Positions 1 to 64,000 are shown, numbered from the stretch's first letter. The stretch: DNA of 64,000 nt from an uncultured Actinomycetes bacterium (GCA_963709345.1 CAVPVX010000003.1:32001-96000), one strand, 5' to 3'. Notes: generated from the sequence alone by a model not told the origin. Numbers and translations: made by a program.

Positions 1-1280
1 GAGCGCGTGGCGATGATCGCCGGGACGTTGCAGCCGGCGGCGGCGATCAGCGGGATGATCGCGCGGCCGTGCAGCCCGACGCGGTGCATGATCCGGTCGC
101 TGAGAAAGGCGGCGGCGTTCATGTAGCCGGTGTCCTCGACGAACGCGAGGATGAAGTAGAAGGTCAGGATGTACGGGATGCCGACGGCGAGCGTCGCAAG
201 GATGCCTCCGTCGACCCCCCAGAGCACGACTCTGCCGACGGTGCCGTCGCCGAATATCGCCTCGACGACGCCGACGACGGCCGGGGAGATCCAGGCAGTC
301 CAGGCGGCGGTGAGCAGCCGTGCGAGCACGTCGCCGACCAAGAAGAGCGTGGCGAAGACGGCGGTGATCACGCCGAGCAGGATGGGGATCCCGGTGCGCG
401 GCACGGTGGTGAGGCGCCACCAGCGATCGGCGCTGCCGGGCGCGTCCTGAGCCACCGCCGCCAGCGCTCGCGCCTCGGCGTGCCGCGCCTTGGCGATCTC
501 CAGCGCCAGCCCCTCGTCGGCGTCGGTCAGACCGCCGCGCGCGTCGAGTTCGAGCTGTGCGACGATGTCGGCGTCGCCCTCGAGGGCAGCGAACGCGGCC
601 GCACGCGTCCCGAGCCCGCCGGGCGGCCTGAGGCTGTCCTCGGGCCGCATCTCGATGTGGAGAGCGAGCTCCCCGACGCGCTGCTCCACATCGGGCGGGA
701 GTGGCGTGCCCGCGGTCTCGCCGAGCCCGCCGCCCGCCGAAACGGCCAGGATGGCCGCCTCGAGGTCGTCGAGCCCGGTCCCGCGCGGCGCAACCGTGGG
801 GACTACGGGCACGCCGAGGTCGCGAGCGAGCGCCTCTGCGTCGGGCATGCGCCCCCGGCGCCGCGCCTCGTCGGAGAGATTGAGCGCCACGACCACGCGA
901 TAGCCGAGATCGAGGAGTTGGAGCGGTAGGTACAGGCTGCGCGCCAGGTTGGTCGCGTCGACCACGGCGACGATGACGTCCGGGCGCTGATCCAGGAGCG
1001 CCGTCCGGGCCGCGTGCTGGTCTTCGCCGGGCCCGACCATCGCGTAACTCCCCGGCAGGTCGACGACCTCGATGCGTCTGCCCCCCCAGCGCGTGCAGGC
1101 CGTGCACGCCTCCACGGTCACGCCGGCGCAATGCGCGGTCTCCTGTCCCGAGCCGGTGAGCGAATTGAACAGCGACGACTTGCCGACGTTCGGATTGCCG
1201 GCGAGACAGACGACCAGAGGCTCACCGGCGGGACGCGCCGGCGCCGGGTCGCCCCGGTCCTGTCGAAGCGCCGTCGCCAT
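1..1280 (-). CDS. feoB: Ferrous iron transport protein B (3' part runs off the window)
   Basis: Manual minus-strand translation from ATG at 1280: MATALRQ...CLAGNPNVGKSSLFNSLTG (G1), GVTVE (G2), VDLPGSY (G3), VVALNLSD (G4), then hydrophobic segments; lies directly downstream of the DtxR/FeoA regulator. Confidence 0.88.
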   Translation of the reverse strand, partial: MATALRQDRGDPAPARPAGEPLVVCLAGNPNVGKSSLFNSLTGSGQETAHCAGVTVEACTACTRWGGRRIEVVDLPGSYAMVGPGEDQHAARTALLDQRPDVIVAVVDATNLARSLYLPLQLLDLGYRVVVALNLSDEARRRGRMPDAEALARDLGVPVVPTVAPRGTGLDDLEAAILAVSAGGGLGETAGTPLPPDVEQRVGELALHIEMRPEDSLRPPGGLGTRAAAFAALEGDADIVAQLELDARGGLTDADEGLALEIAKARHAEARALAAVAQDAPGSADRWWRLTTVPRTGIPILLGVITAVFATLFLVGDVLARLLTAAWTAWISPAVVGVVEAIFGDGTVGRVVLWGVDGGILATLAVGIPYILTFYFILAFVEDTGYMNAAAFLSDRIMHRVGLHGRAIIPLIAAAGCNVPAIIATR

Positions 1281-1284
1281 CGGC

Positions 1285-1944
1285 TCAGCCGCGCACGAGG
1301 ATCTTGTCGGTGACCTCACGGCCGAGGGCGTACTGCGACCCGCCCACACGGACCAGGAGGGGGCCGTTGAACGGCGCCACACTCTCGACCATGACGGGCG
1401 TGTCGGGCAGCAGGCCGAGCGAAGCGAGATAGCGCAGCAGTTCGCGACTCTCCTCGGCGATGCAGCCGATGACGGTCTCCTGGCCGGGGGCGACCCCGGA
1501 CAGCGGACGCAGATCCTCTTCGACGAGCGATCCGTCTTCGGCGGGGATGACGTGCCCGTGCGGGCAGGTGCGCGGGTTCCCGAGGTACTCGGCCAGCCGG
1601 GCCTCCACCTCCGGGCTGAGAACGTGCTCGAGCTTGCACGCCTCGTCGTGTACCTCGTCCCACGGCATGTCGAGGTAGTCGACGAGGAAGCGCTCGCTGA
1701 GGCGATGCCGGCGCACGAGAGTCGCACCCTCGACATCGCCTTGCGCCGTCAGGAAGATGCCGCGTCCCTCGCTCGGCTCCCGGACCAGACCGGCCGCCCG
1801 CAGCCGGCCGATCATCTCGGAGACCGAGGAAGGCGCCACGCCAAGCTCATCGGCAACTCGTTTGACCGTGACGGGCTCGGGACCGCGCTGCAGCTTGAAA
1901 AGCGCCTCGAGGTACTCCTCGGCGCTCTGCGTTCGTGTGCTCAC
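1285..1944 (-). CDS. DtxR/MntR-family metal-dependent repressor with C-terminal FeoA (SH3-like) domain
   Basis: EEYLEALF, RRHRLSERFL, EACKLEH and CPHGHVIP motifs; C-terminal LGLLPDTPV..APFNGP FeoA motif; GTG start preceded by GAAGGGAG. Confidence 0.93.
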   Translation of the reverse strand: MSTRTQSAEEYLEALFKLQRGPEPVTVKRVADELGVAPSSVSEMIGRLRAAGLVREPSEGRGIFLTAQGDVEGATLVRRHRLSERFLVDYLDMPWDEVHDEACKLEHVLSPEVEARLAEYLGNPRTCPHGHVIPAEDGSLVEEDLRPLSGVAPGQETVIGCIAEESRELLRYLASLGLLPDTPVMVESVAPFNGPLLVRVGGSQYALGREVTDKILVRG

Positions 1945-2010
1945 GACACATCTCCCTTCGACGGATGCACCTGCCGCGTGGGGCCGCGAAGACGCACCCA
2001 TCACACAGCA

Positions 2011-2024
2011 TTAGGATACCCTAA
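2011..2024. promoter_or_regulatory. Candidate DtxR/SirR-type operator TTAGG-ATAC-CCTAA
   Basis: AT-rich inverted repeat upstream of the DtxR-feoB unit; resembles the TTAGGTTAACCTAA Sir-box core. Confidence 0.7.
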
Positions 2025-2117
2025 GGCTTCGTGAGAGGGAATCCTGACGTTAGTCAAGGGGATTGCCACACGCAATGAGGTAGGGACGCCTGGCTCGTGC
2101 CCGGACGGAGGCGGATC

Positions 2118-2193
2118 TGGAGCGGATGACGGGACTCGAACCCGCGATCTTCAGCTTGGGAAGCTGACGTGTTACCAGCTACACTACATCCGC
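2118..2193 (-). tRNA. tRNA-Gly (CCC)
   Basis: Reverse complement GCGGATGTAGTGTAGCTGGTAACACGTCAGCTTCCCAAGCTGAAGATCGCGGGTTCGAGTCCCGTCATCCGCTCCA folds as a cloverleaf with anticodon CCC and encoded CCA. Confidence 0.97.
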
Positions 2194-2255
2194 TCGCGCG
2201 CCTAGTTCACCACAGCGCGAGCAGCCCCGCAACTGCCGGCAGGGTGGCGGCGCCG

Positions 2256-3071
2256 TCAGGCATCGCCCTCCGAGAGCCGCAGGCAGGCGAGGAAGCCGCG
2301 ATAGACCTCCGCGAACGAAGTCCCGCCGATCTCGAGCGTGCGCCCGTCGAGCCGAATCGCGCCGGGACACGTCTCCGCGAGGTCGCAGAACGTCACGCGG
2401 GTGAAGGTGAGGCGGAGGGGCTCGCCGGACCAGACGAGCGGCGCCGGCGGAGGCGCCGGCGGCAGCGCCGCGGCGACGTCGGCGCGTATCATGGCGCGCG
2501 CGTCGTCGGGCGGGCAAAGGGCCGCCGCCTCTCGCCGCACCCCCGTCTTCACCACCGTGGTCGTGATGCCCGGGACCAGGGCCTCCGCCTCGGAGGCGGC
2601 CTTGTCGTCGCCGGAGAGGTACACGGCGGGCACGCCGCACTCGCCGGCCAGCAGGGCGGCGATCCCGAACTCCCCGACCTCGAGGTCACCGACGCGGGCC
2701 GAAAAGACCTTGTAGTTCCAGGTGTGCTCGAGCACGGCGGCGGCGGTACCGGCGCGCGCGTGGTAGCCAACGAACAGGGCGGCCGCGCAGTCCGGCCCGA
2801 GACCCTCGAGCATGCTCAGCGGCGACGGCGACCCGCCGTTCAGCGTGACGAAGGAAGGAAGGCCGGCGGCGTCGATGTTGCGCCCGTCGTCGTGCGCGTC
2901 GCAGACGACGACCTCGGCGGCGCCGGCCGCGGCGCAACCCTCGAGCACCGCGTCGAGATCGGCGCGCATGTGGACCCGGGCGCGCTGCGCCGCCGGGCCC
3001 TGCCGGTCGGTGTCGGCCTCGGTGACCACACCCGAGATGCCCTCCAGGTCGATGGCGACGAACAGCTTCAC
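2256..3071 (-). CDS. M55 family D-aminopeptidase (DppA-like)
   Basis: N-terminal IDLEGISGV, DAH, GYHA, LEHT and GEF zinc-ligand motifs. Confidence 0.92.
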   Translation of the reverse strand: MKLFVAIDLEGISGVVTEADTDRQGPAAQRARVHMRADLDAVLEGCAAAGAAEVVVCDAHDDGRNIDAAGLPSFVTLNGGSPSPLSMLEGLGPDCAAALFVGYHARAGTAAAVLEHTWNYKVFSARVGDLEVGEFGIAALLAGECGVPAVYLSGDDKAASEAEALVPGITTTVVKTGVRREAAALCPPDDARAMIRADVAAALPPAPPPAPLVWSGEPLRLTFTRVTFCDLAETCPGAIRLDGRTLEIGGTSFAEVYRGFLACLRLSEGDA

Positions 3072-3099
3072 GTGATCCCCCTCGGAGCGGACGCCGGCG

Positions 3100-4162
3100 T
3101 CACGGCAAGAGGGCGTCGGGCCGCCACTCGGCGCCCAGCCGCCGCGTCAGCGCCACGACGAGACGGACCGTGGACTCGAGGTCGTCGACGCTCGCCACCT
3201 CGAAGGGAGAGTGCATGTAGCGCATCGGCAGGCCGACGGTCAGGGTGGCTCCGCTCCCGGCGGCCATCAGCTCGTCGGCGTCGGTCTGCGTGTCGGCCGG
3301 ACAGGCCTTGACCTGCACGGGGATGCCTTCGGCGCCGGCCACGTCGCGTGCGAGCGCCAGCAGGGGCTCGTTGCTCCCGGCGCCACGCTCGAGCACGGGG
3401 CCGGCGCCCAGCTTGACCTCACCGCCGAGTTTCTTGGCGTCGGCCGCCGGCGTGTCGCTGCAGAAGTCACCGTCGAGCACGACTGTGACATCCGCCGCAA
3501 GCCGCCGCGCCATGGCCTTGGCTCCCATGAAGGTCGTTTCCTCGTGCACCGTCGCGACGCCGGTGAGGCGCGCCGCGCCGGGCGCGGCGGCGTACTGCTC
3601 GAGGGCGCGCAGCAGGCAGTACAGACCGGCGCGATCGTCGAGCGCCTGAGTGGCCACCACGCCGGGCGCGAGCTCGACGAAGTCCGGCGTGAAGGTCACC
3701 GGGTCGCCGATCGCGACGCGCCGAAACGCGGCGGCACGATCGGCGGCGCCGATGTCGAGGAACTGCTCGTCCAGCGGCGGCGCTTTGTCGCGCTCGTCCT
3801 CGGGGATGATGTGTGTCGGCTTGCGGCCGCCCACGGCGTGCACCGGGCCGGCGGAGCCGTGGATCACGAAGTGTCGCCCCGGAACGAGCAGCGGCGCCAC
3901 GCCGCCGATGCGGTCGACGAAGACGAAGCCGTGCTCGTCTACGAAGGTGACGATGAGGCCGATCTGGTCGGCGTGCGCAACGACGGCGACCTCCGGGCCG
4001 CTGTCGGCGCCGACCGTCAGCCACACGTTACCCAGCGGGTCCCCGCCCACGACGCCGAGAGGCGCCAAGTCGGCGGCGGACGATCTCCTGGACGGGCGCT
4101 TCGAAGCCCGTCGGCCCCGGGGCAAGACAAAGGTCACGCAACAGTCGCAGATCGGCGCTCAA
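3100..4162 (-). CDS. M42 family (TET-like) aminopeptidase; apparent frameshift near 4067
   Basis: N-terminus LRLLRDLCLAPGPTGFEAPVQEIVRRRL in one frame; DPLGN, HADQIG, ALDDRAG, HEE and RYMHS in another; TTG start after GGAGGAGG. Confidence 0.88.
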
Positions 4163-4305
4163 CGGTCGGCCTCCTCCACCTCGGGCGGCCCATTCTACTC
4201 CACGCGTAGTGGCGTGAGTTTGCGATGAAGGGGAATACGTAGCATGACATACGTACTGCGCACCTCTCTGGGTGCGGCCCACACCACACGACGGAGGGAG
4301 TCGTG

Positions 4306-4727
4306 ATGGACCAGTCAAGACCTAAGTGGCTGCGCAGCACCAAGGGCGCGCCCTTCACCGGCATCGGTTCACTCGAGGCGGACATTCTGTCTGTCGTCTG
4401 GGAGAAGGACCGGACCACCGTGCGCGCGGTCTACGAGACGCTGCGAGAGCGGCGCCAGATCGCCTACACGACGGTGATGACGGTGATGAACAATCTCGTC
4501 AAGAAGCACCTGCTCGCCCAGGACAAGAGCAACATCGCCTACGTCTACACGCCCGCCATCCCGGGCCGCGAGGTCGCGCAAGACGGTGCTCGACAGCGTC
4601 GTCCACAAGCTCATCGGCGGCCGGCCGGAAGTCGCGGTCTCCATGCTGCTCGAGCTGGACGAGGATCTGACCCGCCGAGCAATTCGAGGAACTCCGCGAC
4701 CGGGCACGCCGCGAGCACGGCGGCTGA
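4306..4727 (+). CDS. BlaI/MecI/CopY family transcriptional regulator; two apparent frameshifts (~4580, ~4672)
   Basis: LEADILSVVW..TVRAVYETL..IAYTTVMTVMNNLVKK..AYVY winged-helix motif; C-terminal dimerisation helices split over frames. Confidence 0.85.
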
Positions 4728-4783
4728 CGGGCGGCGCGCAGGGCCGGCGAGCGCAGCCGAAGGCCCGGCGCCGGCCTGACTGA

Positions 4784-6530
4784 CTACATCGACTCCGGCG
4801 CCTGAACGCCGAGCAGACCCAGGCCCGTCGCCAGCGTGGTGCGCGTCGCCGCGCAGACGGCGGCCCGGAACGCCGTCACGTCATCGTCGTCGCTGAGGAC
4901 GCGGCAGTTGCGGTAGAAGACGTGGAACTCCGCGGCGAGCTCGCCGAGGTAGTTGTGGATGCGGTGCGGGGCGCGCTGGTCGGCGGCGTCCAGGACGATC
5001 TCGGGGAAGCGCGCCAGGGTGCGCAGGAGCGAGCGCTCGTGCGCGTCCACGGACACCGCCGGCACCGCCGCACCGGCCGGCGTCGTCCCGGCGCGCCTTG
5101 AGGTTGCGGAGGATGCTGCAGATGCGCGCGTGCGCGTACTGGACGTAGTACACAGGGTTCTGGTTGCTCTGCTGCACGGCCAGGTCGAGGTCGAGCTCGA
5201 GTGTCGTGTCCTGCGACCGCCCCACCAGCAGGAAGCGCGCCGCGTCGACGCCGATCGCCTCCACGAGGTCGTCGACGGTCACGATGTCGCCCTTGCGCTT
5301 GCTCATCCGCTTGGCCTCGCCGCTCTCCCTCAGATTGACCAGTTGCCCGATGATGAGCTCCAGCCGGTCGGGGTCGTGGGGCGGCAGCGCGGTGAACGCG
5401 GCCTTCATCCGCGGCACGTAGCCGTGGTGATCGGCGCCCCAGATGTCGATCATGTGCTCGAACCCGCGATCCATCTTGTCGCGGTGATAGGCGATGTCGC
5501 TGAGGAAGTAGGTGGGGTCGCCGCTGCTCCGGATCAGCACGCGGTCCTTGTCGTCGCCGTAGCGCGTGGTGGTCAGCCACACGGCGCCGCCCTCCTCGTT
5601 GAGGAGACTCTCGCCGTCGAGGTCGGCCAGGGACTTGCCCACCTCCCCGCCGAAGCCCCGGTGCTCTCCGTCGCCGGCGTAGAGCGTGCTCTCCGTCGTC
5701 CAGACGTCGAAGGGCACGCGCAGACGCTCCAGGGTGATGCGGAACTGCGCGAGGATCGCGTCGCGGCCCCACAGCTTGATCTCGGTGACGATGTCGTCCG
5801 GCAGCGCCGCGACGTCCGGCGCGACCGCCTCGAGCGCTCCGCGGTACCGCTCGCCGACCGCGGCGATGAGCTCGTCGGCCAACTCGAGCAGGTAGTCGCC
5901 TTGATACCCCTCTTCCGGGATCGGCGTTTCCAGCCCGAACCGCTGCCCGTAGCGGGCGGCGAGCGACTGGCCGAAGCGCAGCATCTGCGTGCCGTAGTCG
6001 TTCACGTAGAACTCGCGCGTGACGTCGTGACCGGCGTAGGAGAAGACGCGGCAGAGCGCGTCGCCGAACGAGGCGTAGCGTGCGTGCCCGACGTGCAGCG
6101 GCCCGGTGGGGTTGACGCTCACGAACTCGACGTTCACCTTCTGGCGCCGCGCGACCGGGAGGCAGCCGCGGCCGTAGTCTTCGCCGTCGGCGAGCAGCCG
6201 CTGCAGCGCGCCGCGATACCACGCGTCGGCCAGAAACAGGTTGAGGAATCCGGGACCCGCCACCTCGATGCGCTCGCAGACGCCGACGCCGGGGCCGGTC
6301 AGCCAGCGCTCGCCCAGCTCTCCGGCGAGGTCGCGCGGCGCGCGCCCGGCGCGCTTGGCGCCAACGAGAGCTACGTTCGTGGTCAGGTCGCCGTGCTCGG
6401 GCCGCGCCGGCAGGGTGAGCTCCACGACCGGCGCGTCGCCGGGCTCGATGCTCGCGTCGCCCAGCAGCTCGTCGAGGACGGCCTGCAGCGAAGCCGCAAG
6501 GCCTTTGAGGTCAAAGAGGTCGTCGTTCAT
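4784..6530 (-). CDS. argS: Arginine--tRNA ligase; apparent frameshift ~5065-5095
   Basis: EFVSVNPTGPLHVGH, WGADHHGY, MSKRKG and YVQYAHARICSI; anticodon-binding C-terminus (FHVFY..LGVQAPESM) in a second frame. Confidence 0.96.
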
Positions 6531-6668
6531 GATGCACCGCCGGGTCGCCGGCGCCGGCCGGCGGCCGGCGCACCCGTGGATTCTAGCGTTCCGGGGACCG
6601 TTGTGCGCCGCGCTCCGGCGACCTCCGTCACGCGCGAGCGGCGGCTGCTCCGCCGGGCACCCGGCCGC

Positions 6669-7133
6669 TCAGTGATGATAGGGCTCGCGGCGCATGATCT
6701 TGCCGGCGCGGAAGAGCTGCTCGAGCAGGACCACGCGGGCGAGCTGGTGCGGCAGCGTCAGGTCTGAGAGCGAGAGCCGTGAGCTCGCCCGCTCAAGCAC
6801 CTCGGGCGCGAGCCCGAGCGAGCCGCCGATGACGAAGCCGGCGCCGCCGCGCTCGACGGCGGTTTGCAGCCGCCGGGCGAAGCTCTCGCTGTCGGCCGGC
6901 CTGCCGTCCACGACGAGCGCCGTGACGTCCGCCGACTGGGGCCAGGCGGCGAGGATGCGCCGCCCCTCGTCGCGGAGCACCTCGCCCTCGCTGCGACCGC
7001 GCAGCGAAACCTCGCGGACCTCGCGGACGACGACGTCGAAGCGCGGCTTGAGCAGGTCGAGGTAGTGACGCGCCGCCGGCGCGAGATCGCGGTGCAGCGA
7101 CCCGACGGCGACGATCTCTACGCGCGCCGCCAC
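6669..7133 (-). CDS. rlmH: 23S rRNA m3Psi1915 methyltransferase
   Basis: IVAVG, EG..IL, FVIGGSLGL, LSLSDLTLPHQLARVVLLEQLFRA..I....PYH SPOUT motifs. Confidence 0.93.
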   Translation of the reverse strand: MAARVEIVAVGSLHRDLAPAARHYLDLLKPRFDVVVREVREVSLRGRSEGEVLRDEGRRILAAWPQSADVTALVVDGRPADSESFARRLQTAVERGGAGFVIGGSLGLAPEVLERASSRLSLSDLTLPHQLARVVLLEQLFRAGKIMRREPYHH

Positions 7134-7144
7134 TCCCCGGGCGC

Positions 7145-8320
7145 TCAGGCGCGTGGCGGGCCGGAGTAGAAGGCGACACGACCCGGCCCCCCGGCCCGGG
7201 CCGTGTACATCGTCGTCGCAGCCTTCGCGACCAGCTCTTCCACGGTGCGGCCGTCGCCGGGGAAGCTCGCGACGCCGGCTGAGGCGGTCAGGGCGAGCTT
7301 CGTGCCGCCGACGTCGATGGCGAGGTCGTGCATGGCCCCAAGCACGCGCGCCAGCGCGACGTCGGCCTGCTGCTCGGCCGTCTCGGGCAGCACGAGCAGG
7401 AACTCGTCGGCGCCGTAGCGACACACGAGGTCGCAGCTGCGTAGCTGCGCCATGAGCGCCGCGGCCCAGTGACACAGGACCTCGTCGCCCGCCTCGCGGC
7501 CGTGCGCCTCGTTGACGGCCTGGAACTCGTCCAGATCGAGCATCACCACGACGACAGAGCGTTCGTGACGCTCCGCCCGCACCAGCTCGAAGGCGGCGCG
7601 CTCCCGCAACTGGCGGAAGTTGAGCAGGCCGGTGAGCGGATCGTGCGTCTCGTGCTCGCGACGCTCGTTGAGCAGACGCAGGTTGTCCAGCGCCACGTCG
7701 GCCTGGTCGGCGAGCTGCCCGAGCAGGCGGCGCTGCTCGACGGGGTGGAACCCGTTCTCCTGATACAGGTAGCCGATCTGCTCGCCGGCGTAGCCCTCGA
7801 ACTGGCAGACCGTGTCACCCAGACCGCAGCAGAGCGTCTCCTTGGTGAGGACCTCGGTGCCGGTGATGGTCTCGAGCACACCATCGATGATGCCGCGCTC
7901 GAAATCACACACGGGCGTCCCCGTGGGCGGCAGCCGGCGACAGCTGAGACAGTGGGCGAGCTTGACGAGCACGCGCTCCTCGTCCAGTTCCACCTCGAGC
8001 TCGCCGAGCCCCATGGCCGTGAACCAGTCCTTGAGAGCCTGGATGGAGGTGATGGCAAGGTCGCGGCTGAAACGCTTGCTGGCCAGGTAGAGGGCCGGTC
8101 CGGCGCTGGCGCCGAGGATCTCGGGGAGTATCGCGAACTGCAGAAGACGGAAGAGCGAAGCCGGCGCCGTCTCGTCGGCCGGCGTGGCCGCGAGGACCTC
8201 GTCGGCCCGCGGCCACACTCGCTTCTCCTCGGAAGTGGTGATCGCGATGACGCTGCGCAGCGTCCGCGCGAACACGGTCGCCAAAGACACCTCTTCCTGG
8301 GAACGGAGCGCCATGCCCAT
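7145..8320 (-). CDS. V4R domain plus GGDEF-family diguanylate cyclase-like protein (GADEF motif)
   Basis: V4R pattern GLG, HCLSC, CDFERG, ETLCCGLGDTVCQF; DPLTGLLN, DLDEFQAVN..HG...GD, RSCD I-site, RYGADEF. Confidence 0.88.
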   Translation of the reverse strand: MGMALRSQEEVSLATVFARTLRSVIAITTSEEKRVWPRADEVLAATPADETAPASLFRLLQFAILPEILGASAGPALYLASKRFSRDLAITSIQALKDWFTAMGLGELEVELDEERVLVKLAHCLSCRRLPPTGTPVCDFERGIIDGVLETITGTEVLTKETLCCGLGDTVCQFEGYAGEQIGYLYQENGFHPVEQRRLLGQLADQADVALDNLRLLNERREHETHDPLTGLLNFRQLRERAAFELVRAERHERSVVVVMLDLDEFQAVNEAHGREAGDEVLCHWAAALMAQLRSCDLVCRYGADEFLLVLPETAEQQADVALARVLGAMHDLAIDVGGTKLALTASAGVASFPGDGRTVEELVAKAATTMYTARAGGPGRVAFYSGPPRA

Positions 8321-8493
8321 CCTCTCTCTGCCGCCCGTCGGGGGTCGGGAGGCCATCCGCGTTCGAGAGCAGCCCGCATGCCCGCTGGGCGGCTCTGCTT
8401 ATACTATAGGGGAAGGAGAGGCCGCTGGGACCGTGAGCGCACCGTGCGCACCCGCGAAGCGTTGCCAGACCAGACCACACCTGGAGACGTCAG

Positions 8494-9108
8494 ATGCCCG
8501 AAGATCACGCCTGTTGGGCCGCGACAGCAGGGCCCCGCGCCGGCAGCAAGGCGAGCACACGGCGCCGCGTGCTCGCGGCCCGCGACGCGCTGCCCGAGGT
8601 GGAGCGCGCCCGCCTCAGCGACGCCGTGTGTGCCGCTGCGATCGCCCTTCAGGAGTTGCGCGACGCGGCGACCATCTTCTCCTTTGCCGCATTCAGGAGC
8701 GAGGTCGACACCGCGACGCTCACGGCCTGGGCGCTCGCCGCCGGCAAGGCGCTGTGCATGCCGCGCATCCTCGGCCCCCATGTCATGGCCGCCTACCGCG
8801 TCACCGACCCCGAAAGCGACCTGGTTCCCGGATCCTGGGGCATCCCGGAGCCACGAGAAGGCCTCCCGGAGGTGCCTCCGGAAATCGTTGATGCGGTCAT
8901 CGTCCCCGGCTCCGTGTTCGACCCCGCCGGCCGACGCTGCGGCTACGGCGGCGGCTTCTACGACACGTACATGGCTCGCACGCGTGCGGGCGTTCCCCGG
9001 ATCGCCTTGGCGTTCGAACTACAGATCGTGCCGGAGTTGGCGTGTGAGCCGCACGACCTGCCGGTGACGGCCATCGTCACTGAAAAGCGGGTCATCCGGC
9101 CCGGCTGA
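8494..9108 (+). CDS. 5-formyltetrahydrofolate cyclo-ligase
   Basis: SEVDT, WGIPEP, VIVPGSVFD..G.RCGYGGGFYD and HD...AIVTE motifs. Confidence 0.93.
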   Translation: MPEDHACWAATAGPRAGSKASTRRRVLAARDALPEVERARLSDAVCAAAIALQELRDAATIFSFAAFRSEVDTATLTAWALAAGKALCMPRILGPHVMAAYRVTDPESDLVPGSWGIPEPREGLPEVPPEIVDAVIVPGSVFDPAGRRCGYGGGFYDTYMARTRAGVPRIALAFELQIVPELACEPHDLPVTAIVTEKRVIRPG

Positions 9109-9691
9109 GCCCCAATGCCGCGGCCATGCCCGCGGCCAGTGCCTTCGCCGCGGCGATGAGATCCGCGTCGGCGGCGGCCTCTCCCGGCCCTTCGGCGTAG
9201 CCGCCCAGCGTGAAGACCGGCACTTCACGGTCGGTCGACAGCGCCACATAGCGGCGCAAGGCTGCCAGGGTATCGGCCAGACCGGTCTCCGCGGTGACGG
9301 CGATGAGGCCCACAGCCCGCGCCGCCAGCCACTGGTCGTGCGCGTACCTGAAGACATTGCGGTCGATGAAGGCCTTCATCTGCGCCGAGACGTTCTCGTA
9401 GTACACGGGGGATGCCAGGATCAGGCCGTCGGCGGCGTAGACGCTCTCGAGCACAGCGTGAGTATCGTCGTCCAGCGGGCACGCATCCAGGTCGGCACAC
9501 GCGGCATGAGCGAGACATGGAGCGACGGCCCGCTCGGCAAGTCTGATCGTCTCGCAGGTCGCGCCGAGAGCGGCCAGCTCGTCCAACGCCGCCTCGGCGA
9601 GAGCGGCGCTGTTGCTCTGGGCACGTGGGCTGCCGACGACGGCGAGAATCCGAGGTGCGGCAACGCGCACTGCGGGCCGGGCTTCGCTCAT
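9092..9691 (-). CDS. Flavodoxin-fold NADPH-dependent FMN reductase / iron-sulfur flavoprotein-like
   Basis: GSPRAQSNS, PCLAHAAC..C..DDD and ILASPVYY..VSAQMKAFIDR. Confidence 0.85.
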   Translation of the reverse strand: MSEARPAVRVAAPRILAVVGSPRAQSNSAALAEAALDELAALGATCETIRLAERAVAPCLAHAACADLDACPLDDDTHAVLESVYAADGLILASPVYYENVSAQMKAFIDRNVFRYAHDQWLAARAVGLIAVTAETGLADTLAALRRYVALSTDREVPVFTLGGYAEGPGEAAADADLIAAAKALAAGMAAALGLSRAG

Positions 9692-9710
9692 GACGAGGCC
9701 AGCCGGCGCG

Positions 9711-10487
9711 TCAGGCGCTCTGCAGCGATATCTGGACCTCGTCGCGCACCTGCAACAATGCCGTGGTGACGGTGTCCGAATCGGCGTGATAGCGCGACGC
9801 GGGCATGGGTACGGAGATGGATGCCGAGGTGCCGTCGATGTCCGTGATCGCGACCCCCACACCGCAGATGCCGGCGCGATGCTCCTCGCGGTCGAAGGCG
9901 AGACCCGAACGACGGACCTCCTCGAGCTCCGCCATGAACGCCTTGCGGCTGATCGGCGTATCGCGCGCCGGAGCCTCCAGGCGCTTGGGCAGGCGCACCT
10001 TGACCTCTTCGGCGGAGAGTCGCGCCAGCAGAGCCTTGCCGTTGGCGGTACAGAAGGCGGGGAAGCGCGCGCCCACCCGCGAGACGACCATGAGAGACCG
10101 TTGCGGCGCCGGATGCTGAGCGATGAAGAGGACGTGCATGCCGTCGAGCACGCCTAGGTCGACAGTCTCGTTGAGCTCCCGGGAGAGACGCTCGAGATAT
10201 GGTCTCACCACAGTCGGCAGGTCGCGCTTGGCCATCGCCAGACGCATGATCCCGGGGCCCAGGTGGAGCCTGCCGGTGGCGACATCCGTGTAGATGAGGT
10301 CCTCATGCTCGAGCGCGCCGCGTATGCGGTGCACCGTCGTGCGCGGCAGTCCCGACCTGGCGACCAGCTCGCTGAAGGTCAGACCCCCGGACGAGTCGGC
10401 AGCGAGAAGCCGCAGGATCGCGGCGGCTCTGGCCAGGACCTGGACGCCGCTTCGCTGATCCTTGACCGAGCCGCTGTCGTCGCCCAC
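9711..10487 (-). CDS. IclR family transcriptional regulator
   Basis: N-terminal HTH (GLPRTTVHRI), ETVDL, CTANGKALLA and DREEH..GICGVGV. Confidence 0.93.
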   Translation of the reverse strand: MGDDSGSVKDQRSGVQVLARAAAILRLLAADSSGGLTFSELVARSGLPRTTVHRIRGALEHEDLIYTDVATGRLHLGPGIMRLAMAKRDLPTVVRPYLERLSRELNETVDLGVLDGMHVLFIAQHPAPQRSLMVVSRVGARFPAFCTANGKALLARLSAEEVKVRLPKRLEAPARDTPISRKAFMAELEEVRRSGLAFDREEHRAGICGVGVAITDIDGTSASISVPMPASRYHADSDTVTTALLQVRDEVQISLQSA

Positions 10488-10670
10488 ATCTCCTCCGTCC
10501 TCGCCACGCCCCTCACGCTCGTGCTGGTGGCGCTGCCGTCCGGGTCCCAGCCGACACTACCAAGATAATATCGCGTCGTCGCGACTTCCACCAAGCAATC
10601 GCGCCGCCGCCCGGCGTTGGGGACACGTTGGTCAAGCGTGAATGCGCATGAGCTACACTGCGGCATCGTC

Positions 10671-11792
10671 ATGGACGGTATGCAGACAACCGCTCGACCC
10701 GTCCGCGTGGGCGTCGTGCTCGCCGGAGGAGAGGCGAGGCGCATGGGCCGCGACAAGCGGCGGCTGCGCCTGGATGGCAGGACCCTGCTGGAGCGTAATC
10801 TCGCGTTCTTGCAGGGTCTCTTCCCGACCGTCGGCATCTCGGTACGGGACGCCGGGCAGGTGCCCGAAGGGCTGTCTCCGGACGTGGAGGTCATCCCCGA
10901 CCTCATCCCGGGCTCACCCCTGGGAGGACTCGCCTCGGTGCTCACCCGCTTTCGCGAACCCGTCTTCGCCCTGGCAGCCGACCTCGCCTTCCCGGAGAGC
11001 TCAGCCGTGCAGAAGGTCCTGGCTGCGTACGGCGATGTGGATGTCGCCCTGCCGATCGCCGAGGGTCACCTTGAACCACTACATGCCGTGTACGGGCCCG
11101 GCTGCCTGCCGCACATCGAGCGTCTGCTGGCAGCCGGCGCGCGTAGCATCCTGGACCTCTACCCTGAGGTGCGCATCACGCGAGTCCCCTTTGCAGACAC
11201 CGTGCCGTTCTTCAACGTCAACACGCCGCTGGATTGGGACGAGGCGCGGCGCCGGCAAGTGACAGAGGGCGGCGCGGCTGCTGTCTGCCGCCCGGCCGTG
11301 CTCGGGATCGTCGGCAAGCCCGGCAGCGGCAAGACCACGCTCATCGAGCGTCTGATCCCCGAGTTCACGACCAAGGGACTCCGGGTGGGAGCGGTCAAGA
11401 ACGTGGCGAGCTTCGAGATCGACGTGCCGGGCAAGGACTCCTGGCGGCACGCGCAGGCAGGGGCGTCGGCGTACGCGGTCGCCTCGGCCTCCAAGCTCGC
11501 CTTCGTTGCGCGGCAGACGCCGGGTGAAGTCGGGCTCGGAGCGATCGTCGACCGCTACTTCGGCGGCTACGACCTCGTCGTCTGCGAAGGATACCGGCAC
11601 GAGTCGCCTCAGGTGATCGAGGTGTTCCAGCGCAGCGCAGGCCACGCCGGGCCGGTCTGCGAGCCGGACGAGCTACTCGCCCTCGTCACCGACACGGACC
11701 TCCCTCACACGCACCGTTTCTCACTCGACGAGCCGTCCCGGCTGGCCGACTTTCTGGAGGCCGAACTCGGCCTCGTCGCGCGCCCGGCGTGA
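10671..11792 (+). CDS. mobAB: Bifunctional MobA-MobB molybdenum cofactor guanylyltransferase (copy 1)
   Basis: LAGGEARRMGRDK, PLGG, EPLHAVY and FFNVNTP (MobA); GKPGSGKTT, GKDSWRH and CEGYR (MobB); start could be 10680. Confidence 0.88.
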   Translation: MDGMQTTARPVRVGVVLAGGEARRMGRDKRRLRLDGRTLLERNLAFLQGLFPTVGISVRDAGQVPEGLSPDVEVIPDLIPGSPLGGLASVLTRFREPVFALAADLAFPESSAVQKVLAAYGDVDVALPIAEGHLEPLHAVYGPGCLPHIERLLAAGARSILDLYPEVRITRVPFADTVPFFNVNTPLDWDEARRRQVTEGGAAAVCRPAVLGIVGKPGSGKTTLIERLIPEFTTKGLRVGAVKNVASFEIDVPGKDSWRHAQAGASAYAVASASKLAFVARQTPGEVGLGAIVDRYFGGYDLVVCEGYRHESPQVIEVFQRSAGHAGPVCEPDELLALVTDTDLPHTHRFSLDEPSRLADFLEAELGLVARPA

Positions 11793-11879
11793 CCGCATCG
11801 GCGTCGCCGCCGCCCCGGCACCTCGCCGACGCGGCCTGCTGGCGTCCGTCTTGACCCCAGTGCTACTCTCTGTGGCAGT

Positions 11880-12020
11880 CCGACTCCAAGCCCTCCGCCC
11901 TACGGCTCTCGCTACGGGCGCCGGGCCGTACCATGGATAGACCATGGGGCGGCGATGCTTGTCGCCGTCGTGGGCCCGCGGTGGAAACGCCTGGACCTCC
12001 CCGTGCTTGGAAAGGAGCAA
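11880..12020 (+). ncRNA. Moco (molybdenum cofactor) riboswitch / Moco RNA motif
   Basis: ACTCCAAGCCC..GCCCTA..GCTACGGGCG..GGGCCGT...GGTGGAAACGCC..CCTCCCCGTGCTTGGAAAGGAG follows the E. coli moaA leader layout; 5' CTCC can pair with the GGAG ribosome-binding site of modA; extended -10 TGcTACTCT at 11861-11869. Confidence 0.88.
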
Positions 12021-12025
12021 GGGAC

Positions 12026-12904
12026 ATGATCGAAGGCCCGACCCCGCAGGGTCGGGCCGCCGAGGCAGCGCCGCAAGGCGCGGCGCTCACGGCGGCCCGC
12101 TCCCCGCATCCCTCCAGCCCACGCGGTCGGCTCCGGCGACTCGTCGCCCCCCTCGCCGCAGGCATCCTGGCGATCGCCCTCCTCGGCACCGCGGCATGCG
12201 GTGAAGAGTCCTCCGGCGCGGCCGCCCGGGAGGCGACGAAGATCGACGTCTTCGCCGCCGCCTCGCTCACGGCGGCCTTCACGGAGATGGCCGACGGTTT
12301 CACCGCCGCCCACCACGACGTCGAGGTCGCCCTCAACTTCGCCGGCAGCAACGACCTCGCTACGCAGATCCAGCAGGGCGCGCCCGCCGACGTGTTCGCC
12401 TCCGCCGACACCGCGAACATGGACAAGGTCGGCGACCTCGTCGATACGCCACAGACGTTCGCCGGCAACAGACTTGCCATCGCGGTCGCGCCGGGCGACC
12501 CGATGCACGTCGAGGGACTGGCCGACCTGAGCCGACAGGACCTCAAGGTCGTGCTCGCTGCGCCGGACGTGCCTGCCGGCAAGTACGCCGGCGAGATCCT
12601 GGAGCGCGCCGGCGTCAGCGTGACGCCCGTCTCGCTGGAGATCACCGTGAAGGGCGTCGTCACCAAGGTGGCTCTGGGCGAGGCCGACACCGGCATCGTC
12701 TACGTGACCGACGTCACCGCCGCCGACGGCGAGATCGACTCGGTCGAGATCCCCGACGCGGAGAACGTCATCGCAAGCTACCCCATCGCCACGGTCGCTG
12801 CCGGCGACGACGAGATCGAGGCGCAAGCCTTCCTCGACTTCGTCCTCTCGGCCGAGGGCCAGAAGATCCTCGCGAAGTACGGATTCCTCCCGCCGCCGCA
12901 ATGA
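12026..12904 (+). CDS. modA: Molybdate ABC transporter substrate-binding lipoprotein
   Basis: Lipobox-like TAAC, VFAAASL, FAGSNDLATQI..GAPADVFASA, VPAGKY and GIVYVTD. Confidence 0.95.
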   Translation: MIEGPTPQGRAAEAAPQGAALTAARSPHPSSPRGRLRRLVAPLAAGILAIALLGTAACGEESSGAAAREATKIDVFAAASLTAAFTEMADGFTAAHHDVEVALNFAGSNDLATQIQQGAPADVFASADTANMDKVGDLVDTPQTFAGNRLAIAVAPGDPMHVEGLADLSRQDLKVVLAAPDVPAGKYAGEILERAGVSVTPVSLEITVKGVVTKVALGEADTGIVYVTDVTAADGEIDSVEIPDAENVIASYPIATVAAGDDEIEAQAFLDFVLSAEGQKILAKYGFLPPPQ

Positions 12905-12926
12905 CACTCCCGCCGACAGCGGCCGC

Positions 12927-13880
12927 ATGACGCCGGCCGCGAAACCTCCCGAGGTACCGACCGACGCGCATGGCGCCGCGGGTGACATCGCCGTGATCGC
13001 GGGCGACTCTATCGAGCCTCGGCCACCCCGGCGCGCTCCGATCCCGTGGTCCCGGCCGGCGGAGGCCGCGACCTCCGCGGCGTTCGTCCGCTCCCGCGGC
13101 CGCAGTCGGGCACCGATCGGGTTCACATCGCTCGCCGTCATCGCGATCGCGTTTCTCGCCTTGCCGCTGGTCGCCCTCGTCGTGCGCGCGCCCTGGCGGA
13201 GCCTGCCCGACGACCTGGCCGCCCCAGGCGTGCTCACCGCGCTTCGCCTCTCGCTCGTCTGCTCTGTCGCAGCCGTCGGCATCTCGCTGCTGCTCGGGGT
13301 CCCTCTCGCCTGGCTGCTCGCGCGCGTACGCTTCCGGGGTCGGAACATCGTTCGTGCCGTCGTCCTGCTGCCCATGGTCCTTCCGCCGGTCGTCGGCGGC
13401 GTCGCGCTGCTTCTCGCCTTCGGCCGCCAAGGACTCGCCGGTCAATGGCTCGATCGCATCTTCGGTGTCACCCTGCCCTTCTCGACGGCAGGCGCGATCT
13501 TCGCCGAGGCCTTCGTCGCGATGCCCTTCCTCATCATCACCGTCGAGGCCGGCATCCGCTCCATGGACCGGCGCTACGAAGACGCTGCGGCCACCCTGGG
13601 CGCCGGCCGCTGGATGACGTTCCGCCGGGTCACGCTGCCGCTGATCGCCCCCGCGCTGGGCGCCGGCGCCGCGCTCTGTTGGGCACGAGCGCTGGGTGAG
13701 TTCGGGGCGACGATCACGTTTGCCGGCAACCTGCCCGGCGCCACCCAGACGATGCCGCTCGCCGTCTACCTTGCCCTGCAGAGCAACCCCGACGCGGCGA
13801 TCGCGCTGAGCCTCGTCATGCTGGCGATCTCTCTGACAGTCCTCGTGGCCCTGCGCGGCCGCTGGTTCCCGTCGCGATGA
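12927..13880 (+). CDS. modB: Molybdate ABC transporter permease
   Basis: LPMVLPPVVGG, YEDAAATLGA (EAA loop), WARALGEFGATITFAGN; true start may be downstream. Confidence 0.93.
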   Translation: MTPAAKPPEVPTDAHGAAGDIAVIAGDSIEPRPPRRAPIPWSRPAEAATSAAFVRSRGRSRAPIGFTSLAVIAIAFLALPLVALVVRAPWRSLPDDLAAPGVLTALRLSLVCSVAAVGISLLLGVPLAWLLARVRFRGRNIVRAVVLLPMVLPPVVGGVALLLAFGRQGLAGQWLDRIFGVTLPFSTAGAIFAEAFVAMPFLIITVEAGIRSMDRRYEDAAATLGAGRWMTFRRVTLPLIAPALGAGAALCWARALGEFGATITFAGNLPGATQTMPLAVYLALQSNPDAAIALSLVMLAISLTVLVALRGRWFPSR

Positions 13881-14935
13881 GCCTTCTCGCGGAGATCGGG
13901 CTTCGGAAGGGCGCCCTCGATCTGCGCGCAGAGCTGCAGGTGGCGAGCGAGGGCGTCGTCGTCCTGCTGGGGCCCAACGCCGCCGGCAAGACGACGCTGC
14001 TGCGCGCCCTGGCGGGATTGATCCCGATCGAGACCGGCAGGATCGTGCTGGACGGCATCGTCGTAGACGACCCAAGCCGGAGCATCTGGGTCCCGACGGA
14101 GCAGCGCCCCATCGGGGTCGTCTTCCAGGACTACCTCCTCTTCCCGCATCTCTCGGTGCTCGACAACGTCGCCTTCGGCCTGCGCGCCCGGGGCGCCGGA
14201 CGGCACGCCGCCAAAGACGCGGCCACATCCTGGCTCGAGCGCGTCGGCCTGAGCGACCACGCGGGCGAGCGCCCCAAAGCGCTGAGCGGCGGGCAGGCTC
14301 AGCGGGTCGCGCTCGCGCGCGCGCTCGCCACCGATCCCCGCCTGCTGCTGCTCGACGAGCCGCTCTCCGCAATGGACGCAGGCGCACGCGCCGAGCTCCG
14401 CCGCGACCTCACCCGGCACCTTGCGTCGTTCGAGGGCACGGCGCTCGTTGTGACCCACGACCCCATCGAGGCGATGACGCTCGGCGACCAGCTCGTCGTG
14501 CTGGAGAAGGGCCGCGTGATCCAGTGCGGCACTCCGGAGGAGCTGGCCTCGCGGCCGCGCTCCGACTACGTCGCCCAGCTCGTCGGGCTCAACCTCTTCC
14601 GGGGAAGCGCGTGCGCCGAGACGATAGAGCTGGCCGGAGGAGAGCGCATCATCAGCGCCACGCCCACGGACTGCGACGGCGAGGTGTTCGTCGTGATCTC
14701 ACCTCACGCGATCGCGCTGCACAGGGTCCACCCCGAAGGCTCCCCGCGCAACGTCTGGCCGGGGACGGCCGGAGCGCTGGACGTCGTCGGCGAGCGCATC
14801 CGTGTGCACGTCGCCGGCCCGGTACCTCTCGTGGCTGAAGTCACGCCGGCCGCCGTCGCCGCTCTGCATCTCGGAGAGGGCGGACCCGTCTTCGCCTCGG
14901 TCAAGGCAACGGAGGTCGAGGTGTACCCCGCGTGA
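13877..14935 (+). CDS. modC: Molybdate ABC transporter ATPase with TOBE domain
   Basis: GPNAAGKT, LSGGQ, LLLLDEP, VTHD and C-terminal AEVT..L.L..G..VFASVKA. Confidence 0.93.
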   Translation: MSLLAEIGLRKGALDLRAELQVASEGVVVLLGPNAAGKTTLLRALAGLIPIETGRIVLDGIVVDDPSRSIWVPTEQRPIGVVFQDYLLFPHLSVLDNVAFGLRARGAGRHAAKDAATSWLERVGLSDHAGERPKALSGGQAQRVALARALATDPRLLLLDEPLSAMDAGARAELRRDLTRHLASFEGTALVVTHDPIEAMTLGDQLVVLEKGRVIQCGTPEELASRPRSDYVAQLVGLNLFRGSACAETIELAGGERIISATPTDCDGEVFVVISPHAIALHRVHPEGSPRNVWPGTAGALDVVGERIRVHVAGPVPLVAEVTPAAVAALHLGEGGPVFASVKATEVEVYPA

Positions 14936-14984
14936 CCACGCCGGAGCGCTGGGCCCTCGCTCCGCCGGGTAGACTGGCGCCACC

Positions 14985-16106
14985 ATGAGGACGGCGCGCA
15001 ATGACACCCGGGTGGACACAGGGGTACTCCTCGCCGGCGGCAGCGGGCGCCGCGCCGGCGTGGACAAGCGACTCCTCGTCCTCGAGGGCCGCACGCTGCT
15101 GCAGCGCAACCTCGGCTTCCTGCGCGGCCTCTTCCCCTCGGTCGCGGTGGCGATCGGACACGGCCAGGAGCTGGATCTCGGCGATGATGTAAGCGTGGAG
15201 ATCCTGCACGACGCCTGGCCAGGCGGCTCGCCGCTCGCCGGGATCGCCACCGCACTGCGCCACTTCGACCGGCCCGTGTTCGCCCTGGCGGTGGACATCG
15301 CCTATCCGCAGCGAGAGGCGGCCGAGGCGGTACTCGCGGCCTTCCCCGGCTACGACGTCTCGATGCCGGCGATCGGGGAGATGCACCACCAGCCTCTCTT
15401 CGCCGCCTACGGGCCGGCCTGCCTCGCGCCGATGTCAGCGCTGCTCGACGCCGGCCGCCACCGCATCGTCACGATCCTGCCCGACTTGCGCGTCACCGAG
15501 GTCCGGTTTCCCGACGACTCGTTGTTCCGTAACATCAACACCATGAACGACTATGAAGCAGCGAAAGGCGATGTCGCGGGCCAGACTGCAGGCGGCACTG
15601 ATCGGCAGCCGGCCCTCGTGGCCATCGTGGGCAAGAGCGACTCCGGCAAGACGACGCTCATCGAGAAGGTCGTGCCCGAGCTCGTGAAGCTCGGCCTGCG
15701 CGTCGGAACCGTCAAGCACGACGCGCACAGCTTCGAGATCGACCACCCCGGCAAGGACTCCTGGCGACACGGACAGGCCGGGGCCCAGGCCTACGTCATC
15801 GCCTCGCCCGAGCGACTCGCCTTCATTACGAAGCTGGACGGCGAGATGCCGCTGACCGAGATCGCGCAGCGCTACTTCGGCGGATTCGACATCGTCGTCG
15901 CCGAAGGCTACAAGCGCACGGCGCCGCACCGCGTGGAGCTGTTCCGCGCAGGCGCCGGGCATGCCGAGCCGCTCTGCGGGCCCGGCGAGGCGATTGCCCT
16001 CGTCACCGACGCCGACCTGCAGCACGAGCATCTCTTCGGCATCGAGGACGCGGCGAGCCTCGCACGCTTCCTGACGCTACGGCTCGACGCCCTCCGCGCG
16101 TACTGA
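14985..16106 (+). CDS. mobAB: Bifunctional MobA-MobB (copy 2)
   Basis: LAGGSGRRAGVDK and FRNINT; GKSDSGKTTLIEK, VKHDAH, GKDSWRH and AEGYK. Confidence 0.9.
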   Translation: MRTARNDTRVDTGVLLAGGSGRRAGVDKRLLVLEGRTLLQRNLGFLRGLFPSVAVAIGHGQELDLGDDVSVEILHDAWPGGSPLAGIATALRHFDRPVFALAVDIAYPQREAAEAVLAAFPGYDVSMPAIGEMHHQPLFAAYGPACLAPMSALLDAGRHRIVTILPDLRVTEVRFPDDSLFRNINTMNDYEAAKGDVAGQTAGGTDRQPALVAIVGKSDSGKTTLIEKVVPELVKLGLRVGTVKHDAHSFEIDHPGKDSWRHGQAGAQAYVIASPERLAFITKLDGEMPLTEIAQRYFGGFDIVVAEGYKRTAPHRVELFRAGAGHAEPLCGPGEAIALVTDADLQHEHLFGIEDAASLARFLTLRLDALRAY

Positions 16107-16192
16107 TCGCGCGTCCGCGGAGCAGGCTCACGCCGACCGCGCCGAGGATGGCTTCGGTCGCGGCGACTGATCATCGGCGAGCGCCTGCCGAC

Positions 16193-16221
16193 TTGATTGC
16201 CTCGCAGCGGAGCCGTACAGT
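16193..16221 (+). promoter_or_regulatory. Sigma70-type promoter, duplicate copy 1 (TTGATT-17-TACAGT)
   Basis: Hexamers with 17-nt spacer, conserved between the two repeat units. Confidence 0.6.
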
Positions 16222-16280
16222 GTGACTGGAGAGCGCGTCAGCCGCTCCGCGACCCAATCGCGACCGCGTCGCGTTCACGG

Positions 16281-16448
16281 CTGTTCCGCCTCGGTGCCGG
16301 CCACAGCGAACCGCTCTGCGGACCGAGCGAAGCGATGGCCCTCGTCACCGACGCGGACCTCGAGCACGAACACCGTTTCGGCCTGGACGACGGCGCCGGC
16401 CTCGCCCGCTTTCTCGCCGTCCGGCTCGACGCGTTGCGCGACTACTGA
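16281..16448 (+). pseudogene. Duplicated 3' fragment of mobB (55 codons, no start codon)
   Basis: LFRLGAGHSEPLCGPSEAMALVTDADLEHEH..LARFLAVRLDALRDY matches the end of mobAB copy 2 at 42 of 55 residues (manual count). Confidence 0.85.
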
Positions 16449-16550
16449 TCGCGACCTCGGTGCCCACGAGATCCTGAAGGCCGGACCCGGGTCCTTGAAT
16501 CCGGCGCCGCTTCGGTCGCGCCGACTATTCATCGAAGAGCGCCTGCCGAC

Positions 16551-16579
16551 TTGATTGACCACGCACGGAGCCGTACAGT
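16551..16579 (+). promoter_or_regulatory. Sigma70-type promoter of tatA (TTGATT-17-TACAGT)
   Basis: Hexamers with 17-nt spacer about 75 nt upstream of the tatA ATG. Confidence 0.65.
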
Positions 16580-16652
16580 GTGGGGAGACAGTCGGTCGAA
16601 CCGCATCGCGCCTTCCGCGACGGCGTCGCGTTCACAGACAGGAGACTGCGAC

Positions 16653-16865
16653 ATGCCCAACCTCGGTGCACCAGAACTCATCATCATCGCCCTCGTTGTC
16701 CTGCTGCTGTTCGGCGCCACGCGTCTGCCCAAGCTCGGCCGGTCCATGGGCCAGAGCATCCGTGGCTTCAAGCAGGGCCTGAACGACGACACCGAAGAGG
16801 CGGCGGCCGACGTCAAGCTCGACGCCAAGACCCTCGACAAGAACGAGGACGACAAGGACTCCTGA
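16653..16865 (+). CDS. tatA: Sec-independent protein translocase TatA
   Basis: [40 protein letters not shown]; RBS AGGAG. Confidence 0.95.
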
Positions 16866-16885
16866 GCGCCGGGAATGAACGAACC

Positions 16886-16913
16886 CGACGGCCCGCCTCC
16901 CGGCGGGCCGTCG
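16886..16913. terminator. Hairpin between convergent tatA and ispF
   Basis: CGACGGCCCGCC-tccc-GGCGGGCCGTCG 12-bp inverted repeat. Confidence 0.65.
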
Positions 16914-16917
16914 TCGT

Positions 16918-17391
16918 TTAGCGGCTGAGAAGGCAGACGGCAAGGGCGGCGATGCCCTCGCCCCGGCCCTCGAAGCCCATGCCCTCGGTGGTCGTCGCCT
17001 TGACGCTCACGGCGTCGCTGTCGACGCCGAGGGCGGCGGAGAGCCGCTCGCGCATCTCGAGACGATAGCCTGCGACGCGCGGCCGCTCGCAGACCAGCGT
17101 CACGTCCGCGTTCGCGACCTGCCACCCGTTCTTGCTGAGCCACGTCATGACCTTGTCGAGCAGATCCATGCTGGAGGCCCCCGCGAAGGCGGGGTCGGTG
17201 TCGGGAAAAAGTTCGCCGATGTCGCCGAATCCGGCCGCGCCGAGCAGGGCGTCCATCAGAGCATGGACGCCGACGTCGGCGTCGGAGTGCCCGGCAAGCC
17301 CTTGCGGGTGGTCGACCGGCACGCCGCAGAGCACCAGCGGACGCCCGTCGGCGAAGCGATGGGCGTCGTAACCGCTGCCGACCCTAAACGT
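16918..17391 (-). CDS. ispF: 2-C-methyl-D-erythritol 2,4-cyclodiphosphate synthase
   Basis: RVGSGYDAHRF, GHSDADV, GDIGELFPDTD and KATTTEGMGF; the expected start position reads ACG. Confidence 0.93.
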   Translation of the reverse strand, partial: TFRVGSGYDAHRFADGRPLVLCGVPVDHPQGLAGHSDADVGVHALMDALLGAAGFGDIGELFPDTDPAFAGASSMDLLDKVMTWLSKNGWQVANADVTLVCERPRVAGYRLEMRERLSAALGVDSDAVSVKATTTEGMGFEGRGEGIAALAVCLLSR

Positions 17392-18106
17392 CTTCCTCCA
17401 CCTCCCACGAAAGCAGAGCGCCGGCCAGCGGGAGGTCCGCCGGCGTGGTGATCTTGACGTTGGCCGGCGTGGAGCCGACGAGCTTGACCTTGTAGCCGCC
17501 GCGCTCGAGCAGCGCGGCATCGTCGGTCGCGCGCTCCAGGTCGGAACGGGAGTAGACGTCGCGCAGGGCGGCGGCGCGGAAGACTTGCGGAGTCTGCGCC
17601 GCCCACAGCCCGCTGCGGTCCACGGTGGCCTGCACCGCGCAGTCGTCACCGCCACGCTTGAGCGTGTCGCTGATCTCGATCGCGGGGACGGCGCCGGCGG
17701 CCTCGTCCAGAGCGTCCAGACAGGCCTCGAAGACCCTCCGGGAGAACAGCGGGCGGGCGCCGTCGTGCACGGCGATGACCGCTGCACCGTCCGGCACTTC
17801 GAGCAGCCCGGCGCGCACGGAGTCGGTGCGCGTCGTGCCGCCCTCCGCGATGAGGAGCGGCTTGACGTCGTCGAACGCCATGAGTTCGCCAGCGAAGCGC
17901 ACAGTGTGCGACGGGTGCAGCACGACGACGATGCCGTCGACGCACTCCATCGCGAACAGCCGGCGTACCGAGTGTGAGAGGATCGTATCGCCGCCGAGGA
18001 GCAGGAACTGCTTGGACTCCCCGTCCGGCAGTCCCATACGCCGGCTGTCGCCGGCGGCGGCGACGATGACCCAGGTCTCTCCGGGCTGCTGCTCCTCCAC
18101 GTCCAT
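17384..18106 (-). CDS. ispD: 2-C-methyl-D-erythritol 4-phosphate cytidylyltransferase
   Basis: AAAGDSRRMG..KQF, GGTTRTDSV, VHDGARP, AQTPQ, TDDA and NVKITTPADL. Confidence 0.95.
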   Translation of the reverse strand: MDVEEQQPGETWVIVAAAGDSRRMGLPDGESKQFLLLGGDTILSHSVRRLFAMECVDGIVVVLHPSHTVRFAGELMAFDDVKPLLIAEGGTTRTDSVRAGLLEVPDGAAVIAVHDGARPLFSRRVFEACLDALDEAAGAVPAIEISDTLKRGGDDCAVQATVDRSGLWAAQTPQVFRAAALRDVYSRSDLERATDDAALLERGGYKVKLVGSTPANVKITTPADLPLAGALLSWEVEEDV

Positions 18107-18120
18107 CCCCCCAGTCGGTT

Positions 18121-19185
18121 TCAGTCGGGCGGCCGTGCGGCCACCCGACTGAAGATCATCTTTCCCGAGGGACTCTGCAGCACGCTGGTCACCTCGGCCT
18201 TGACGCGCGCGCCCACCCTGGATGCCCCGGCCTCGACGACGATCATGGTGCCGTCGTCAAGGTAGCCGACCCCCTGGTTCTGCTCGCGCCCTTCACGCAG
18301 GATCTTGACCTCGATCACCTCGCCCGGCAGCACTGCCGGCTTCACCGCGTTCGCGAGGTCGTTCACGTTGAGAAGTATGACGCCCTGGATCTCAGCGACC
18401 TTCTTCAGCGTGTAGTCCGTGCTGATGATCTGCGCACCGGTCTCGTGGCCGAGCCGCACCAGCTTGGCGTCTACGGCCTCGATGTCGGCGTAGTCGGTAT
18501 CGTCGATGCGGGCCGCACCCGAGCCGTTCTGCAGCCGCTTCACGAAGTCGAGGCCGCGGCGGCCACGCACACGCTTCTCGGCATCGGCCGAGTCGGCCAG
18601 CCGCTGCAACTCCTCGACGACGAAGCGCGGCACGAGAAGCTCGCCCTCGACGAATCCTGTGTCGACGATCTCGAGGATGCGCCCGTCGATGATCGCGCTC
18701 GAGTCGAGAAGCTTGGCCGACGTGAGTCCCGGGACGACATCGAAGGCGCCGCGCACGCCCAGCAGCCGCAGGATCTCGATGTGCTTCTTGGCGGCGAGAT
18801 ACGCCGTGAAGTAGCCGGACAGCAGATAGATCGGCACGGTGAGATACGGTCCCACGATGGGAATGCGCACGAGCGCCACGCTGATGAGCGTGGCGATGCA
18901 CAAGCCGACGACCACTCCGCCGATACCCACCATGACCTCGGCGCCGGTGGCGCGGGCCATGACCCCGTCTACGCGGTCCAGCCCACGGCACAGGAGACGC
19001 GAGAGCAGGACGCCGAACGCGTACCCGATGAAGAAGCCGGCGACCGTGACCCCGACGAGCCAAATGATCTTGCCGTTCTGATCGAGAACGGGCGCGAAGG
19101 ACGATATGCGGATGCGCTCGGCGACCTGATACCCGGCGAGCGCGCCGAGCAGGGCCAGCAGAATGCGGATCGCGGGCGTCAGCAC
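18121..19185 (-). CDS. PIN/TRAM domain membrane protein (YacL-like)
   Basis: Four N-terminal TM helices, LDSSAIIDGRI, RGRRGLD, GVGYLDDGTMIVVE; conserved carD-PIN/TRAM-ispD synteny. Confidence 0.9.
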   Translation of the reverse strand: MLTPAIRILLALLGALAGYQVAERIRISSFAPVLDQNGKIIWLVGVTVAGFFIGYAFGVLLSRLLCRGLDRVDGVMARATGAEVMVGIGGVVVGLCIATLISVALVRIPIVGPYLTVPIYLLSGYFTAYLAAKKHIEILRLLGVRGAFDVVPGLTSAKLLDSSAIIDGRILEIVDTGFVEGELLVPRFVVEELQRLADSADAEKRVRGRRGLDFVKRLQNGSGAARIDDTDYADIEAVDAKLVRLGHETGAQIISTDYTLKKVAEIQGVILLNVNDLANAVKPAVLPGEVIEVKILREGREQNQGVGYLDDGTMIVVEAGASRVGARVKAEVTSVLQSPSGKMIFSRVAARPPD

Positions 19186-19222
19186 GCCCCGCGGTCGGCG
19201 CGGGCCGGCGGCGGAGCCGGCC

Positions 19223-19759
19223 TCAGACGACGGTGGCCGGCTCTCGGGAGTCGTCGGCAAGTGCGGCTCCGTCGATGTGGATGTTCTCGAGCACATCTTC
19301 AAGGAAGGCCGTAGCCTCGTCCTCGGAGAAATTGCGCGCGTACATGAGCTCGCTGGCGAGGATCTTCTTGGCCTTGGAGAACATCTGCTTCTCGCCGGTG
19401 GAGAGCCCCTTGGCGGCGTGGCGGATGGCCAGGTTGCGGACGACTTCGGCGACCTCGAAGATGTCGCCCGTCTTGAGCTTGTCGCGGTTGTGCTTGTAGC
19501 GCCGGCTCCAGTTCTTGGGCATCTTGGTCGGATCGCCGCGAAGGACCTCGAGGACGCGCTCGACGACGTCCGAATCAATGACCTTGCGAAGACCGGCTCG
19601 GTCGGCGTTCTCGACGGGGACCATGACGGTCATGTCGTTATGCAGGATCTGGATGGTGAGGTAGTCACGCTGCTGACCGAGCACGTCCTTCTGCTCGATC
19701 TTCATGATCTTGCCTGCCCCGTGATGTGGATAGACGACCTTGTCTCCGACTGAATACAA
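19223..19759 (-). CDS. carD: CarD family RNA polymerase-binding regulator
   Basis: VGDKVVYPHHGAG, VPVEN...GLR, NWSRRYK and LSTGEK. Confidence 0.94.
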   Translation of the reverse strand: MYSVGDKVVYPHHGAGKIMKIEQKDVLGQQRDYLTIQILHNDMTVMVPVENADRAGLRKVIDSDVVERVLEVLRGDPTKMPKNWSRRYKHNRDKLKTGDIFEVAEVVRNLAIRHAAKGLSTGEKQMFSKAKKILASELMYARNFSEDEATAFLEDVLENIHIDGAALADDSREPATVV

Positions 19760-19763
19760 GTTC

Positions 19764-21182
19764 TCAAACCCCCCACTCGTCGTTCGTGGCCCCGGCGGCC
19801 GGCTGTGGCGCTCGTTCACCGAGGAGGGTGATGAACGCCCTGCGCACGTCGGCCGCACCTGCGGCGGGAGCCCCGGCGCGGCGTGCATCGGCAGCGGGTA
19901 CGACGATGCGGTCGAAACCGGACCGGCCGGCTTCGGCGACACGCCGCTCACTCTGGCTGCAAGAACGAAGCTCGCCCGTCAGGCTGATCTCCCCGAACAC
20001 CGCCACCCTGGGCGGAAGGGGCGTGTCGCGCTGCGCCGAGGCGATGGCGAGAGCGACCGCGAGGTCCGCTGCGGGCTCGTCGATACGAATTCCGCCTGCA
20101 ATTGTAACAAAAATGTCGGCTGAGGACAACGGCAGGCGGGCATGGCGGCTGAGGACGGCCACGAGCATGGCCAGGCGATTGCGGTCGAACCCGACGGCCA
20201 CGCGGCGCGGCATCGCCAGCTCGCTGCGGCTGACGAGCGCCTGGACCTCGACGAGAAAGCAGCGCGTGCCCTCAACGGCCACGTGCACCGCGGAGCCCGC
20301 GGCGGGGTCTGCTTCGCTGAGGAAGAGAACCGAAGGGTCGGGCACCGTGAGCAGGCCCGACCCGGTCATCTCGAAGATCCCGAGCTCGTTCGTCGAGCCG
20401 AAGCGGTTCTTGGCGGCGCGCAGGGTGCGATAGAAGCGTTGCCGGTCGCCCTCGAACTGAAGCACGGTGTCGACCATGTGCTCCAGGACCCTGGGACCGG
20501 CGATCGTCCCCTCCTTCGTCACGTGACCGACGAGGAAGACGGCGGCGCCGGTGTCCTTGGCCAGGCGGAGGAAGCGGCCCGCCGCTTCCCGCACCTGGCT
20601 CACGCTGCCCGGCGCCGACGTGAAGGCGTCGCTGTAGAGCGTCTGTACCGAGTCGACGACGACGAGCGCCGGGCGGGCGGCGGCGACGGTCTCGAGCACG
20701 AGCTCGAGCTCAGTCTCGGCGAGCACGTCGATGTTGCCGGCGCCGTGGCAGATGCGCTCGGCGCGCATCTTGACCTGCGCCGCCGACTCCTCGCCGCAGA
20801 CGAGCAGCACCGGGCGGTCGGCGGCGACGTTGTCGAGCACCTGGAGAAGGAGCGTGGACTTGCCGATGCCGGGCTCGCCGCCGACGAGCACGAGCGAGCC
20901 CGGGACGATGCCCCCACCGAGCACGCGGTCGAGCTCGTCGATGCCGCTCGAGAAGCGCTCCTCGGCCGAAGAGACGACGTCGGAGAGCCGAACGGGGCCG
21001 GTGGCACTACTGCCGCCGGCCCCGCCACCACGCTTCCTGGCGCGACCGCGCCCCTTCGGCGCCACCACGACCGCTTCTTCGACGAACGAGTCCCAAGCGC
21101 CGCAGTCCGGGCAGTGGCCGAGCCACTTGGCCTCGCGGCGGCCGCACTGGCCGCAGGTGAAGACGGTCTGCGTCTTCGCCAC
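19764..21182 (-). CDS. radA: DNA repair protein RadA/Sms
   Basis: CxxC..CxxC zinc finger, GGEPGIGKSTLL, KNRFG and Lon-like C-terminus. Confidence 0.96.
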   Translation of the reverse strand: MAKTQTVFTCGQCGRREAKWLGHCPDCGAWDSFVEEAVVVAPKGRGRARKRGGGAGGSSATGPVRLSDVVSSAEERFSSGIDELDRVLGGGIVPGSLVLVGGEPGIGKSTLLLQVLDNVAADRPVLLVCGEESAAQVKMRAERICHGAGNIDVLAETELELVLETVAAARPALVVVDSVQTLYSDAFTSAPGSVSQVREAAGRFLRLAKDTGAAVFLVGHVTKEGTIAGPRVLEHMVDTVLQFEGDRQRFYRTLRAAKNRFGSTNELGIFEMTGSGLLTVPDPSVLFLSEADPAAGSAVHVAVEGTRCFLVEVQALVSRSELAMPRRVAVGFDRNRLAMLVAVLSRHARLPLSSADIFVTIAGGIRIDEPAADLAVALAIASAQRDTPLPPRVAVFGEISLTGELRSCSQSERRVAEAGRSGFDRIVVPAADARRAGAPAAGAADVRRAFITLLGERAPQPAAGATNDEWGV

Positions 21183-21234
21183 GTCAGCGGCCCCTGCGGC
21201 CGGTCTCGGTCGCCGGCGCCGTCACGACCTCGTC

Positions 21235-23799
<2,565 letters not shown>

Positions 23800-24338
23800 C
23801 CGGTTACTCCTTCCGGAGGACGGGAGCCGTTCGGGCCGGTGAAGGGACGGGAGCGGCTGCCGGTACTCGCTCTCTCAGCCTCCGGCGTACCCTCGGGTGC
23901 CCCGCCGGAAGCAGGACGTGAGTCTATGGTACCCGATTCGCCGGACGACGCGACCCGGGCCTCGTCGCGACCCCGAGCGCGCAAGACACCTGATGCCCTT
24001 CGTGCCGATTGTCGCCGGCGGGTTCGGCCTCGGCTGCTTCGTCGCGGGCGCGCTCGATCATCTTCGTCGTGGCGCCGGCAAGCGACCACGACCTCTTCAT
24101 CGCGCCACACGTCCGCAGTGAAACGATGGAGCGATGACCGCGCGACGGGACAATCAGGGCGCTGTCTACCACAGGCGGCGTGCTCACCGGCGCTGGCGCC
24201 AAGCCCTGCCGTGCGGGTCGGGCCGAGGATCGACTGGCCGGGGCCGCGGCGAACGGCGTGAGGCGATGGCGCCCAGGTCGCTACCGCACCAGACGCGGGA
24301 TCGGTCGCTGCTCCACGGAAGGCTCGCCGACGCGACGC

Positions 24339-25751
24339 TCAGCTGTCGAACCCGACGCCCAGCCGGTCGAGGGTCCGCAGCCATGCAGAGCGCTTGCCTC
24401 CGTGACGATCAGCGTAGGTCATGGCTCGCTGGGTGAGCTCTACGGCCCCCCAGCGCAGCGGTTCCGGCGGCCAGGGCACCGGCCGGCTCCGCACCAGCTC
24501 GAGCTCGGTAAGCTCCGTCCGATTCCCCGAGAGCAGATCGAGGACGGCCCTCGCTCCGAAACGCGACGCCCCGACACCCATGCCGGTGAACCCGAGGGCG
24601 TAGGCGACGCGGCCGCCCAGGAGCCTGCCGAAGAACGGGCAGAAGCGCGTGCTCGTGTCGATCGCACCGCCCCACCCGTGGGTGAAGGAGACGCCCTCGA
24701 GTTGCGGGAAGAAGGCGAAGAAGTGCCGCGAGAGCCTGGAGAACGTCTCCGGCCGGCGCGCGAACTCCGAGCGCACCGCGCTGCCGTAGTGATAGATGGC
24801 GTCGTAGCCGCCCCAGAGGATGCGGTCGTCGGCGGTCAGCCGAAAGTAGTGGAAGTGGTTGCCGGCATCAAAGAGCCCCTGCCTGCGCTTCCAGCCAAGC
24901 GCGGCCCGATGCTCCGACGAGAGCGGCTCGGTGACGAGGGCGTAGTCCCAGACAGGCACCATCAGCAGTCTCAGACGTTTGATCAGGGGCTTGAAGGCGT
25001 TGGTCGCGAGGACGGCTTTCGCGGCCCTCACGCTGCCTGCGGGTGTGCTCAACGCGACCCCTGCACCCGCACGTTCGAGTGCCACGACCGGCGTGCCCTC
25101 GTGGATGCGCACGCCGAGCTTTCGGCAGGCCCGCGCGAGACCCCATGCCAGACGAGCCGGGTCGACCATGGCGCAACTGTCCACCAGCCACAGCCCGGCG
25201 AAGACACTCGACGCCATCACCTCGGACTGGATCGCCTCCCGGCCAAAGAACTCGTGCGGACGTCCCGCGCGCTCGAGGGCGTCACGTTCATCGCGTAGCG
25301 CATCCGCCTGCCAAACCTCCGTGGCAAGCCCCAGCTCGCCGGTCCGCTCCCAGGAACAGTCGATCGCGTGGCGCTGACACGACTCCTCCACCGCCGCGAG
25401 ATTCTCCATTCCGAGCGCTTCGAGACGCTCGATCTCGTGCGGGAACTTCGCCTCGCCGTTGCCGGTACCGTGAGTGAGCGTCGACATGCAGAAGCCACCG
25501 TTGCGACCCGAAGCTTGCCAGCCGACACGCCCCGCCTCGAGGACCACCACGTCGCGACCGGGGTCGCTCTCCTTGGCGAGGAGCGCCGACCACAAGCCGG
25601 TGAAGCCGCCGCCGACGACTGCCAGATCGCATTCCTCGAAGCCGGTCAGTGGCCCGGTCGGCGCCGGCGCCTCGGGACTGTCGAGCCAGAAGGGAGTCGA
25701 GCTGAGATCGGCGACGGCGCGTTCGTACCAGGGAGAGGCGGCGCGCGCCAT
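24339..25751 (-). CDS. FAD-dependent oxidoreductase (DAO / PuuB-like amine oxidase family)
   Basis: VVGGGFTGLW, GWQASGRNGG, FHYFRLTADDRILWGG and WPPEP. Confidence 0.88.
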   Translation of the reverse strand: MARAASPWYERAVADLSSTPFWLDSPEAPAPTGPLTGFEECDLAVVGGGFTGLWSALLAKESDPGRDVVVLEAGRVGWQASGRNGGFCMSTLTHGTGNGEAKFPHEIERLEALGMENLAAVEESCQRHAIDCSWERTGELGLATEVWQADALRDERDALERAGRPHEFFGREAIQSEVMASSVFAGLWLVDSCAMVDPARLAWGLARACRKLGVRIHEGTPVVALERAGAGVALSTPAGSVRAAKAVLATNAFKPLIKRLRLLMVPVWDYALVTEPLSSEHRAALGWKRRQGLFDAGNHFHYFRLTADDRILWGGYDAIYHYGSAVRSEFARRPETFSRLSRHFFAFFPQLEGVSFTHGWGGAIDTSTRFCPFFGRLLGGRVAYALGFTGMGVGASRFGARAVLDLLSGNRTELTELELVRSRPVPWPPEPLRWGAVELTQRAMTYADRHGGKRSAWLRTLDRLGVGFDS

Positions 25752-25754
25752 GGA

Positions 25755-27248
25755 TCAGCCGCGCAGCGCCGGGAAGAGGATGACGTCGCGGATGCTGGGC
25801 GCGCCGGTCAAGATCATCACGAGACGGTCGATGCCCATGCCGAGGCCGCCGGTCGGCGGCATGCCGTGCTCCATGGCCTCGAGGAAGTCCTCGTCGAGCC
25901 GGTGCGCGGTCTCGTCGCCGTCGGCGAGATCCTGCATCTGCTGCATGAAGCGCTCGCGCTGGTCGTCCGGGTCGTTGAGCTCGCTGAAGGCGTTGCTCAG
26001 CTCCATGCCGGCGATGAAACCCTCGAACCGCTCAACGAAACGCGGGTCGTGCGGGGTCTTCTTGGCGAACGGGCTGGTCTCGAGCGGGTGCTCGGTGATG
26101 AACACCGGCTGGATGAGCTTGGGCTCGACGCACTCGCTGAACAGGTCGTCGACCTGGGCGCCCCAGGCGGGGGCGAGCGGCACGACGTCCTCGAGCCCCT
26201 TCTCCTTGATGCGCGCCTGTAGGCCGGTCACCGTGCGCGCGTCCTCGGCGCCGATGTCGATGCCGGTCTCCTGCTCGATGGCCTTGCGCATCGTGAGGCG
26301 CGGCCACGGCGGCGTCAGGTCGACAGCATGGTCGCGGAACTGGACGTTCAGGCCGCCGACGGCGCCAGCCGCCTCGGCGGTCATCTCTTCGACCATCGTC
26401 ATGACGTGGTTGTAGTCGACGTAGGCCTCGTAGGTCTCGAGCATCGTGAACTCGGGGTTGTGTTTGAAGCTCACGCCCTCGTTGCGGAAGTCCTTGCCCA
26501 TCTCGTAGACGCGGTCGATGCCGCCGATGATGCAGCGCTTGAGGTACAGCTCCGTGGCGATGCGCAGGTAGAGGTCGCGCTCGAGCTCGTTGTGGTGGGT
26601 GATGAACGGCCTCGCCAAAGCGCCGCCGTAGAGAGGCTGCAGCACCGGGGTCTCGACCTCGATGAAGCCGCGGTCGTCGAGAAAGCGGCGCACGGCGGCG
26701 ATGATGCGCGCCCTCTTGACGAACACCTCGCGCGAGTCGTCGTTGGCCGCGAGGTCCAGGTAGCGCTTGCGGTAGCGCGTCTCCACGCTGGTGAGCCCGT
26801 GGTACTTCTCGGGCATGCCGCGCAGCGACTTGCTGAGCAACCGCCAGGAGGTGATGCGCAGGCTGAGCTCGCCGCGGCGCGTACGCATCATCGTGCCCTC
26901 GGCGCCGACGAAGTCGCCGAGGTCGACGCGCTCGAGCGCCTCGTAACGCTCGTCGCCGAGCGCGTCGAGTTGGCAGAAGAGCTGGAGCTCGCCGCTCAGG
27001 TCCTTGAGCACGACGAAGGTGAGCTTGCCGTGGACGCGGCGGGCGACGACGCGGCCGGCGACGCGATGCAGGTCGGCCGAGTCCTGACCGGATTCGAGAG
27101 CCGCATACGCGTCGTGCAGCGACCCGATCTCGTCGCGAGGCTGGTACTGCGTGGGGTAGGCGTCGCCCTCGGCGCGCCAGGCGGCGAGCTTGGTACGTCG
27201 CTCGGCGAAGACGTCAGCGTGCCCGCCGTGCTCCGCGTGCTCGTCCAT
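25755..27248 (-). CDS. lysS: Lysine--tRNA ligase (class II)
   Basis: OB-fold, YLRIATELYLKR, FRNEG, HNPEFT and GMPPTGGLGMGIDRL. Confidence 0.97.
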   Translation of the reverse strand: MDEHAEHGGHADVFAERRTKLAAWRAEGDAYPTQYQPRDEIGSLHDAYAALESGQDSADLHRVAGRVVARRVHGKLTFVVLKDLSGELQLFCQLDALGDERYEALERVDLGDFVGAEGTMMRTRRGELSLRITSWRLLSKSLRGMPEKYHGLTSVETRYRKRYLDLAANDDSREVFVKRARIIAAVRRFLDDRGFIEVETPVLQPLYGGALARPFITHHNELERDLYLRIATELYLKRCIIGGIDRVYEMGKDFRNEGVSFKHNPEFTMLETYEAYVDYNHVMTMVEEMTAEAAGAVGGLNVQFRDHAVDLTPPWPRLTMRKAIEQETGIDIGAEDARTVTGLQARIKEKGLEDVVPLAPAWGAQVDDLFSECVEPKLIQPVFITEHPLETSPFAKKTPHDPRFVERFEGFIAGMELSNAFSELNDPDDQRERFMQQMQDLADGDETAHRLDEDFLEAMEHGMPPTGGLGMGIDRLVMILTGAPSIRDVILFPALRG

Positions 27249-27256
27249 GACGGCCC

Positions 27257-27736
27257 TCAGGCCTTGTCGATGGCCAGGACCTTGAACTTCTTCGAGCCCT
27301 GGGGCACGGCCACCGTCACCTTGTCGCCGGGCTTGTGGCCGATGATGGCGCGGCCGACCGGCGACTCGTTGGACAGCTTGTGTGCGCCGGGATCGGCCTC
27401 GGCCGACCCGACGATGCTGTACTGCACCACATCACCGCGCTGCATGTCCTGCAGGGTGACCTTGGTGCCCACACCGACGGCGTCGGTGGTGATGGAATCG
27501 GAGTCGATGACGATGGCGCTCCGCAGGCGCTCTTCGAGCGAGTAGATCCGTGCCTCGAGCATGGCCTGCTCGTTCTTGGCGTCGTCGTATTCGGAGTTCT
27601 CGGAGATGTCACCGAAGTCGCGGGAGGCACGGATTCGCTCGGCAACCTCGTCGCGCTTGACGGATGAAAGATACTCGATCTCCTCTTTGAGACGCTGGAA
27701 GCCCTCGGGCGTGAGGATGATCTCGCGGTCGACCAC
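27257..27736 (-). CDS. greA: Transcription elongation factor GreA
   Basis: GDISENSEYDDAK and SNESPVGRA. Confidence 0.97.
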   Translation of the reverse strand: MVDREIILTPEGFQRLKEEIEYLSSVKRDEVAERIRASRDFGDISENSEYDDAKNEQAMLEARIYSLEERLRSAIVIDSDSITTDAVGVGTKVTLQDMQRGDVVQYSIVGSAEADPGAHKLSNESPVGRAIIGHKPGDKVTVAVPQGSKKFKVLAIDKA

Positions 27737-27801
27737 AGGTTCCTCCTCTTCAACGCGGCAACGCGGCCCCTTAACGAGACCGCGTGCCGAAGTGGCGCGT
27801 A

Positions 27802-27830
27802 AGTATAGGGCATGGTAGGTGCGCGCGCAA
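27802..27830 (-). promoter_or_regulatory. Sigma70-type promoter for greA-lysS (TTGCGC-17-TATACT)
   Basis: Near-consensus hexamers with 17-nt spacer upstream of greA. Confidence 0.6.
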
Positions 27831-27868
27831 ACCGCGCCGCGAGCCCGCAGGCGGCGATCCCGGCGGCC

Positions 27869-28822
27869 TCAGATGCCGAGCAGCGAGCGGATCTGCGCAG
27901 GCTCACGCGCCTGCATGAGCGCCTGCGCGAGCGGCTTGTCGATGACCCCGTGGCGCCGCAGCCGCGACCAGAACTGGCGCAGGTGGCCCACGGCGCGGTC
28001 GCCCATGTCGTCCATCGTCTCGGCGACGAATCGCCGCGTCTCCTCGAGCTTTACCGCGGCCGGCGCGGACGGGGCGCCGAGCACCTCGGCGAAGAGCCAG
28101 GGCGCGCCCACCGCGTGACGCGCGAGCATGACGGCGGCGGCGCCGCCGTCCAGGAGCGCGAGTGCCGCGGCGCGCCCGTCCACGTCGCCGGAGGCGATGA
28201 CCGGGGCGGGCAACTCCGCGGCGAGGGCGAACGTCACGCTGTGGTCGGCGCGGCCGCTATAGAGCTGCGCCGCAGTACGCGGGTGGATGCAGACGGCAGC
28301 CGCGCCCGCAGCGACGAGGTGACGCGCCGCAAGGCGCCCGAGCCCGTCGCCATGACGCAACCCGGCCCGGATCTTGACGGTCACCGGTACGCCGCGCCCG
28401 GGCGCGGCGTCCTCCACGGCGCGCACGACGGCGGCAACGATGTCCCCGGCGCGATCCGGCTCCGCGAGCAGCGCCGCGCCGGCTCCCGTCTTCACGACCT
28501 TGCGGACGGGGCAGGCCATGTTGATGTCGATGAGGTCCGCCCCACCACCAACGCAACGGGCGGCGGCATCGGCGAGAACGTCGGCGTCGGCGCCGAAGAG
28601 TTGGAAGCCGATCGGATGCTCGCCCGGCCCGGCCTCGAGGTAGTCGAGCGTGCGCCGGTTCTCGTAGTGCACCCCGCAGGCGGAGATCATCTCAGTGAAG
28701 ACGAGGCCGGCGCCCCAGCGGCGGGCGGCGCGACGCAAGGCCGGCGTGGTGAGCCCCGCCATGGGCGCCATGAAGAGCCGCCGGTCGAGCTCGAGGCCGT
28801 TCAGAACCAGGGGGCGAAGCAA
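27869..28822 (-). CDS. dusB: tRNA-dihydrouridine synthase DusB-like
   Basis: APMAG, TEMIS, DINMACP, GAGAALL, VTVKIRAG and HPRT. Confidence 0.9.
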   Translation of the reverse strand: MLRPLVLNGLELDRRLFMAPMAGLTTPALRRAARRWGAGLVFTEMISACGVHYENRRTLDYLEAGPGEHPIGFQLFGADADVLADAAARCVGGGADLIDINMACPVRKVVKTGAGAALLAEPDRAGDIVAAVVRAVEDAAPGRGVPVTVKIRAGLRHGDGLGRLAARHLVAAGAAAVCIHPRTAAQLYSGRADHSVTFALAAELPAPVIASGDVDGRAAALALLDGGAAAVMLARHAVGAPWLFAEVLGAPSAPAAVKLEETRRFVAETMDDMGDRAVGHLRQFWSRLRRHGVIDKPLAQALMQAREPAQIRSLLGI

Positions 28823-28870
28823 CGGGTCGGGGGCGGGAGCCGCCAGAGGAGGGCCTGCCTGCGTCCCGCG

Positions 28871-29644
28871 TCAGGCCCGCTGCTGGCGGCGCATCACGAT
28901 CTCGATGCCGCGCAGCGTGAGAAACGGGTCGACGCTCTCGATGACGTCGGTGTGCCGGGCGACGAGCTCGGCAAGCCCCCCGGTGGCGATGACGCGGGCG
29001 CGTACGCCGAGCTCGTCCCAGATCGCGTGCACGATTCCCTCGAGCTCGCCGGCGAATCCGTACACGGCGCCCGACTGCAGCGCCTCGGTCGTCGACTTGC
29101 CGATGGCGTGCTCCGGCTCGACGAGGTCGATCTTGATGAGCTTCGCGGCACGCGTCGTCAGCGCCTCCAGCGAGACCTCGATTCCGGGGGCGATGGCGCC
29201 GCCGAGGTACTCACCCTCTGCCGAGATCACGTCGAAGGTCGTGGCCGTGCCGTAGTCGGCGACGATGCACGGCCCGCCGTACGTAGCGAATGCGGCGACC
29301 GCGTTGGCGACGCGGTCGGCGCCGACCTCGGCGGGGTTCTTCATGGCGATGCGCATGCCCGTGCGCGCGCCGGGACCCACGACGAAGGCGTCCAGCCCAA
29401 GGTGCTTGGCGCACATCTCGACCCACTGCCGGGTCAGGCGCGGCACCACGGACGCAACGCCGACCTCGTCGACCGACTCCCGCAGCCGCAGACCCTGGAG
29501 CGAGAAGAAGCCCTGCAGCAGACCTGCGATCTCGTCGCTGGTGCGGTGCCGTACGGTGGCGAGACGCCACTCGTCGACCACGGCGCCGGCGTCGATGAGC
29601 CCGAGGTGCGTCTGCGTGTTCCCGACGTCGACGACGAGCAGCAC
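28871..29644 (-). CDS. coaX: Type III pantothenate kinase
   Basis: VDVGNTQ, SVVP, VGADR, DYGTATT, GGAIAPG and TGG. Confidence 0.95.
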   Translation of the reverse strand: MLLVVDVGNTQTHLGLIDAGAVVDEWRLATVRHRTSDEIAGLLQGFFSLQGLRLRESVDEVGVASVVPRLTRQWVEMCAKHLGLDAFVVGPGARTGMRIAMKNPAEVGADRVANAVAAFATYGGPCIVADYGTATTFDVISAEGEYLGGAIAPGIEVSLEALTTRAAKLIKIDLVEPEHAIGKSTTEALQSGAVYGFAGELEGIVHAIWDELGVRARVIATGGLAELVARHTDVIESVDPFLTLRGIEIVMRRQQRA

Positions 29645-29646
29645 CG

Positions 29647-30486
29647 TCAGACCTCCAGATCCAGCGCCAGGTCGACCCAGACCGACCGCGTCGTGAGAGC
29701 GCCGGCCGAGATCACGTCAACCCCGGCCTCGGCGAGCTCCCGCACGCGCTCGAGCCGGACCCCGCCGGAGACCTCGACAAGCGCCCGGCCGGCGACACGG
29801 CGCACAGCCTCGCGCACGGACTCCGTGTCCATGTTGTCGAGCAGGACGATGGTGGCGCCGCAGGCGAGCGCCTCATCCAACTGCTCGAGTGTGTCGACCT
29901 CGACCTCGAGCGCGTGCAGGTGCGCCGCTCCGGCGCGCACCAGCGAAACGGCGGCGGCGACGCCGCCGGCCGCCGCCACGTGGTTGTCCTTGATCATCGC
30001 GCCGTCGAACAGGCCGAAGCGGTGCGGCGTGCCGCCGCCGTGCACGACGGCCTGCTTCTCGAGAGCGCGGAGCCCCGGCGTCGTCTTTCGCGTCGCGGCG
30101 ATGCGGGCGCTCGTCCCCGCCGTCTCCGCGACGTACTGGGCGGTCAGCGTGGCCACACCGCTCAGCCGACAGAGGAAGTTGAGAGCCGTCCGCTCGGCGG
30201 CGAGGATGGCAGCCAAAGGGCCATCCAGCGCGGCGACGGCATCTCCCGCGGCGAAAGGTTCACCGTCGCGGACGAGCACGCCCACGGTGAGCCCCGGGTC
30301 GACGAGAGCTGCGGTCGCCTCGAGCGCGGCCACCCCGGAGAGCACGCCTTCCTCGCGCGCAACGACCTGTGCGGCGGCGCTGCCGGAGAAGACCGAGCCG
30401 GTGAGGTCGCCGTAGCCGGCAAGGTCTTCGGCCAGGGCTCGCCGCGCCGCCTCACGAGCCGCTTCACTGTAGCTGCGTTCGCTCAT
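29647..30486 (-). CDS. nadC: Nicotinate-nucleotide diphosphorylase (carboxylating)
   Basis: ERTALN, TRKTTPG, HRFGL, IKDNH, EVEV, LLDNM and SGG. Confidence 0.96.
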   Translation of the reverse strand: MSERSYSEAAREAARRALAEDLAGYGDLTGSVFSGSAAAQVVAREEGVLSGVAALEATAALVDPGLTVGVLVRDGEPFAAGDAVAALDGPLAAILAAERTALNFLCRLSGVATLTAQYVAETAGTSARIAATRKTTPGLRALEKQAVVHGGGTPHRFGLFDGAMIKDNHVAAAGGVAAAVSLVRAGAAHLHALEVEVDTLEQLDEALACGATIVLLDNMDTESVREAVRRVAGRALVEVSGGVRLERVRELAEAGVDVISAGALTTRSVWVDLALDLEV

Positions 30487-30504
30487 CGTCCGTCGCGGTG
30501 CGGC

Positions 30505-32127
30505 TCAGCCGGCCGCATCTCGCTCCGCCGGCGGGAGGCGAAGGGTGATGTGCCGGCGCCAGTGTTCGTCGTCCGCGTTCGGGTAGTCGTCGCGGAGTTG
30601 CACGCCGCGCGACTCCTCGCGCAGCAGAGCGCACTTGGCGATCTGCGTGCCCAGCGTGAGCATGTTGAGGACCTCGTACTCGGCCTCCCCCATCGGTCCG
30701 AACCGAAGCCCCGAGGTGAGGTCGTTCAGTTCGCCGAGCGCCGCGGTCAGGTCGTCGGCGCGGCGCAGCACGCCCACCTTGTGGCGCATGACGTCGGTCA
30801 GGCGGCGGCGCGCGGCCGCCGCGTCTCTGTCGTCACCTGCCGACGCCGCCTCCGGCAGGTCGAAGCGGAGGCGACGGACATCCTCGCCGAGCCTCCCGAT
30901 GTAGCGGTCGAGATCGCGCACCACGCGGTCGGAGAAGACGAGCCCCTCGAGCAGTGAATTGCTGGCGAGCCGGTTGGCGCCGTGGACGCCGGTGCTCGCC
31001 ACTTCACCGCTCGCGTAGAGGCCGGGGACCGTGGTGCGTCCCCACTGATCCGTGACGACACCACCGATGAAGTAGTGGCAGACTGGAGCCACCGGCACGA
31101 GCTGCGTCGCGAGATCGAGGCCGTGATCGGCAAGACCGGCGCTCACGACGGGGAACCGCTCCCGCAGCCAGGCGGCATCGAGGTGCGTCGCGTCGAGGTA
31201 GACGTGCTCTGAACGCTCGACCCGCATCTCGGCGACCATGGCGCGGACGACGACGTCCCTCGACGCCAGCTCCGCGCGCGGGTCGTACGCAGCCATGAAG
31301 CGCTCGCCGGCGGCATTGCGCAGGTAGGCTCCTTCGCCGCGCAACGCCTCGGTGATGAGCTGCACGGTCTCCTGCCCGGGGATCGCAAGGCCGGTCGGAT
31401 GGAACTGCACGAACTCGAGATCGCGGATGGCGGCGCCGGCGCGATACGCCATGGCGATGCCGTCGCCGGTCGCGACCCGGGGATTGGTGGTCCGCCCGTA
31501 CACCTGCCCGGCGCCGCCGGTCGCGAGAATGGTGACCATGGCGACGTTGAGGGTGAGGCCGCCGTCCGCCAGATTGAGCGTGAGCGCACCCACGCAGCGG
31601 CCGCCGACGGTGAGCAGGTCGATGACGAACTCATCCTCGTAGAGCTGCACGCGGCTGCCGACGCGGGCCGCTTCGGCCAGGGCGCTCGAGACTTCGCTGC
31701 CGGTCGCGTCGCCGCCGGCATGCACGACTCGCGGCACCGAGTGAGCTCCCTCACGGCCGAGGACGATCTGCCCGTCGACCTTGTCGAAGCGCGGGCAGAT
31801 CTCCATGAGCTCCCGCACCCGGTCGGGTCCCTCGTTCACGAGTACGCGGACGGTCTCTTCGTCACACAGGCCGGCCCCGGCCTTGACGGTGTCCTCGAAG
31901 TGGAGCTCGGGAGAGTCGCTCGGCCCGAGGGCCGCGGCGATGCCTCCCTGCGCAAGGAAGGTGGTCGTGTCGTCGAACGTCGACTTGGTGAGCAGGCCGA
32001 CCCGCCAGCGGCGCGCGGCGCCGATGGCGGCCGTGAGGCCGGCGATGCCACCACCCAGCACGAGCACGTCGAACGTGCGCCGGTGCAGCGCCTCTTCGGA
32101 GCGTGAGGCGACGTACGGACGCGTCAT
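30505..32127 (-). CDS. nadB: L-aspartate oxidase
   Basis: GGGIAGL, AQGGIAA, EGAHS, QFHPT, TEALRGEG, HYFIGG and GVHGANRLASNSLLEG; adjacent to nadC. Confidence 0.95.
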   Translation of the reverse strand: MTRPYVASRSEEALHRRTFDVLVLGGGIAGLTAAIGAARRWRVGLLTKSTFDDTTTFLAQGGIAAALGPSDSPELHFEDTVKAGAGLCDEETVRVLVNEGPDRVRELMEICPRFDKVDGQIVLGREGAHSVPRVVHAGGDATGSEVSSALAEAARVGSRVQLYEDEFVIDLLTVGGRCVGALTLNLADGGLTLNVAMVTILATGGAGQVYGRTTNPRVATGDGIAMAYRAGAAIRDLEFVQFHPTGLAIPGQETVQLITEALRGEGAYLRNAAGERFMAAYDPRAELASRDVVVRAMVAEMRVERSEHVYLDATHLDAAWLRERFPVVSAGLADHGLDLATQLVPVAPVCHYFIGGVVTDQWGRTTVPGLYASGEVASTGVHGANRLASNSLLEGLVFSDRVVRDLDRYIGRLGEDVRRLRFDLPEAASAGDDRDAAAARRRLTDVMRHKVGVLRRADDLTAALGELNDLTSGLRFGPMGEAEYEVLNMLTLGTQIAKCALLREESRGVQLRDDYPNADDEHWRRHITLRLPPAERDAAG

Positions 32128-32167
32128 GAGGCTCCCGTCGGCGCGAGTTCGTCGCTGGTCAACCGGC

Positions 32168-32677
32168 TCACCCTTCCATGACGTCGAAAAGCATCACCTG
32201 CTGGCTGCGAGTGGTGGTTCGGGCCAGCCCCGCCACGTCGAGCTCGGGCATGCCCTTCGCGTGTCCCCACACCTCGAGCAACGGCACAAGCACGAATGCG
32301 CGCTTGACCATGCGCGGGTGCGGGAGCGTGAGCTCAGGATCCTCGGACTCGACGTCCTGGAAGAGCAGTATATCGATATCGAGCGTGCGCGGCCCAAAGC
32401 GGATCTCGTGCGTCCTGCCGTGTTCGTGCTCTATGCGCTGGCACTCGACGAGAAGGTCGTGCGGCTCGAGGCCGGTGTCAAGGCACACCACCTGGTTGAG
32501 GAAGGCGTCCTGATCGAGGTGCCCTTGCGGCGCCGTCTTGTAGACCCGGGACACGGCGACGATCCGGGTCGCGGGGAGCGCCGCAAGCGCTTCGCCGGCG
32601 GCGGCCAGGTACGCGCTGCAGTCGCCGACGTTCGAGCCGAGCGAGAGGAACACGCGTCTTCCGCTCGCTCCGCTCAC
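32168..32677 (-). CDS. folK: 2-amino-4-hydroxy-6-hydroxymethyldihydropteridine diphosphokinase
   Basis: LSLGSNVG, FLNQV, GPRTLDIDIL and LPHPRM..RAFVLVPL. Confidence 0.96.
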   Translation of the reverse strand: MSGASGRRVFLSLGSNVGDCSAYLAAAGEALAALPATRIVAVSRVYKTAPQGHLDQDAFLNQVVCLDTGLEPHDLLVECQRIEHEHGRTHEIRFGPRTLDIDILLFQDVESEDPELTLPHPRMVKRAFVLVPLLEVWGHAKGMPELDVAGLARTTTRSQQVMLFDVMEG

Positions 32678-33039
32678 GAGGTGCGCACCACTTCCACGCG
32701 GGCGGCCGCGACGGGGATCGCCACCGGCGGAGACGGCTTCGTCACCGCGACCTCCAGGAGCTCCGGCTCGAACTCGTCCCAGATCGCGTCGGTGATGACG
32801 GTGGCGAGCCGCTCCAGCAGGCGGAACTCGCCCCCTTCGACGAGAGTGCGCACGATGGTGACGATACGCCCGTAGTCGACGGTGTCGGCGAGATCGTCGC
32901 TGAGGGCCGCGCCTCTCGCGGCCGGCTCGAGACGCACGTCGACGACGAGCGTCTGGCCCACGGCGCGTTCCTCCGGCGTGACGCCGCAGCGCCCGCGCAA
33001 CTCGATCCCCTCGACGGTGATGGACAGGCTCCGGGTCAT
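32674..33039 (-). CDS. folB: Dihydroneopterin aldolase
   Basis: GV..EER..GQ, DDL.DTVDY, LLERLA and KP; position in fol operon. Confidence 0.93.
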   Translation of the reverse strand: MTRSLSITVEGIELRGRCGVTPEERAVGQTLVVDVRLEPAARGAALSDDLADTVDYGRIVTIVRTLVEGGEFRLLERLATVITDAIWDEFEPELLEVAVTKPSPPVAIPVAAARVEVVRTS

Positions 33040-33084
33040 GGTGTGGCCTCCCTGAAAGGCGCCGGCCCTACCGCCGGCGAACGC

Positions 33085-33927
33085 TCACGAGGTCGCGACG
33101 CCCTCGCGGACCGCCAGCGCGACGCGCATGGCCTCGAAGTTGGGTTTGACGTCGTGAACGCGGAAGATGTGGGCGCCTGACAGGAGGCCGATCACGGTGG
33201 TCGCCACGGTGCCGGTGACGCGCTCGCCCGGCTCGGCTCCGAGGATCGCCCCGAGGAACCGCTTGCGCGAGGCCCCGAGCACCACGGGGCGACCGAGCGC
33301 CGCGAAGCGGCCGAGCCCGGCCAGCAGCGCCAGATTGTGGGCCACCGTCTTGCCGAATCCGATGCCCGGGTCCAGCAGCAGTTGGTCCTCGCGCACGCCG
33401 CGGGCCAGAGCGAACGCCATGCGCCCCTCGAGGAAGCCCATCACTTCGTCGACGACGTCGTCGTAGCACGGATCGTCCTGCATCGTCTTGGGCTGTCCCT
33501 TCATGTGCATGAGGCAGACGGGACACCCCACCTCGGCAACGACCTCGACCATGCCCTCGTCGTAGCGCAGCGCGCTGACGTCGTTGATGATCGTGGCGCC
33601 GGCTTCCAGCGCCTGCCGGGCGACCCCGGCCTTCATCGTGTCGACGGAGATCGGCACGCCGACACTGCCGGCGAGCGCCTCGATCACCGGGAGGATGCGG
33701 GCGAGCTCCCGGTGGGCCGGCACCGGGTCGGAGCCCGGCCGCGTCGACTCGCCGCCGATGTCGACGATGGCCGCGCCCTCGCGCACGAGCGTGAGAGCCT
33801 GGCTCAATGCGTCGTCGGCGGCCAGGAAGCGGCCGCCGTCGGAGAACGAGTCGGGCGTGACGTTCACCACGCCCATGATGCACGGGAGCGAGAGATCCAG
33901 CGAGAACGTGGGCGCAGCCGACGTCAC
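33085..33927 (-). CDS. folP: Dihydropteroate synthase
   Basis: MGVVNVTPDSFSDGG, GGESTRPG, DPGIGFGK, SRKRF and RVHDV. Confidence 0.96.
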   Translation of the reverse strand: MTSAAPTFSLDLSLPCIMGVVNVTPDSFSDGGRFLAADDALSQALTLVREGAAIVDIGGESTRPGSDPVPAHRELARILPVIEALAGSVGVPISVDTMKAGVARQALEAGATIINDVSALRYDEGMVEVVAEVGCPVCLMHMKGQPKTMQDDPCYDDVVDEVMGFLEGRMAFALARGVREDQLLLDPGIGFGKTVAHNLALLAGLGRFAALGRPVVLGASRKRFLGAILGAEPGERVTGTVATTVIGLLSGAHIFRVHDVKPNFEAMRVALAVREGVATS

Positions 33928-33936
33928 GGCGCTGGT

Positions 33937-34506
33937 TCAGTGTGGCGCGTTGATGAGGGCGAACACCTCGGCGCGCGTCGCCTCGTTGCTCTGGATCAGG
34001 CCGCGCACCGCGCTGGTCACCGTCTTGGCGCCCGGCGTACGCACCCCGCGCATGCTCATGCACATATGCTCGGCCTCGATGAGCACCAGCGAGCCGAGAG
34101 GCTCCAGGGCCTTCTGGATCGCGTCCGCCACCTCGCTCGTGATGCGCTCCTGCAACTGCGGCCTGGCCGCCACCTGGCGCACGACGCGAGCGAGCTTGCT
34201 GAGGCCGGCGATGTGCCCGTGCTCGCTCGGGATGTAGGCGACGTGTGCGCGCCCGTGGAACGGCAGGAGGTGATGCTCGCAGATGGAGTAGAAGTCGATG
34301 TCCTTGATGAGCACCATCTCACGATGATGGTCGCCCGGTATCGTGGTCAGAAGCTCCGCCGGATCGGGGGCTCCGATGCCGAAGAAGATGTCCTCGTACA
34401 TGTCGGCCACCCGGCGCGGCGTCTCCCGGATGCCGGCTCGCTCCGCGTCCTCGCCGATTCCCTCGAGGATCAGCCGCACCCCTGTGGTGATCTTGTCGCG
34501 ATCCAT
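33937..34506 (-). CDS. folE: GTP cyclohydrolase I
   Basis: TPRRVA, CEHHLLPF, GLSKLAR, QLQERIT and HMCMSMRG. Confidence 0.96.
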   Translation of the reverse strand: MDRDKITTGVRLILEGIGEDAERAGIRETPRRVADMYEDIFFGIGAPDPAELLTTIPGDHHREMVLIKDIDFYSICEHHLLPFHGRAHVAYIPSEHGHIAGLSKLARVVRQVAARPQLQERITSEVADAIQKALEPLGSLVLIEAEHMCMSMRGVRTPGAKTVTSAVRGLIQSNEATRAEVFALINAPH

Positions 34507-34524
34507 GCCGTCGCCCTCCCGCAC

Positions 34525-36717
34525 TCAGGTCGTTTCGGGGTTGACGGGGTTCACGTGCGCCGGCTTGGGCACCGGCGGCTGCTTGGCGCGCTCCCGCTTC
34601 TCCGTCTCGGGCGGCTTCGCTCGACGGCGCGCCTCCTTCTCGTCGCGCTCGCGGAACACCTCGTCCTCGTGCACGCCGTCGACCAGCGCCTGGAACTCCG
34701 ACGCCTCGATCGTCTCCCTCACGATCAGGATGCCGCTGATGCGGTCGAGCATGTCGCGCTTCTCGACCAGCAGGTCCTTGGCGCGCTGGTGGGCCTCTTC
34801 GATGATGCGCCGGATCTCGTCGTCGATCTGCTTGGCGATCTCCTCCGAGTAGTCGGCCTGCTGCTGGAACTCGCGGCCGAGGAACGGCATCGACTGGTCG
34901 TGCCCGAGCGTGCGAGGTCCCAGCTCCTCGCTCATGCCGTAGCGCATGATCATCTGCTTGGCGGTGGCCGTCGCCTTCTCGAGATCGTTGGCGGCGCCGG
35001 TCGTGATCTCGCTGAAGACGACCTCTTCCGCGGCGCGACCGCCGAGCGTCATGGACAGCGTGTCCATGAGCTCCTGCTTCGTGGTCAGGAACTTGTCCTC
35101 GATGGGCAGGGAGATGGTGAAGCCGAGAGCCTGCCCGCGGCTCACGACGGAGATCTTGTGCACCGGGTCGGTATACTCGAGGAAGTGGCCGACCAGGGCG
35201 TGACCCATCTCGTGGTAGGCGGTGATCGCCTTCTCCTTCTCGCTGATGATGCGGGTCTTCTTCTCGGGGCCGGCAAGCACGCGCATGATGCCCTCTTCGA
35301 GCTCGGCCATGCCGATGAGCTTGCTGCCGTGACGCGCGGCGAGGAGGGCCGCCTCGTTGACGAGGTTGGCCAGATCGGCGCCGGTGAAGCCCGGCGTCTG
35401 CGCCGCGAGGGCGTCGAGGTCGATGTCTTTGTCGAGCGGCTTGCCCTTGGAGTGGACCTCGAGGATCATCTTGCGCCCCGGCCGGTCTGGCCTGTCGACG
35501 ACGATCTGGCGGTCGAAGCGGCCCGGACGCAGCAGAGCCGGGTCGAGGATGTCGGGTCGGTTGGTGGCGGCGATGAGGATGATGTTGTCCTTCATCTCGA
35601 AGCCGTCCATCTCGACGAGCAGCTGGTTGAGCGTCTGCTCGCGTTCGTCGTGGCCGCCGCCCATGCCGGCGCCCCGGTGGCGGCCGACGGCGTCGATCTC
35701 GTCAACGAAGATGATGCACGGTGAGTTCTGCTTCGCCTGCTCGAACAGGTCGCGCACGCGCGAGGCCCCGACGCCGACGAACATCTCGACGAAGTCCGAG
35801 CCGCTGATGCTGAAGAACGGGACGCCCGCCTCGCCGGCGACGGCACGCGCGAGCAGCGTCTTGCCGGTGCCGGGCGGGCCGTACAGCAGCACGCCCTTGG
35901 GGATGCGGGCGCCGAGCTGCTGGAACTTCTTCGGGTTCTCGAGGAACTCCTTGATCTCGTGCAGTTCCTCGACCGCCTCCTCGGCGCCGGCCACGTCCTT
36001 GAAGGTGACCTTCGGGGAGTCGGCGCTCACGCGCTTGGCCTTGCTCTTGCCGAAACTCATGACCTTGGAACCGCCACCCTGCATCCGGTTCATGATGAAG
36101 AACCAGAAGCCGACGATCAGCAGGATCGGCAGGATGAACGTGATGGCGCTCGTCCACCAGGGAGACTTGGGGTTCTTGGCCTCGACGGCCACGTTGTAGG
36201 CCGTGAGCAACTGGCTGGTCGACGCGGGGTCGGTGTACGTGACCTCGTACACCGTGGGCTTCTCCTTCTCGGTGCCGTCGTTCAGGGTGACCTGCAGGAG
36301 CTGGTCCTTGACGTTCATGACCACCGAATCGACACGCCCGTTGATGAGGTCGTTGGTGAAGCTCTTCGTGTCCTTGGACGGCTTTTCGACGGTACCTTCG
36401 GCGACGAGGACGTCGGGGTGCTCGGCCGCCACCGTCTCGGCAAGAGCGGCCGCGCCGTCTATCTCGGTCACGTACTGCAACCCGTCGACGTCTGTGACGT
36501 CCGCAAGCCCGCTCTGCGGGTCGATGATGATCCTCCGGACCATGCCCGTCTTGAACTGGTCGTCGAGAACGGCCTGCGTCGCCATGCCCGGCGCGGAGTA
36601 GACAGGCTTCGCGATCTCGTTGTCCTTGTCGTTGCCGGAGATGACCCATTCGATGAACAGCGCCACGACGATGACGATGAGGATGGGGAACAGCGCGCTG
36701 CGGATGAATCTACTCAC
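34525..36717 (-). CDS. ftsH: ATP-dependent zinc metalloprotease FtsH
   Basis: Two TM helices, [19 protein letters not shown] and HEMGH. Confidence 0.97.
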
Positions 36718-36813
36718 AGTGACCCTTCATGAAGGAGGTAGGCCCGAAGACCGGCATAATGGCTCTTTCTGCCTGCAAATCACAGGTTCGACGAGGGTAG
36801 CATACCCTTCCGG

Positions 36814-37380
36814 CTACAGCAAAGAACCCGAAGTGTCGACGATGTCGGCGGCCGCCTCGGGTGTGAGCACGCCGATGAAGTCGAGGGTGCGGAAGTGGTC
36901 GGCAAGGTCGAGGCCATACCCGACGACGAACTTGTCGGGGATCTCGAAGCCGACATACCGGCAGGGGGTCTCCACACGACGGCGCGACGGCTTGGTGAGC
37001 AGCGCGCAGATCTCGAGCGAGGCCGGCTTGCGGCTGCGCAGGTTCTTGAGCAGGTAGCTCAGCGTGAGGCCCGAGTCGATGATGTCCTCGATGATGAGGA
37101 CGTCGCGGCCGGCTATCTCCAGGTCGAGGTCCTTGAGGATGCGCACGACGCCGGACGAATCCGTCGACGACCCGTAGCTCGAGACGGCCATGAAGTCGAG
37201 GGCGACCGGCAGGTCGATGCGGCGCGCAAGGTCGGCCATGAAGAAGACGGCGCCTTTGAGCACGCCGACGAGGAGCAGTTCTCTGCCGGCGTAGTCGCGC
37301 GTGATCTGGACGGCAAGCTCGTCGACGCGAGCCGCGAGGGCGTCACGGTCGACGAGCACTTCGGCGATGGGAGCGTTCAC
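36814..37380 (-). CDS. hpt: Hypoxanthine phosphoribosyltransferase
   Basis: VLKGA, SSYG, IIEDIIDSGLTL and FVVGYGLD. Confidence 0.96.
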   Translation of the reverse strand: MNAPIAEVLVDRDALAARVDELAVQITRDYAGRELLLVGVLKGAVFFMADLARRIDLPVALDFMAVSSYGSSTDSSGVVRILKDLDLEIAGRDVLIIEDIIDSGLTLSYLLKNLRSRKPASLEICALLTKPSRRRVETPCRYVGFEIPDKFVVGYGLDLADHFRTLDFIGVLTPEAAADIVDTSGSLL

Positions 37381-38876
37381 GTACCCTCCTGGGAGACGTG
37401 CAGGATCCTGCTATTACTCTGGGCCACCCGGAAGCTCTGCGCAACCCTGGCCGGCGCGGATCCGGCGCCGGTGGCGTGCCCGACCCACGCCACGCGCCCG
37501 TCGACGGCGACGACGGTCGCGAACGGCCGCGCGGGCGCGGGAACGCGCGCGGCGGCGAGATAGCGGGCCACGGTCGTCTCGCCGTCCAGCCCGAGCGGCG
37601 CGAAGCGATCACCCCGCGCCGGATGGCGCAGCATCACCTCGCCAGGCGGCGATTCGAGACCGATGAAGGCCTGCCCGGACGCCGCCGCAGCACGATCGAA
37701 GGCGGCCACGGGCAGCAGGCGCGCGCGCAGGACGCGGCCGCAGAAGCCGAGGGCGACGCCCTCGTCGGCGGCAGCCGCCAGAGCCGCGCCGCTCACCGCG
37801 ACCGGTGTGCAGCGGTGCGGCGGCCGGACCGTCCGGATCTCCAGCCGGCCGCCGCCGCGAACCGCCTCGAGCCCTCGTCCGAGGTCGAGCCGGCCGGCGT
37901 CATCGGTGCGCGCCGCGAGGCGGAGCACCGCCTCGACGAGGCGTCGTTCGACGAGCGCCGAGCCGCCCATCGCCTCCCGCAGGATCTCGTGCGCCAGCAG
38001 CGCCCTCACGGCTGGAGGCTCGTCGGCGAGCGCGGCCACGGCGATGAGCGTGCCCACCGGCCCGGCCGGAGCAGCGGCCGCGTCGGCGCGCCCGGCCGAG
38101 GGTGCGATCACGGCACCGGGTGTGAGCACGACCCGGGCGCGCGCTGCGGCGGTGGCTGCGGCGAGCACGTCCGCCTCCGCCGCCGCCTGCAGCGACGATG
38201 CGCTCAGCGTCTCGGCGAGGCGCGGGTTGAGCTCCGCCAGCAGCGGCAGCACGTCGTGCCGCAACCGGTTCCTCGCGTAGACGGCCTCCGCGTTGGTCGC
38301 GTCGTCGCCGTAGTCGACGGCGCCGGCGCGGCAGTACTCCCGGATCTCGGCGGCGCCGAGGCAGAGCAGCGGGCGCGCCAGATCGCCGTCGCGCGGGCGC
38401 ATGCCGATCAGCCCGCGCGGCGACGCGTACTTGACCAGCCGGTAGAGGATCGTCTCGGCCTGATCGTCCCGGTTGTGCGCCGTGACGATCGCGTCGAGGC
38501 CGTGCTCCGCAGCCAGTTCCCGCGCGCGGCCGTAGCGCGCGTCGCGCGCACGGGCCTGGAAGTCGCCGCCGGACGGCCGCCGCAGGCGCAGCACGTACAG
38601 CGGCATCCCGGCGGCCGCGCAGGCGCGCTCCACGATCGCCTGGTCGCGGTCGGAGTCGGCCCCGCGAGTCCCGTAGTGCACGTGCAGCGCGGTCGCCTCC
38701 AGCCCCAGACCCAGGCGCCGGTCGACCCGCGGCAGCATCGCGAGCAGCGCCATGGAGTCGGCGCCGCCAGAGAGCATGAGGAGCACGCGCTCATTCGCAC
38801 GCAGCACTCGATGCTCAACGACATGGGCCGCGACACGGCGCTCGAGGCGCAGGTTGTCCGGGCCTAAGCGTCCCAC
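37377..38876 (-). CDS. tilS: tRNA(Ile)-lysidine synthase
   Basis: SGGADS PP-loop, AR.ARY, AHNRDDQAET, RPLL, D.TN and RNRLR; tilS-hpt-ftsH synteny; start uncertain (ORF extends to 38927). Confidence 0.93.
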   Translation of the reverse strand: MGRLGPDNLRLERRVAAHVVEHRVLRANERVLLMLSGGADSMALLAMLPRVDRRLGLGLEATALHVHYGTRGADSDRDQAIVERACAAAGMPLYVLRLRRPSGGDFQARARDARYGRARELAAEHGLDAIVTAHNRDDQAETILYRLVKYASPRGLIGMRPRDGDLARPLLCLGAAEIREYCRAGAVDYGDDATNAEAVYARNRLRHDVLPLLAELNPRLAETLSASSLQAAAEADVLAAATAAARARVVLTPGAVIAPSAGRADAAAAPAGPVGTLIAVAALADEPPAVRALLAHEILREAMGGSALVERRLVEAVLRLAARTDDAGRLDLGRGLEAVRGGGRLEIRTVRPPHRCTPVAVSGAALAAAADEGVALGFCGRVLRARLLPVAAFDRAAAASGQAFIGLESPPGEVMLRHPARGDRFAPLGLDGETTVARYLAAARVPAPARPFATVVAVDGRVAWVGHATGAGSAPARVAQSFRVAQSNSRILHVSQEGT

Positions 38877-39105
38877 GATGCCGTCAGACCGTGGCGGCCG
38901 GGCCACTGCATGCCGTCGCGGCGGCAAGACCGGAGGGGACGGTGTTCACGACGAGCAGCACTGACACGCGACCTCCCGGGCGAACGCCGGCACGACTGGT
39001 CTCAGGGATCACTTCGAGCATAGCAGACGAGCCTCGCCGCGCGGATCGACGTGCCGGCAAGGCGGCGAGAGTCCGGGCGCGGGCGCCGCCGGCGCCGCCC
39101 GCAGG

Positions 39106-39846
39106 TCACTCGGTCGCTTCGCCCGGGCCCTCGACCTTGTCACGCTCGGCCGCGGGGACCTCGAGGAGATACCTGTAGACCAGGCCGCCGATCGCGCCGC
39201 CGACGATCGGGAAGACGATGAAGACCCAGAGCTGGCTGAGCGCCCAGCCACCGACGAACAGAGCCGGGGCGATGCTCCGCGCCGGATTCACGGAGGTGTT
39301 GGTCACCGGGATGCTGACCAAGTGGATCAGCGTGAGCGCGAGGCCGATGGCCAGAGGCGCGAGACCGGCCGGGGCGCGCCTGTCGGTGACGCCGTGGATC
39401 ACGAGAAGGAAGAAGAACGTCATGACGAGTTCGATGACGATGGCCGCTGCCAGGCTGTAGCCGGCCGGCGAGTGCTCGCCGAATCCGTTGGCGGCGAAGC
39501 CGTCGGCAAGCGTGAAGCCCGCCTTCCCGGTGGCGATCACGTAGAGCACCGAGGACGCCGCGATACCGCCCACCACCTGCGCGACAAGGTACACGGGGAT
39601 CTTGCCGGCTGGGAAGCGGCCGCCGATCCAGAGCCCGATGGTCACGGCCGGGTTGAGGTGCCCGCCGGAGATGTGGCCGACGGCATACGCCATCGTGACC
39701 ACCGTGAGGCCGAACGCAAGCGAGACGCCGACGAGGCCGATGCCGCCGGCGCCAAGTGAAGCCGCCAGCACGGCCGCCCCGGTGCCGCCGAACACGAGCC
39801 AGAAGGTGCCGAAGAACTCGGCGACGGCTGCTTTACCTGTACTCAT
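39106..39846 (-). CDS. aqpZ: Aquaporin Z
   Basis: [33 protein letters not shown] and HSPAGYS. Confidence 0.94.
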
Positions 39847-39954
39847 TGGGGCCCCCTGCCTGCTGTGGTCTCGGTCGCGGCCGTGCGAAGAGACAGCGTG
39901 GCGATCCTCGCACGGCTTGCGCGAAGTCTCTCATACCGGAGGTGGCGAGGCCAG

Positions 39955-39980
39955 AAAGAAAAGGCGCCCGAACGGGCGCC
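39955..39980 (-). terminator. Intrinsic terminator after tRNA-fMet
   Basis: GGCGCCCG-tt-CGGGCGCC followed by TTTTCTTT on the minus strand. Confidence 0.85.
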
Positions 39981-39990
39981 CAGGAAGGCT

Positions 39991-40067
<77 letters not shown>

Positions 40068-40082
40068 ACGTATGGACTGCAG

Positions 40083-40112
40083 ATTGTACACACTTCGCCC
40101 CGCGATTGTAAA
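40083..40112 (-). promoter_or_regulatory. Promoter of tRNA-fMet (TTTACA-18-TACAAT)
   Basis: Near-consensus hexamers just upstream of the tRNA. Confidence 0.6.
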
Positions 40113-40180
40113 GCCCCGTGCGAGGACTGCGCCCTCGCACGACGTAAAGGGCAGGCGGGATGTTCCGATACAGTTCAGTG

Positions 40181-41287
40181 ATGATGGGGCAACACGAGAA
40201 GACAGGCAGGCGAGGACGTCCGGCCGCCTTGGCGGTCATGGTGGCGTTCGCGCTCACCACGGCGCTGGGCGCGATGGGGGTGGCTCTCCTGCCCGCCGCC
40301 GCGGTCGCCACCCCGGGCGACAGCATCACCGACCTGCAGGCCGAGGCGTCCCGGGTGCGACGCGAGGTGGCGCGGCTCGACCGCCGCGCCGTCGTCGCGA
40401 CGGAGAAGTACAACCTCGCGAGAGCCGAGCTCGACACGCTGAACATCAGGCTCCAGGAGGCTCGCCGCCACTTGGGACGCAGGCAGGCCGAGCTCGACGC
40501 CGCGCAGGCGCAGCGGGGCGAGCGCCTGTCAAGCATGTACAAGAGCGAGAACCCCAGCCTGCTCGACGTCCTCCTCGACCTCGGCGACTTCGGCGAGGTC
40601 GGCACGCAGTTCGGCTACTTCGAGTCCATCAACGAGGCCGACGAAGCCACGGTCACCAGGATCGACGCGATAGAGAGGGCGGTGACCGCACTTGCGGCGC
40701 AGATCGAGCGGGACCGCGCGGACGCCCTTGATGCGGAGATGAAGTTGCGCGACCGGCAGGCCGGCGTCGAGGACGAGCTCGCCCGCCGCGAGTCGCTCCT
40801 CAGCGACCTCGACGCGCGCGTCAAGAAGCTGCTCGCCCAGCAGTCTCGCCTCGACGCCGCCGCTTCACGGCGCCTGGCGCGAGAGGCCGGCGTCGACCTG
40901 GCGACCATCAGCGGCACGCCGGTGCAGATCGCGGTCGTCAAGGAGACCATGAAGTACCTCGGCATCCCGTACGTATGGGGCGGCGCCTCGCCCTCCGGGG
41001 GGTTCGACTGCTCCGGCCTCGTGATGTACGTCTACGCCAAGTTCGGCGTGCGCTTCCTCCACGGCGCCACGCTCCAAGCCAGGGCGGGCGATCCCATACC
41101 GCTCTCGCGGATGCAGCCGGCCGACCTCGTGTTCTTCGGCGACGTCACGTTCTACCAGCACGTCGGCATCTACATCGGCAACGGCCTGTTCATTGAGGCG
41201 CCCCGCACGGGCGAGTTGGTCAAGGTCAGCCGGCTCGCCGACCGAGGGTGCGCGCTCGCCTGCCGCTACCCGATCAGGCTGCCCTGA
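40181..41287 (+). CDS. Secreted coiled-coil NlpC/P60 peptidoglycan endopeptidase (CwlO/RipA-like)
   Basis: Signal peptide, long coiled coil, LGIPYVWGG..FDCSGL and HVGIYIG. Confidence 0.92.
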   Translation: MMGQHEKTGRRGRPAALAVMVAFALTTALGAMGVALLPAAAVATPGDSITDLQAEASRVRREVARLDRRAVVATEKYNLARAELDTLNIRLQEARRHLGRRQAELDAAQAQRGERLSSMYKSENPSLLDVLLDLGDFGEVGTQFGYFESINEADEATVTRIDAIERAVTALAAQIERDRADALDAEMKLRDRQAGVEDELARRESLLSDLDARVKKLLAQQSRLDAAASRRLAREAGVDLATISGTPVQIAVVKETMKYLGIPYVWGGASPSGGFDCSGLVMYVYAKFGVRFLHGATLQARAGDPIPLSRMQPADLVFFGDVTFYQHVGIYIGNGLFIEAPRTGELVKVSRLADRGCALACRYPIRLP

Positions 41288-41352
41288 GCGGCTCCCGGCC
41301 GCGTCCGGCGCCCCCACTGTCGCGGCTCCCCTCGGCGAGATAGACTGGACGC

Positions 41353-41676
41353 ATGGACTGGATCGTGCTCCTCATCATCGGTTTGGCCAGCCTCGCGCTC
41401 ATCATCGCCGGGTTCGCGTACGTCGGCCTCAAGGCGTGGCGCCTGCTGAAACGCGGCATGAGCATCTCGCGGGGCGTCGCGCCGCTGGCCGACGGCCTCA
41501 GCCGCCAGGCCGCGGTCCTCTCGGCCAACGCCGACCGGCTGTCCGCGAACGCCGAGCAGCTCACCGCGAACCTCGGGCGGCTCCAGGCATCGGTCGCCCG
41601 GCTGCAGGTGGTCGCCGACGCCCTCTCGGACGCTGCATCACCGTACCGGCGCGTCCGCAAGTACCTGGGCAGGTAG
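41353..41676 (+). CDS. Hypothetical membrane protein (N-terminal TM plus coiled coil, DUF948-like)
   Basis: Hydrophobic N-terminal helix, amphipathic coiled coil; TAGACT -10 six nt before the ATG. Confidence 0.7.
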   Translation: MDWIVLLIIGLASLALIIAGFAYVGLKAWRLLKRGMSISRGVAPLADGLSRQAAVLSANADRLSANAEQLTANLGRLQASVARLQVVADALSDAASPYRRVRKYLGR

Positions 41677-41718
41677 AGCAAGAGCGGAGGCGCTGCGCCC
41701 CCGCCCCCTCACGCACGG

Positions 41719-41753
41719 CGGGCCCGGAGCGCTCGCGAAGCGCTCCGGGCCCG
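41719..41753. terminator. Hairpin between convergent genes
   Basis: CGGGCCCGGAGCGCT-cgcga-AGCGCTCCGGGCCCG 15-bp inverted repeat. Confidence 0.7.
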
Positions 41754-41780
41754 TTCGCGTGAGCCGCCCGATCGTCGCCC

Positions 41781-43520
41781 CTAGTCGGGCAGCTTCCCCC
41801 ACCCGCGGATGCGGTAGTAGTCGGCGAGCATGTAGTCCATCTCGCTCTGAGGGAACGTGAGCGCCCCCTCGTCCTCCATCGGCTTTTCGCTGACCCAGTC
41901 GGGCAGCCGCTCGGACTCGCGCCCGATGCCCCGCGCCGCGTTGAAGTCGTGCGACATCGTGATGATGCGGTTGGCCACACGGTGCAGGTCTTCCTCGGTG
42001 TAGTCGGTGCCGATGGCGGCGTTGACCACCGAGGTGATGTACGGCCAAGGCACGAGATCCCGGTAGAAGCGGCAGTAGAGCAGCGTGTCCATGATCGTGA
42101 GGCGGTCCTCCCAGTCGCAGTAGACCGCCGCCTTGCCCTCGATGGCCTGGGGGTCGAGGACCCCGGAGAGCTCGGCCTTGTAGATCGTCGCCCTCAGGTG
42201 GCAGGCGCCGCGCGTCGTCGTCGCGAAGCCCAGGCCCATGCCCTTCATCGCCCGCGGGTCGTAGCCGGCGGGCTCCATGCCCTTGACATGCACGGCGATC
42301 CCCTCAAGCCCGTACTCCTTCTCGACCCGGAGGACGCCCTCGGCCCAGATGTCGCCGATGCCCTCGCGCAGGCACATCTTGGTGAGAAACTCGCCGACGC
42401 AGTCCGGGTCGCCGAACTCCATCTTCTCGTCGATCAGGCCGCGTTGCGACGCCTCGATGGCGAGCGCGCAGAGGTTACCGGCCGTCATGCTGTCGACGCC
42501 GAGTCGGTCGCAGAGGTCGTTGAGCCACATGACCTCGGAGAGGTCGTCGATCTCGCACAGCCCGCCGAAGACATACGCGGTCTCGTATTCGGGCCCCTCG
42601 ATCTCGAGACCCTTGTGCCTCCCCTCGAACACGTGGTTGTGCTTGACGCACTTCATGACGCAGGGGGGGCACGACTCGTTGGTGGTGCCGTGCTCGGCGA
42701 GCATGGTCTCGACGGTGAGCCGCTCGAACGTCTCGAGCGAGCCCTTGCGCCAGTAGCGCGTGGGGAAGGCGTTGGCGCCGTTCATGATGCGCACCATGTT
42801 CATGGTGCCGCCACGTTGGTAGGCGGCCACGCCGGGGTTGTCCTTGGTGCTCGCCGCCATCTCCTTGACGACGGCCTTGTAGTCGGCGGGGCGAGCGACC
42901 TCGACGGGCTTGTCGCCGTGCCACACGACGCCCTTGAGATTCTTGCTGCCGAACACGGCTCCGGGGCCGCCGCGGCCGAGCTGGTGCCACTTGTTGTTGT
43001 TGACGCAGGCGAAGCGTACGAGATTCTCGCCGGCCTGGCCGATCACGCAGGCCGCGGCCTTCTTGTGGTCGGTCCGCGCGACGATCTCGTCCTCCGCCCG
43101 GTAGGCGTCGGCGCCCCACAGGTCGGCGGCGTCGTGGAACAGCAGCGCCGCTCTCGCTGACCTCGACGTAGACGGGTCCCGTCGGCCTTGCCCTCCACGA
43201 TGACGACCTTGTAGCCCGTCTTGCGCGAACTGCGGCGTGAGGTTACCGCCCGAGTAGCACTCACAATAGGCGTTGGTGAGCGGCGAGAGGAAGTAGAGGC
43301 CGTAGCGGTTGCTGCCCATCATGCTCGTGCCGGCCATGGGGCCGATCGCAAAGACCAGCTTGTTCTGCGGGCTCAGCGGGTCGACTTCGGGACCGACCTC
43401 CTCGCACAGGTAGTGCGTACCGATGCCCTTGGCGCCGATGAACTCCTCGATGAGCCGTCGCGGCACCGTCTCTTCTGCGAACGTGCGGGTAGTGAGGTCG
43501 ATACGAAGAAGGTCGCCCAT
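41781..43520 (-). CDS. Aldehyde:ferredoxin oxidoreductase family protein (W/Mo-bis-MPT); compensating indels ~43150-43225
   Basis: LRIDLT, SPLT, GRGGPGAVFGSKNLK, CPPC..KC, EGPEYET, CDRLGVD, GYDPR and RGACH; the expected GYKVVIVEGKAD segment lies in another frame. Confidence 0.92.
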   Translation of the reverse strand: MGDLLRIDLTTRTFAEETVPRRLIEEFIGAKGIGTHYLCEEVGPEVDPLSPQNKLVFAIGPMAGTSMMGSNRYGLYFLSPLTNAYCECYSGGNLTPQFAQDGLQGRHRGGQGRRDPSTSRSARAALLFHDAADLWGADAYRAEDEIVARTDHKKAAACVIGQAGENLVRFACVNNNKWHQLGRGGPGAVFGSKNLKGVVWHGDKPVEVARPADYKAVVKEMAASTKDNPGVAAYQRGGTMNMVRIMNGANAFPTRYWRKGSLETFERLTVETMLAEHGTTNESCPPCVMKCVKHNHVFEGRHKGLEIEGPEYETAYVFGGLCEIDDLSEVMWLNDLCDRLGVDSMTAGNLCALAIEASQRGLIDEKMEFGDPDCVGEFLTKMCLREGIGDIWAEGVLRVEKEYGLEGIAVHVKGMEPAGYDPRAMKGMGLGFATTTRGACHLRATIYKAELSGVLDPQAIEGKAAVYCDWEDRLTIMDTLLYCRFYRDLVPWPYITSVVNAAIGTDYTEEDLHRVANRIITMSHDFNAARGIGRESERLPDWVSEKPMEDEGALTFPQSEMDYMLADYYRIRGWGKLPD

Positions 43521-43714
43521 TCATACTCCTTTGCCGTGCGCATCCGCGGCGCTCCCTCCGCCCGGCGGGCCGCCACGGACGGCCGACCCAGCCGGCACCG
43601 CGCGTCGCGTCCCGGAACAGAAGGAGCCGCGCCCGGACTGACGTCCGCGCGCGGCTCCATTCAATCAGCTACGTCTCGCCGCGGCCAGTGGCCGGGGCGG
43701 AGTCGAAACGGCTG

Positions 43715-44836
43715 TTACACCAGCACTTTGTCCAACGGCGTGTACTTCATCTTGTGGGCCTCGGCCACGGCCGGCGTGGTGAGCTTGCCGCGGTAGACGT
43801 TCACGCCGAGAGCGAGAGCCGGATCGTCCTTGACGGCCTGCTCGAAGCCCTTGGTGGCGATCGCCAGACCGTACGGCAGCGTGCGGCCGGTCAGAGCCAG
43901 CGTCGAGGTGCGGGCCACGGCGCCGGGCATGTTGGCGACGCAGTAGTGGATGACGCCGTCGACCACATAGGTGGGGTCGGTGTGCGTCGTGGGCTTGGAG
44001 GTCTCGAAGCAGCCGCCCTGGTCGATGGCGACGTCGACGAGAACCGAACCGGGGTACATGCTCTTCAGCATGGAGCGCTTGACGAGGTGCGGAGCCTGGG
44101 CGCCGCCCGGGAGCAGCACGGCGCCGATCACGAGGTCGGCGTCGGCGATCTGCTCCTCGATCGCGGCCTCGGTCGAGAGCACGGTCTCGGCGCTGCCGCC
44201 AAAGATGTCGTCGAGGTAGGCGAGACGGTCGGCGCTGTTGTCGAGGATGACGGTACGGGCGCGCATGCCGACCGCCATCTTGGCAGCGTTGATGCCGACC
44301 GTGCCGCCGCCGATGACGACGACCTTGGCGGGAGACACACCGGTGACGCCGCCGAGAAGCACTCCGCGGCCGCCGTTGTCCTTCTGGAGATGGGTGGCGC
44401 CGGCCTGGATGGCCAGACGGCCGGCGACCTCACTCATGGGGAAGAGGAGCGGGTGAGCGCCGTTCGGCAGCTCCACGGTCTCGTAGGCGATACCGCGGAT
44501 GTCGGCTTTGAGCATCCCCTTGGTGAGATCCTTGGCGTACGCCGCGCCGAGGTGCAGGTACGTGTAGAGGATCTGGCCCTTCTTGAACAGCGGCCACTCC
44601 TGCGGGAGCGGCTCCTTGACCTTGACGATCATGTCGGACTTGGCGAAGACGTCCTCGACCTTGGCCAGCGACGCGCCGGCCGCCTTGTACGCGGCGTCAT
44701 CGAAGCCGCTGCCTACACCGGCGCCCTTCTCCACGATCACGGTGTGACCGGCGCGCACGAACTCCTTCACGCCGTTCGGCGTGACGGCTACGCGGTACTC
44801 CTCGTTCTTGATCTCCTTGGGGACACCGACGACCAT
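43715..44836 (-). CDS. ald: Alanine dehydrogenase
   Basis: GVPKEIKNEEYRV, KVKEP, YLHL, PMSEVAGR, GGGTVG, DVAIDQGGC and YCVANMPGAV. Confidence 0.96.
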   Translation of the reverse strand: MVVGVPKEIKNEEYRVAVTPNGVKEFVRAGHTVIVEKGAGVGSGFDDAAYKAAGASLAKVEDVFAKSDMIVKVKEPLPQEWPLFKKGQILYTYLHLGAAYAKDLTKGMLKADIRGIAYETVELPNGAHPLLFPMSEVAGRLAIQAGATHLQKDNGGRGVLLGGVTGVSPAKVVVIGGGTVGINAAKMAVGMRARTVILDNSADRLAYLDDIFGGSAETVLSTEAAIEEQIADADLVIGAVLLPGGAQAPHLVKRSMLKSMYPGSVLVDVAIDQGGCFETSKPTTHTDPTYVVDGVIHYCVANMPGAVARTSTLALTGRTLPYGLAIATKGFEQAVKDDPALALGVNVYRGKLTTPAVAEAHKMKYTPLDKVLV

Positions 44837-44907
44837 GACTCCTCCTCGCTCCTCATCCTGCACTTGGACTCAAGGCTTGGTGTGCGCACAGTCGCGCACG
44901 ATTGGTC

Positions 44908-44916
44908 AGTCTAGCA
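44908..44916 (-). promoter_or_regulatory. Extended -10 promoter of ald (TGcTAGACT)
   Basis: TGn-TAGACT without a recognisable -35, about 70 nt upstream of ald. Confidence 0.5.
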
Positions 44917-45169
44917 CAAGAGAGCGCCCAGAAAAGACCAAAACAACAAAGAACCGCGCACTACTGAACGACATCGTGGGGGATACGCCGAGACTCGCCT
45001 TCCGAGATGTAGCTGGCGGAGATCTGGCACCGGACGGTTTGTCCAGCACGAGGCGGCGCCCTCGGCCGTCACGGGCGCACACCGGCCGGCCCGGGCGTGT
45101 GCCCTCCCTTCCTGGCTCGGGCGACACGCCTCGTATATCGTAGCCAGAAGCCAAGGAAGGAGTCACGGC

Positions 45170-46180
45170 GTGACCGGCACGGCCAATATCGAGGGGAGCA
45201 TCACCGCCATCGCCGCCGAGCTGGGGGGCGTCGTCGGTGTCGCAGCGCGAAATCTCGCCAGCAAAGCCGGTGTCCACATCCACGCCGACGAGCTCTTTCC
45301 CATGGCCAGCTGCTTCAAGGTCCCGGTCATGGTCGAGGTCATGCGCCGGGTCGACGCCGGGGAGGTGCGGCTCGACGACCGCCTCACGCTCACCGAAGGC
45401 GACAAGAGCCCCGGGGGCACGCTGATCCACTGCCACGAGGGGCTTTGCCCCAGTGTGCGCGACCTGCTCTACCTCATGATCACCCTCAGCGACAACACCG
45501 CCACCGACATGCTGTGGCGGCTGGTCGGGCTCAAGACGGTCAACGCGACCATGCGCAGCCTCGGGCTCGAGACGATCGACTGCTCCATGCCGAATCGCGA
45601 GTACTTCCTCATCGAGTCTGGGGCCGGCGACGAGTGGCGGGGGCTGAGCGGCGCCGAGATCCTCGGCCGCTGGGGGGAGATCGAGGCGCGCGGAGAGCGC
45701 GAGGCGGCGCTCCGCCGCCTACTCGACGAGAACGCGCGCCTCGACGGCGCCGGCTTCCTGCATCTGTACGAGCGCCGATGGGGCCGGGACGAATCGCTCG
45801 GCTACGAGGACTCCTTCGTCGTGGACCAGGCGCTCGACAACAAGTGCTCGCCGCGCGACATGGCCGGCCTTCTTGCGATGATCGCGGAGGATCGCTGCGC
45901 CACAGGCCCGTCGTGCCGGCTCATGCTGCAGATCATGAGCCACCAGGAGTGGCGTGAGAAGCTGCCCGCCGGCCTGCCGGACGAGCTGTTCGTGGCCAAC
46001 AAGACGGGCGGCGTCAGCGGCACCAGCAACGACGCCGCCATCGTCTACACGCCCTCGGGCGCGCCGATCGTCATGGTCGTCTACTGGAAGGGCCTGGAAT
46101 ACGAGGCCAAGCTGCGCGCCGACAGGGCCATCGCCGCCATCGCCACCGTCGTGTACGACCACCTCGGAGAGCCGTCGTGA
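45170..46180 (+). CDS. Class A beta-lactamase-like serine hydrolase (no signal peptide)
   Basis: ASCFK (SxxK), MITLSDNTAT (SDN) and NKTG. Confidence 0.88.
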   Translation: MTGTANIEGSITAIAAELGGVVGVAARNLASKAGVHIHADELFPMASCFKVPVMVEVMRRVDAGEVRLDDRLTLTEGDKSPGGTLIHCHEGLCPSVRDLLYLMITLSDNTATDMLWRLVGLKTVNATMRSLGLETIDCSMPNREYFLIESGAGDEWRGLSGAEILGRWGEIEARGEREAALRRLLDENARLDGAGFLHLYERRWGRDESLGYEDSFVVDQALDNKCSPRDMAGLLAMIAEDRCATGPSCRLMLQIMSHQEWREKLPAGLPDELFVANKTGGVSGTSNDAAIVYTPSGAPIVMVVYWKGLEYEAKLRADRAIAAIATVVYDHLGEPS

Positions 46181-46935
46181 ACGTCGGCGGCGCGCGCATC
46201 CTCGTCATCGGCGGCGTCCGCCGGCTCGGCGGGACGGTGGCCCGGGACCTCGCCGATCTGGGCGCCGCCGTCTGCGTGACGACGCGGACACCGGACGCCG
46301 AGGCCGACGCGCAGGTCGAAGCGCTGCGCGCCGCCGGCGCCGCCGCAGCCGCCGTCGTTTTCGGAGACGCGAGCTCGGCGCCCGGCGCCTCCCGCCTGGT
46401 CCACGACGGATCCGGCGCCCTCGGTGGACTGGACGCGCTCGTGTTCGCCGCCAGCGGTCCATTTGCGCCCGCAGCTCCACACACCGTCTCCGAGACCACG
46501 TGGGACGCTTCGTTCGACACCGTCGCCAAGGGCTTCTTCTTCGCCGCGGCGGCGGCGCGCGGGCACCTGCTCGCCGTCAGGTCGCCAGGGGAACGGCCCG
46601 GAGGCGTGATCGTCGCCGTCACCGATCTGCTGGGGCTTCGGCCCTGGCCCGCGTTCGCCGCTCACAGCGCCGCGAAGGCGGCCCAGATCAACCTGGTCGG
46701 AGGGCTGGCGGGCGCGTGGGCGGACGACGGCATCCGCGTCTGCGGCGTGGCGCCGGGGCCCGTCGATCTCGAGGACGACGAACACCGTGACGCGACGCTT
46801 CGCGCGGCGCGTGGCGAGGTCGGGCGGCTCGTGCAGCCGCAGGACGTCGCCGCCGCGGTGCGCTTCTGCCTGGAAGATGAGGGCGTCACCGGTGTCAACA
46901 TCCCTGTGGACAACGGGTCGCTGCTCGGCCGCTGA
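46177..46935 (+). CDS. SDR family oxidoreductase (pteridine reductase/FolM-like)
   Basis: GGVRRLG, AHSAAK, IRVCGVAPGPV and VTG..IPVDNG. Confidence 0.8.
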   Translation: MNVGGARILVIGGVRRLGGTVARDLADLGAAVCVTTRTPDAEADAQVEALRAAGAAAAAVVFGDASSAPGASRLVHDGSGALGGLDALVFAASGPFAPAAPHTVSETTWDASFDTVAKGFFFAAAAARGHLLAVRSPGERPGGVIVAVTDLLGLRPWPAFAAHSAAKAAQINLVGGLAGAWADDGIRVCGVAPGPVDLEDDEHRDATLRAARGEVGRLVQPQDVAAAVRFCLEDEGVTGVNIPVDNGSLLGR

Positions 46936-46977
46936 GATCAAGCGGGGCGGGCCCGCGAGCCCGCCCCAGGACCGACG

Positions 46978-48633
46978 TCAGCTCGAGGCGAGCTTGCCCT
47001 TCGTGGCCCGGTCGATGAGCTCCTTCGCCCTGAGCGCGAGCCAGAACTCCATGCGATCCTGCGAGCGGTTGAGGTCGCGGCCGGTGATCTCCTCCACACG
47101 CTTCATGCGGTACCGCAGCGTGTGACGGTGCACGTAGAGCTTCTCGGCCGCGTCGCCCCAGTGGCCGTTCGCCTCGAGGAAGCAAGCAAGGCTGCGCACG
47201 AGGTCGCTGGAGTTCTGCTCGTCGTACTCCTGAAGCCTGCCGAGGACGCTGTCGTAGAACACCTCGAGCGACAGCGTGTCCTGCAGGCCCAGCAGCAGCC
47301 CGTACGACCCCAGGTCATCGAAGCTGGCGATGACACCGGGCTCGCCCTTGAGCTTGCGGATCTTGATCGCGTAACTGGCCTCGTAGTAGCTCTGACGGAG
47401 GTCGGTGAGCTGACGGTGAGGCCGGCCGATGCCGATCGAGACGGAGATCTCCGGGAGCATCTCGCCGATCACGCCCTGCAGCTCGCCGGCGAGAGCGATC
47501 AGCGCCGGAGCGTCAAGCGCGCCGGGCTGGACGAGTACCACGACGGAGTCGCTGCGCGACGCACTGATGAACAGGGTCTCGCGCTTCGCCATGAACTCGT
47601 CGACCGCCCAGTGCAGGCGCTCTTTGACGTCCTGGACGACGACCTCGGTGCGGTCCGGAACGGCGTCGGGCTCCTCGTCCAGCCCGTCGATGCCCACGAG
47701 GATGATGAGGTGCGGCGACTGCGGCTCGAGCCCGAAGAAGGCTAGCCGCCTCGCTATCTCCTCCTCGTACAGGTCGCTGGCGATGAGCTCGTCGAAGAAA
47801 TCGCCGGCGAGGCGCTTCTCGGTCTCGGCGACCGCCTTCTTCTTCACCAGTTCCAGCGCGGTCACGGTGACGACGTTGTGCAGGATGATGCGGTCGTACT
47901 CGCTGAAGTCGCCGCTGTCCTTGACCGCCGCGAGGAAGGCGCCGATGCGGTGCGACGCGACCACCGGATAGACCTGCACGCCCGATCCGACGCCCTCCAT
48001 GCTGAGAGCGAAGTTCTGGCGGTCGGCGCGCCGGTCGCTGATCTGGCGCCACAGGTCGGCGATGTGCTCGCCGCCCACGTGACGCCGGTAGGCGGCCTCG
48101 CAGAGGACGACGCCGTGGAAGTCGAAGAGCACGGCCGAGCAGCCGACCAGGGCCGAGAGCGTGGAGAGGATGGCCTCGAGCCCCTTCTCCTCGAGGACGA
48201 TCTTGGTGAGCTTCTCGTGCACCGCGAGGCTCCGCTGCAGGAGCGAGTACTGCTCGTTCACGATCTTCGAGGCGACCGCCTCGGTGATGGCGATGAACGG
48301 TATGTGGTACGGCACCTCGAACAGCGGGAAGTCGTACTCCTCGGCCACTCTGACCAGCGCCGGCGGGACCTTGTCGAAGCTGAAGCCGGTGCCGAAACCA
48401 AGACCGGAGATGTTGTGGTCGATCAGTTGCTTGAGCTGCTCGACCTGCTGCTCCTCCTCCCCGACGAAACCGTACCCGGTGGTCAGCAGGAGCTCACCGC
48501 CCTTGAGCCACTTGGTCGCGTCCGGGATCTCGGTGATGTGCACCCAGCGCACGGGGTTGCTGGTCGACGAGTGCCCGGCCAGCAGGCGCAGGTTGAGCTC
48601 GGAGATCTCGAGGATGTCCTGGACGGTGATCAT
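46978..48633 (-). CDS. PucR/CdaR family transcriptional regulator
   Basis: VRWVHITE..WLKGGELLLTTG PucR domain; C-terminal AAEKLYVHRHTLRYRMKRVEEITG HTH. Confidence 0.94.
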   Translation of the reverse strand: MITVQDILEISELNLRLLAGHSSTSNPVRWVHITEIPDATKWLKGGELLLTTGYGFVGEEEQQVEQLKQLIDHNISGLGFGTGFSFDKVPPALVRVAEEYDFPLFEVPYHIPFIAITEAVASKIVNEQYSLLQRSLAVHEKLTKIVLEEKGLEAILSTLSALVGCSAVLFDFHGVVLCEAAYRRHVGGEHIADLWRQISDRRADRQNFALSMEGVGSGVQVYPVVASHRIGAFLAAVKDSGDFSEYDRIILHNVVTVTALELVKKKAVAETEKRLAGDFFDELIASDLYEEEIARRLAFFGLEPQSPHLIILVGIDGLDEEPDAVPDRTEVVVQDVKERLHWAVDEFMAKRETLFISASRSDSVVVLVQPGALDAPALIALAGELQGVIGEMLPEISVSIGIGRPHRQLTDLRQSYYEASYAIKIRKLKGEPGVIASFDDLGSYGLLLGLQDTLSLEVFYDSVLGRLQEYDEQNSSDLVRSLACFLEANGHWGDAAEKLYVHRHTLRYRMKRVEEITGRDLNRSQDRMEFWLALRAKELIDRATKGKLASS

Positions 48634-48737
48634 GCCGGAGATTCTACACGATGTCCTAGTACAGCGCGAGGGTCACGGCCGGGAAACGCCGCCGGCCTTT
48701 GTACGTTCTGGCAGAGAGCAGAGGCGGCCGCGCGCCG

Positions 48738-50378
48738 TCAACGCCGCTGGAGGACGCGGCCCGGCAGGCTGCCGGTGTGCTCCCCGTCGGCGATCACGGG
48801 GTCCCCGTTGACGAACACCCAGTCGATGCCCTCAGGTGACCGGTGCGGGACATTCTCGAAGGGGAAACGATGTGGAGACGGATTGGTCGCGCGATCGCGC
48901 ACGCGGTCGAGGTCGAACACGGCGATGTCGGCCTTGAGCCCCGGGCGCAGCACGCCGCGATCGTACAGCCTGAAGCGCTGCGCGGGGAAGGACGTCATCT
49001 TGCGGATCGCTTCTTCCAGACGCAGGACGGGCTCGTCGCGCACGTAGCGCTCGAGGATCCCCGGGTACTCGCCGTAACTGCACGGCCAGTAGAGCCCGGG
49101 GTCGTCGAGTTCCTCGGGCGGCGCCATGACCAGGCCGTCGGAGCACACCATCGCCACAGGGCTCTGCAGCAGCGCCCGGATGTTGCTCTCTTCGATGTAC
49201 TCGAAGATGCCGACGATCTGATCGTCTTCTTCGACGATGAGGTCGAGATAGGTATCGAAAGCGTCGGCTCCCCGCTCGGCGGCGATGTCGGCGACCGAGC
49301 GCCCTCGATACTCCGGATGGCGGCCGGCGTGGAGGATGACGATACGGTCGAAGCGGCCGTGGCGGACCACACCCGTGTAGCCGGCGCCGGGCAACTGGTC
49401 CTCGAGGACGGCGCGGCGCAGGTTCGGCCGCTCGCGCCGCTCGGCGAGCAGGGCGAGCAGGGCGTCGTGACCGAGGTCGAGGATGGGTTGCGGGAGCGCC
49501 CTCGAGAGTCTTGGCGCGAGCTCCGTGTGGACGTCGTTGTCGGTCGTGACGTCCATGCCCTCGCGCCGCGCGGCCTCGATGAGCGCCAGATTGGCGGATG
49601 CGTCCTCGGGGGCGCCCCACTTGGGCGCGTTGTGCGAGACCTCGACGGCGATCCCGGCGCGGCGGCCGATGTCGATCGCCTCGGCGACCGATGCGAGGAT
49701 CGTCTCGCGTTCGCCGCGCACGTGCGACGCGTAGATGCCGTCGTAGCGGGAGACGACCCGGCACAGACGGACGATCTCCTCGGTGCCCGCGAAGCACCCC
49801 GGCGGGTACACGAGGCCGGTCGACAGACCGTGGGCGCCGGCGCGCATCGCCGCGTCGACGTGCCGCTCCATGCGCTCCAACTCACGCTCCGTGGCAGGGC
49901 GCTCGGCGAGGCCCATGACCGCGAGCCGCACCGCGCCGTGGCCGAGGAGCGGCGCGATGTTGATCGCGCCCCCCGCCCGCCCGAGCGCCGCGAGATACTG
50001 GCGGAAGCTCTTCCAGTCCCAGTCGACGCCGGAGATGTCCCAGTAGTGCCCCCAGTTGTGCAGCGCCGCCTCGCGGTGGGCGGCGCTCAGCGGAGCCGCG
50101 GACATGCCGCAGTTGCCTGTGACGTGCGTGGTGACGCCCTGCCTCACCGCCGTCTCGGCGCGCGGATGCTGCAGGATCGAGATGTCCGAGTGCGTGTGCG
50201 GGTCGACGAACCCGGGCGTCACGTAGCGGCCGTCGGCGTCGATCACCTGCCGGCCACGCAGCGACCCCGCCGCGCCGATCGCCGCGACACGGTCCCCGCG
50301 CACCCCCACGTCGGCGAAGTACCAGGGATTGCCGCAGCCGTCGACGACGCGCCCTCCCGCAATGACCACATCGTGCAT
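48738..50378 (-). CDS. N-acyl-D-amino-acid deacylase (D-aminoacylase) family amidohydrolase
   Basis: PGFVDPHTHSD, GVTT..GNCG, STGL.YPPG, SHVRGE, AIRKMTSFPA and RG.L..G.KADI. Confidence 0.9.
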   Translation of the reverse strand: MHDVVIAGGRVVDGCGNPWYFADVGVRGDRVAAIGAAGSLRGRQVIDADGRYVTPGFVDPHTHSDISILQHPRAETAVRQGVTTHVTGNCGMSAAPLSAAHREAALHNWGHYWDISGVDWDWKSFRQYLAALGRAGGAINIAPLLGHGAVRLAVMGLAERPATERELERMERHVDAAMRAGAHGLSTGLVYPPGCFAGTEEIVRLCRVVSRYDGIYASHVRGERETILASVAEAIDIGRRAGIAVEVSHNAPKWGAPEDASANLALIEAARREGMDVTTDNDVHTELAPRLSRALPQPILDLGHDALLALLAERRERPNLRRAVLEDQLPGAGYTGVVRHGRFDRIVILHAGRHPEYRGRSVADIAAERGADAFDTYLDLIVEEDDQIVGIFEYIEESNIRALLQSPVAMVCSDGLVMAPPEELDDPGLYWPCSYGEYPGILERYVRDEPVLRLEEAIRKMTSFPAQRFRLYDRGVLRPGLKADIAVFDLDRVRDRATNPSPHRFPFENVPHRSPEGIDWVFVNGDPVIADGEHTGSLPGRVLQRR

Positions 50379-50398
50379 GCTCACGGCTCGCCCCAGTC

Positions 50399-51508
50399 CT
50401 ACATCTGGAAGATCTGGTACGAGTTCTCGCACGGCGCGCCCGCGCAGGCGTACAGGCGACGCTCGTCGAGGTCGCAGATCATGCTGCCGACCGTCATGCC
50501 CTGCTCGGCCGGCGGCTCGCTCTCGTCCGGGTGGCCGCAGATCGCCATCTCTGGTGAGGGCTCGTGACAGCGCAGCACGCCGGCGGCGAGCGCGACGGGG
50601 TCGTCGCCGGCGGCGATGCCCTCGGCGAGCATGCGCTCCGCCGTGGCCAGGCGCACGACCGACTCCTCGTGCGCGGCTCCCTCGAAGGGCGTCATGGCCG
50701 GCGCGACGTAGTGATTGGTGTGAGCCATGAAGCCCGCCGGACTGTGGTCCATGAAGGCGTGACTCGTGGCGGAGGTCTCGACGTCCCACAGCCTCCCGCA
50801 CGTGTCGGCGAGGAAGTGATTGGTGCCCCGGGCGCGGGCCGCCAGCAACCCGCGCGCCCGCGCCTCCTCGAGAGTCGGCGCATCCAGGGTCGCCCGGCGC
50901 ACGAAGGCGTTGGGCACGCCGACGCGATTGTCCTTGGAGTGCACCGAGTTGCTCACGCTGGCGACGCCGTGTGAGTTCATCCCCAGCATGAGGAGATAGG
51001 GGGCGCCGGCCAGGCCCATGACACGGGTGCCGTCCGGCCCTGTGAGGTCGAACAGGACGTTGTTGACGGCGTCGATCACGTACCAGTCCATGTTGTGGCC
51101 GACGATGTGACGGCCGCCGCTGACGACCGCCACGGCCGTGCAGTGGTCGCCGCCGCGAAGCGAGCCGGGCGAGAGCGCCCGGCCGTCACCGACGGGCTCG
51201 TCGGAGGTGAACTCCTCGCCGCAGTTCGGCACGAGAACGTGGCCCAGCGGCAGGCCGGCGCCCTCGGCGAGACCCTCGAGTTCGTCCATCTGCCGCGGCA
51301 GCCGGCGGCCGGCGGCCTTGGCGTACGCAAGAGCCTCGCGCTCCGCGTCGGCGAAGGTGAGCCGTCCGCGCGTCATCGCCTCGAAGTGGTCGCGAAAAAA
51401 GGTGACCGAGGCGCGCACCTGCTCCCGTGCCGCTTCACCGACGGCGCGTCCGAGTTCCCGGTGGGAGCCTCGGGCCTGCACGTGGACGAAGGGGATGGGC
51501 GTCGTCAT
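50399..51508 (-). CDS. C45 family Ntn-hydrolase (acyl-CoA:6-APA acyltransferase-like)
   Basis: GSHRELG, ELEGLAEGAG, CTAVAV nucleophile, GHNMDW, GMNSHG and HTNHY. Confidence 0.88.
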   Translation of the reverse strand: MTTPIPFVHVQARGSHRELGRAVGEAAREQVRASVTFFRDHFEAMTRGRLTFADAEREALAYAKAAGRRLPRQMDELEGLAEGAGLPLGHVLVPNCGEEFTSDEPVGDGRALSPGSLRGGDHCTAVAVVSGGRHIVGHNMDWYVIDAVNNVLFDLTGPDGTRVMGLAGAPYLLMLGMNSHGVASVSNSVHSKDNRVGVPNAFVRRATLDAPTLEEARARGLLAARARGTNHFLADTCGRLWDVETSATSHAFMDHSPAGFMAHTNHYVAPAMTPFEGAAHEESVVRLATAERMLAEGIAAGDDPVALAAGVLRCHEPSPEMAICGHPDESEPPAEQGMTVGSMICDLDERRLYACAGAPCENSYQIFQM

Positions 51509-51511
51509 GGC

Positions 51512-52987
51512 CTACAGCCCGAGCATTCGGCGTGGATCGGGATACTCTGCGACGCCCATGTCCGCGGCGCAACAGCCGATCAGCTCGCAGAGCGCGGCGA
51601 GCACGTCGTCGGGCAATCCCACCGGCTCGCGGTCGAGTAGCTCGGCCACTTTGTCGGAGGCGAGGTCGACCAGGCCGATACGCCCCGACGCGACCCAGTC
51701 GTTCAGACCTCCGCGGTAACTCAGCAGCGGGCTCACGAACTCGCTCCGGATGTAGCGCCGCGTGTGCTTCGTGCCGAGGAACCCGCGGCCGGACAGCACG
51801 CCGTCGACCATCGCGTCCACATCCAGCGCATCGACATCCCAAGGCCGCTGGGAGAGCGCGTACAGTGCGTTGTTCAAGACCTCGTCGTCGACGACCAGCA
51901 CCTCCAGACAGCTGGCGACCCCTGCCTGGATCTCGCCGATGCCGGACAGGAGGCGCGGCCTGGCCGACAGCCCGAGCAGAGCGTTGACGATGCGCTCGTA
52001 GCCGAACTGCGCGTCGATGACCTTGCTGTCGCTGCACGGTCCGTAGCAGTCGCAAGCGAGACCGTAGCGGCGCGCCAGCAGAACGGCGGCAACGGAGGCG
52101 ACGCCGGTCTCCGGCGTGCCGCTGACGACGACGCCGCTGCGTGGGTCGACGGCGCTGAGCCGCGGACCGTAGTAGACCGGGGTGCCCGGCGCCGCGGCCT
52201 GCGCCAGCACCACGCCGGCGAGGACCTCGGCGTTCTGCTGGGCGATCGCCGCGGAGAGGGCGCCCGGCGCCGTCGTCGCGGCGGCGGGACACGGCAGGAT
52301 CTCGACGGCCACGCCGCCGCGCCGCACCTGCTCGACGAGCGCGTCGGAGACGTCGCCGCCGAGGATCAGGGGGCTGACGGGGGAGAAGGCCAGGTCGATG
52401 GGATACGTGCCGCCCGAGCCGTCGGCGCCGGTGACGGCCTGCGCCATCTCCTGCAGGTACAGCGCCTGCAGCGGATACGAGATCCCGGGCCCGCCGATCG
52501 CCTTGTCGGTCTCGTACGAGAGGACGAGATACGAATACAGCGGCTCGAGCAGGTCGGGCACGTCCTCCGGTTGCCAGAGGGAGGTCACCTGCTGCTGATG
52601 CTGCAGGTGGTGCATGATCCGGGTGGCCAGCACCTGGTCGCGCATGGTCGCCCGGCGGCCGACGCCGGTGCGCGGGTCCGCCACATCGCGGGCGCCGCCG
52701 AGGTTGTGCACGTAGGTCGCGCCGGGATCGGGGTCCATCGCCAGCGAACGCGCGCCGTCGCGCGCCGCGAGAGTGTAGGCGCGAGGGCAGGCGGCAACGG
52801 CCTCCTCGACGACCTCCCGCGGGATGCTCAGACGGTCCGATCCGGCCGGCGTGCAGCCGGCCGCCGCCAATACCCCGGCGGCGACCGGCGACTCGACGCG
52901 CACCCCGGCTCGCTCCAACAGCGCGAGCGACGCCAGGTGCATGGCCTCGATGGCCTCCTCCGGCCAGATCCCGATGGGATCATCCAT
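51512..52987 (-). CDS. Trimethylamine methyltransferase (MttB/MtgB) superfamily protein, non-pyrrolysine
   Basis: ASL.LLE..GV, SPVSPL, ATTAPGAL..AIAQQNAEVLAG, DSKVIDAQFGYE and FLGTKHT; no in-frame TAG. Confidence 0.9.
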   Translation of the reverse strand: MDDPIGIWPEEAIEAMHLASLALLERAGVRVESPVAAGVLAAAGCTPAGSDRLSIPREVVEEAVAACPRAYTLAARDGARSLAMDPDPGATYVHNLGGARDVADPRTGVGRRATMRDQVLATRIMHHLQHQQQVTSLWQPEDVPDLLEPLYSYLVLSYETDKAIGGPGISYPLQALYLQEMAQAVTGADGSGGTYPIDLAFSPVSPLILGGDVSDALVEQVRRGGVAVEILPCPAAATTAPGALSAAIAQQNAEVLAGVVLAQAAAPGTPVYYGPRLSAVDPRSGVVVSGTPETGVASVAAVLLARRYGLACDCYGPCSDSKVIDAQFGYERIVNALLGLSARPRLLSGIGEIQAGVASCLEVLVVDDEVLNNALYALSQRPWDVDALDVDAMVDGVLSGRGFLGTKHTRRYIRSEFVSPLLSYRGGLNDWVASGRIGLVDLASDKVAELLDREPVGLPDDVLAALCELIGCCAADMGVAEYPDPRRMLGL

Positions 52988-53019
52988 GCGCCATCATCCC
53001 CCCCGCTGCGTGCCGGCCG

Positions 53020-54810
53020 TCATTCGTCTTCGACGGCTTTCGGCCGACGCCTGATCAGGACGAAGGCGATGACGGCGACGACAACGACGGCGAGGACGAG
53101 GATCCAGATCCAGGTCGAACTACCGGCCGCCTCGGTCTCCGCAACCTCGGCGGGTGTCAGGTCGATGTACGTCGACCGCATGTAGTTCCAGAACGGCGCG
53201 CCGTCCGCGCCGGGGACCTGGTGGTAGCCGGTCCACTTGTCGGTGCGGAACGCCTGCAGGTTCACGTTGTACCAGAGGACGATATACGGGTTGTCCCGGT
53301 ACAGGATCTTCTGCATCTCGTCGGTGACGACCTTGCGCATCGTCGGATCGTCCGGCTCCGCCGGATCCACGGCCTCGGCCTGCTCCACGTAGAGCGCGTC
53401 GTACTCGGGGTTCGAGTACTGGCTGTCGCCCCAGTTGAGGATCTGCTTGGTGGTGAAGGTGCTGAGCATGAACCCGGGGTCGATGTCGCCGCCCCAGCTC
53501 CAGATGAACATGTCGTAGTCGGCGTTGTCGTAGACCTCGTCGCCGAACGCGCCCTCGTCCTTCTGCTCCAGCTTGAGCTTGATGCCGACGTCGTCGCACC
53601 AACTGACGATCATCTTGCCGGCCGCCTGGTCCTCCGGATACTCGTTGAGCACCACGAAGCGGAACTCGAGCTTGTCGCCCTTCGCGTTCTCGCGCACGCC
53701 GTCGCCGTCGGTGTCGGTGTAGCCGGCGTCCTCGAGGATCTGCTTGGCCTTCTCGGGATCGTAGCTGTACTGCTCGGCCTCGGGGACCTCCCAGTGCCAG
53801 TCGCCCTGTGCGGGAGAGATCACCGAAGTGCCGGGGACGGCCTGGCCGGCCATCGAGGTCGCGTTCAGCGACTCCTTGTCGATCGCCCAATGCACCGCCT
53901 GGCGGATGGCGACGTCGCGCAGCAGGGGGTTACCCTTGCTCTTCGCGCTGTCCCAGCAGTTGAAGGCGAGCTCGTGGAAGCCGACCGCCGAAGACGCGAC
54001 GGCTGTGGTGCCCGGAAGCTCCGCGAGGATCTTCTCGTACGTCGCCGGGAACTCGACGATCGCGTCGAGGTTGCCGGCCTTGTAGTCCTCGATCATCGAG
54101 TCGGTGTTCTGGCTGATGATGTAGTAGATCTCCGCGATGGTCGGCGCCCCGCCGAGCTCAGCCGGGTAGTCCGGGTTCGCCTCGAGCTTCACCCACTTGC
54201 TCTTCTTGAGCTCGGCGACCTTGAAGGGCCCGGAGCCGACGAACGGCGAGTTCTTGAAGTTGTCGAGGTTCTCGGGGTCGGCCTTCTTCCAGATGTGCTC
54301 GGGGAGGATCGGGATGTAGAGAGCGAGCATGCCCGCATTGGGCTTGCGCGTCTCGATCACGAGCGTCGTCGCATCGGGAGCCGTCACGCTGGTGACGCCG
54401 GTGAGGTACTGGATGTAGGCCCAGTGCTCGGTGTCCAGGATCAGGTTGTAAGTGAAGGCGATGTCGGCGGCGGTGAGCGGCTTGCCGTCGTGCCAGGTCA
54501 TGCCCTCACGGATGGTGAACGTCCAGGTCAGACCGTCGGGCGACGTCTCCCAACTTGTGGCGAGATCGGGCGTCGGCAGGTAGTCCTCGTCATACCAGGT
54601 GAGGAAGTTGTAGCCGAGCCGGAAGGACTCCCAGGAGATGCTGCTCCACGAGCTGAAGGGGCTCATCCCGTCGTAGTCCTGGTTGATGCCGATCCTGTAG
54701 GTGAGCGGTTCGGCGGCCGGTGACGGTGACGCGGCGGCCGGCCCCGCGGCAAGCGCGAACAGGCACAGCGCCGCAGCGCTGATCTTCGCCGTGGTGAACC
54801 AGCGTCTCAT
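53020..54810 (-). CDS. Peptide/nickel ABC transporter substrate-binding protein (family 5) with C-terminal membrane anchor
   Basis: PDLATSWETSPDGLTWTF.IREG.TWHDG.PLTA.D..FT, GSGPF and IRQA...AID; signal peptide; C-terminal TM followed by RRR. Confidence 0.92.
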   Translation of the reverse strand: MRRWFTTAKISAAALCLFALAAGPAAASPSPAAEPLTYRIGINQDYDGMSPFSSWSSISWESFRLGYNFLTWYDEDYLPTPDLATSWETSPDGLTWTFTIREGMTWHDGKPLTAADIAFTYNLILDTEHWAYIQYLTGVTSVTAPDATTLVIETRKPNAGMLALYIPILPEHIWKKADPENLDNFKNSPFVGSGPFKVAELKKSKWVKLEANPDYPAELGGAPTIAEIYYIISQNTDSMIEDYKAGNLDAIVEFPATYEKILAELPGTTAVASSAVGFHELAFNCWDSAKSKGNPLLRDVAIRQAVHWAIDKESLNATSMAGQAVPGTSVISPAQGDWHWEVPEAEQYSYDPEKAKQILEDAGYTDTDGDGVRENAKGDKLEFRFVVLNEYPEDQAAGKMIVSWCDDVGIKLKLEQKDEGAFGDEVYDNADYDMFIWSWGGDIDPGFMLSTFTTKQILNWGDSQYSNPEYDALYVEQAEAVDPAEPDDPTMRKVVTDEMQKILYRDNPYIVLWYNVNLQAFRTDKWTGYHQVPGADGAPFWNYMRSTYIDLTPAEVAETEAAGSSTWIWILVLAVVVVAVIAFVLIRRRPKAVEDE

Positions 54811-54857
54811 GTGGGGCTCCTTGTCATGTGCTCCACGCCCGCTCCCCGCGGGCGTCC

Positions 54858-55943
54858 CTACTTGATCCGGATGCAGGCGGCGTAGTGGTCGCCGCCGATG
54901 TGCACGTCCGGTGGGTCGATCTCCTTGCAGGCGTCGATCGCCTCGGGGCACCGCGGGTGAAAGCGGCAGCCGGAGGGGATGTCCACCGGGTTCGGGGTCT
55001 CGCCCTTAAGGATCACGTGCTCGCGCTTCGCGAGCGGGTCCGGCACCGGGATCACGCTGATCAGGGCCTTCGTGTACGGGTGCCGGGGGTTGGCCACGAC
55101 CTCCTCGGTCTCGCCGATCTCGACGATGCGGCCCAGGTACATGACCGCGATGCGGTCGCTGATCACCCAGGCCAGCGAGAGGTCGTGGGTGATGAAGATG
55201 TAGGTGACGCCGAGCTTCTCCTTCTCCTCGACCATCAGCTTGAGGATGTCGTTACGGATCGAGACGTCGAGGCTGGCGACCGGCTCGTCGGCGACGATCA
55301 TGTCCGGCTCGAGCACCGTGGCGCCGGCGATGCAGACACGCTGCCTCTGGCCGCCGGAGAGCTCGTGCGGGTAGCGATAGAGGTACTCCGTGGCCGGCCG
55401 CAGCCCGGCCTCGCTGATGGCCTTGACGACGCGCTCTTCCTTCTCGCGTTCGCTCGAGCAGACGTTGTTGACTTCGAGCGGCTCGGCGACGATGTCGAAG
55501 ATCGTCTGCTTGGGATTGATCGAGTTGTAGGGGTCCTGGAAGATGATCTGCGCCTTCTTGCGGTACGCGCGCAGCGTGCGGGAGCCGAATCTCTCGACCG
55601 GCAGCCCCTTGTAGAGGATGTGGCCGCCGGTCGCCTCTTCGAGGCGCAGGAGCGCGCGACCGGTGGTCGTCTTGCCGCAGCCCGATTCGCCGACCAGGGC
55701 GAGGATCTCGCCCTGCAGGACCTGGAAGCTGATGTGGTCGACCGCCTTGACGTACTTCTTCTCTGTCGCGACCATGCTCTTGAAGAAGCCCCGCTGGATC
55801 GGGAAGTAGACCTCGAGGTCCTTGACGTCGTACAGGACGCCGTCGGTGGTCGTCGCCGACGCCAGGTCGCCGCTGTCGACGCTGCCCTTGACGTAGGTGT
55901 CCTTGGGGTCGGCGCTGGTCGCCGGGTCGGTGGCCATCGTCAC
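54858..55943 (-). CDS. Oligopeptide ABC transporter ATPase (OppF/DppF-like)
   Basis: [29 protein letters not shown] and GCRFHPRC. Confidence 0.93.
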
Positions 55944-56971
55944 ACCCCCTTCCCGGCGTGGACGCAGCGAACGAAATGACCGCGCTCGACCTCGACGAGG
56001 CCGGGGTGGTCGGTCTCGCAGCTGGCGACCTTGTCGTCGCAGCGCGGGCAGAAGCCGCAGCCCGCCGGCGGATCCACGAGGTTCGGCGGGTCGCCCTTGA
56101 TCGAGCTGACCATCTCCCGCTTCTCGTGGATATTGGGGAACGCCTTGATGAGCTGGCGTGTGTACGGGTGCGTGGCGTGGTTGAAGATGTCGGCGGTGCT
56201 GCCGCTCTCGACCACCTCGCCGGCATACATGACGACGCCCTTGTCGCAGGTCTCGGCCATCACCGAGAGATCGTGGCTGATGAGGATGAACGAGAGGTCG
56301 AGCTCTTTGCGCAGACGCGCGATGAGCTCGAGGATCTGCGCCTGCACCATGACGTCGAGCGCGGTCGTCGGCTCGTCGCCGATGATCAGCTTGGGGTTGC
56401 AGGCCAGCGCCATGGCGATCATGGCGCGCTGGCGCATCCCGCCCGAGAGCTGGTGTGGGAAGTCCATGACGCGCTTCTGGCTGATGCCGACGAGGTCGTA
56501 CAGTTCCTTGACGCGGACCATCGCCTTGCCCTCGGAGAGGCCCTCGTGCAGCTGGATGGGCTCGGCGATCTGCTTGCCGGTCTCCGTGACCGGGTTGAGC
56601 GCGTTCATCGCCCCCTGGAAGATGATGCTGATCTCCTTCCAGCGGATCTTGCTCATGCCGTACTCGGTGCGCTTGGCGAGGTTCTTGCCGTCGAACAGGA
56701 CGTCGCCGGAGACGATGCGCCCGTTCTCGGGCAGCAGCTTGAGGATCGAGAGGGCCGCGGTCGTCTTGCCGCAGCCGGACTCGCCGGCGAGGCCGAGGCT
56801 CTCACCCGGAGCGAGCGTGAAGCTCACGTCCTGCACCGCCTTGACGTCGCCCACGCCGAGCCTGAAGTAGGTCGTGAGACCGCGCACGTCGAGCAAGCCC
56901 TCGTGCTCGATGCGCTCGATGGTCGTCTTCTCGGGGGCGGCGCTGGCCTTCTTGGTGGCCGTCCTGCTCAT
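55940..56971 (-). CDS. Oligopeptide ABC transporter ATPase (OppD/DppD-like)
   Basis: [36 protein letters not shown] and HPYT. Confidence 0.93.
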   Translation of the reverse strand: MSRTATKKASAAPEKTTIERIEHEGLLDVRGLTTYFRLGVGDVKAVQDVSFTLAPGESLGLAGESGCGKTTAALSILKLLPENGRIVSGDVLFDGKNLAKRTEYGMSKIRWKEISIIFQGAMNALNPVTETGKQIAEPIQLHEGLSEGKAMVRVKELYDLVGISQKRVMDFPHQLSGGMRQRAMIAMALACNPKLIIGDEPTTALDVMVQAQILELIARLRKELDLSFILISHDLSVMAETCDKGVVMYAGEVVESGSTADIFNHATHPYTRQLIKAFPNIHEKREMVSSIKGDPPNLVDPPAGCGFCPRCDDKVASCETDHPGLVEVERGHFVRCVHAGKGV

Positions 56972-58560
56972 CACTCGCCCCTTTTCTCGTCGTCTTCGAA
57001 CCTGCCGCCGACCCAGCCGCCGCTCTCCGGACTGCCGATAGAGCCGCCCGCAGGCTTGTTGAAGTCGGGCATGGCGTCGTCTGTCTGCTGGCCCGGCGTG
57101 AAGACGCCGGCGCCGCCGCCCAAACCGGCACCGCCGGCGACTGCTACGACCGGCTCGCCGCCTGAGGTGAAACGACTCTCGGAGACGCTGTCCTCGCGCT
57201 TGCGCAGCTTGGGATCGAGCACCTCGTCGTACGCCGTCCCGATGAAGGTGAAGGCGAGCACGACGAAGATGATCGCGATGCCGGGCGGAAGCAGGTACCA
57301 CCAGGCCGGCAGGCCGGCGGCGCCGTTGACCCAGGCGTAGTGGAGCATCGTGCCCCAGCTGAAGTTGAGAGGATCGCCGAGACCGAGGAACGAGAGCGTG
57401 GTCTCGGAGAGGATGGCGATGGCCACCACCAGAACGAGGTTGGCGAAGATCAGCGGCATCACATTGGGCAGGACGTGCTTGCCCATGATGTGACGGTTGC
57501 TCGAGCCGATCGCCTTGGCGCGCTCGATGAACTGCAACTCGCGCACGCGCAGCACGTCGGAGCGGACCACGCGGGCAGTACCGGGCCAGCTGGTGATGCC
57601 GATGATGAGGATGATCATCCAGTAGTTCTGGCCCCAAGCGGCGGCCAGCACCATGGCCAGCGGCAACCACGGGATGACGAGGAAGGCGTCGGTGAGCCGC
57701 ATCCAGCCTTCGCCCTGCCAGCCCCCATAGAAGCCTGCGGCGATGCCGATGCCGGCGCCGAGGACGGTGGACATGAAGGCCGCCAGGAGACCGACCATAA
57801 GCGAGATGCGCGCGCTCCATATGAACTGGGCGAGGACGCTCTGCCCCACCTGGTCGGTGCCGAACCAGTTGTAGTAGTCCCAGGTGGGTGGGTGGTAGGC
57901 GAGCAACAGCTCGCCTGTGTCGGGGTCGCTGATCTGCGCGTTGGGGTCGAGCAGCGCGTGGTCGGCGAGGAAAGGCGCCAGCAACGCGATCGCGAGGAAG
58001 ACGATGAGGATCCCCAAACCGACCATCCCCTGCCAGTTGCGCCGGTAGAGGGTCCAGACCTGATGAGTGTTCCAGGTGGTCAGCGCCGCACGCTCGGGAT
58101 TGCCCGCCGCCCAGTACCAGGCGCAGGCGCCGCCGAGAAGGACCGCCACTGTCTGCACGAGCCAGTTGTACGAGAACCCGTTGGCGCCCGCCGACCAGCC
58201 GTCGACGCCGCGGCCCGCGAGGAATGCCCAGAGGAAGAGCACGACCGACTCCACCACGAGCAGCAGGTTGAAGATCTTGGCCTTGGTCCGGCGCACGAGC
58301 CCGGCGACGCCGGCGGCGAGGCAGATGATGCCGAGCAGCACCATGACCCACGCGGGATACGCCCCGACCGTGGGCGAGAAGAACGCGCCCACGACCTCCG
58401 AGAAGCCGGACGTGATGGGAACGTCCTTCGGGTAGGTGAGCAGCTCGAGGACGATCCACGCGACGGCCGTCCAGAAAAGGATCCAGTTCCTGAAGCGACG
58501 GGGCACGAGGGGTGCTGCTGTGGTGCCCCGCTCGATGGCGTTGGTACCGGGGGCGTTCAT
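56971..58560 (-). CDS. Oligopeptide ABC transporter permease (OppC-like) with N-terminal membrane extension
   Basis: FGTDQVG, ARISL, FIERAKAIG, HVLPN, LSFLGLG and WG.ML. Confidence 0.9.
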   Translation of the reverse strand: MNAPGTNAIERGTTAAPLVPRRFRNWILFWTAVAWIVLELLTYPKDVPITSGFSEVVGAFFSPTVGAYPAWVMVLLGIICLAAGVAGLVRRTKAKIFNLLLVVESVVLFLWAFLAGRGVDGWSAGANGFSYNWLVQTVAVLLGGACAWYWAAGNPERAALTTWNTHQVWTLYRRNWQGMVGLGILIVFLAIALLAPFLADHALLDPNAQISDPDTGELLLAYHPPTWDYYNWFGTDQVGQSVLAQFIWSARISLMVGLLAAFMSTVLGAGIGIAAGFYGGWQGEGWMRLTDAFLVIPWLPLAMVLAAAWGQNYWMIILIIGITSWPGTARVVRSDVLRVRELQFIERAKAIGSSNRHIMGKHVLPNVMPLIFANLVLVVAIAILSETTLSFLGLGDPLNFSWGTMLHYAWVNGAAGLPAWWYLLPPGIAIIFVVLAFTFIGTAYDEVLDPKLRKREDSVSESRFTSGGEPVVAVAGGAGLGGGAGVFTPGQQTDDAMPDFNKPAGGSIGSPESGGWVGGRFEDDEKRGE

Positions 58561-59543
58561 GCGTGCACCCGTGGGTCGAGGTAGTAGTACGTGATGTCGG
58601 CGATGAGATTGGCGACGATCACCGCGATGCTCGCGATCAGGAACACGGCCTGCATGACTGGGTAGTCGCGCTTCTGCATCGAGTCGAAGGAGAGCAGCCC
58701 AAGCCCGGGCCAGTTGAACACACTCTCCGCGAGGATGGCCCCGGACATCACGAAGCCGAGGTTCATCATCACGATGGTGACCGTGGGCAGCATCGCGTTG
58801 GGCACCACGTGGCGCCACAGCACCTTGTTCTCGCTCAGCCCTTTGGCCCGCGCCGTGAGAGTGAAGTCCTCCTTCATCACGCCGGTGATGGAGCTGCGCA
58901 TGATGAGGTGGTACTCACCGACATACGCGATCGCGAAGGTGAACGCCGGGAGGAAGAGGTGCTTGAGCAGCGACTGGATGTACGCGAACCCGCTCAGTTC
59001 GACGCCGGGCTCCTCCATGCGCCCCGTCGGGAACCAGCGCAGCTTGGTGGCGAAGAGCATGATCATGAGAAGGCCGAACCAGAAGGTGGGCATGGCGTAG
59101 AGCACCATCCCTAAGTTCGTGGTCACGACGTCGTAGGTGCCGTTTCTTCGCCATCCGGCGAAGACGCCCGTGATCATGCCCACCACGGTAGCGAAGATGG
59201 TCCCGACCCCGACCAGAAGCACCGTGGGCCAGATGCGCTCAGCCACCACCTCGGTGACGGGGCGCTTCTCGGAGAAGGACATGCCGAACTCGCCCTTCGC
59301 CGTGTCGCGCCAGTAGTAGATGAACTGCTGCCACATGGGCTTGTCGAGGTTGAACGTCTTGCGCTGCTTCTCGATCACCGAGGGGTCCGTCTTCCCCTTG
59401 GGGAGGAGGAGCCGGGCCGGGTCGCCCGGGAGGATCCGGAAGAGCGCGAAGTTGAACGACGCCACGAGGATGATCGTCAGAACCGCGTTCGCGATCTTTC
59501 GCAGGAAGTACCGTCGTTTGTCCACTGCACTGCGGACCGCCAC
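58557..59543 (-). CDS. Oligopeptide ABC transporter permease (OppB-like)
   Basis: LPGDPA, PTFW, TARAKGL, ESVFNWPGLG, DYP and DPRV; possible upstream CTG start at 59567. Confidence 0.93.
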   Translation of the reverse strand: MAVRSAVDKRRYFLRKIANAVLTIILVASFNFALFRILPGDPARLLLPKGKTDPSVIEKQRKTFNLDKPMWQQFIYYWRDTAKGEFGMSFSEKRPVTEVVAERIWPTVLLVGVGTIFATVVGMITGVFAGWRRNGTYDVVTTNLGMVLYAMPTFWFGLLMIMLFATKLRWFPTGRMEEPGVELSGFAYIQSLLKHLFLPAFTFAIAYVGEYHLIMRSSITGVMKEDFTLTARAKGLSENKVLWRHVVPNAMLPTVTIVMMNLGFVMSGAILAESVFNWPGLGLLSFDSMQKRDYPVMQAVFLIASIAVIVANLIADITYYYLDPRVHA

Positions 59544-59794
59544 GCGCCCGGCCCCGAGCGGCGACAGGTCCTTGCCTCCTTCTCACTTCCGCGTTTGCCG
59601 AACCCCGGACACGTGCTGTTCCGCCTCACACGATGACGTGGAGGGCGTCATCGAGGTTAGACGCAGCCGGAGTGCCGATCCGTCGGCGGTACGGCCGCAC
59701 CGTCGGCGGACGTGCCGCCGGACGAGTACTACGCCGGCGTCGAGCCTCCCTCGGCGCACCGGCCCCCCTCCACTACACCCCGGCCGGCGCCGCA

Positions 59795-59823
59795 ATCGTA
59801 ATCGCCATCAGCGAGGGCGGCAA
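59795..59823 (-). promoter_or_regulatory. Sigma70-type promoter of the opp-mttB operon (TTGCCG-17-TACGAT)
   Basis: Hexamers with exact 17-nt spacer on the minus strand. Confidence 0.65.
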
Positions 59824-59873
59824 GGGAGACGAAGCTCTCGGAGACCCGAGCGCGGATAGGACCGGCGCCGGAG

Positions 59874-60990
59874 CTATGCCCCGCCGGGCAGCCGCGCGTC
59901 GCGGCCGTACCGGCGCAGGGTCTCGACCAAGCGGTCGATCGGCAGAGCGTAGGCCACGTTACCGTCGCGACCTACGGTCGTGTGCGCGGCGGTAAGCGCG
60001 TTGAACACACTCTCGGCGGTGGCGTCGACGGCGGCCTCGAAGAGCTCGTGCATCTGGTCGTTGGCGACCGTCGTGATCTCCAGCGGAGCGTCGGCGACAC
60101 GGGGCACGCGATGAGCCGTCGTGAAGGCGACCATGATCTCACCGCTGCCGTCGGAGGCGTAGGAGCCGGTCACCGCGAGTCCCAGCGCGCACCGCTTCGC
60201 CATGCGCTCGCACTGGCGCGCGCTCAGCGGCGCATCCGTCGCCAGCACGACGATGCAGGATCCTTCGCGATGGTCGACCGGCATCAGGTCGGCGATCTCG
60301 ACGCCGACGGGGACGCCCGCCACCGACAAACGATGCCGCGTCCCGAAGTTCGTGAGTGCGAGGACACCGACCGTGTACGACGCGCCGTGCGCGACGGCGG
60401 CGCGCGACGAGGTGCCGATGCCCGCCTTGAAGTCGAAGCACGACATGCCGGTACCGGCCCCGACGCAGCCTTCGGCGACGGGGCCGGCGGCGGCTCGCGT
60501 CCAGAGCGGCCCGCACATGCTCCTCACCGACGTGCATGCCGCGCAGATCGTTGAGCAGGCCGTCGTCGCATTCCCCGACCACCGGCATGACGGCGTCCTC
60601 GATGCCGGCCCGCGGCTCGCGGTCCATCATCCAGCGGACCGCGCCGTCGTAGACCGCGCCGGCGCTCTGCGAGTTCGTGAGCAGCACCGGCGTCTCGATG
60701 ACGCCCCACTCGCGAATGGCGCTGATGCCGATGACCTCGCCGACGCCGTTGGCGGCGAAGGCTCCTGCGACGACGCGCTCCTGCCAGAGGTCACCGGAGT
60801 GCGGGAAGACGGCGGTGACGCCTGTGCGGGCGGGCCCGCTGCCGTGCGGCAGATCGGGCGCGCCCCACGAGACGGTACACTGTCCGACGCGCACACCGGG
60901 CACGTCGGTGATGGCGTTCAGCGGGCCGGCCGGCAAAATGCCGATCGTGACGCCGAGGTCACGGAGACGACAACGCGCCGGCTCGCCCAT
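59874..60990 (-). CDS. P1/S58 family peptidase (DmpA L-aminopeptidase/D-esterase-like); apparent +1 frameshift at ~60495
   Basis: GPLNAITDVPGVRVG, RTGVT, PVVGECDDG.LND; then EGCVGAGTGM, FKAGIGTSSR, NFG, GSC and DGSGE in the second frame. Confidence 0.9.
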
Positions 60991-60994
60991 GCGC

Positions 60995-61804
60995 CTACTC
61001 GAGGATTCCGTCGCGGTGCGCCTTCAGGTAGGCGCCGCAGAAGTTGTCCTCGCCGCGCAGCGCTTCGGTCGACTTGATCGTGGCCATCATCTGCTTGTTG
61101 CGCACGTCGACGATGAGCCCGTCGAGGCCGAGGCCGGCGCACATGGCGACGAAGGTGCGGTTGAGCAGGGCGCGGTTCGGCAGGCCGAAGCTGACGTTGC
61201 TGAGACCGCCGGTGGTACGCACGGACAGACGCTCCTTGACCAGCTTGAGCGTATCCATGGTGACCATGGGCGCGCACGGGTCGGCGGACACGGCCATGAC
61301 CAGTGGGTCGACCCAGAGATCCTCGGTCGGCAGGCCGGCGCCGGTGAAGAGGTCGTAGATCTGCTGCGCGACCTCGAAACGGTCCTCTGCCGTCGGCGGG
61401 ATGCCGTCGTCGTTCATGCAGAGGCCGACGACGGGGCACTTGTACTTCTCGACCTGCGGGATGACGGCGTCGATGCGCGCCTGCTCGCTGCTGATCGAGT
61501 TGATGAACGGCACCTTGCCGCCGTCCTGTGATGCACGCCTCGACGCCCACGGTCGAGCGCGTCGGGCTGGCGGAGTCGACCATGAGCTGCGTGTCGGTGA
61601 CGCCGCATGACCATCATCGATGAGCCAGACGATGTCGTCGTCCTCGTCGCCGCCGGCGACGCCGCCGTTGACGTCGAGGATGCCTGGCGCCGGCCTCGAC
61701 CTGCTCCGGTAGCGAGAGCCTTGATGAACTCGGCATCGCGCGTTCTGGATCGCCTCTCCGACCTGCTTGCGCGTCCCGTTGATCGATTCACCCATCAACA
61801 ACAT
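60995..61804 (-). CDS. Methyltetrahydrofolate:corrinoid methyltransferase (AcsE/MtgA-like, pterin-binding); several apparent indels ~61530-61740
   Basis: MGESING, LDVNGG, INSIS, DPLV, GLSNVSFGLPNR..LN..F and terminal D.FC..YLKA.R. Confidence 0.88.
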   Translation of the reverse strand: MLLMGESINGTRKQVGEAIQNARCRVHQGSRYRSRSRPAPGILDVNGGVAGGDEDDDIVWLIDDGHAASPTRSSWSTPPARRARPWASRRASQDGGKVPFINSISSEQARIDAVIPQVEKYKCPVVGLCMNDDGIPPTAEDRFEVAQQIYDLFTGAGLPTEDLWVDPLVMAVSADPCAPMVTMDTLKLVKERLSVRTTGGLSNVSFGLPNRALLNRTFVAMCAGLGLDGLIVDVRNKQMMATIKSTEALRGEDNFCGAYLKAHRDGILE

Positions 61805-61919
61805 TGAACCACCTCCACGAGGCATGACCCGGGACGGCGTCAGGTAGGAGTGATATGCGATGGCGTCGCGCCGAAGAAACGGCGCAGGCTCGAGGAGCCA
61901 GCCGCGGGTCGGCGCCGGA

Positions 61920-62158
61920 TCAGCGCTCGGAGGGAACACCCAGTCGGGACGCTCCCGACGCCGGTCCCCGGACGGCGCTCGTCGTTGCCGAGGCCGGCGG
62001 CCGCACGACGACGCTCGCCGACCCGCCGATCCTTGACGACCTGCACGTCGCTCCGACCGGAGAACAGCGCGCGAGAACGCTCGTACAGACCGGTCGCGTC
62101 ACGGCCCGGTGACGATCAGGAGGTGAGTCCGCGGCGTTGTCGCCTTCGAAGTCATCAT
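61920..62158 (-). CDS. Small hypothetical protein with DRR..ERR motifs (frameshifted in this assembly)
   Basis: Pieces MMTSKATTPRTHLLIV / DATGLYERSRALFSGRSD / VQVVKDRRVGERRR..ERR / DRRRERPDW across frames; TACAGT -10 six nt before the ATG. Confidence 0.45.
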
Positions 62159-62238
62159 GCTCGGACTGTACCCGACAACGCGGTGTCTGCTGCAGACACT
62201 CGTCTGCTCCGTCCGCCGCTGCGGCGCGTCAGTGCACC

Positions 62239-62277
62239 GAGAGAAGCGGCGGGCGGGCCTTGAGGCCCGCCCGCCGC
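62239..62277 (-). terminator. Intrinsic terminator of groEL
   Basis: GCGGCGGGCGGGCCT-ca-AGGCCCGCCCGCCGC followed by TTCTCTC. Confidence 0.8.
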
Positions 62278-62322
62278 CGACGCGACAGAGTCTCGCTCCT
62301 TCGTAGCTCTAGCTCTGGTGGA

Positions 62323-63966
<1,644 letters not shown>

Positions 63967-63978
63967 TCAGCCTCCTCT

Positions 63979-64000
63979 CTACTTTGTGACTACGGCCAGG
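63979..64000 (-). CDS. groS: 3' end of co-chaperonin GroES (partial)
   Basis: Minus strand reads LAVVTK* immediately upstream of the groEL RBS. Confidence 0.65.

Follow-up and report, generated by a model that had tools for sequence, protein, structure and literature searches.

Layout of the locus

An uncultured anaerobic actinobacterium carries a gene block in which a methyltransferase of the MttB superfamily is encoded among a peptide importer and amide hydrolases, and this raises the question of whether the whole block forms one pathway for a methylated substrate. The window that we analysed is a stretch of 64,000 nucleotides from this genome. A first-pass annotation had described eleven co-oriented genes in it as a candidate pathway that imports, hydrolyses and demethylates a methylated peptide or amide. 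Searches with Pfam and NCBIfam profiles bore out the eleven genes, all located on the minus strand between positions 46978 and 61804, where the coordinates of the individual genes depend on the chosen start codons. The tight spacing claimed from oppB to the amidohydrolase gene was also found, neighbouring genes either overlapping by 1-4 nt or lying 3, 14, 32 or 47 nt apart. The mttB gene does not lie at an edge. It is placed 32 nt from the gene of the substrate-binding protein (SBP) and 3 nt from the C45 gene, in a run of SBP, mttB, C45 and amidohydrolase genes that are separated by 3-32 nt. The gap before pucR is 104 nt.

The S58 peptidase gene and oppB are separated by 330 nt (59544..59873, minus strand) with short conserved blocks and the ribosome-binding site GAAGGAGG. 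In relatives, this gap measures 194-429 nt (36 sequences aligned). No Rfam family matched the intergenic gap, which likely contains an internal promoter region. The block as a whole is bracketed by two GC-rich hairpins just beyond its ends. The upstream limit is a terminator-like GC hairpin of 15 bp after groEL (62245..62278, minus strand) with a dG of -39.1 kcal/mol and a z of -5.3, equalled by 0 of 200 shuffles. It was absent from the consensus terminator scan because it has no long T run. The downstream limit is a GC hairpin of 11 bp after pucR (46943..46968, minus strand; dG -28 kcal/mol, z -2.0), equalled by 9 of 200 shuffles. None of the 24 B12-binding (PF02310) matches of the genome, which would mark a corrinoid gene, is on this contig; at least 7 of them adjoin other MttB genes elsewhere. 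Candidates for the remaining components of a corrinoid-dependent system are thus encoded in the genome.

The outer genes are a backbone

The first gene of the block (60995-61804) encodes a putative pterin-binding methyl-corrinoid:tetrahydrofolate methyltransferase of the MtgA/AcsE-like type. It matched PRK07535 (NF005719) with an E value of 1e-63 and 214.8 bits, under the curated cut-off of 259, and PF00809 with 35.9 bits (cut-off 25.5) over the profile positions 95-244 only. The genome has two Pterin_bind matches, of which the other is folP. Within the family, the methyltransferase match is present in 80 of 81 genomes. The last gene (46978-48633) encodes a PucR-family regulator, recognised by Pfam, with weak matches to the NCBIfam models of PmfR and AdeR that score far under their cut-offs. 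The sequence TAGAAT is found 7 nt upstream of its ATG. In five relatives (L096, L098-L101) the two genes are directly adjacent and the island between them is missing. The pterin methyltransferase and PucR thus belong to a backbone that is also present where the island is lacking, and therefore their occurrence here is no evidence for a pathway.

The importer and the hydrolases

The five-gene Opp importer that had been proposed is present in full, with the permeases oppB (58557-59543) and oppC (56971-58560), the ATPases oppD (55940-56971) and oppF (54858-55937), both with an oligo_HPY tail, and a cluster-C SBP_bac_5 substrate-binding protein (53020-54810). All five were recognised by Pfam and NCBIfam profiles; no NCBIfam equivalog cut-off was reached by the Opp genes. 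OppC has 529 residues, and the Opp4C profile begins at residue 166 after an amino-terminal extension of about 160 residues, which is covered in relatives. The best solved relative of the SBP is AppA (1xoc), at an E value of only 1e-32. Five orphan paralogous binding proteins are encoded elsewhere in the genome. One SBP_bac_5 gene of the same genome (C1:110491) overlaps an MttB gene 31% identical, and another (C7:220958) adjoins B12-binding and URO-D genes. In a sister clade (47-56% identity), SBP_bac_5 genes are located beside methyltransferase genes in L078, L079, L083, L085, L087 and L092.

Three hydrolases are encoded with the importer. The Peptidase S58 gene (59874-60990), a DmpA/BapA-type aminopeptidase by Pfam, is frameshifted, and the profile is split over two frames with positions 1-137 in one and 133-306 in another. 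The +1 shift in this assembly comes from a single additional base near 60494-60498, as judged against every relative aligned (14 alignments listed), and in the four relatives that were read S58 is a single open frame. The intact S58 of the relative L016 matched 2drh (E 6e-96), DmpA (1b65, E 2e-70) and also BapA (3n2w).

The C45 Ntn-hydrolase/acyltransferase proenzyme (50399-51508) scored 173.6 bits with NF040521 (cut-off 85). Its Cys123 in the motif H-C-T-A is invariant in 40 sequences, and we take it to be the nucleophile, which would become N-terminal after autoproteolysis. The Amidohydro_3 protein (48738-50384) was recognised by Pfam and is a putative hydrolase of the D-aminoacylase type. 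Among solved structures it comes closest to D-aminoacylases (1m7j, E 3e-79, the alignment running in two parts with an insert), and no NCBIfam model passed, the best score being 163.6 against a cut-off of 340. The residues H63, H65, C92, H221 and H251, presumably the metal ligands, are invariant in 34 sequences. Homologues with 57-58% identity occur in three metagenome loci, one of which (L173) is linked to Chloroflexota by protein names.

The MttB protein has a changed substrate pocket

The mttB gene (51512-52987) encodes a divergent non-pyrrolysine member of the MttB superfamily. The product matched PF06253 (MTTB) with an E value of 2.1e-61 and 207.9 bits (cut-off 25) over the profile positions 32-492 of 500. 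The gene has no in-frame TAG, in agreement with the first-pass annotation. The pyrrolysine-type MttB proper (TIGR02369) was rejected on this ground and on its score, which reaches 244.9 bits where 525 are required. Cys318 occupies the position that has a TAG in nine paralogous rows of the same genome, which encodes about 45 MttB paralogues. The predicted structure is a confident TIM barrel (pLDDT 93.1), with a TM score of 0.89 to MtgB (9yce), 2qne and MttB (7xcl) at an rmsd of 2.1-2.6 A. We regard the protein as a relative, so far uncharacterised, of the enzymes that remove methyl groups with the help of vitamin B12.

According to the available part of one report, Arg312 of MtgB holds the carboxylate of the substrate and is shared by all members characterised so far, which all act on small free quaternary amines (PMC13080624). 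For acidic quaternary amines, the same part gives the rule that the arginine forms a salt bridge to the acid group and that the aromatic residues Y97 and F356 serve the quaternary nitrogen (PMC13080624). When the protein of the window was aligned to MtgB, R312 was found replaced by D313, H348 by S348, F356 by G356 and Y97 by L96, the last in a gappy stretch. With the arginine and both aromatics replaced, the acidic quaternary-amine type (MtgB, MtpB, MtcB, MtyB, MthB) was rejected for this protein. In the wider branch, the Arg312 site holds D or N in 14 of the 16 sequences of one alignment; in distant relatives, it is N in 79 and D in one of 80 motif rows. The missing carboxylate-binding arginine would fit a substrate that is not a free acidic betaine. 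The reading frame is kept intact at 62-96% identity across at least 7 genera, and 60 distinct sequences have 89 invariant residues in common. In other lineages, the same MttB branch adjoins corrinoid and pterin methyltransferase genes (L120, L138, L173).

The island varies among relatives

The nine genes between the backbone pair form a variable island that is limited to one Thermoleophilia family. At this level, conservation is seen only among related genomes, which have the flanking groEL, AlaDH and AOR genes in common as well. The usual core of the island consists of OppBCDF, MttB and C45. An MttB of at least 62% identity adjoins C45 on one contig in 50 of the 55 family genomes detected by both searches, covering at least 7 genera. 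Three genes are accessory, namely those of S58, the D-aminoacylase-like hydrolase and the SBP. S58 and the D-aminoacylase-like gene are carried by the genus of the window and one other and were missing in the more remote genera that were sampled; the SBP is often absent in the family, including 8 otherwise complete islands.

MttB itself was lost in at least 7 sampled genomes in which the importer and C45 are intact. It is gone or reduced to a 9-14% remnant in L103, L109, L110, L111, L114 and L115, and in these six loci the SBP, the amidohydrolase and S58 are sometimes intact too. The hydrolase and importer part persists after the loss of MttB and must therefore be useful without it. L033 retains only the SBP and MttB, and L017 and L023 have a further SBP-MttB pair (52% identity) inserted in the slot of the island. 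With an independent backbone pair, accessory S58, amidohydrolase and SBP genes and a repeatedly lost MttB, one dedicated pathway of eleven genes did not hold up.

The partnership recurs in distant lineages

Distant MttB relatives (34-40% identity) led to 80 metagenome loci, 35 of which are at least 8 kb long. Among these 35, Opp is present in 28, at least one amide hydrolase in 28 and both in 23, with some loci assigned to Chloroflexota by protein names, so that the proposed tie of MttB to an Opp importer and amide hydrolases was upheld. The hydrolases are S9 (21 loci), M20 (21), C45 (3), D-aminoacylase-like (3) and HDAC-like (2), most of them from families that are non-homologous to those of the island studied here. 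The pterin methyltransferase is found in 13 of the 35 loci, S58 and PucR in none of them. The loci have at least 3 gene orders, for example C45-MttB-SBP-oppBCDF in L173, and proteins 78-81% identical to the L173 MttB bear the names Chloroflexota or Anaerolineae. In other Actinomycetota families, 7 of 20 loci with a distant C45 homologue have an adjoining set of Opp genes, without any MttB. Taken together, these loci support a partnership of MttB, Opp and amide hydrolases that is more than local synteny. Its recurrence in an unrelated phylum is a hint of a methylated food source not yet described.

Discussion

We propose a composite locus, in which a variable catabolic island for N-methylated peptide-like compounds stands between two backbone genes, and we give this reading, including the methyl flow described here, a probability of roughly 0.55. 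The substrates would most likely be small, peptide-like, N-methylated nitrogen compounds. The Opp-type ABC importer would take the compound into the cell and may also serve the five orphan binding proteins. The compound would then be cut by amide hydrolases, as a rule by C45, and in the genus of the window and one other the D-aminoacylase-type enzyme and S58 would add cleavage. The divergent MttB would remove methyl groups from the compound or a fragment and load them onto a corrinoid protein encoded elsewhere, and the adjoining pterin enzyme would hand the methyl to tetrahydrofolate. We infer that the genes serve the same compound, and likewise how the methyl group flows, that the importer is shared and in which order the steps run; cutting before demethylation and the reverse fit the data equally well.

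Possibly, two unrelated modules share one variable slot, a reading that we find doubtful. A scavenging set for D-amino-acid or other unusual peptides (Opp, C45, the D-aminoacylase-type enzyme and S58) would stand beside a methylamine unit (SBP and MttB) that was attracted by the sole putative methyl-corrinoid:tetrahydrofolate methyltransferase and its regulator. Opp and C45 without MttB in the six loci named above and in the 7 of 20 loci from other Actinomycetota families would be explained, as would L033 and L092, where the SBP and MttB stand without Opp and C45, and the second SBP-MttB pair in L017 and L023. However, mttB is interior, between the SBP and C45 genes, and chance co-location is no explanation for 23 of 35 loci of the second-phylum type that pair importer and hydrolases in several gene orders.

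A reversal of the steps as an account of its own is, in our view, unlikely. MttB would first demethylate the intact imported peptide at an amino terminus or a side chain that is blocked by one to three methyl groups, and the aminopeptidase and the amidases would then degrade it. The pocket with Asp or Asn in place of the carboxylate-holding arginine is consistent with this, and the partner hydrolases of both phyla (S58 aminopeptidase, S9, M20) include enzymes that need or recognise an N-terminus. Hydrolases that also accept unmethylated peptides would remain useful after the observed loss of MttB. Against it, the characterised family members in the accessible portion of PMC13080624 all use small free quaternary amines. 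It is very improbable that MttB has another role altogether, as an enzyme of different chemistry or a decaying paralogue whose position in the island is metabolically meaningless. The change of all four glycine-betaine-binding positions, the repeated losses and the lack of a corrinoid partner in cis point in this direction, but the intact frame in at least 7 genera, the 89 invariant residues, the confidently modelled TIM barrel and the branch relatives beside corrinoid and pterin methyltransferase genes argue against it. Our preferred reading remains the composite locus.

Comparison with known systems

The dpp operon of Bacillus subtilis and DmpA of Ochrobactrum anthropi serve to take up and hydrolyse peptides that contain D-amino acids or beta-amino acids, and the island resembles them in having a peptide ABC importer beside an aminopeptidase for unusual peptides. 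Unlike the island, these systems are not known to include a methyltransferase. In Arthrobacter nicotinovorans, PmfR activates the purU-mabO-folD operon for N-demethylation and folate-C1 metabolism. PmfR is the best NCBIfam match of our regulator (E 4e-32, 111 bits against a cut-off of 800), and in both cases a PucR-family regulator lies beside genes that pass, or here would pass, N-methyl groups to the folate pool, whereas the demethylation of the PmfR system is oxidative and not corrinoid-dependent.

The quaternary-amine systems of Eubacterium limosum (MtpB, MtcB, MtyB, MthB) share a corrinoid protein and a methyltransferase, and similarly the about 45 MttB paralogues would here share a single pterin enzyme. 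Their transporters are not known to be of the Opp type, nor their operons to contain amide hydrolases. In the part of the report at hand, the E. limosum enzymes have free acidic quaternary-amine substrates and the conserved arginine, unlike the MttB described here (PMC13080624). The MtgB-MtgC-MtgA system of Desulfitobacterium hafniense likewise combines a non-pyrrolysine TIM-barrel MttB enzyme with a pterin-binding methyl-corrinoid:tetrahydrofolate methyltransferase, of which our pterin enzyme would be the counterpart. MtgB and our MttB are about 26-27% identical (E 3e-40), and the model superimposes on 9yce at an rmsd of 2.1 A. The four betaine-binding residues Y97, R312, H348 and F356, as given in the available text of PMC13080624, are all changed. 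Our locus differs further in that it has no corrinoid gene and that MttB is encoded inside an Opp and amide hydrolase island. MtgBCD of Ruegeria pomeroyi, an aerobic marine alphaproteobacterium, acts on glycine betaine with a link to methionine synthesis and, in the portion of the paper available, is described with neither an importer nor a hydrolase island, unlike here (PMC12478193). As in our proposal, its MttB-family enzyme leans on shared cobalamin-binding and methyltransferase parts, according to the same portion (PMC12478193).

Organisation of the gene block

The window has a G+C content of 70% and belongs to a 3.1-Mb genome that is 98% complete; by record, the close relatives of this genome are Thermoleophilia MAGs. 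With Pfam and NCBIfam, eleven genes were found on the minus strand between 61804 and 46978. They encode, in 5' to 3' order, a pterin-binding methyltransferase (60995-61804), Peptidase_S58, OppB, OppC, OppD, OppF, an SBP_bac_5 binding protein (53020-54810), an MttB-family protein (51512-52987), a C45 proenzyme, Amidohydro_3 and PucR. The MttB gene had no in-frame stop codon, and the closest solved structures to the Amidohydro_3 protein were D-aminoacylases (1m7j, E 3e-79). From oppB to the amidohydrolase the genes overlapped or were 3-47 nt apart. The first-pass annotation had described eleven co-oriented genes with tight spacing in this part, and the profile matches and chosen starts bear this out.

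Gaps of 330 nt and 104 nt preceded oppB and pucR, respectively. A 15-bp GC hairpin (dG -39.1, z -5.3) was located 3' of groEL directly upstream of the block, an 11-bp hairpin (dG -28, z -2.0) 3' of pucR and the hexamer TAGAAT 7 nt 5' of the pucR ATG. The gaps, hairpins and hexamer suggest as many as three transcription units: one with the pterin and S58 genes, one running from oppB to the amidohydrolase, and one with pucR. A consensus scan, uninformative at a GC content of 70%, gave no promoters and 3 terminator-like sites where 4.1 were expected. When the 9-mers of the intergenic regions were compared for a shared operator motif, only GC-rich chance words appeared. In an Rfam scan of the whole window, the locus had no riboswitch, and elsewhere there were just two tRNAs and a molybdenum/tungsten cofactor riboswitch (RF01055, 11872-12033, plus strand, 47 bits versus 36) that overlaps the start of the ORF 11855-12904.

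In the OppC protein (56971-58560, minus strand, 529 aa), about 160 extra aa precede the usual OppC_N segment at the N-terminus; relatives have this extension too (alignments cover about 97% of the query). Directly 3' of pucR is a putative gene, an open frame of 286 aa (46081-46977, minus strand) that matched nothing in Pfam and whose G+C by codon position is unusual (0.82/0.59/0.82). An aldehyde:ferredoxin oxidoreductase gene (AFOR_N and AFOR_C, 41781-43520, minus strand) was found near AlaDH, and both are flanks of the locus that are kept in relatives.

The S58 gene is divided over two frames in the assembly because of one extra base near 60494-60498, as compared with every relative aligned (14 alignments printed); the four relatives that were read had a single open frame. 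In public sequence sets the best share of words for the S58 stretch was 0.18, in contigs only and with no RNA set listed, and among the indels listed for those contigs, which leave out 28 further ones, none was at the S58 site. The frameshift may be real or may be an assembly error.

A variable island between two backbone genes

An MttB orthologue was found in 64 of 79 genomes of the Thermoleophilia family that holds this genome and in none of 321 genomes from eleven other families of the class, counts that are lower bounds since three candidates were scored per genome. On these counts, the orthologue is limited to one family. The pterin methyltransferase had a match in 80/81 family genomes, mostly at 60-73% identity, and some of these genomes lack MttB. 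In five MttB-less genomes (L096, L098-L101), groEL, the pterin methyltransferase gene and pucR followed each other in that order, and in three of them (L099-L101) AlaDH came within about 1 kb after pucR. Since the two genes are adjacent in these relatives and the pterin gene occurs without MttB, the other nine genes form an island between two backbone genes. The pterin enzyme and PucR, previously counted as pathway genes, do not belong to it.

The composition of the island was compared in 39 loci spanning pterin to pucR, a non-random sample with some loci picked for the absence of MttB. The full island was present in 19 loci and was complete except for the binding protein in 8. Five loci were empty with the pterin gene directly beside pucR, 2 had oppBCDF-MttB-C45 only (plus 1 degraded) and 1 lacked both the binding protein and the amidohydrolase. 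Single loci had the binding protein and MttB only (L033), oppBCDF-C45 only (L103) or the full island with an MttB remnant (L111). Further partial loci without MttB were L109 (a clean loss), L110 (a remnant), L114 and L115. Optional components are S58, the amidohydrolase and the binding protein, and the rest of the island can dispense with MttB (L103, L109, L110, L111, L114, L115). MttB and C45 were adjacent in 50 of the 55 genomes found by both searches; four of the others were on fragmented contigs and one was a true exception. Conservation within the family alone proves little, because these genomes are kin with the same flanking genes.

Some relatives carry additional genes in the island slot bounded by the pterin methyltransferase and PucR. 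Between the amidohydrolase and pucR, L017 and L023 contain another SBP-MttB pair (41% and 52% identity), and L021, L026, L038, L039 and L093 have an extra binding protein plus ABC ATPase genes.

The MttB branch outside the family

A search of 1.84 billion cluster representatives returned 4017 that match the MttB protein at E up to 0.001, with a small clade at 45-52% identity followed by a fall to 38% or less. Metagenome contigs were then scanned with an alignment of four more distant MttB relatives (A3), giving 80 loci with MttB genes 34-40% identical to that of the window. Among the 35 loci of at least 8 kb, 28 had Opp genes, 28 had at least one amide hydrolase and 23 had both. A pterin methyltransferase was found in 13 and a corrinoid protein in 8, and S58 and PucR were found in none (0/35). 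The hydrolases were mostly assigned to families other than those of the window: S9 in 21 loci, M20 in 21, C45 in 3, D-aminoacylase-like in 3 (57-58% identity) and HDAC-like in 2. Gene order varied among the loci: one (L138) reads SBP-oppBCDF-S9-MttB-M20-pterin methyltransferase, and another (L173) reads C45-MttB-SBP-oppBCDF, divergent to amidohydrolase-MttB-MttB-corrinoid protein. C45 is immediately 5' of MttB in L184 and L187, as in L173. NCBI assigns the names Chloroflexota or Anaerolineae to proteins that share 78-81% identity with the L173 MttB.

The strongest evidence is that the hydrolase families replace each other at the same place, which indicates that this MttB branch goes together with import and amide cleavage. 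Of the proposed importer-hydrolase-MttB pathway, the core therefore stands, as Opp and amide hydrolases recur with the branch (23/35 loci); its extent does not.

Opp sets were also found beside distant C45 homologues (28-33% identity) with MttB absent, in 7/20 loci of other Actinomycetota families. This sample was drawn from a phylum tally of 33/401 genomes that includes the unpublished G487 and G516, which bear on nothing else. A sister-clade MttB (53% identity) is part of SBP_bac_5 - ornithine cyclodeaminase/mu-crystallin - MttB (L079:5786-15540), with a divergent M24 peptidase on one side, a DUF885 gene on the other and a flavin amine oxidase nearby; this is probably another small nitrogen-compound module.

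The substrate pocket of MttB

The predicted MttB structure was confident (pLDDT 93.1) and superimposed on the MtgB and MttB structures with a TM of 0.89. As described for MtgB, Y97 and F356 of this glycine betaine methyltransferase grip the quaternary nitrogen and R312 and H348 the carboxylate (PMC13080624). There, R312 is kept in all characterised members, and their substrates are all acidic (PMC13080624). When aligned to MtgB (9yce), Y97/R312/H348/F356 corresponded to L96/D313/S348/G356 of the window protein. The D313 region aligned without gaps and was anchored by a conserved DSK-x-DAQ-x-GYE stretch. Cys318 aligned with the pyrrolysine codon of the TAG-bearing paralogues of the genome.

D313 is within a C-D-C-Y-G motif that is near-invariant across the 47-100% identity clade, one printed sequence having S for the first Cys. 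The site held D or N in 14/16 sequences of the wider branch, and in the 80 metagenome motif rows N in 79 and D in 1. An Asp or Asn here fits a substrate that has no free acid group at this point. A metal site at C312-D313-C314 was considered. C312 and C314 are invariant inside the 47-100% clade, apart from that one S, and both are replaced in the next relatives beyond it; in the model, residues 312-315 are on a barrel strand where the Cys should point away from D313 and Y315. The metal site was dropped.

Methyl-transfer machinery of the genome

The genome had 64 MttB-profile matches, amounting to about 45 genes or gene pieces, and 9 of the 64 had one in-frame TAG each. A tRNA-Pyl(CUA) was found at C11:14991-15063 and pylB at C11:11843-12853 (427 versus a curated cut-off of 348 bits). 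From the tRNA, pylB and the nine TAG-bearing matches, the genome appears to decode pyrrolysine. The window MttB was at most 36% identical to each other paralogue. Several tandem arrays of MttB matches contain pieces that look split, and a tRNA-Sec is at C1:120215-120312. At C6:14730-18014, an S9-type peptidase homologue, 35% identical to the S9 of L138, lies immediately 5' of a further MttB paralogue, a pairing also seen in the metagenome loci. A C45 paralogue (C1:324429) has OsmC, methyltransferase and thioredoxin-like genes as neighbours and was uninformative.

Any corrinoid partner of MttB would be encoded outside the locus. The genome had 24 B12-binding matches, none of them on the contig of the window, and at least 7 adjoin other MttB genes; small corrinoid proteins are encoded, for example, at C10:58658 and C7:343554. 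Only two Pterin_bind genes were present, folP (also in the window) and the gene of the locus, and the genome had no match to acetyl-CoA synthase (CdhC) or MtrH. If the MttB paralogues hand methyl groups to tetrahydrofolate, the pterin enzyme of the locus would be the sole one available. As the single candidate for this step, it would not be specific to the neighbouring MttB.

Binding proteins

Six binding proteins of the subfamily were present in the genome, five of them orphans (36-41% identity) with no permease nearby. One orphan overlaps a 31%-identical MttB and one adjoins B12-binding and URO-D genes. The inspected neighbourhoods of three orphans had neither a permease nor a methyltransferase alongside, and two of these orphans adjoin HAD hydrolases. 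Orphan SBP_bac_5 genes of this subfamily recurrently adjoin a HAD-family hydrolase gene in the loci compared (L117:5744-8641, L118:5026-7870, L092:8286-12778). The OppBCDF of the window may serve all six, because all other permease sets have a more distant binding protein of their own. Such a hub role would help to explain why Opp is kept after MttB loss.

Discussion

The most far-reaching interpretation is that the Asp/Asn branch of MttB proteins, which occurs in anoxic soils and sediments in members of Thermoleophilia and Chloroflexota, might demethylate N-methylated peptides or other amide-linked methylammonium compounds, and not free acidic betaines. It would work on the imported peptide, unblocking a methylated N-terminus, or on a fragment released by the hydrolases. 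This is tentative, and we give it a probability of about 0.3. The locus offers a concrete test set of one binding protein, one MttB, three hydrolases and one folate-side methyltransferase.

Wetland actinobacterial MAGs are described as active in anaerobic methylotrophy and as expressing pyrrolysine-encoding mttB (PMC10805028). A new class of methylated substrates used by such bacteria would bear on methyl-group sharing between bacteria and methanogens, and would point to an unrecognised methyl-group pool feeding anaerobic C1 metabolism. Our literature search, which covered few subscription journals, found no account of Opp or peptidase genes as neighbours of an MttB gene. Uncharacterised members of the superfamily number in the thousands, and a branch that in two phyla goes with importers of peptides and with peptidases would extend the substrates known for corrinoid-dependent demethylation. 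To our knowledge, the characterised non-pyrrolysine MttB enzymes all act on small free quaternary amines; if the interpretation given here is true, the branch would provide the first peptide-linked substrate class of the corrinoid-dependent methyltransferases.
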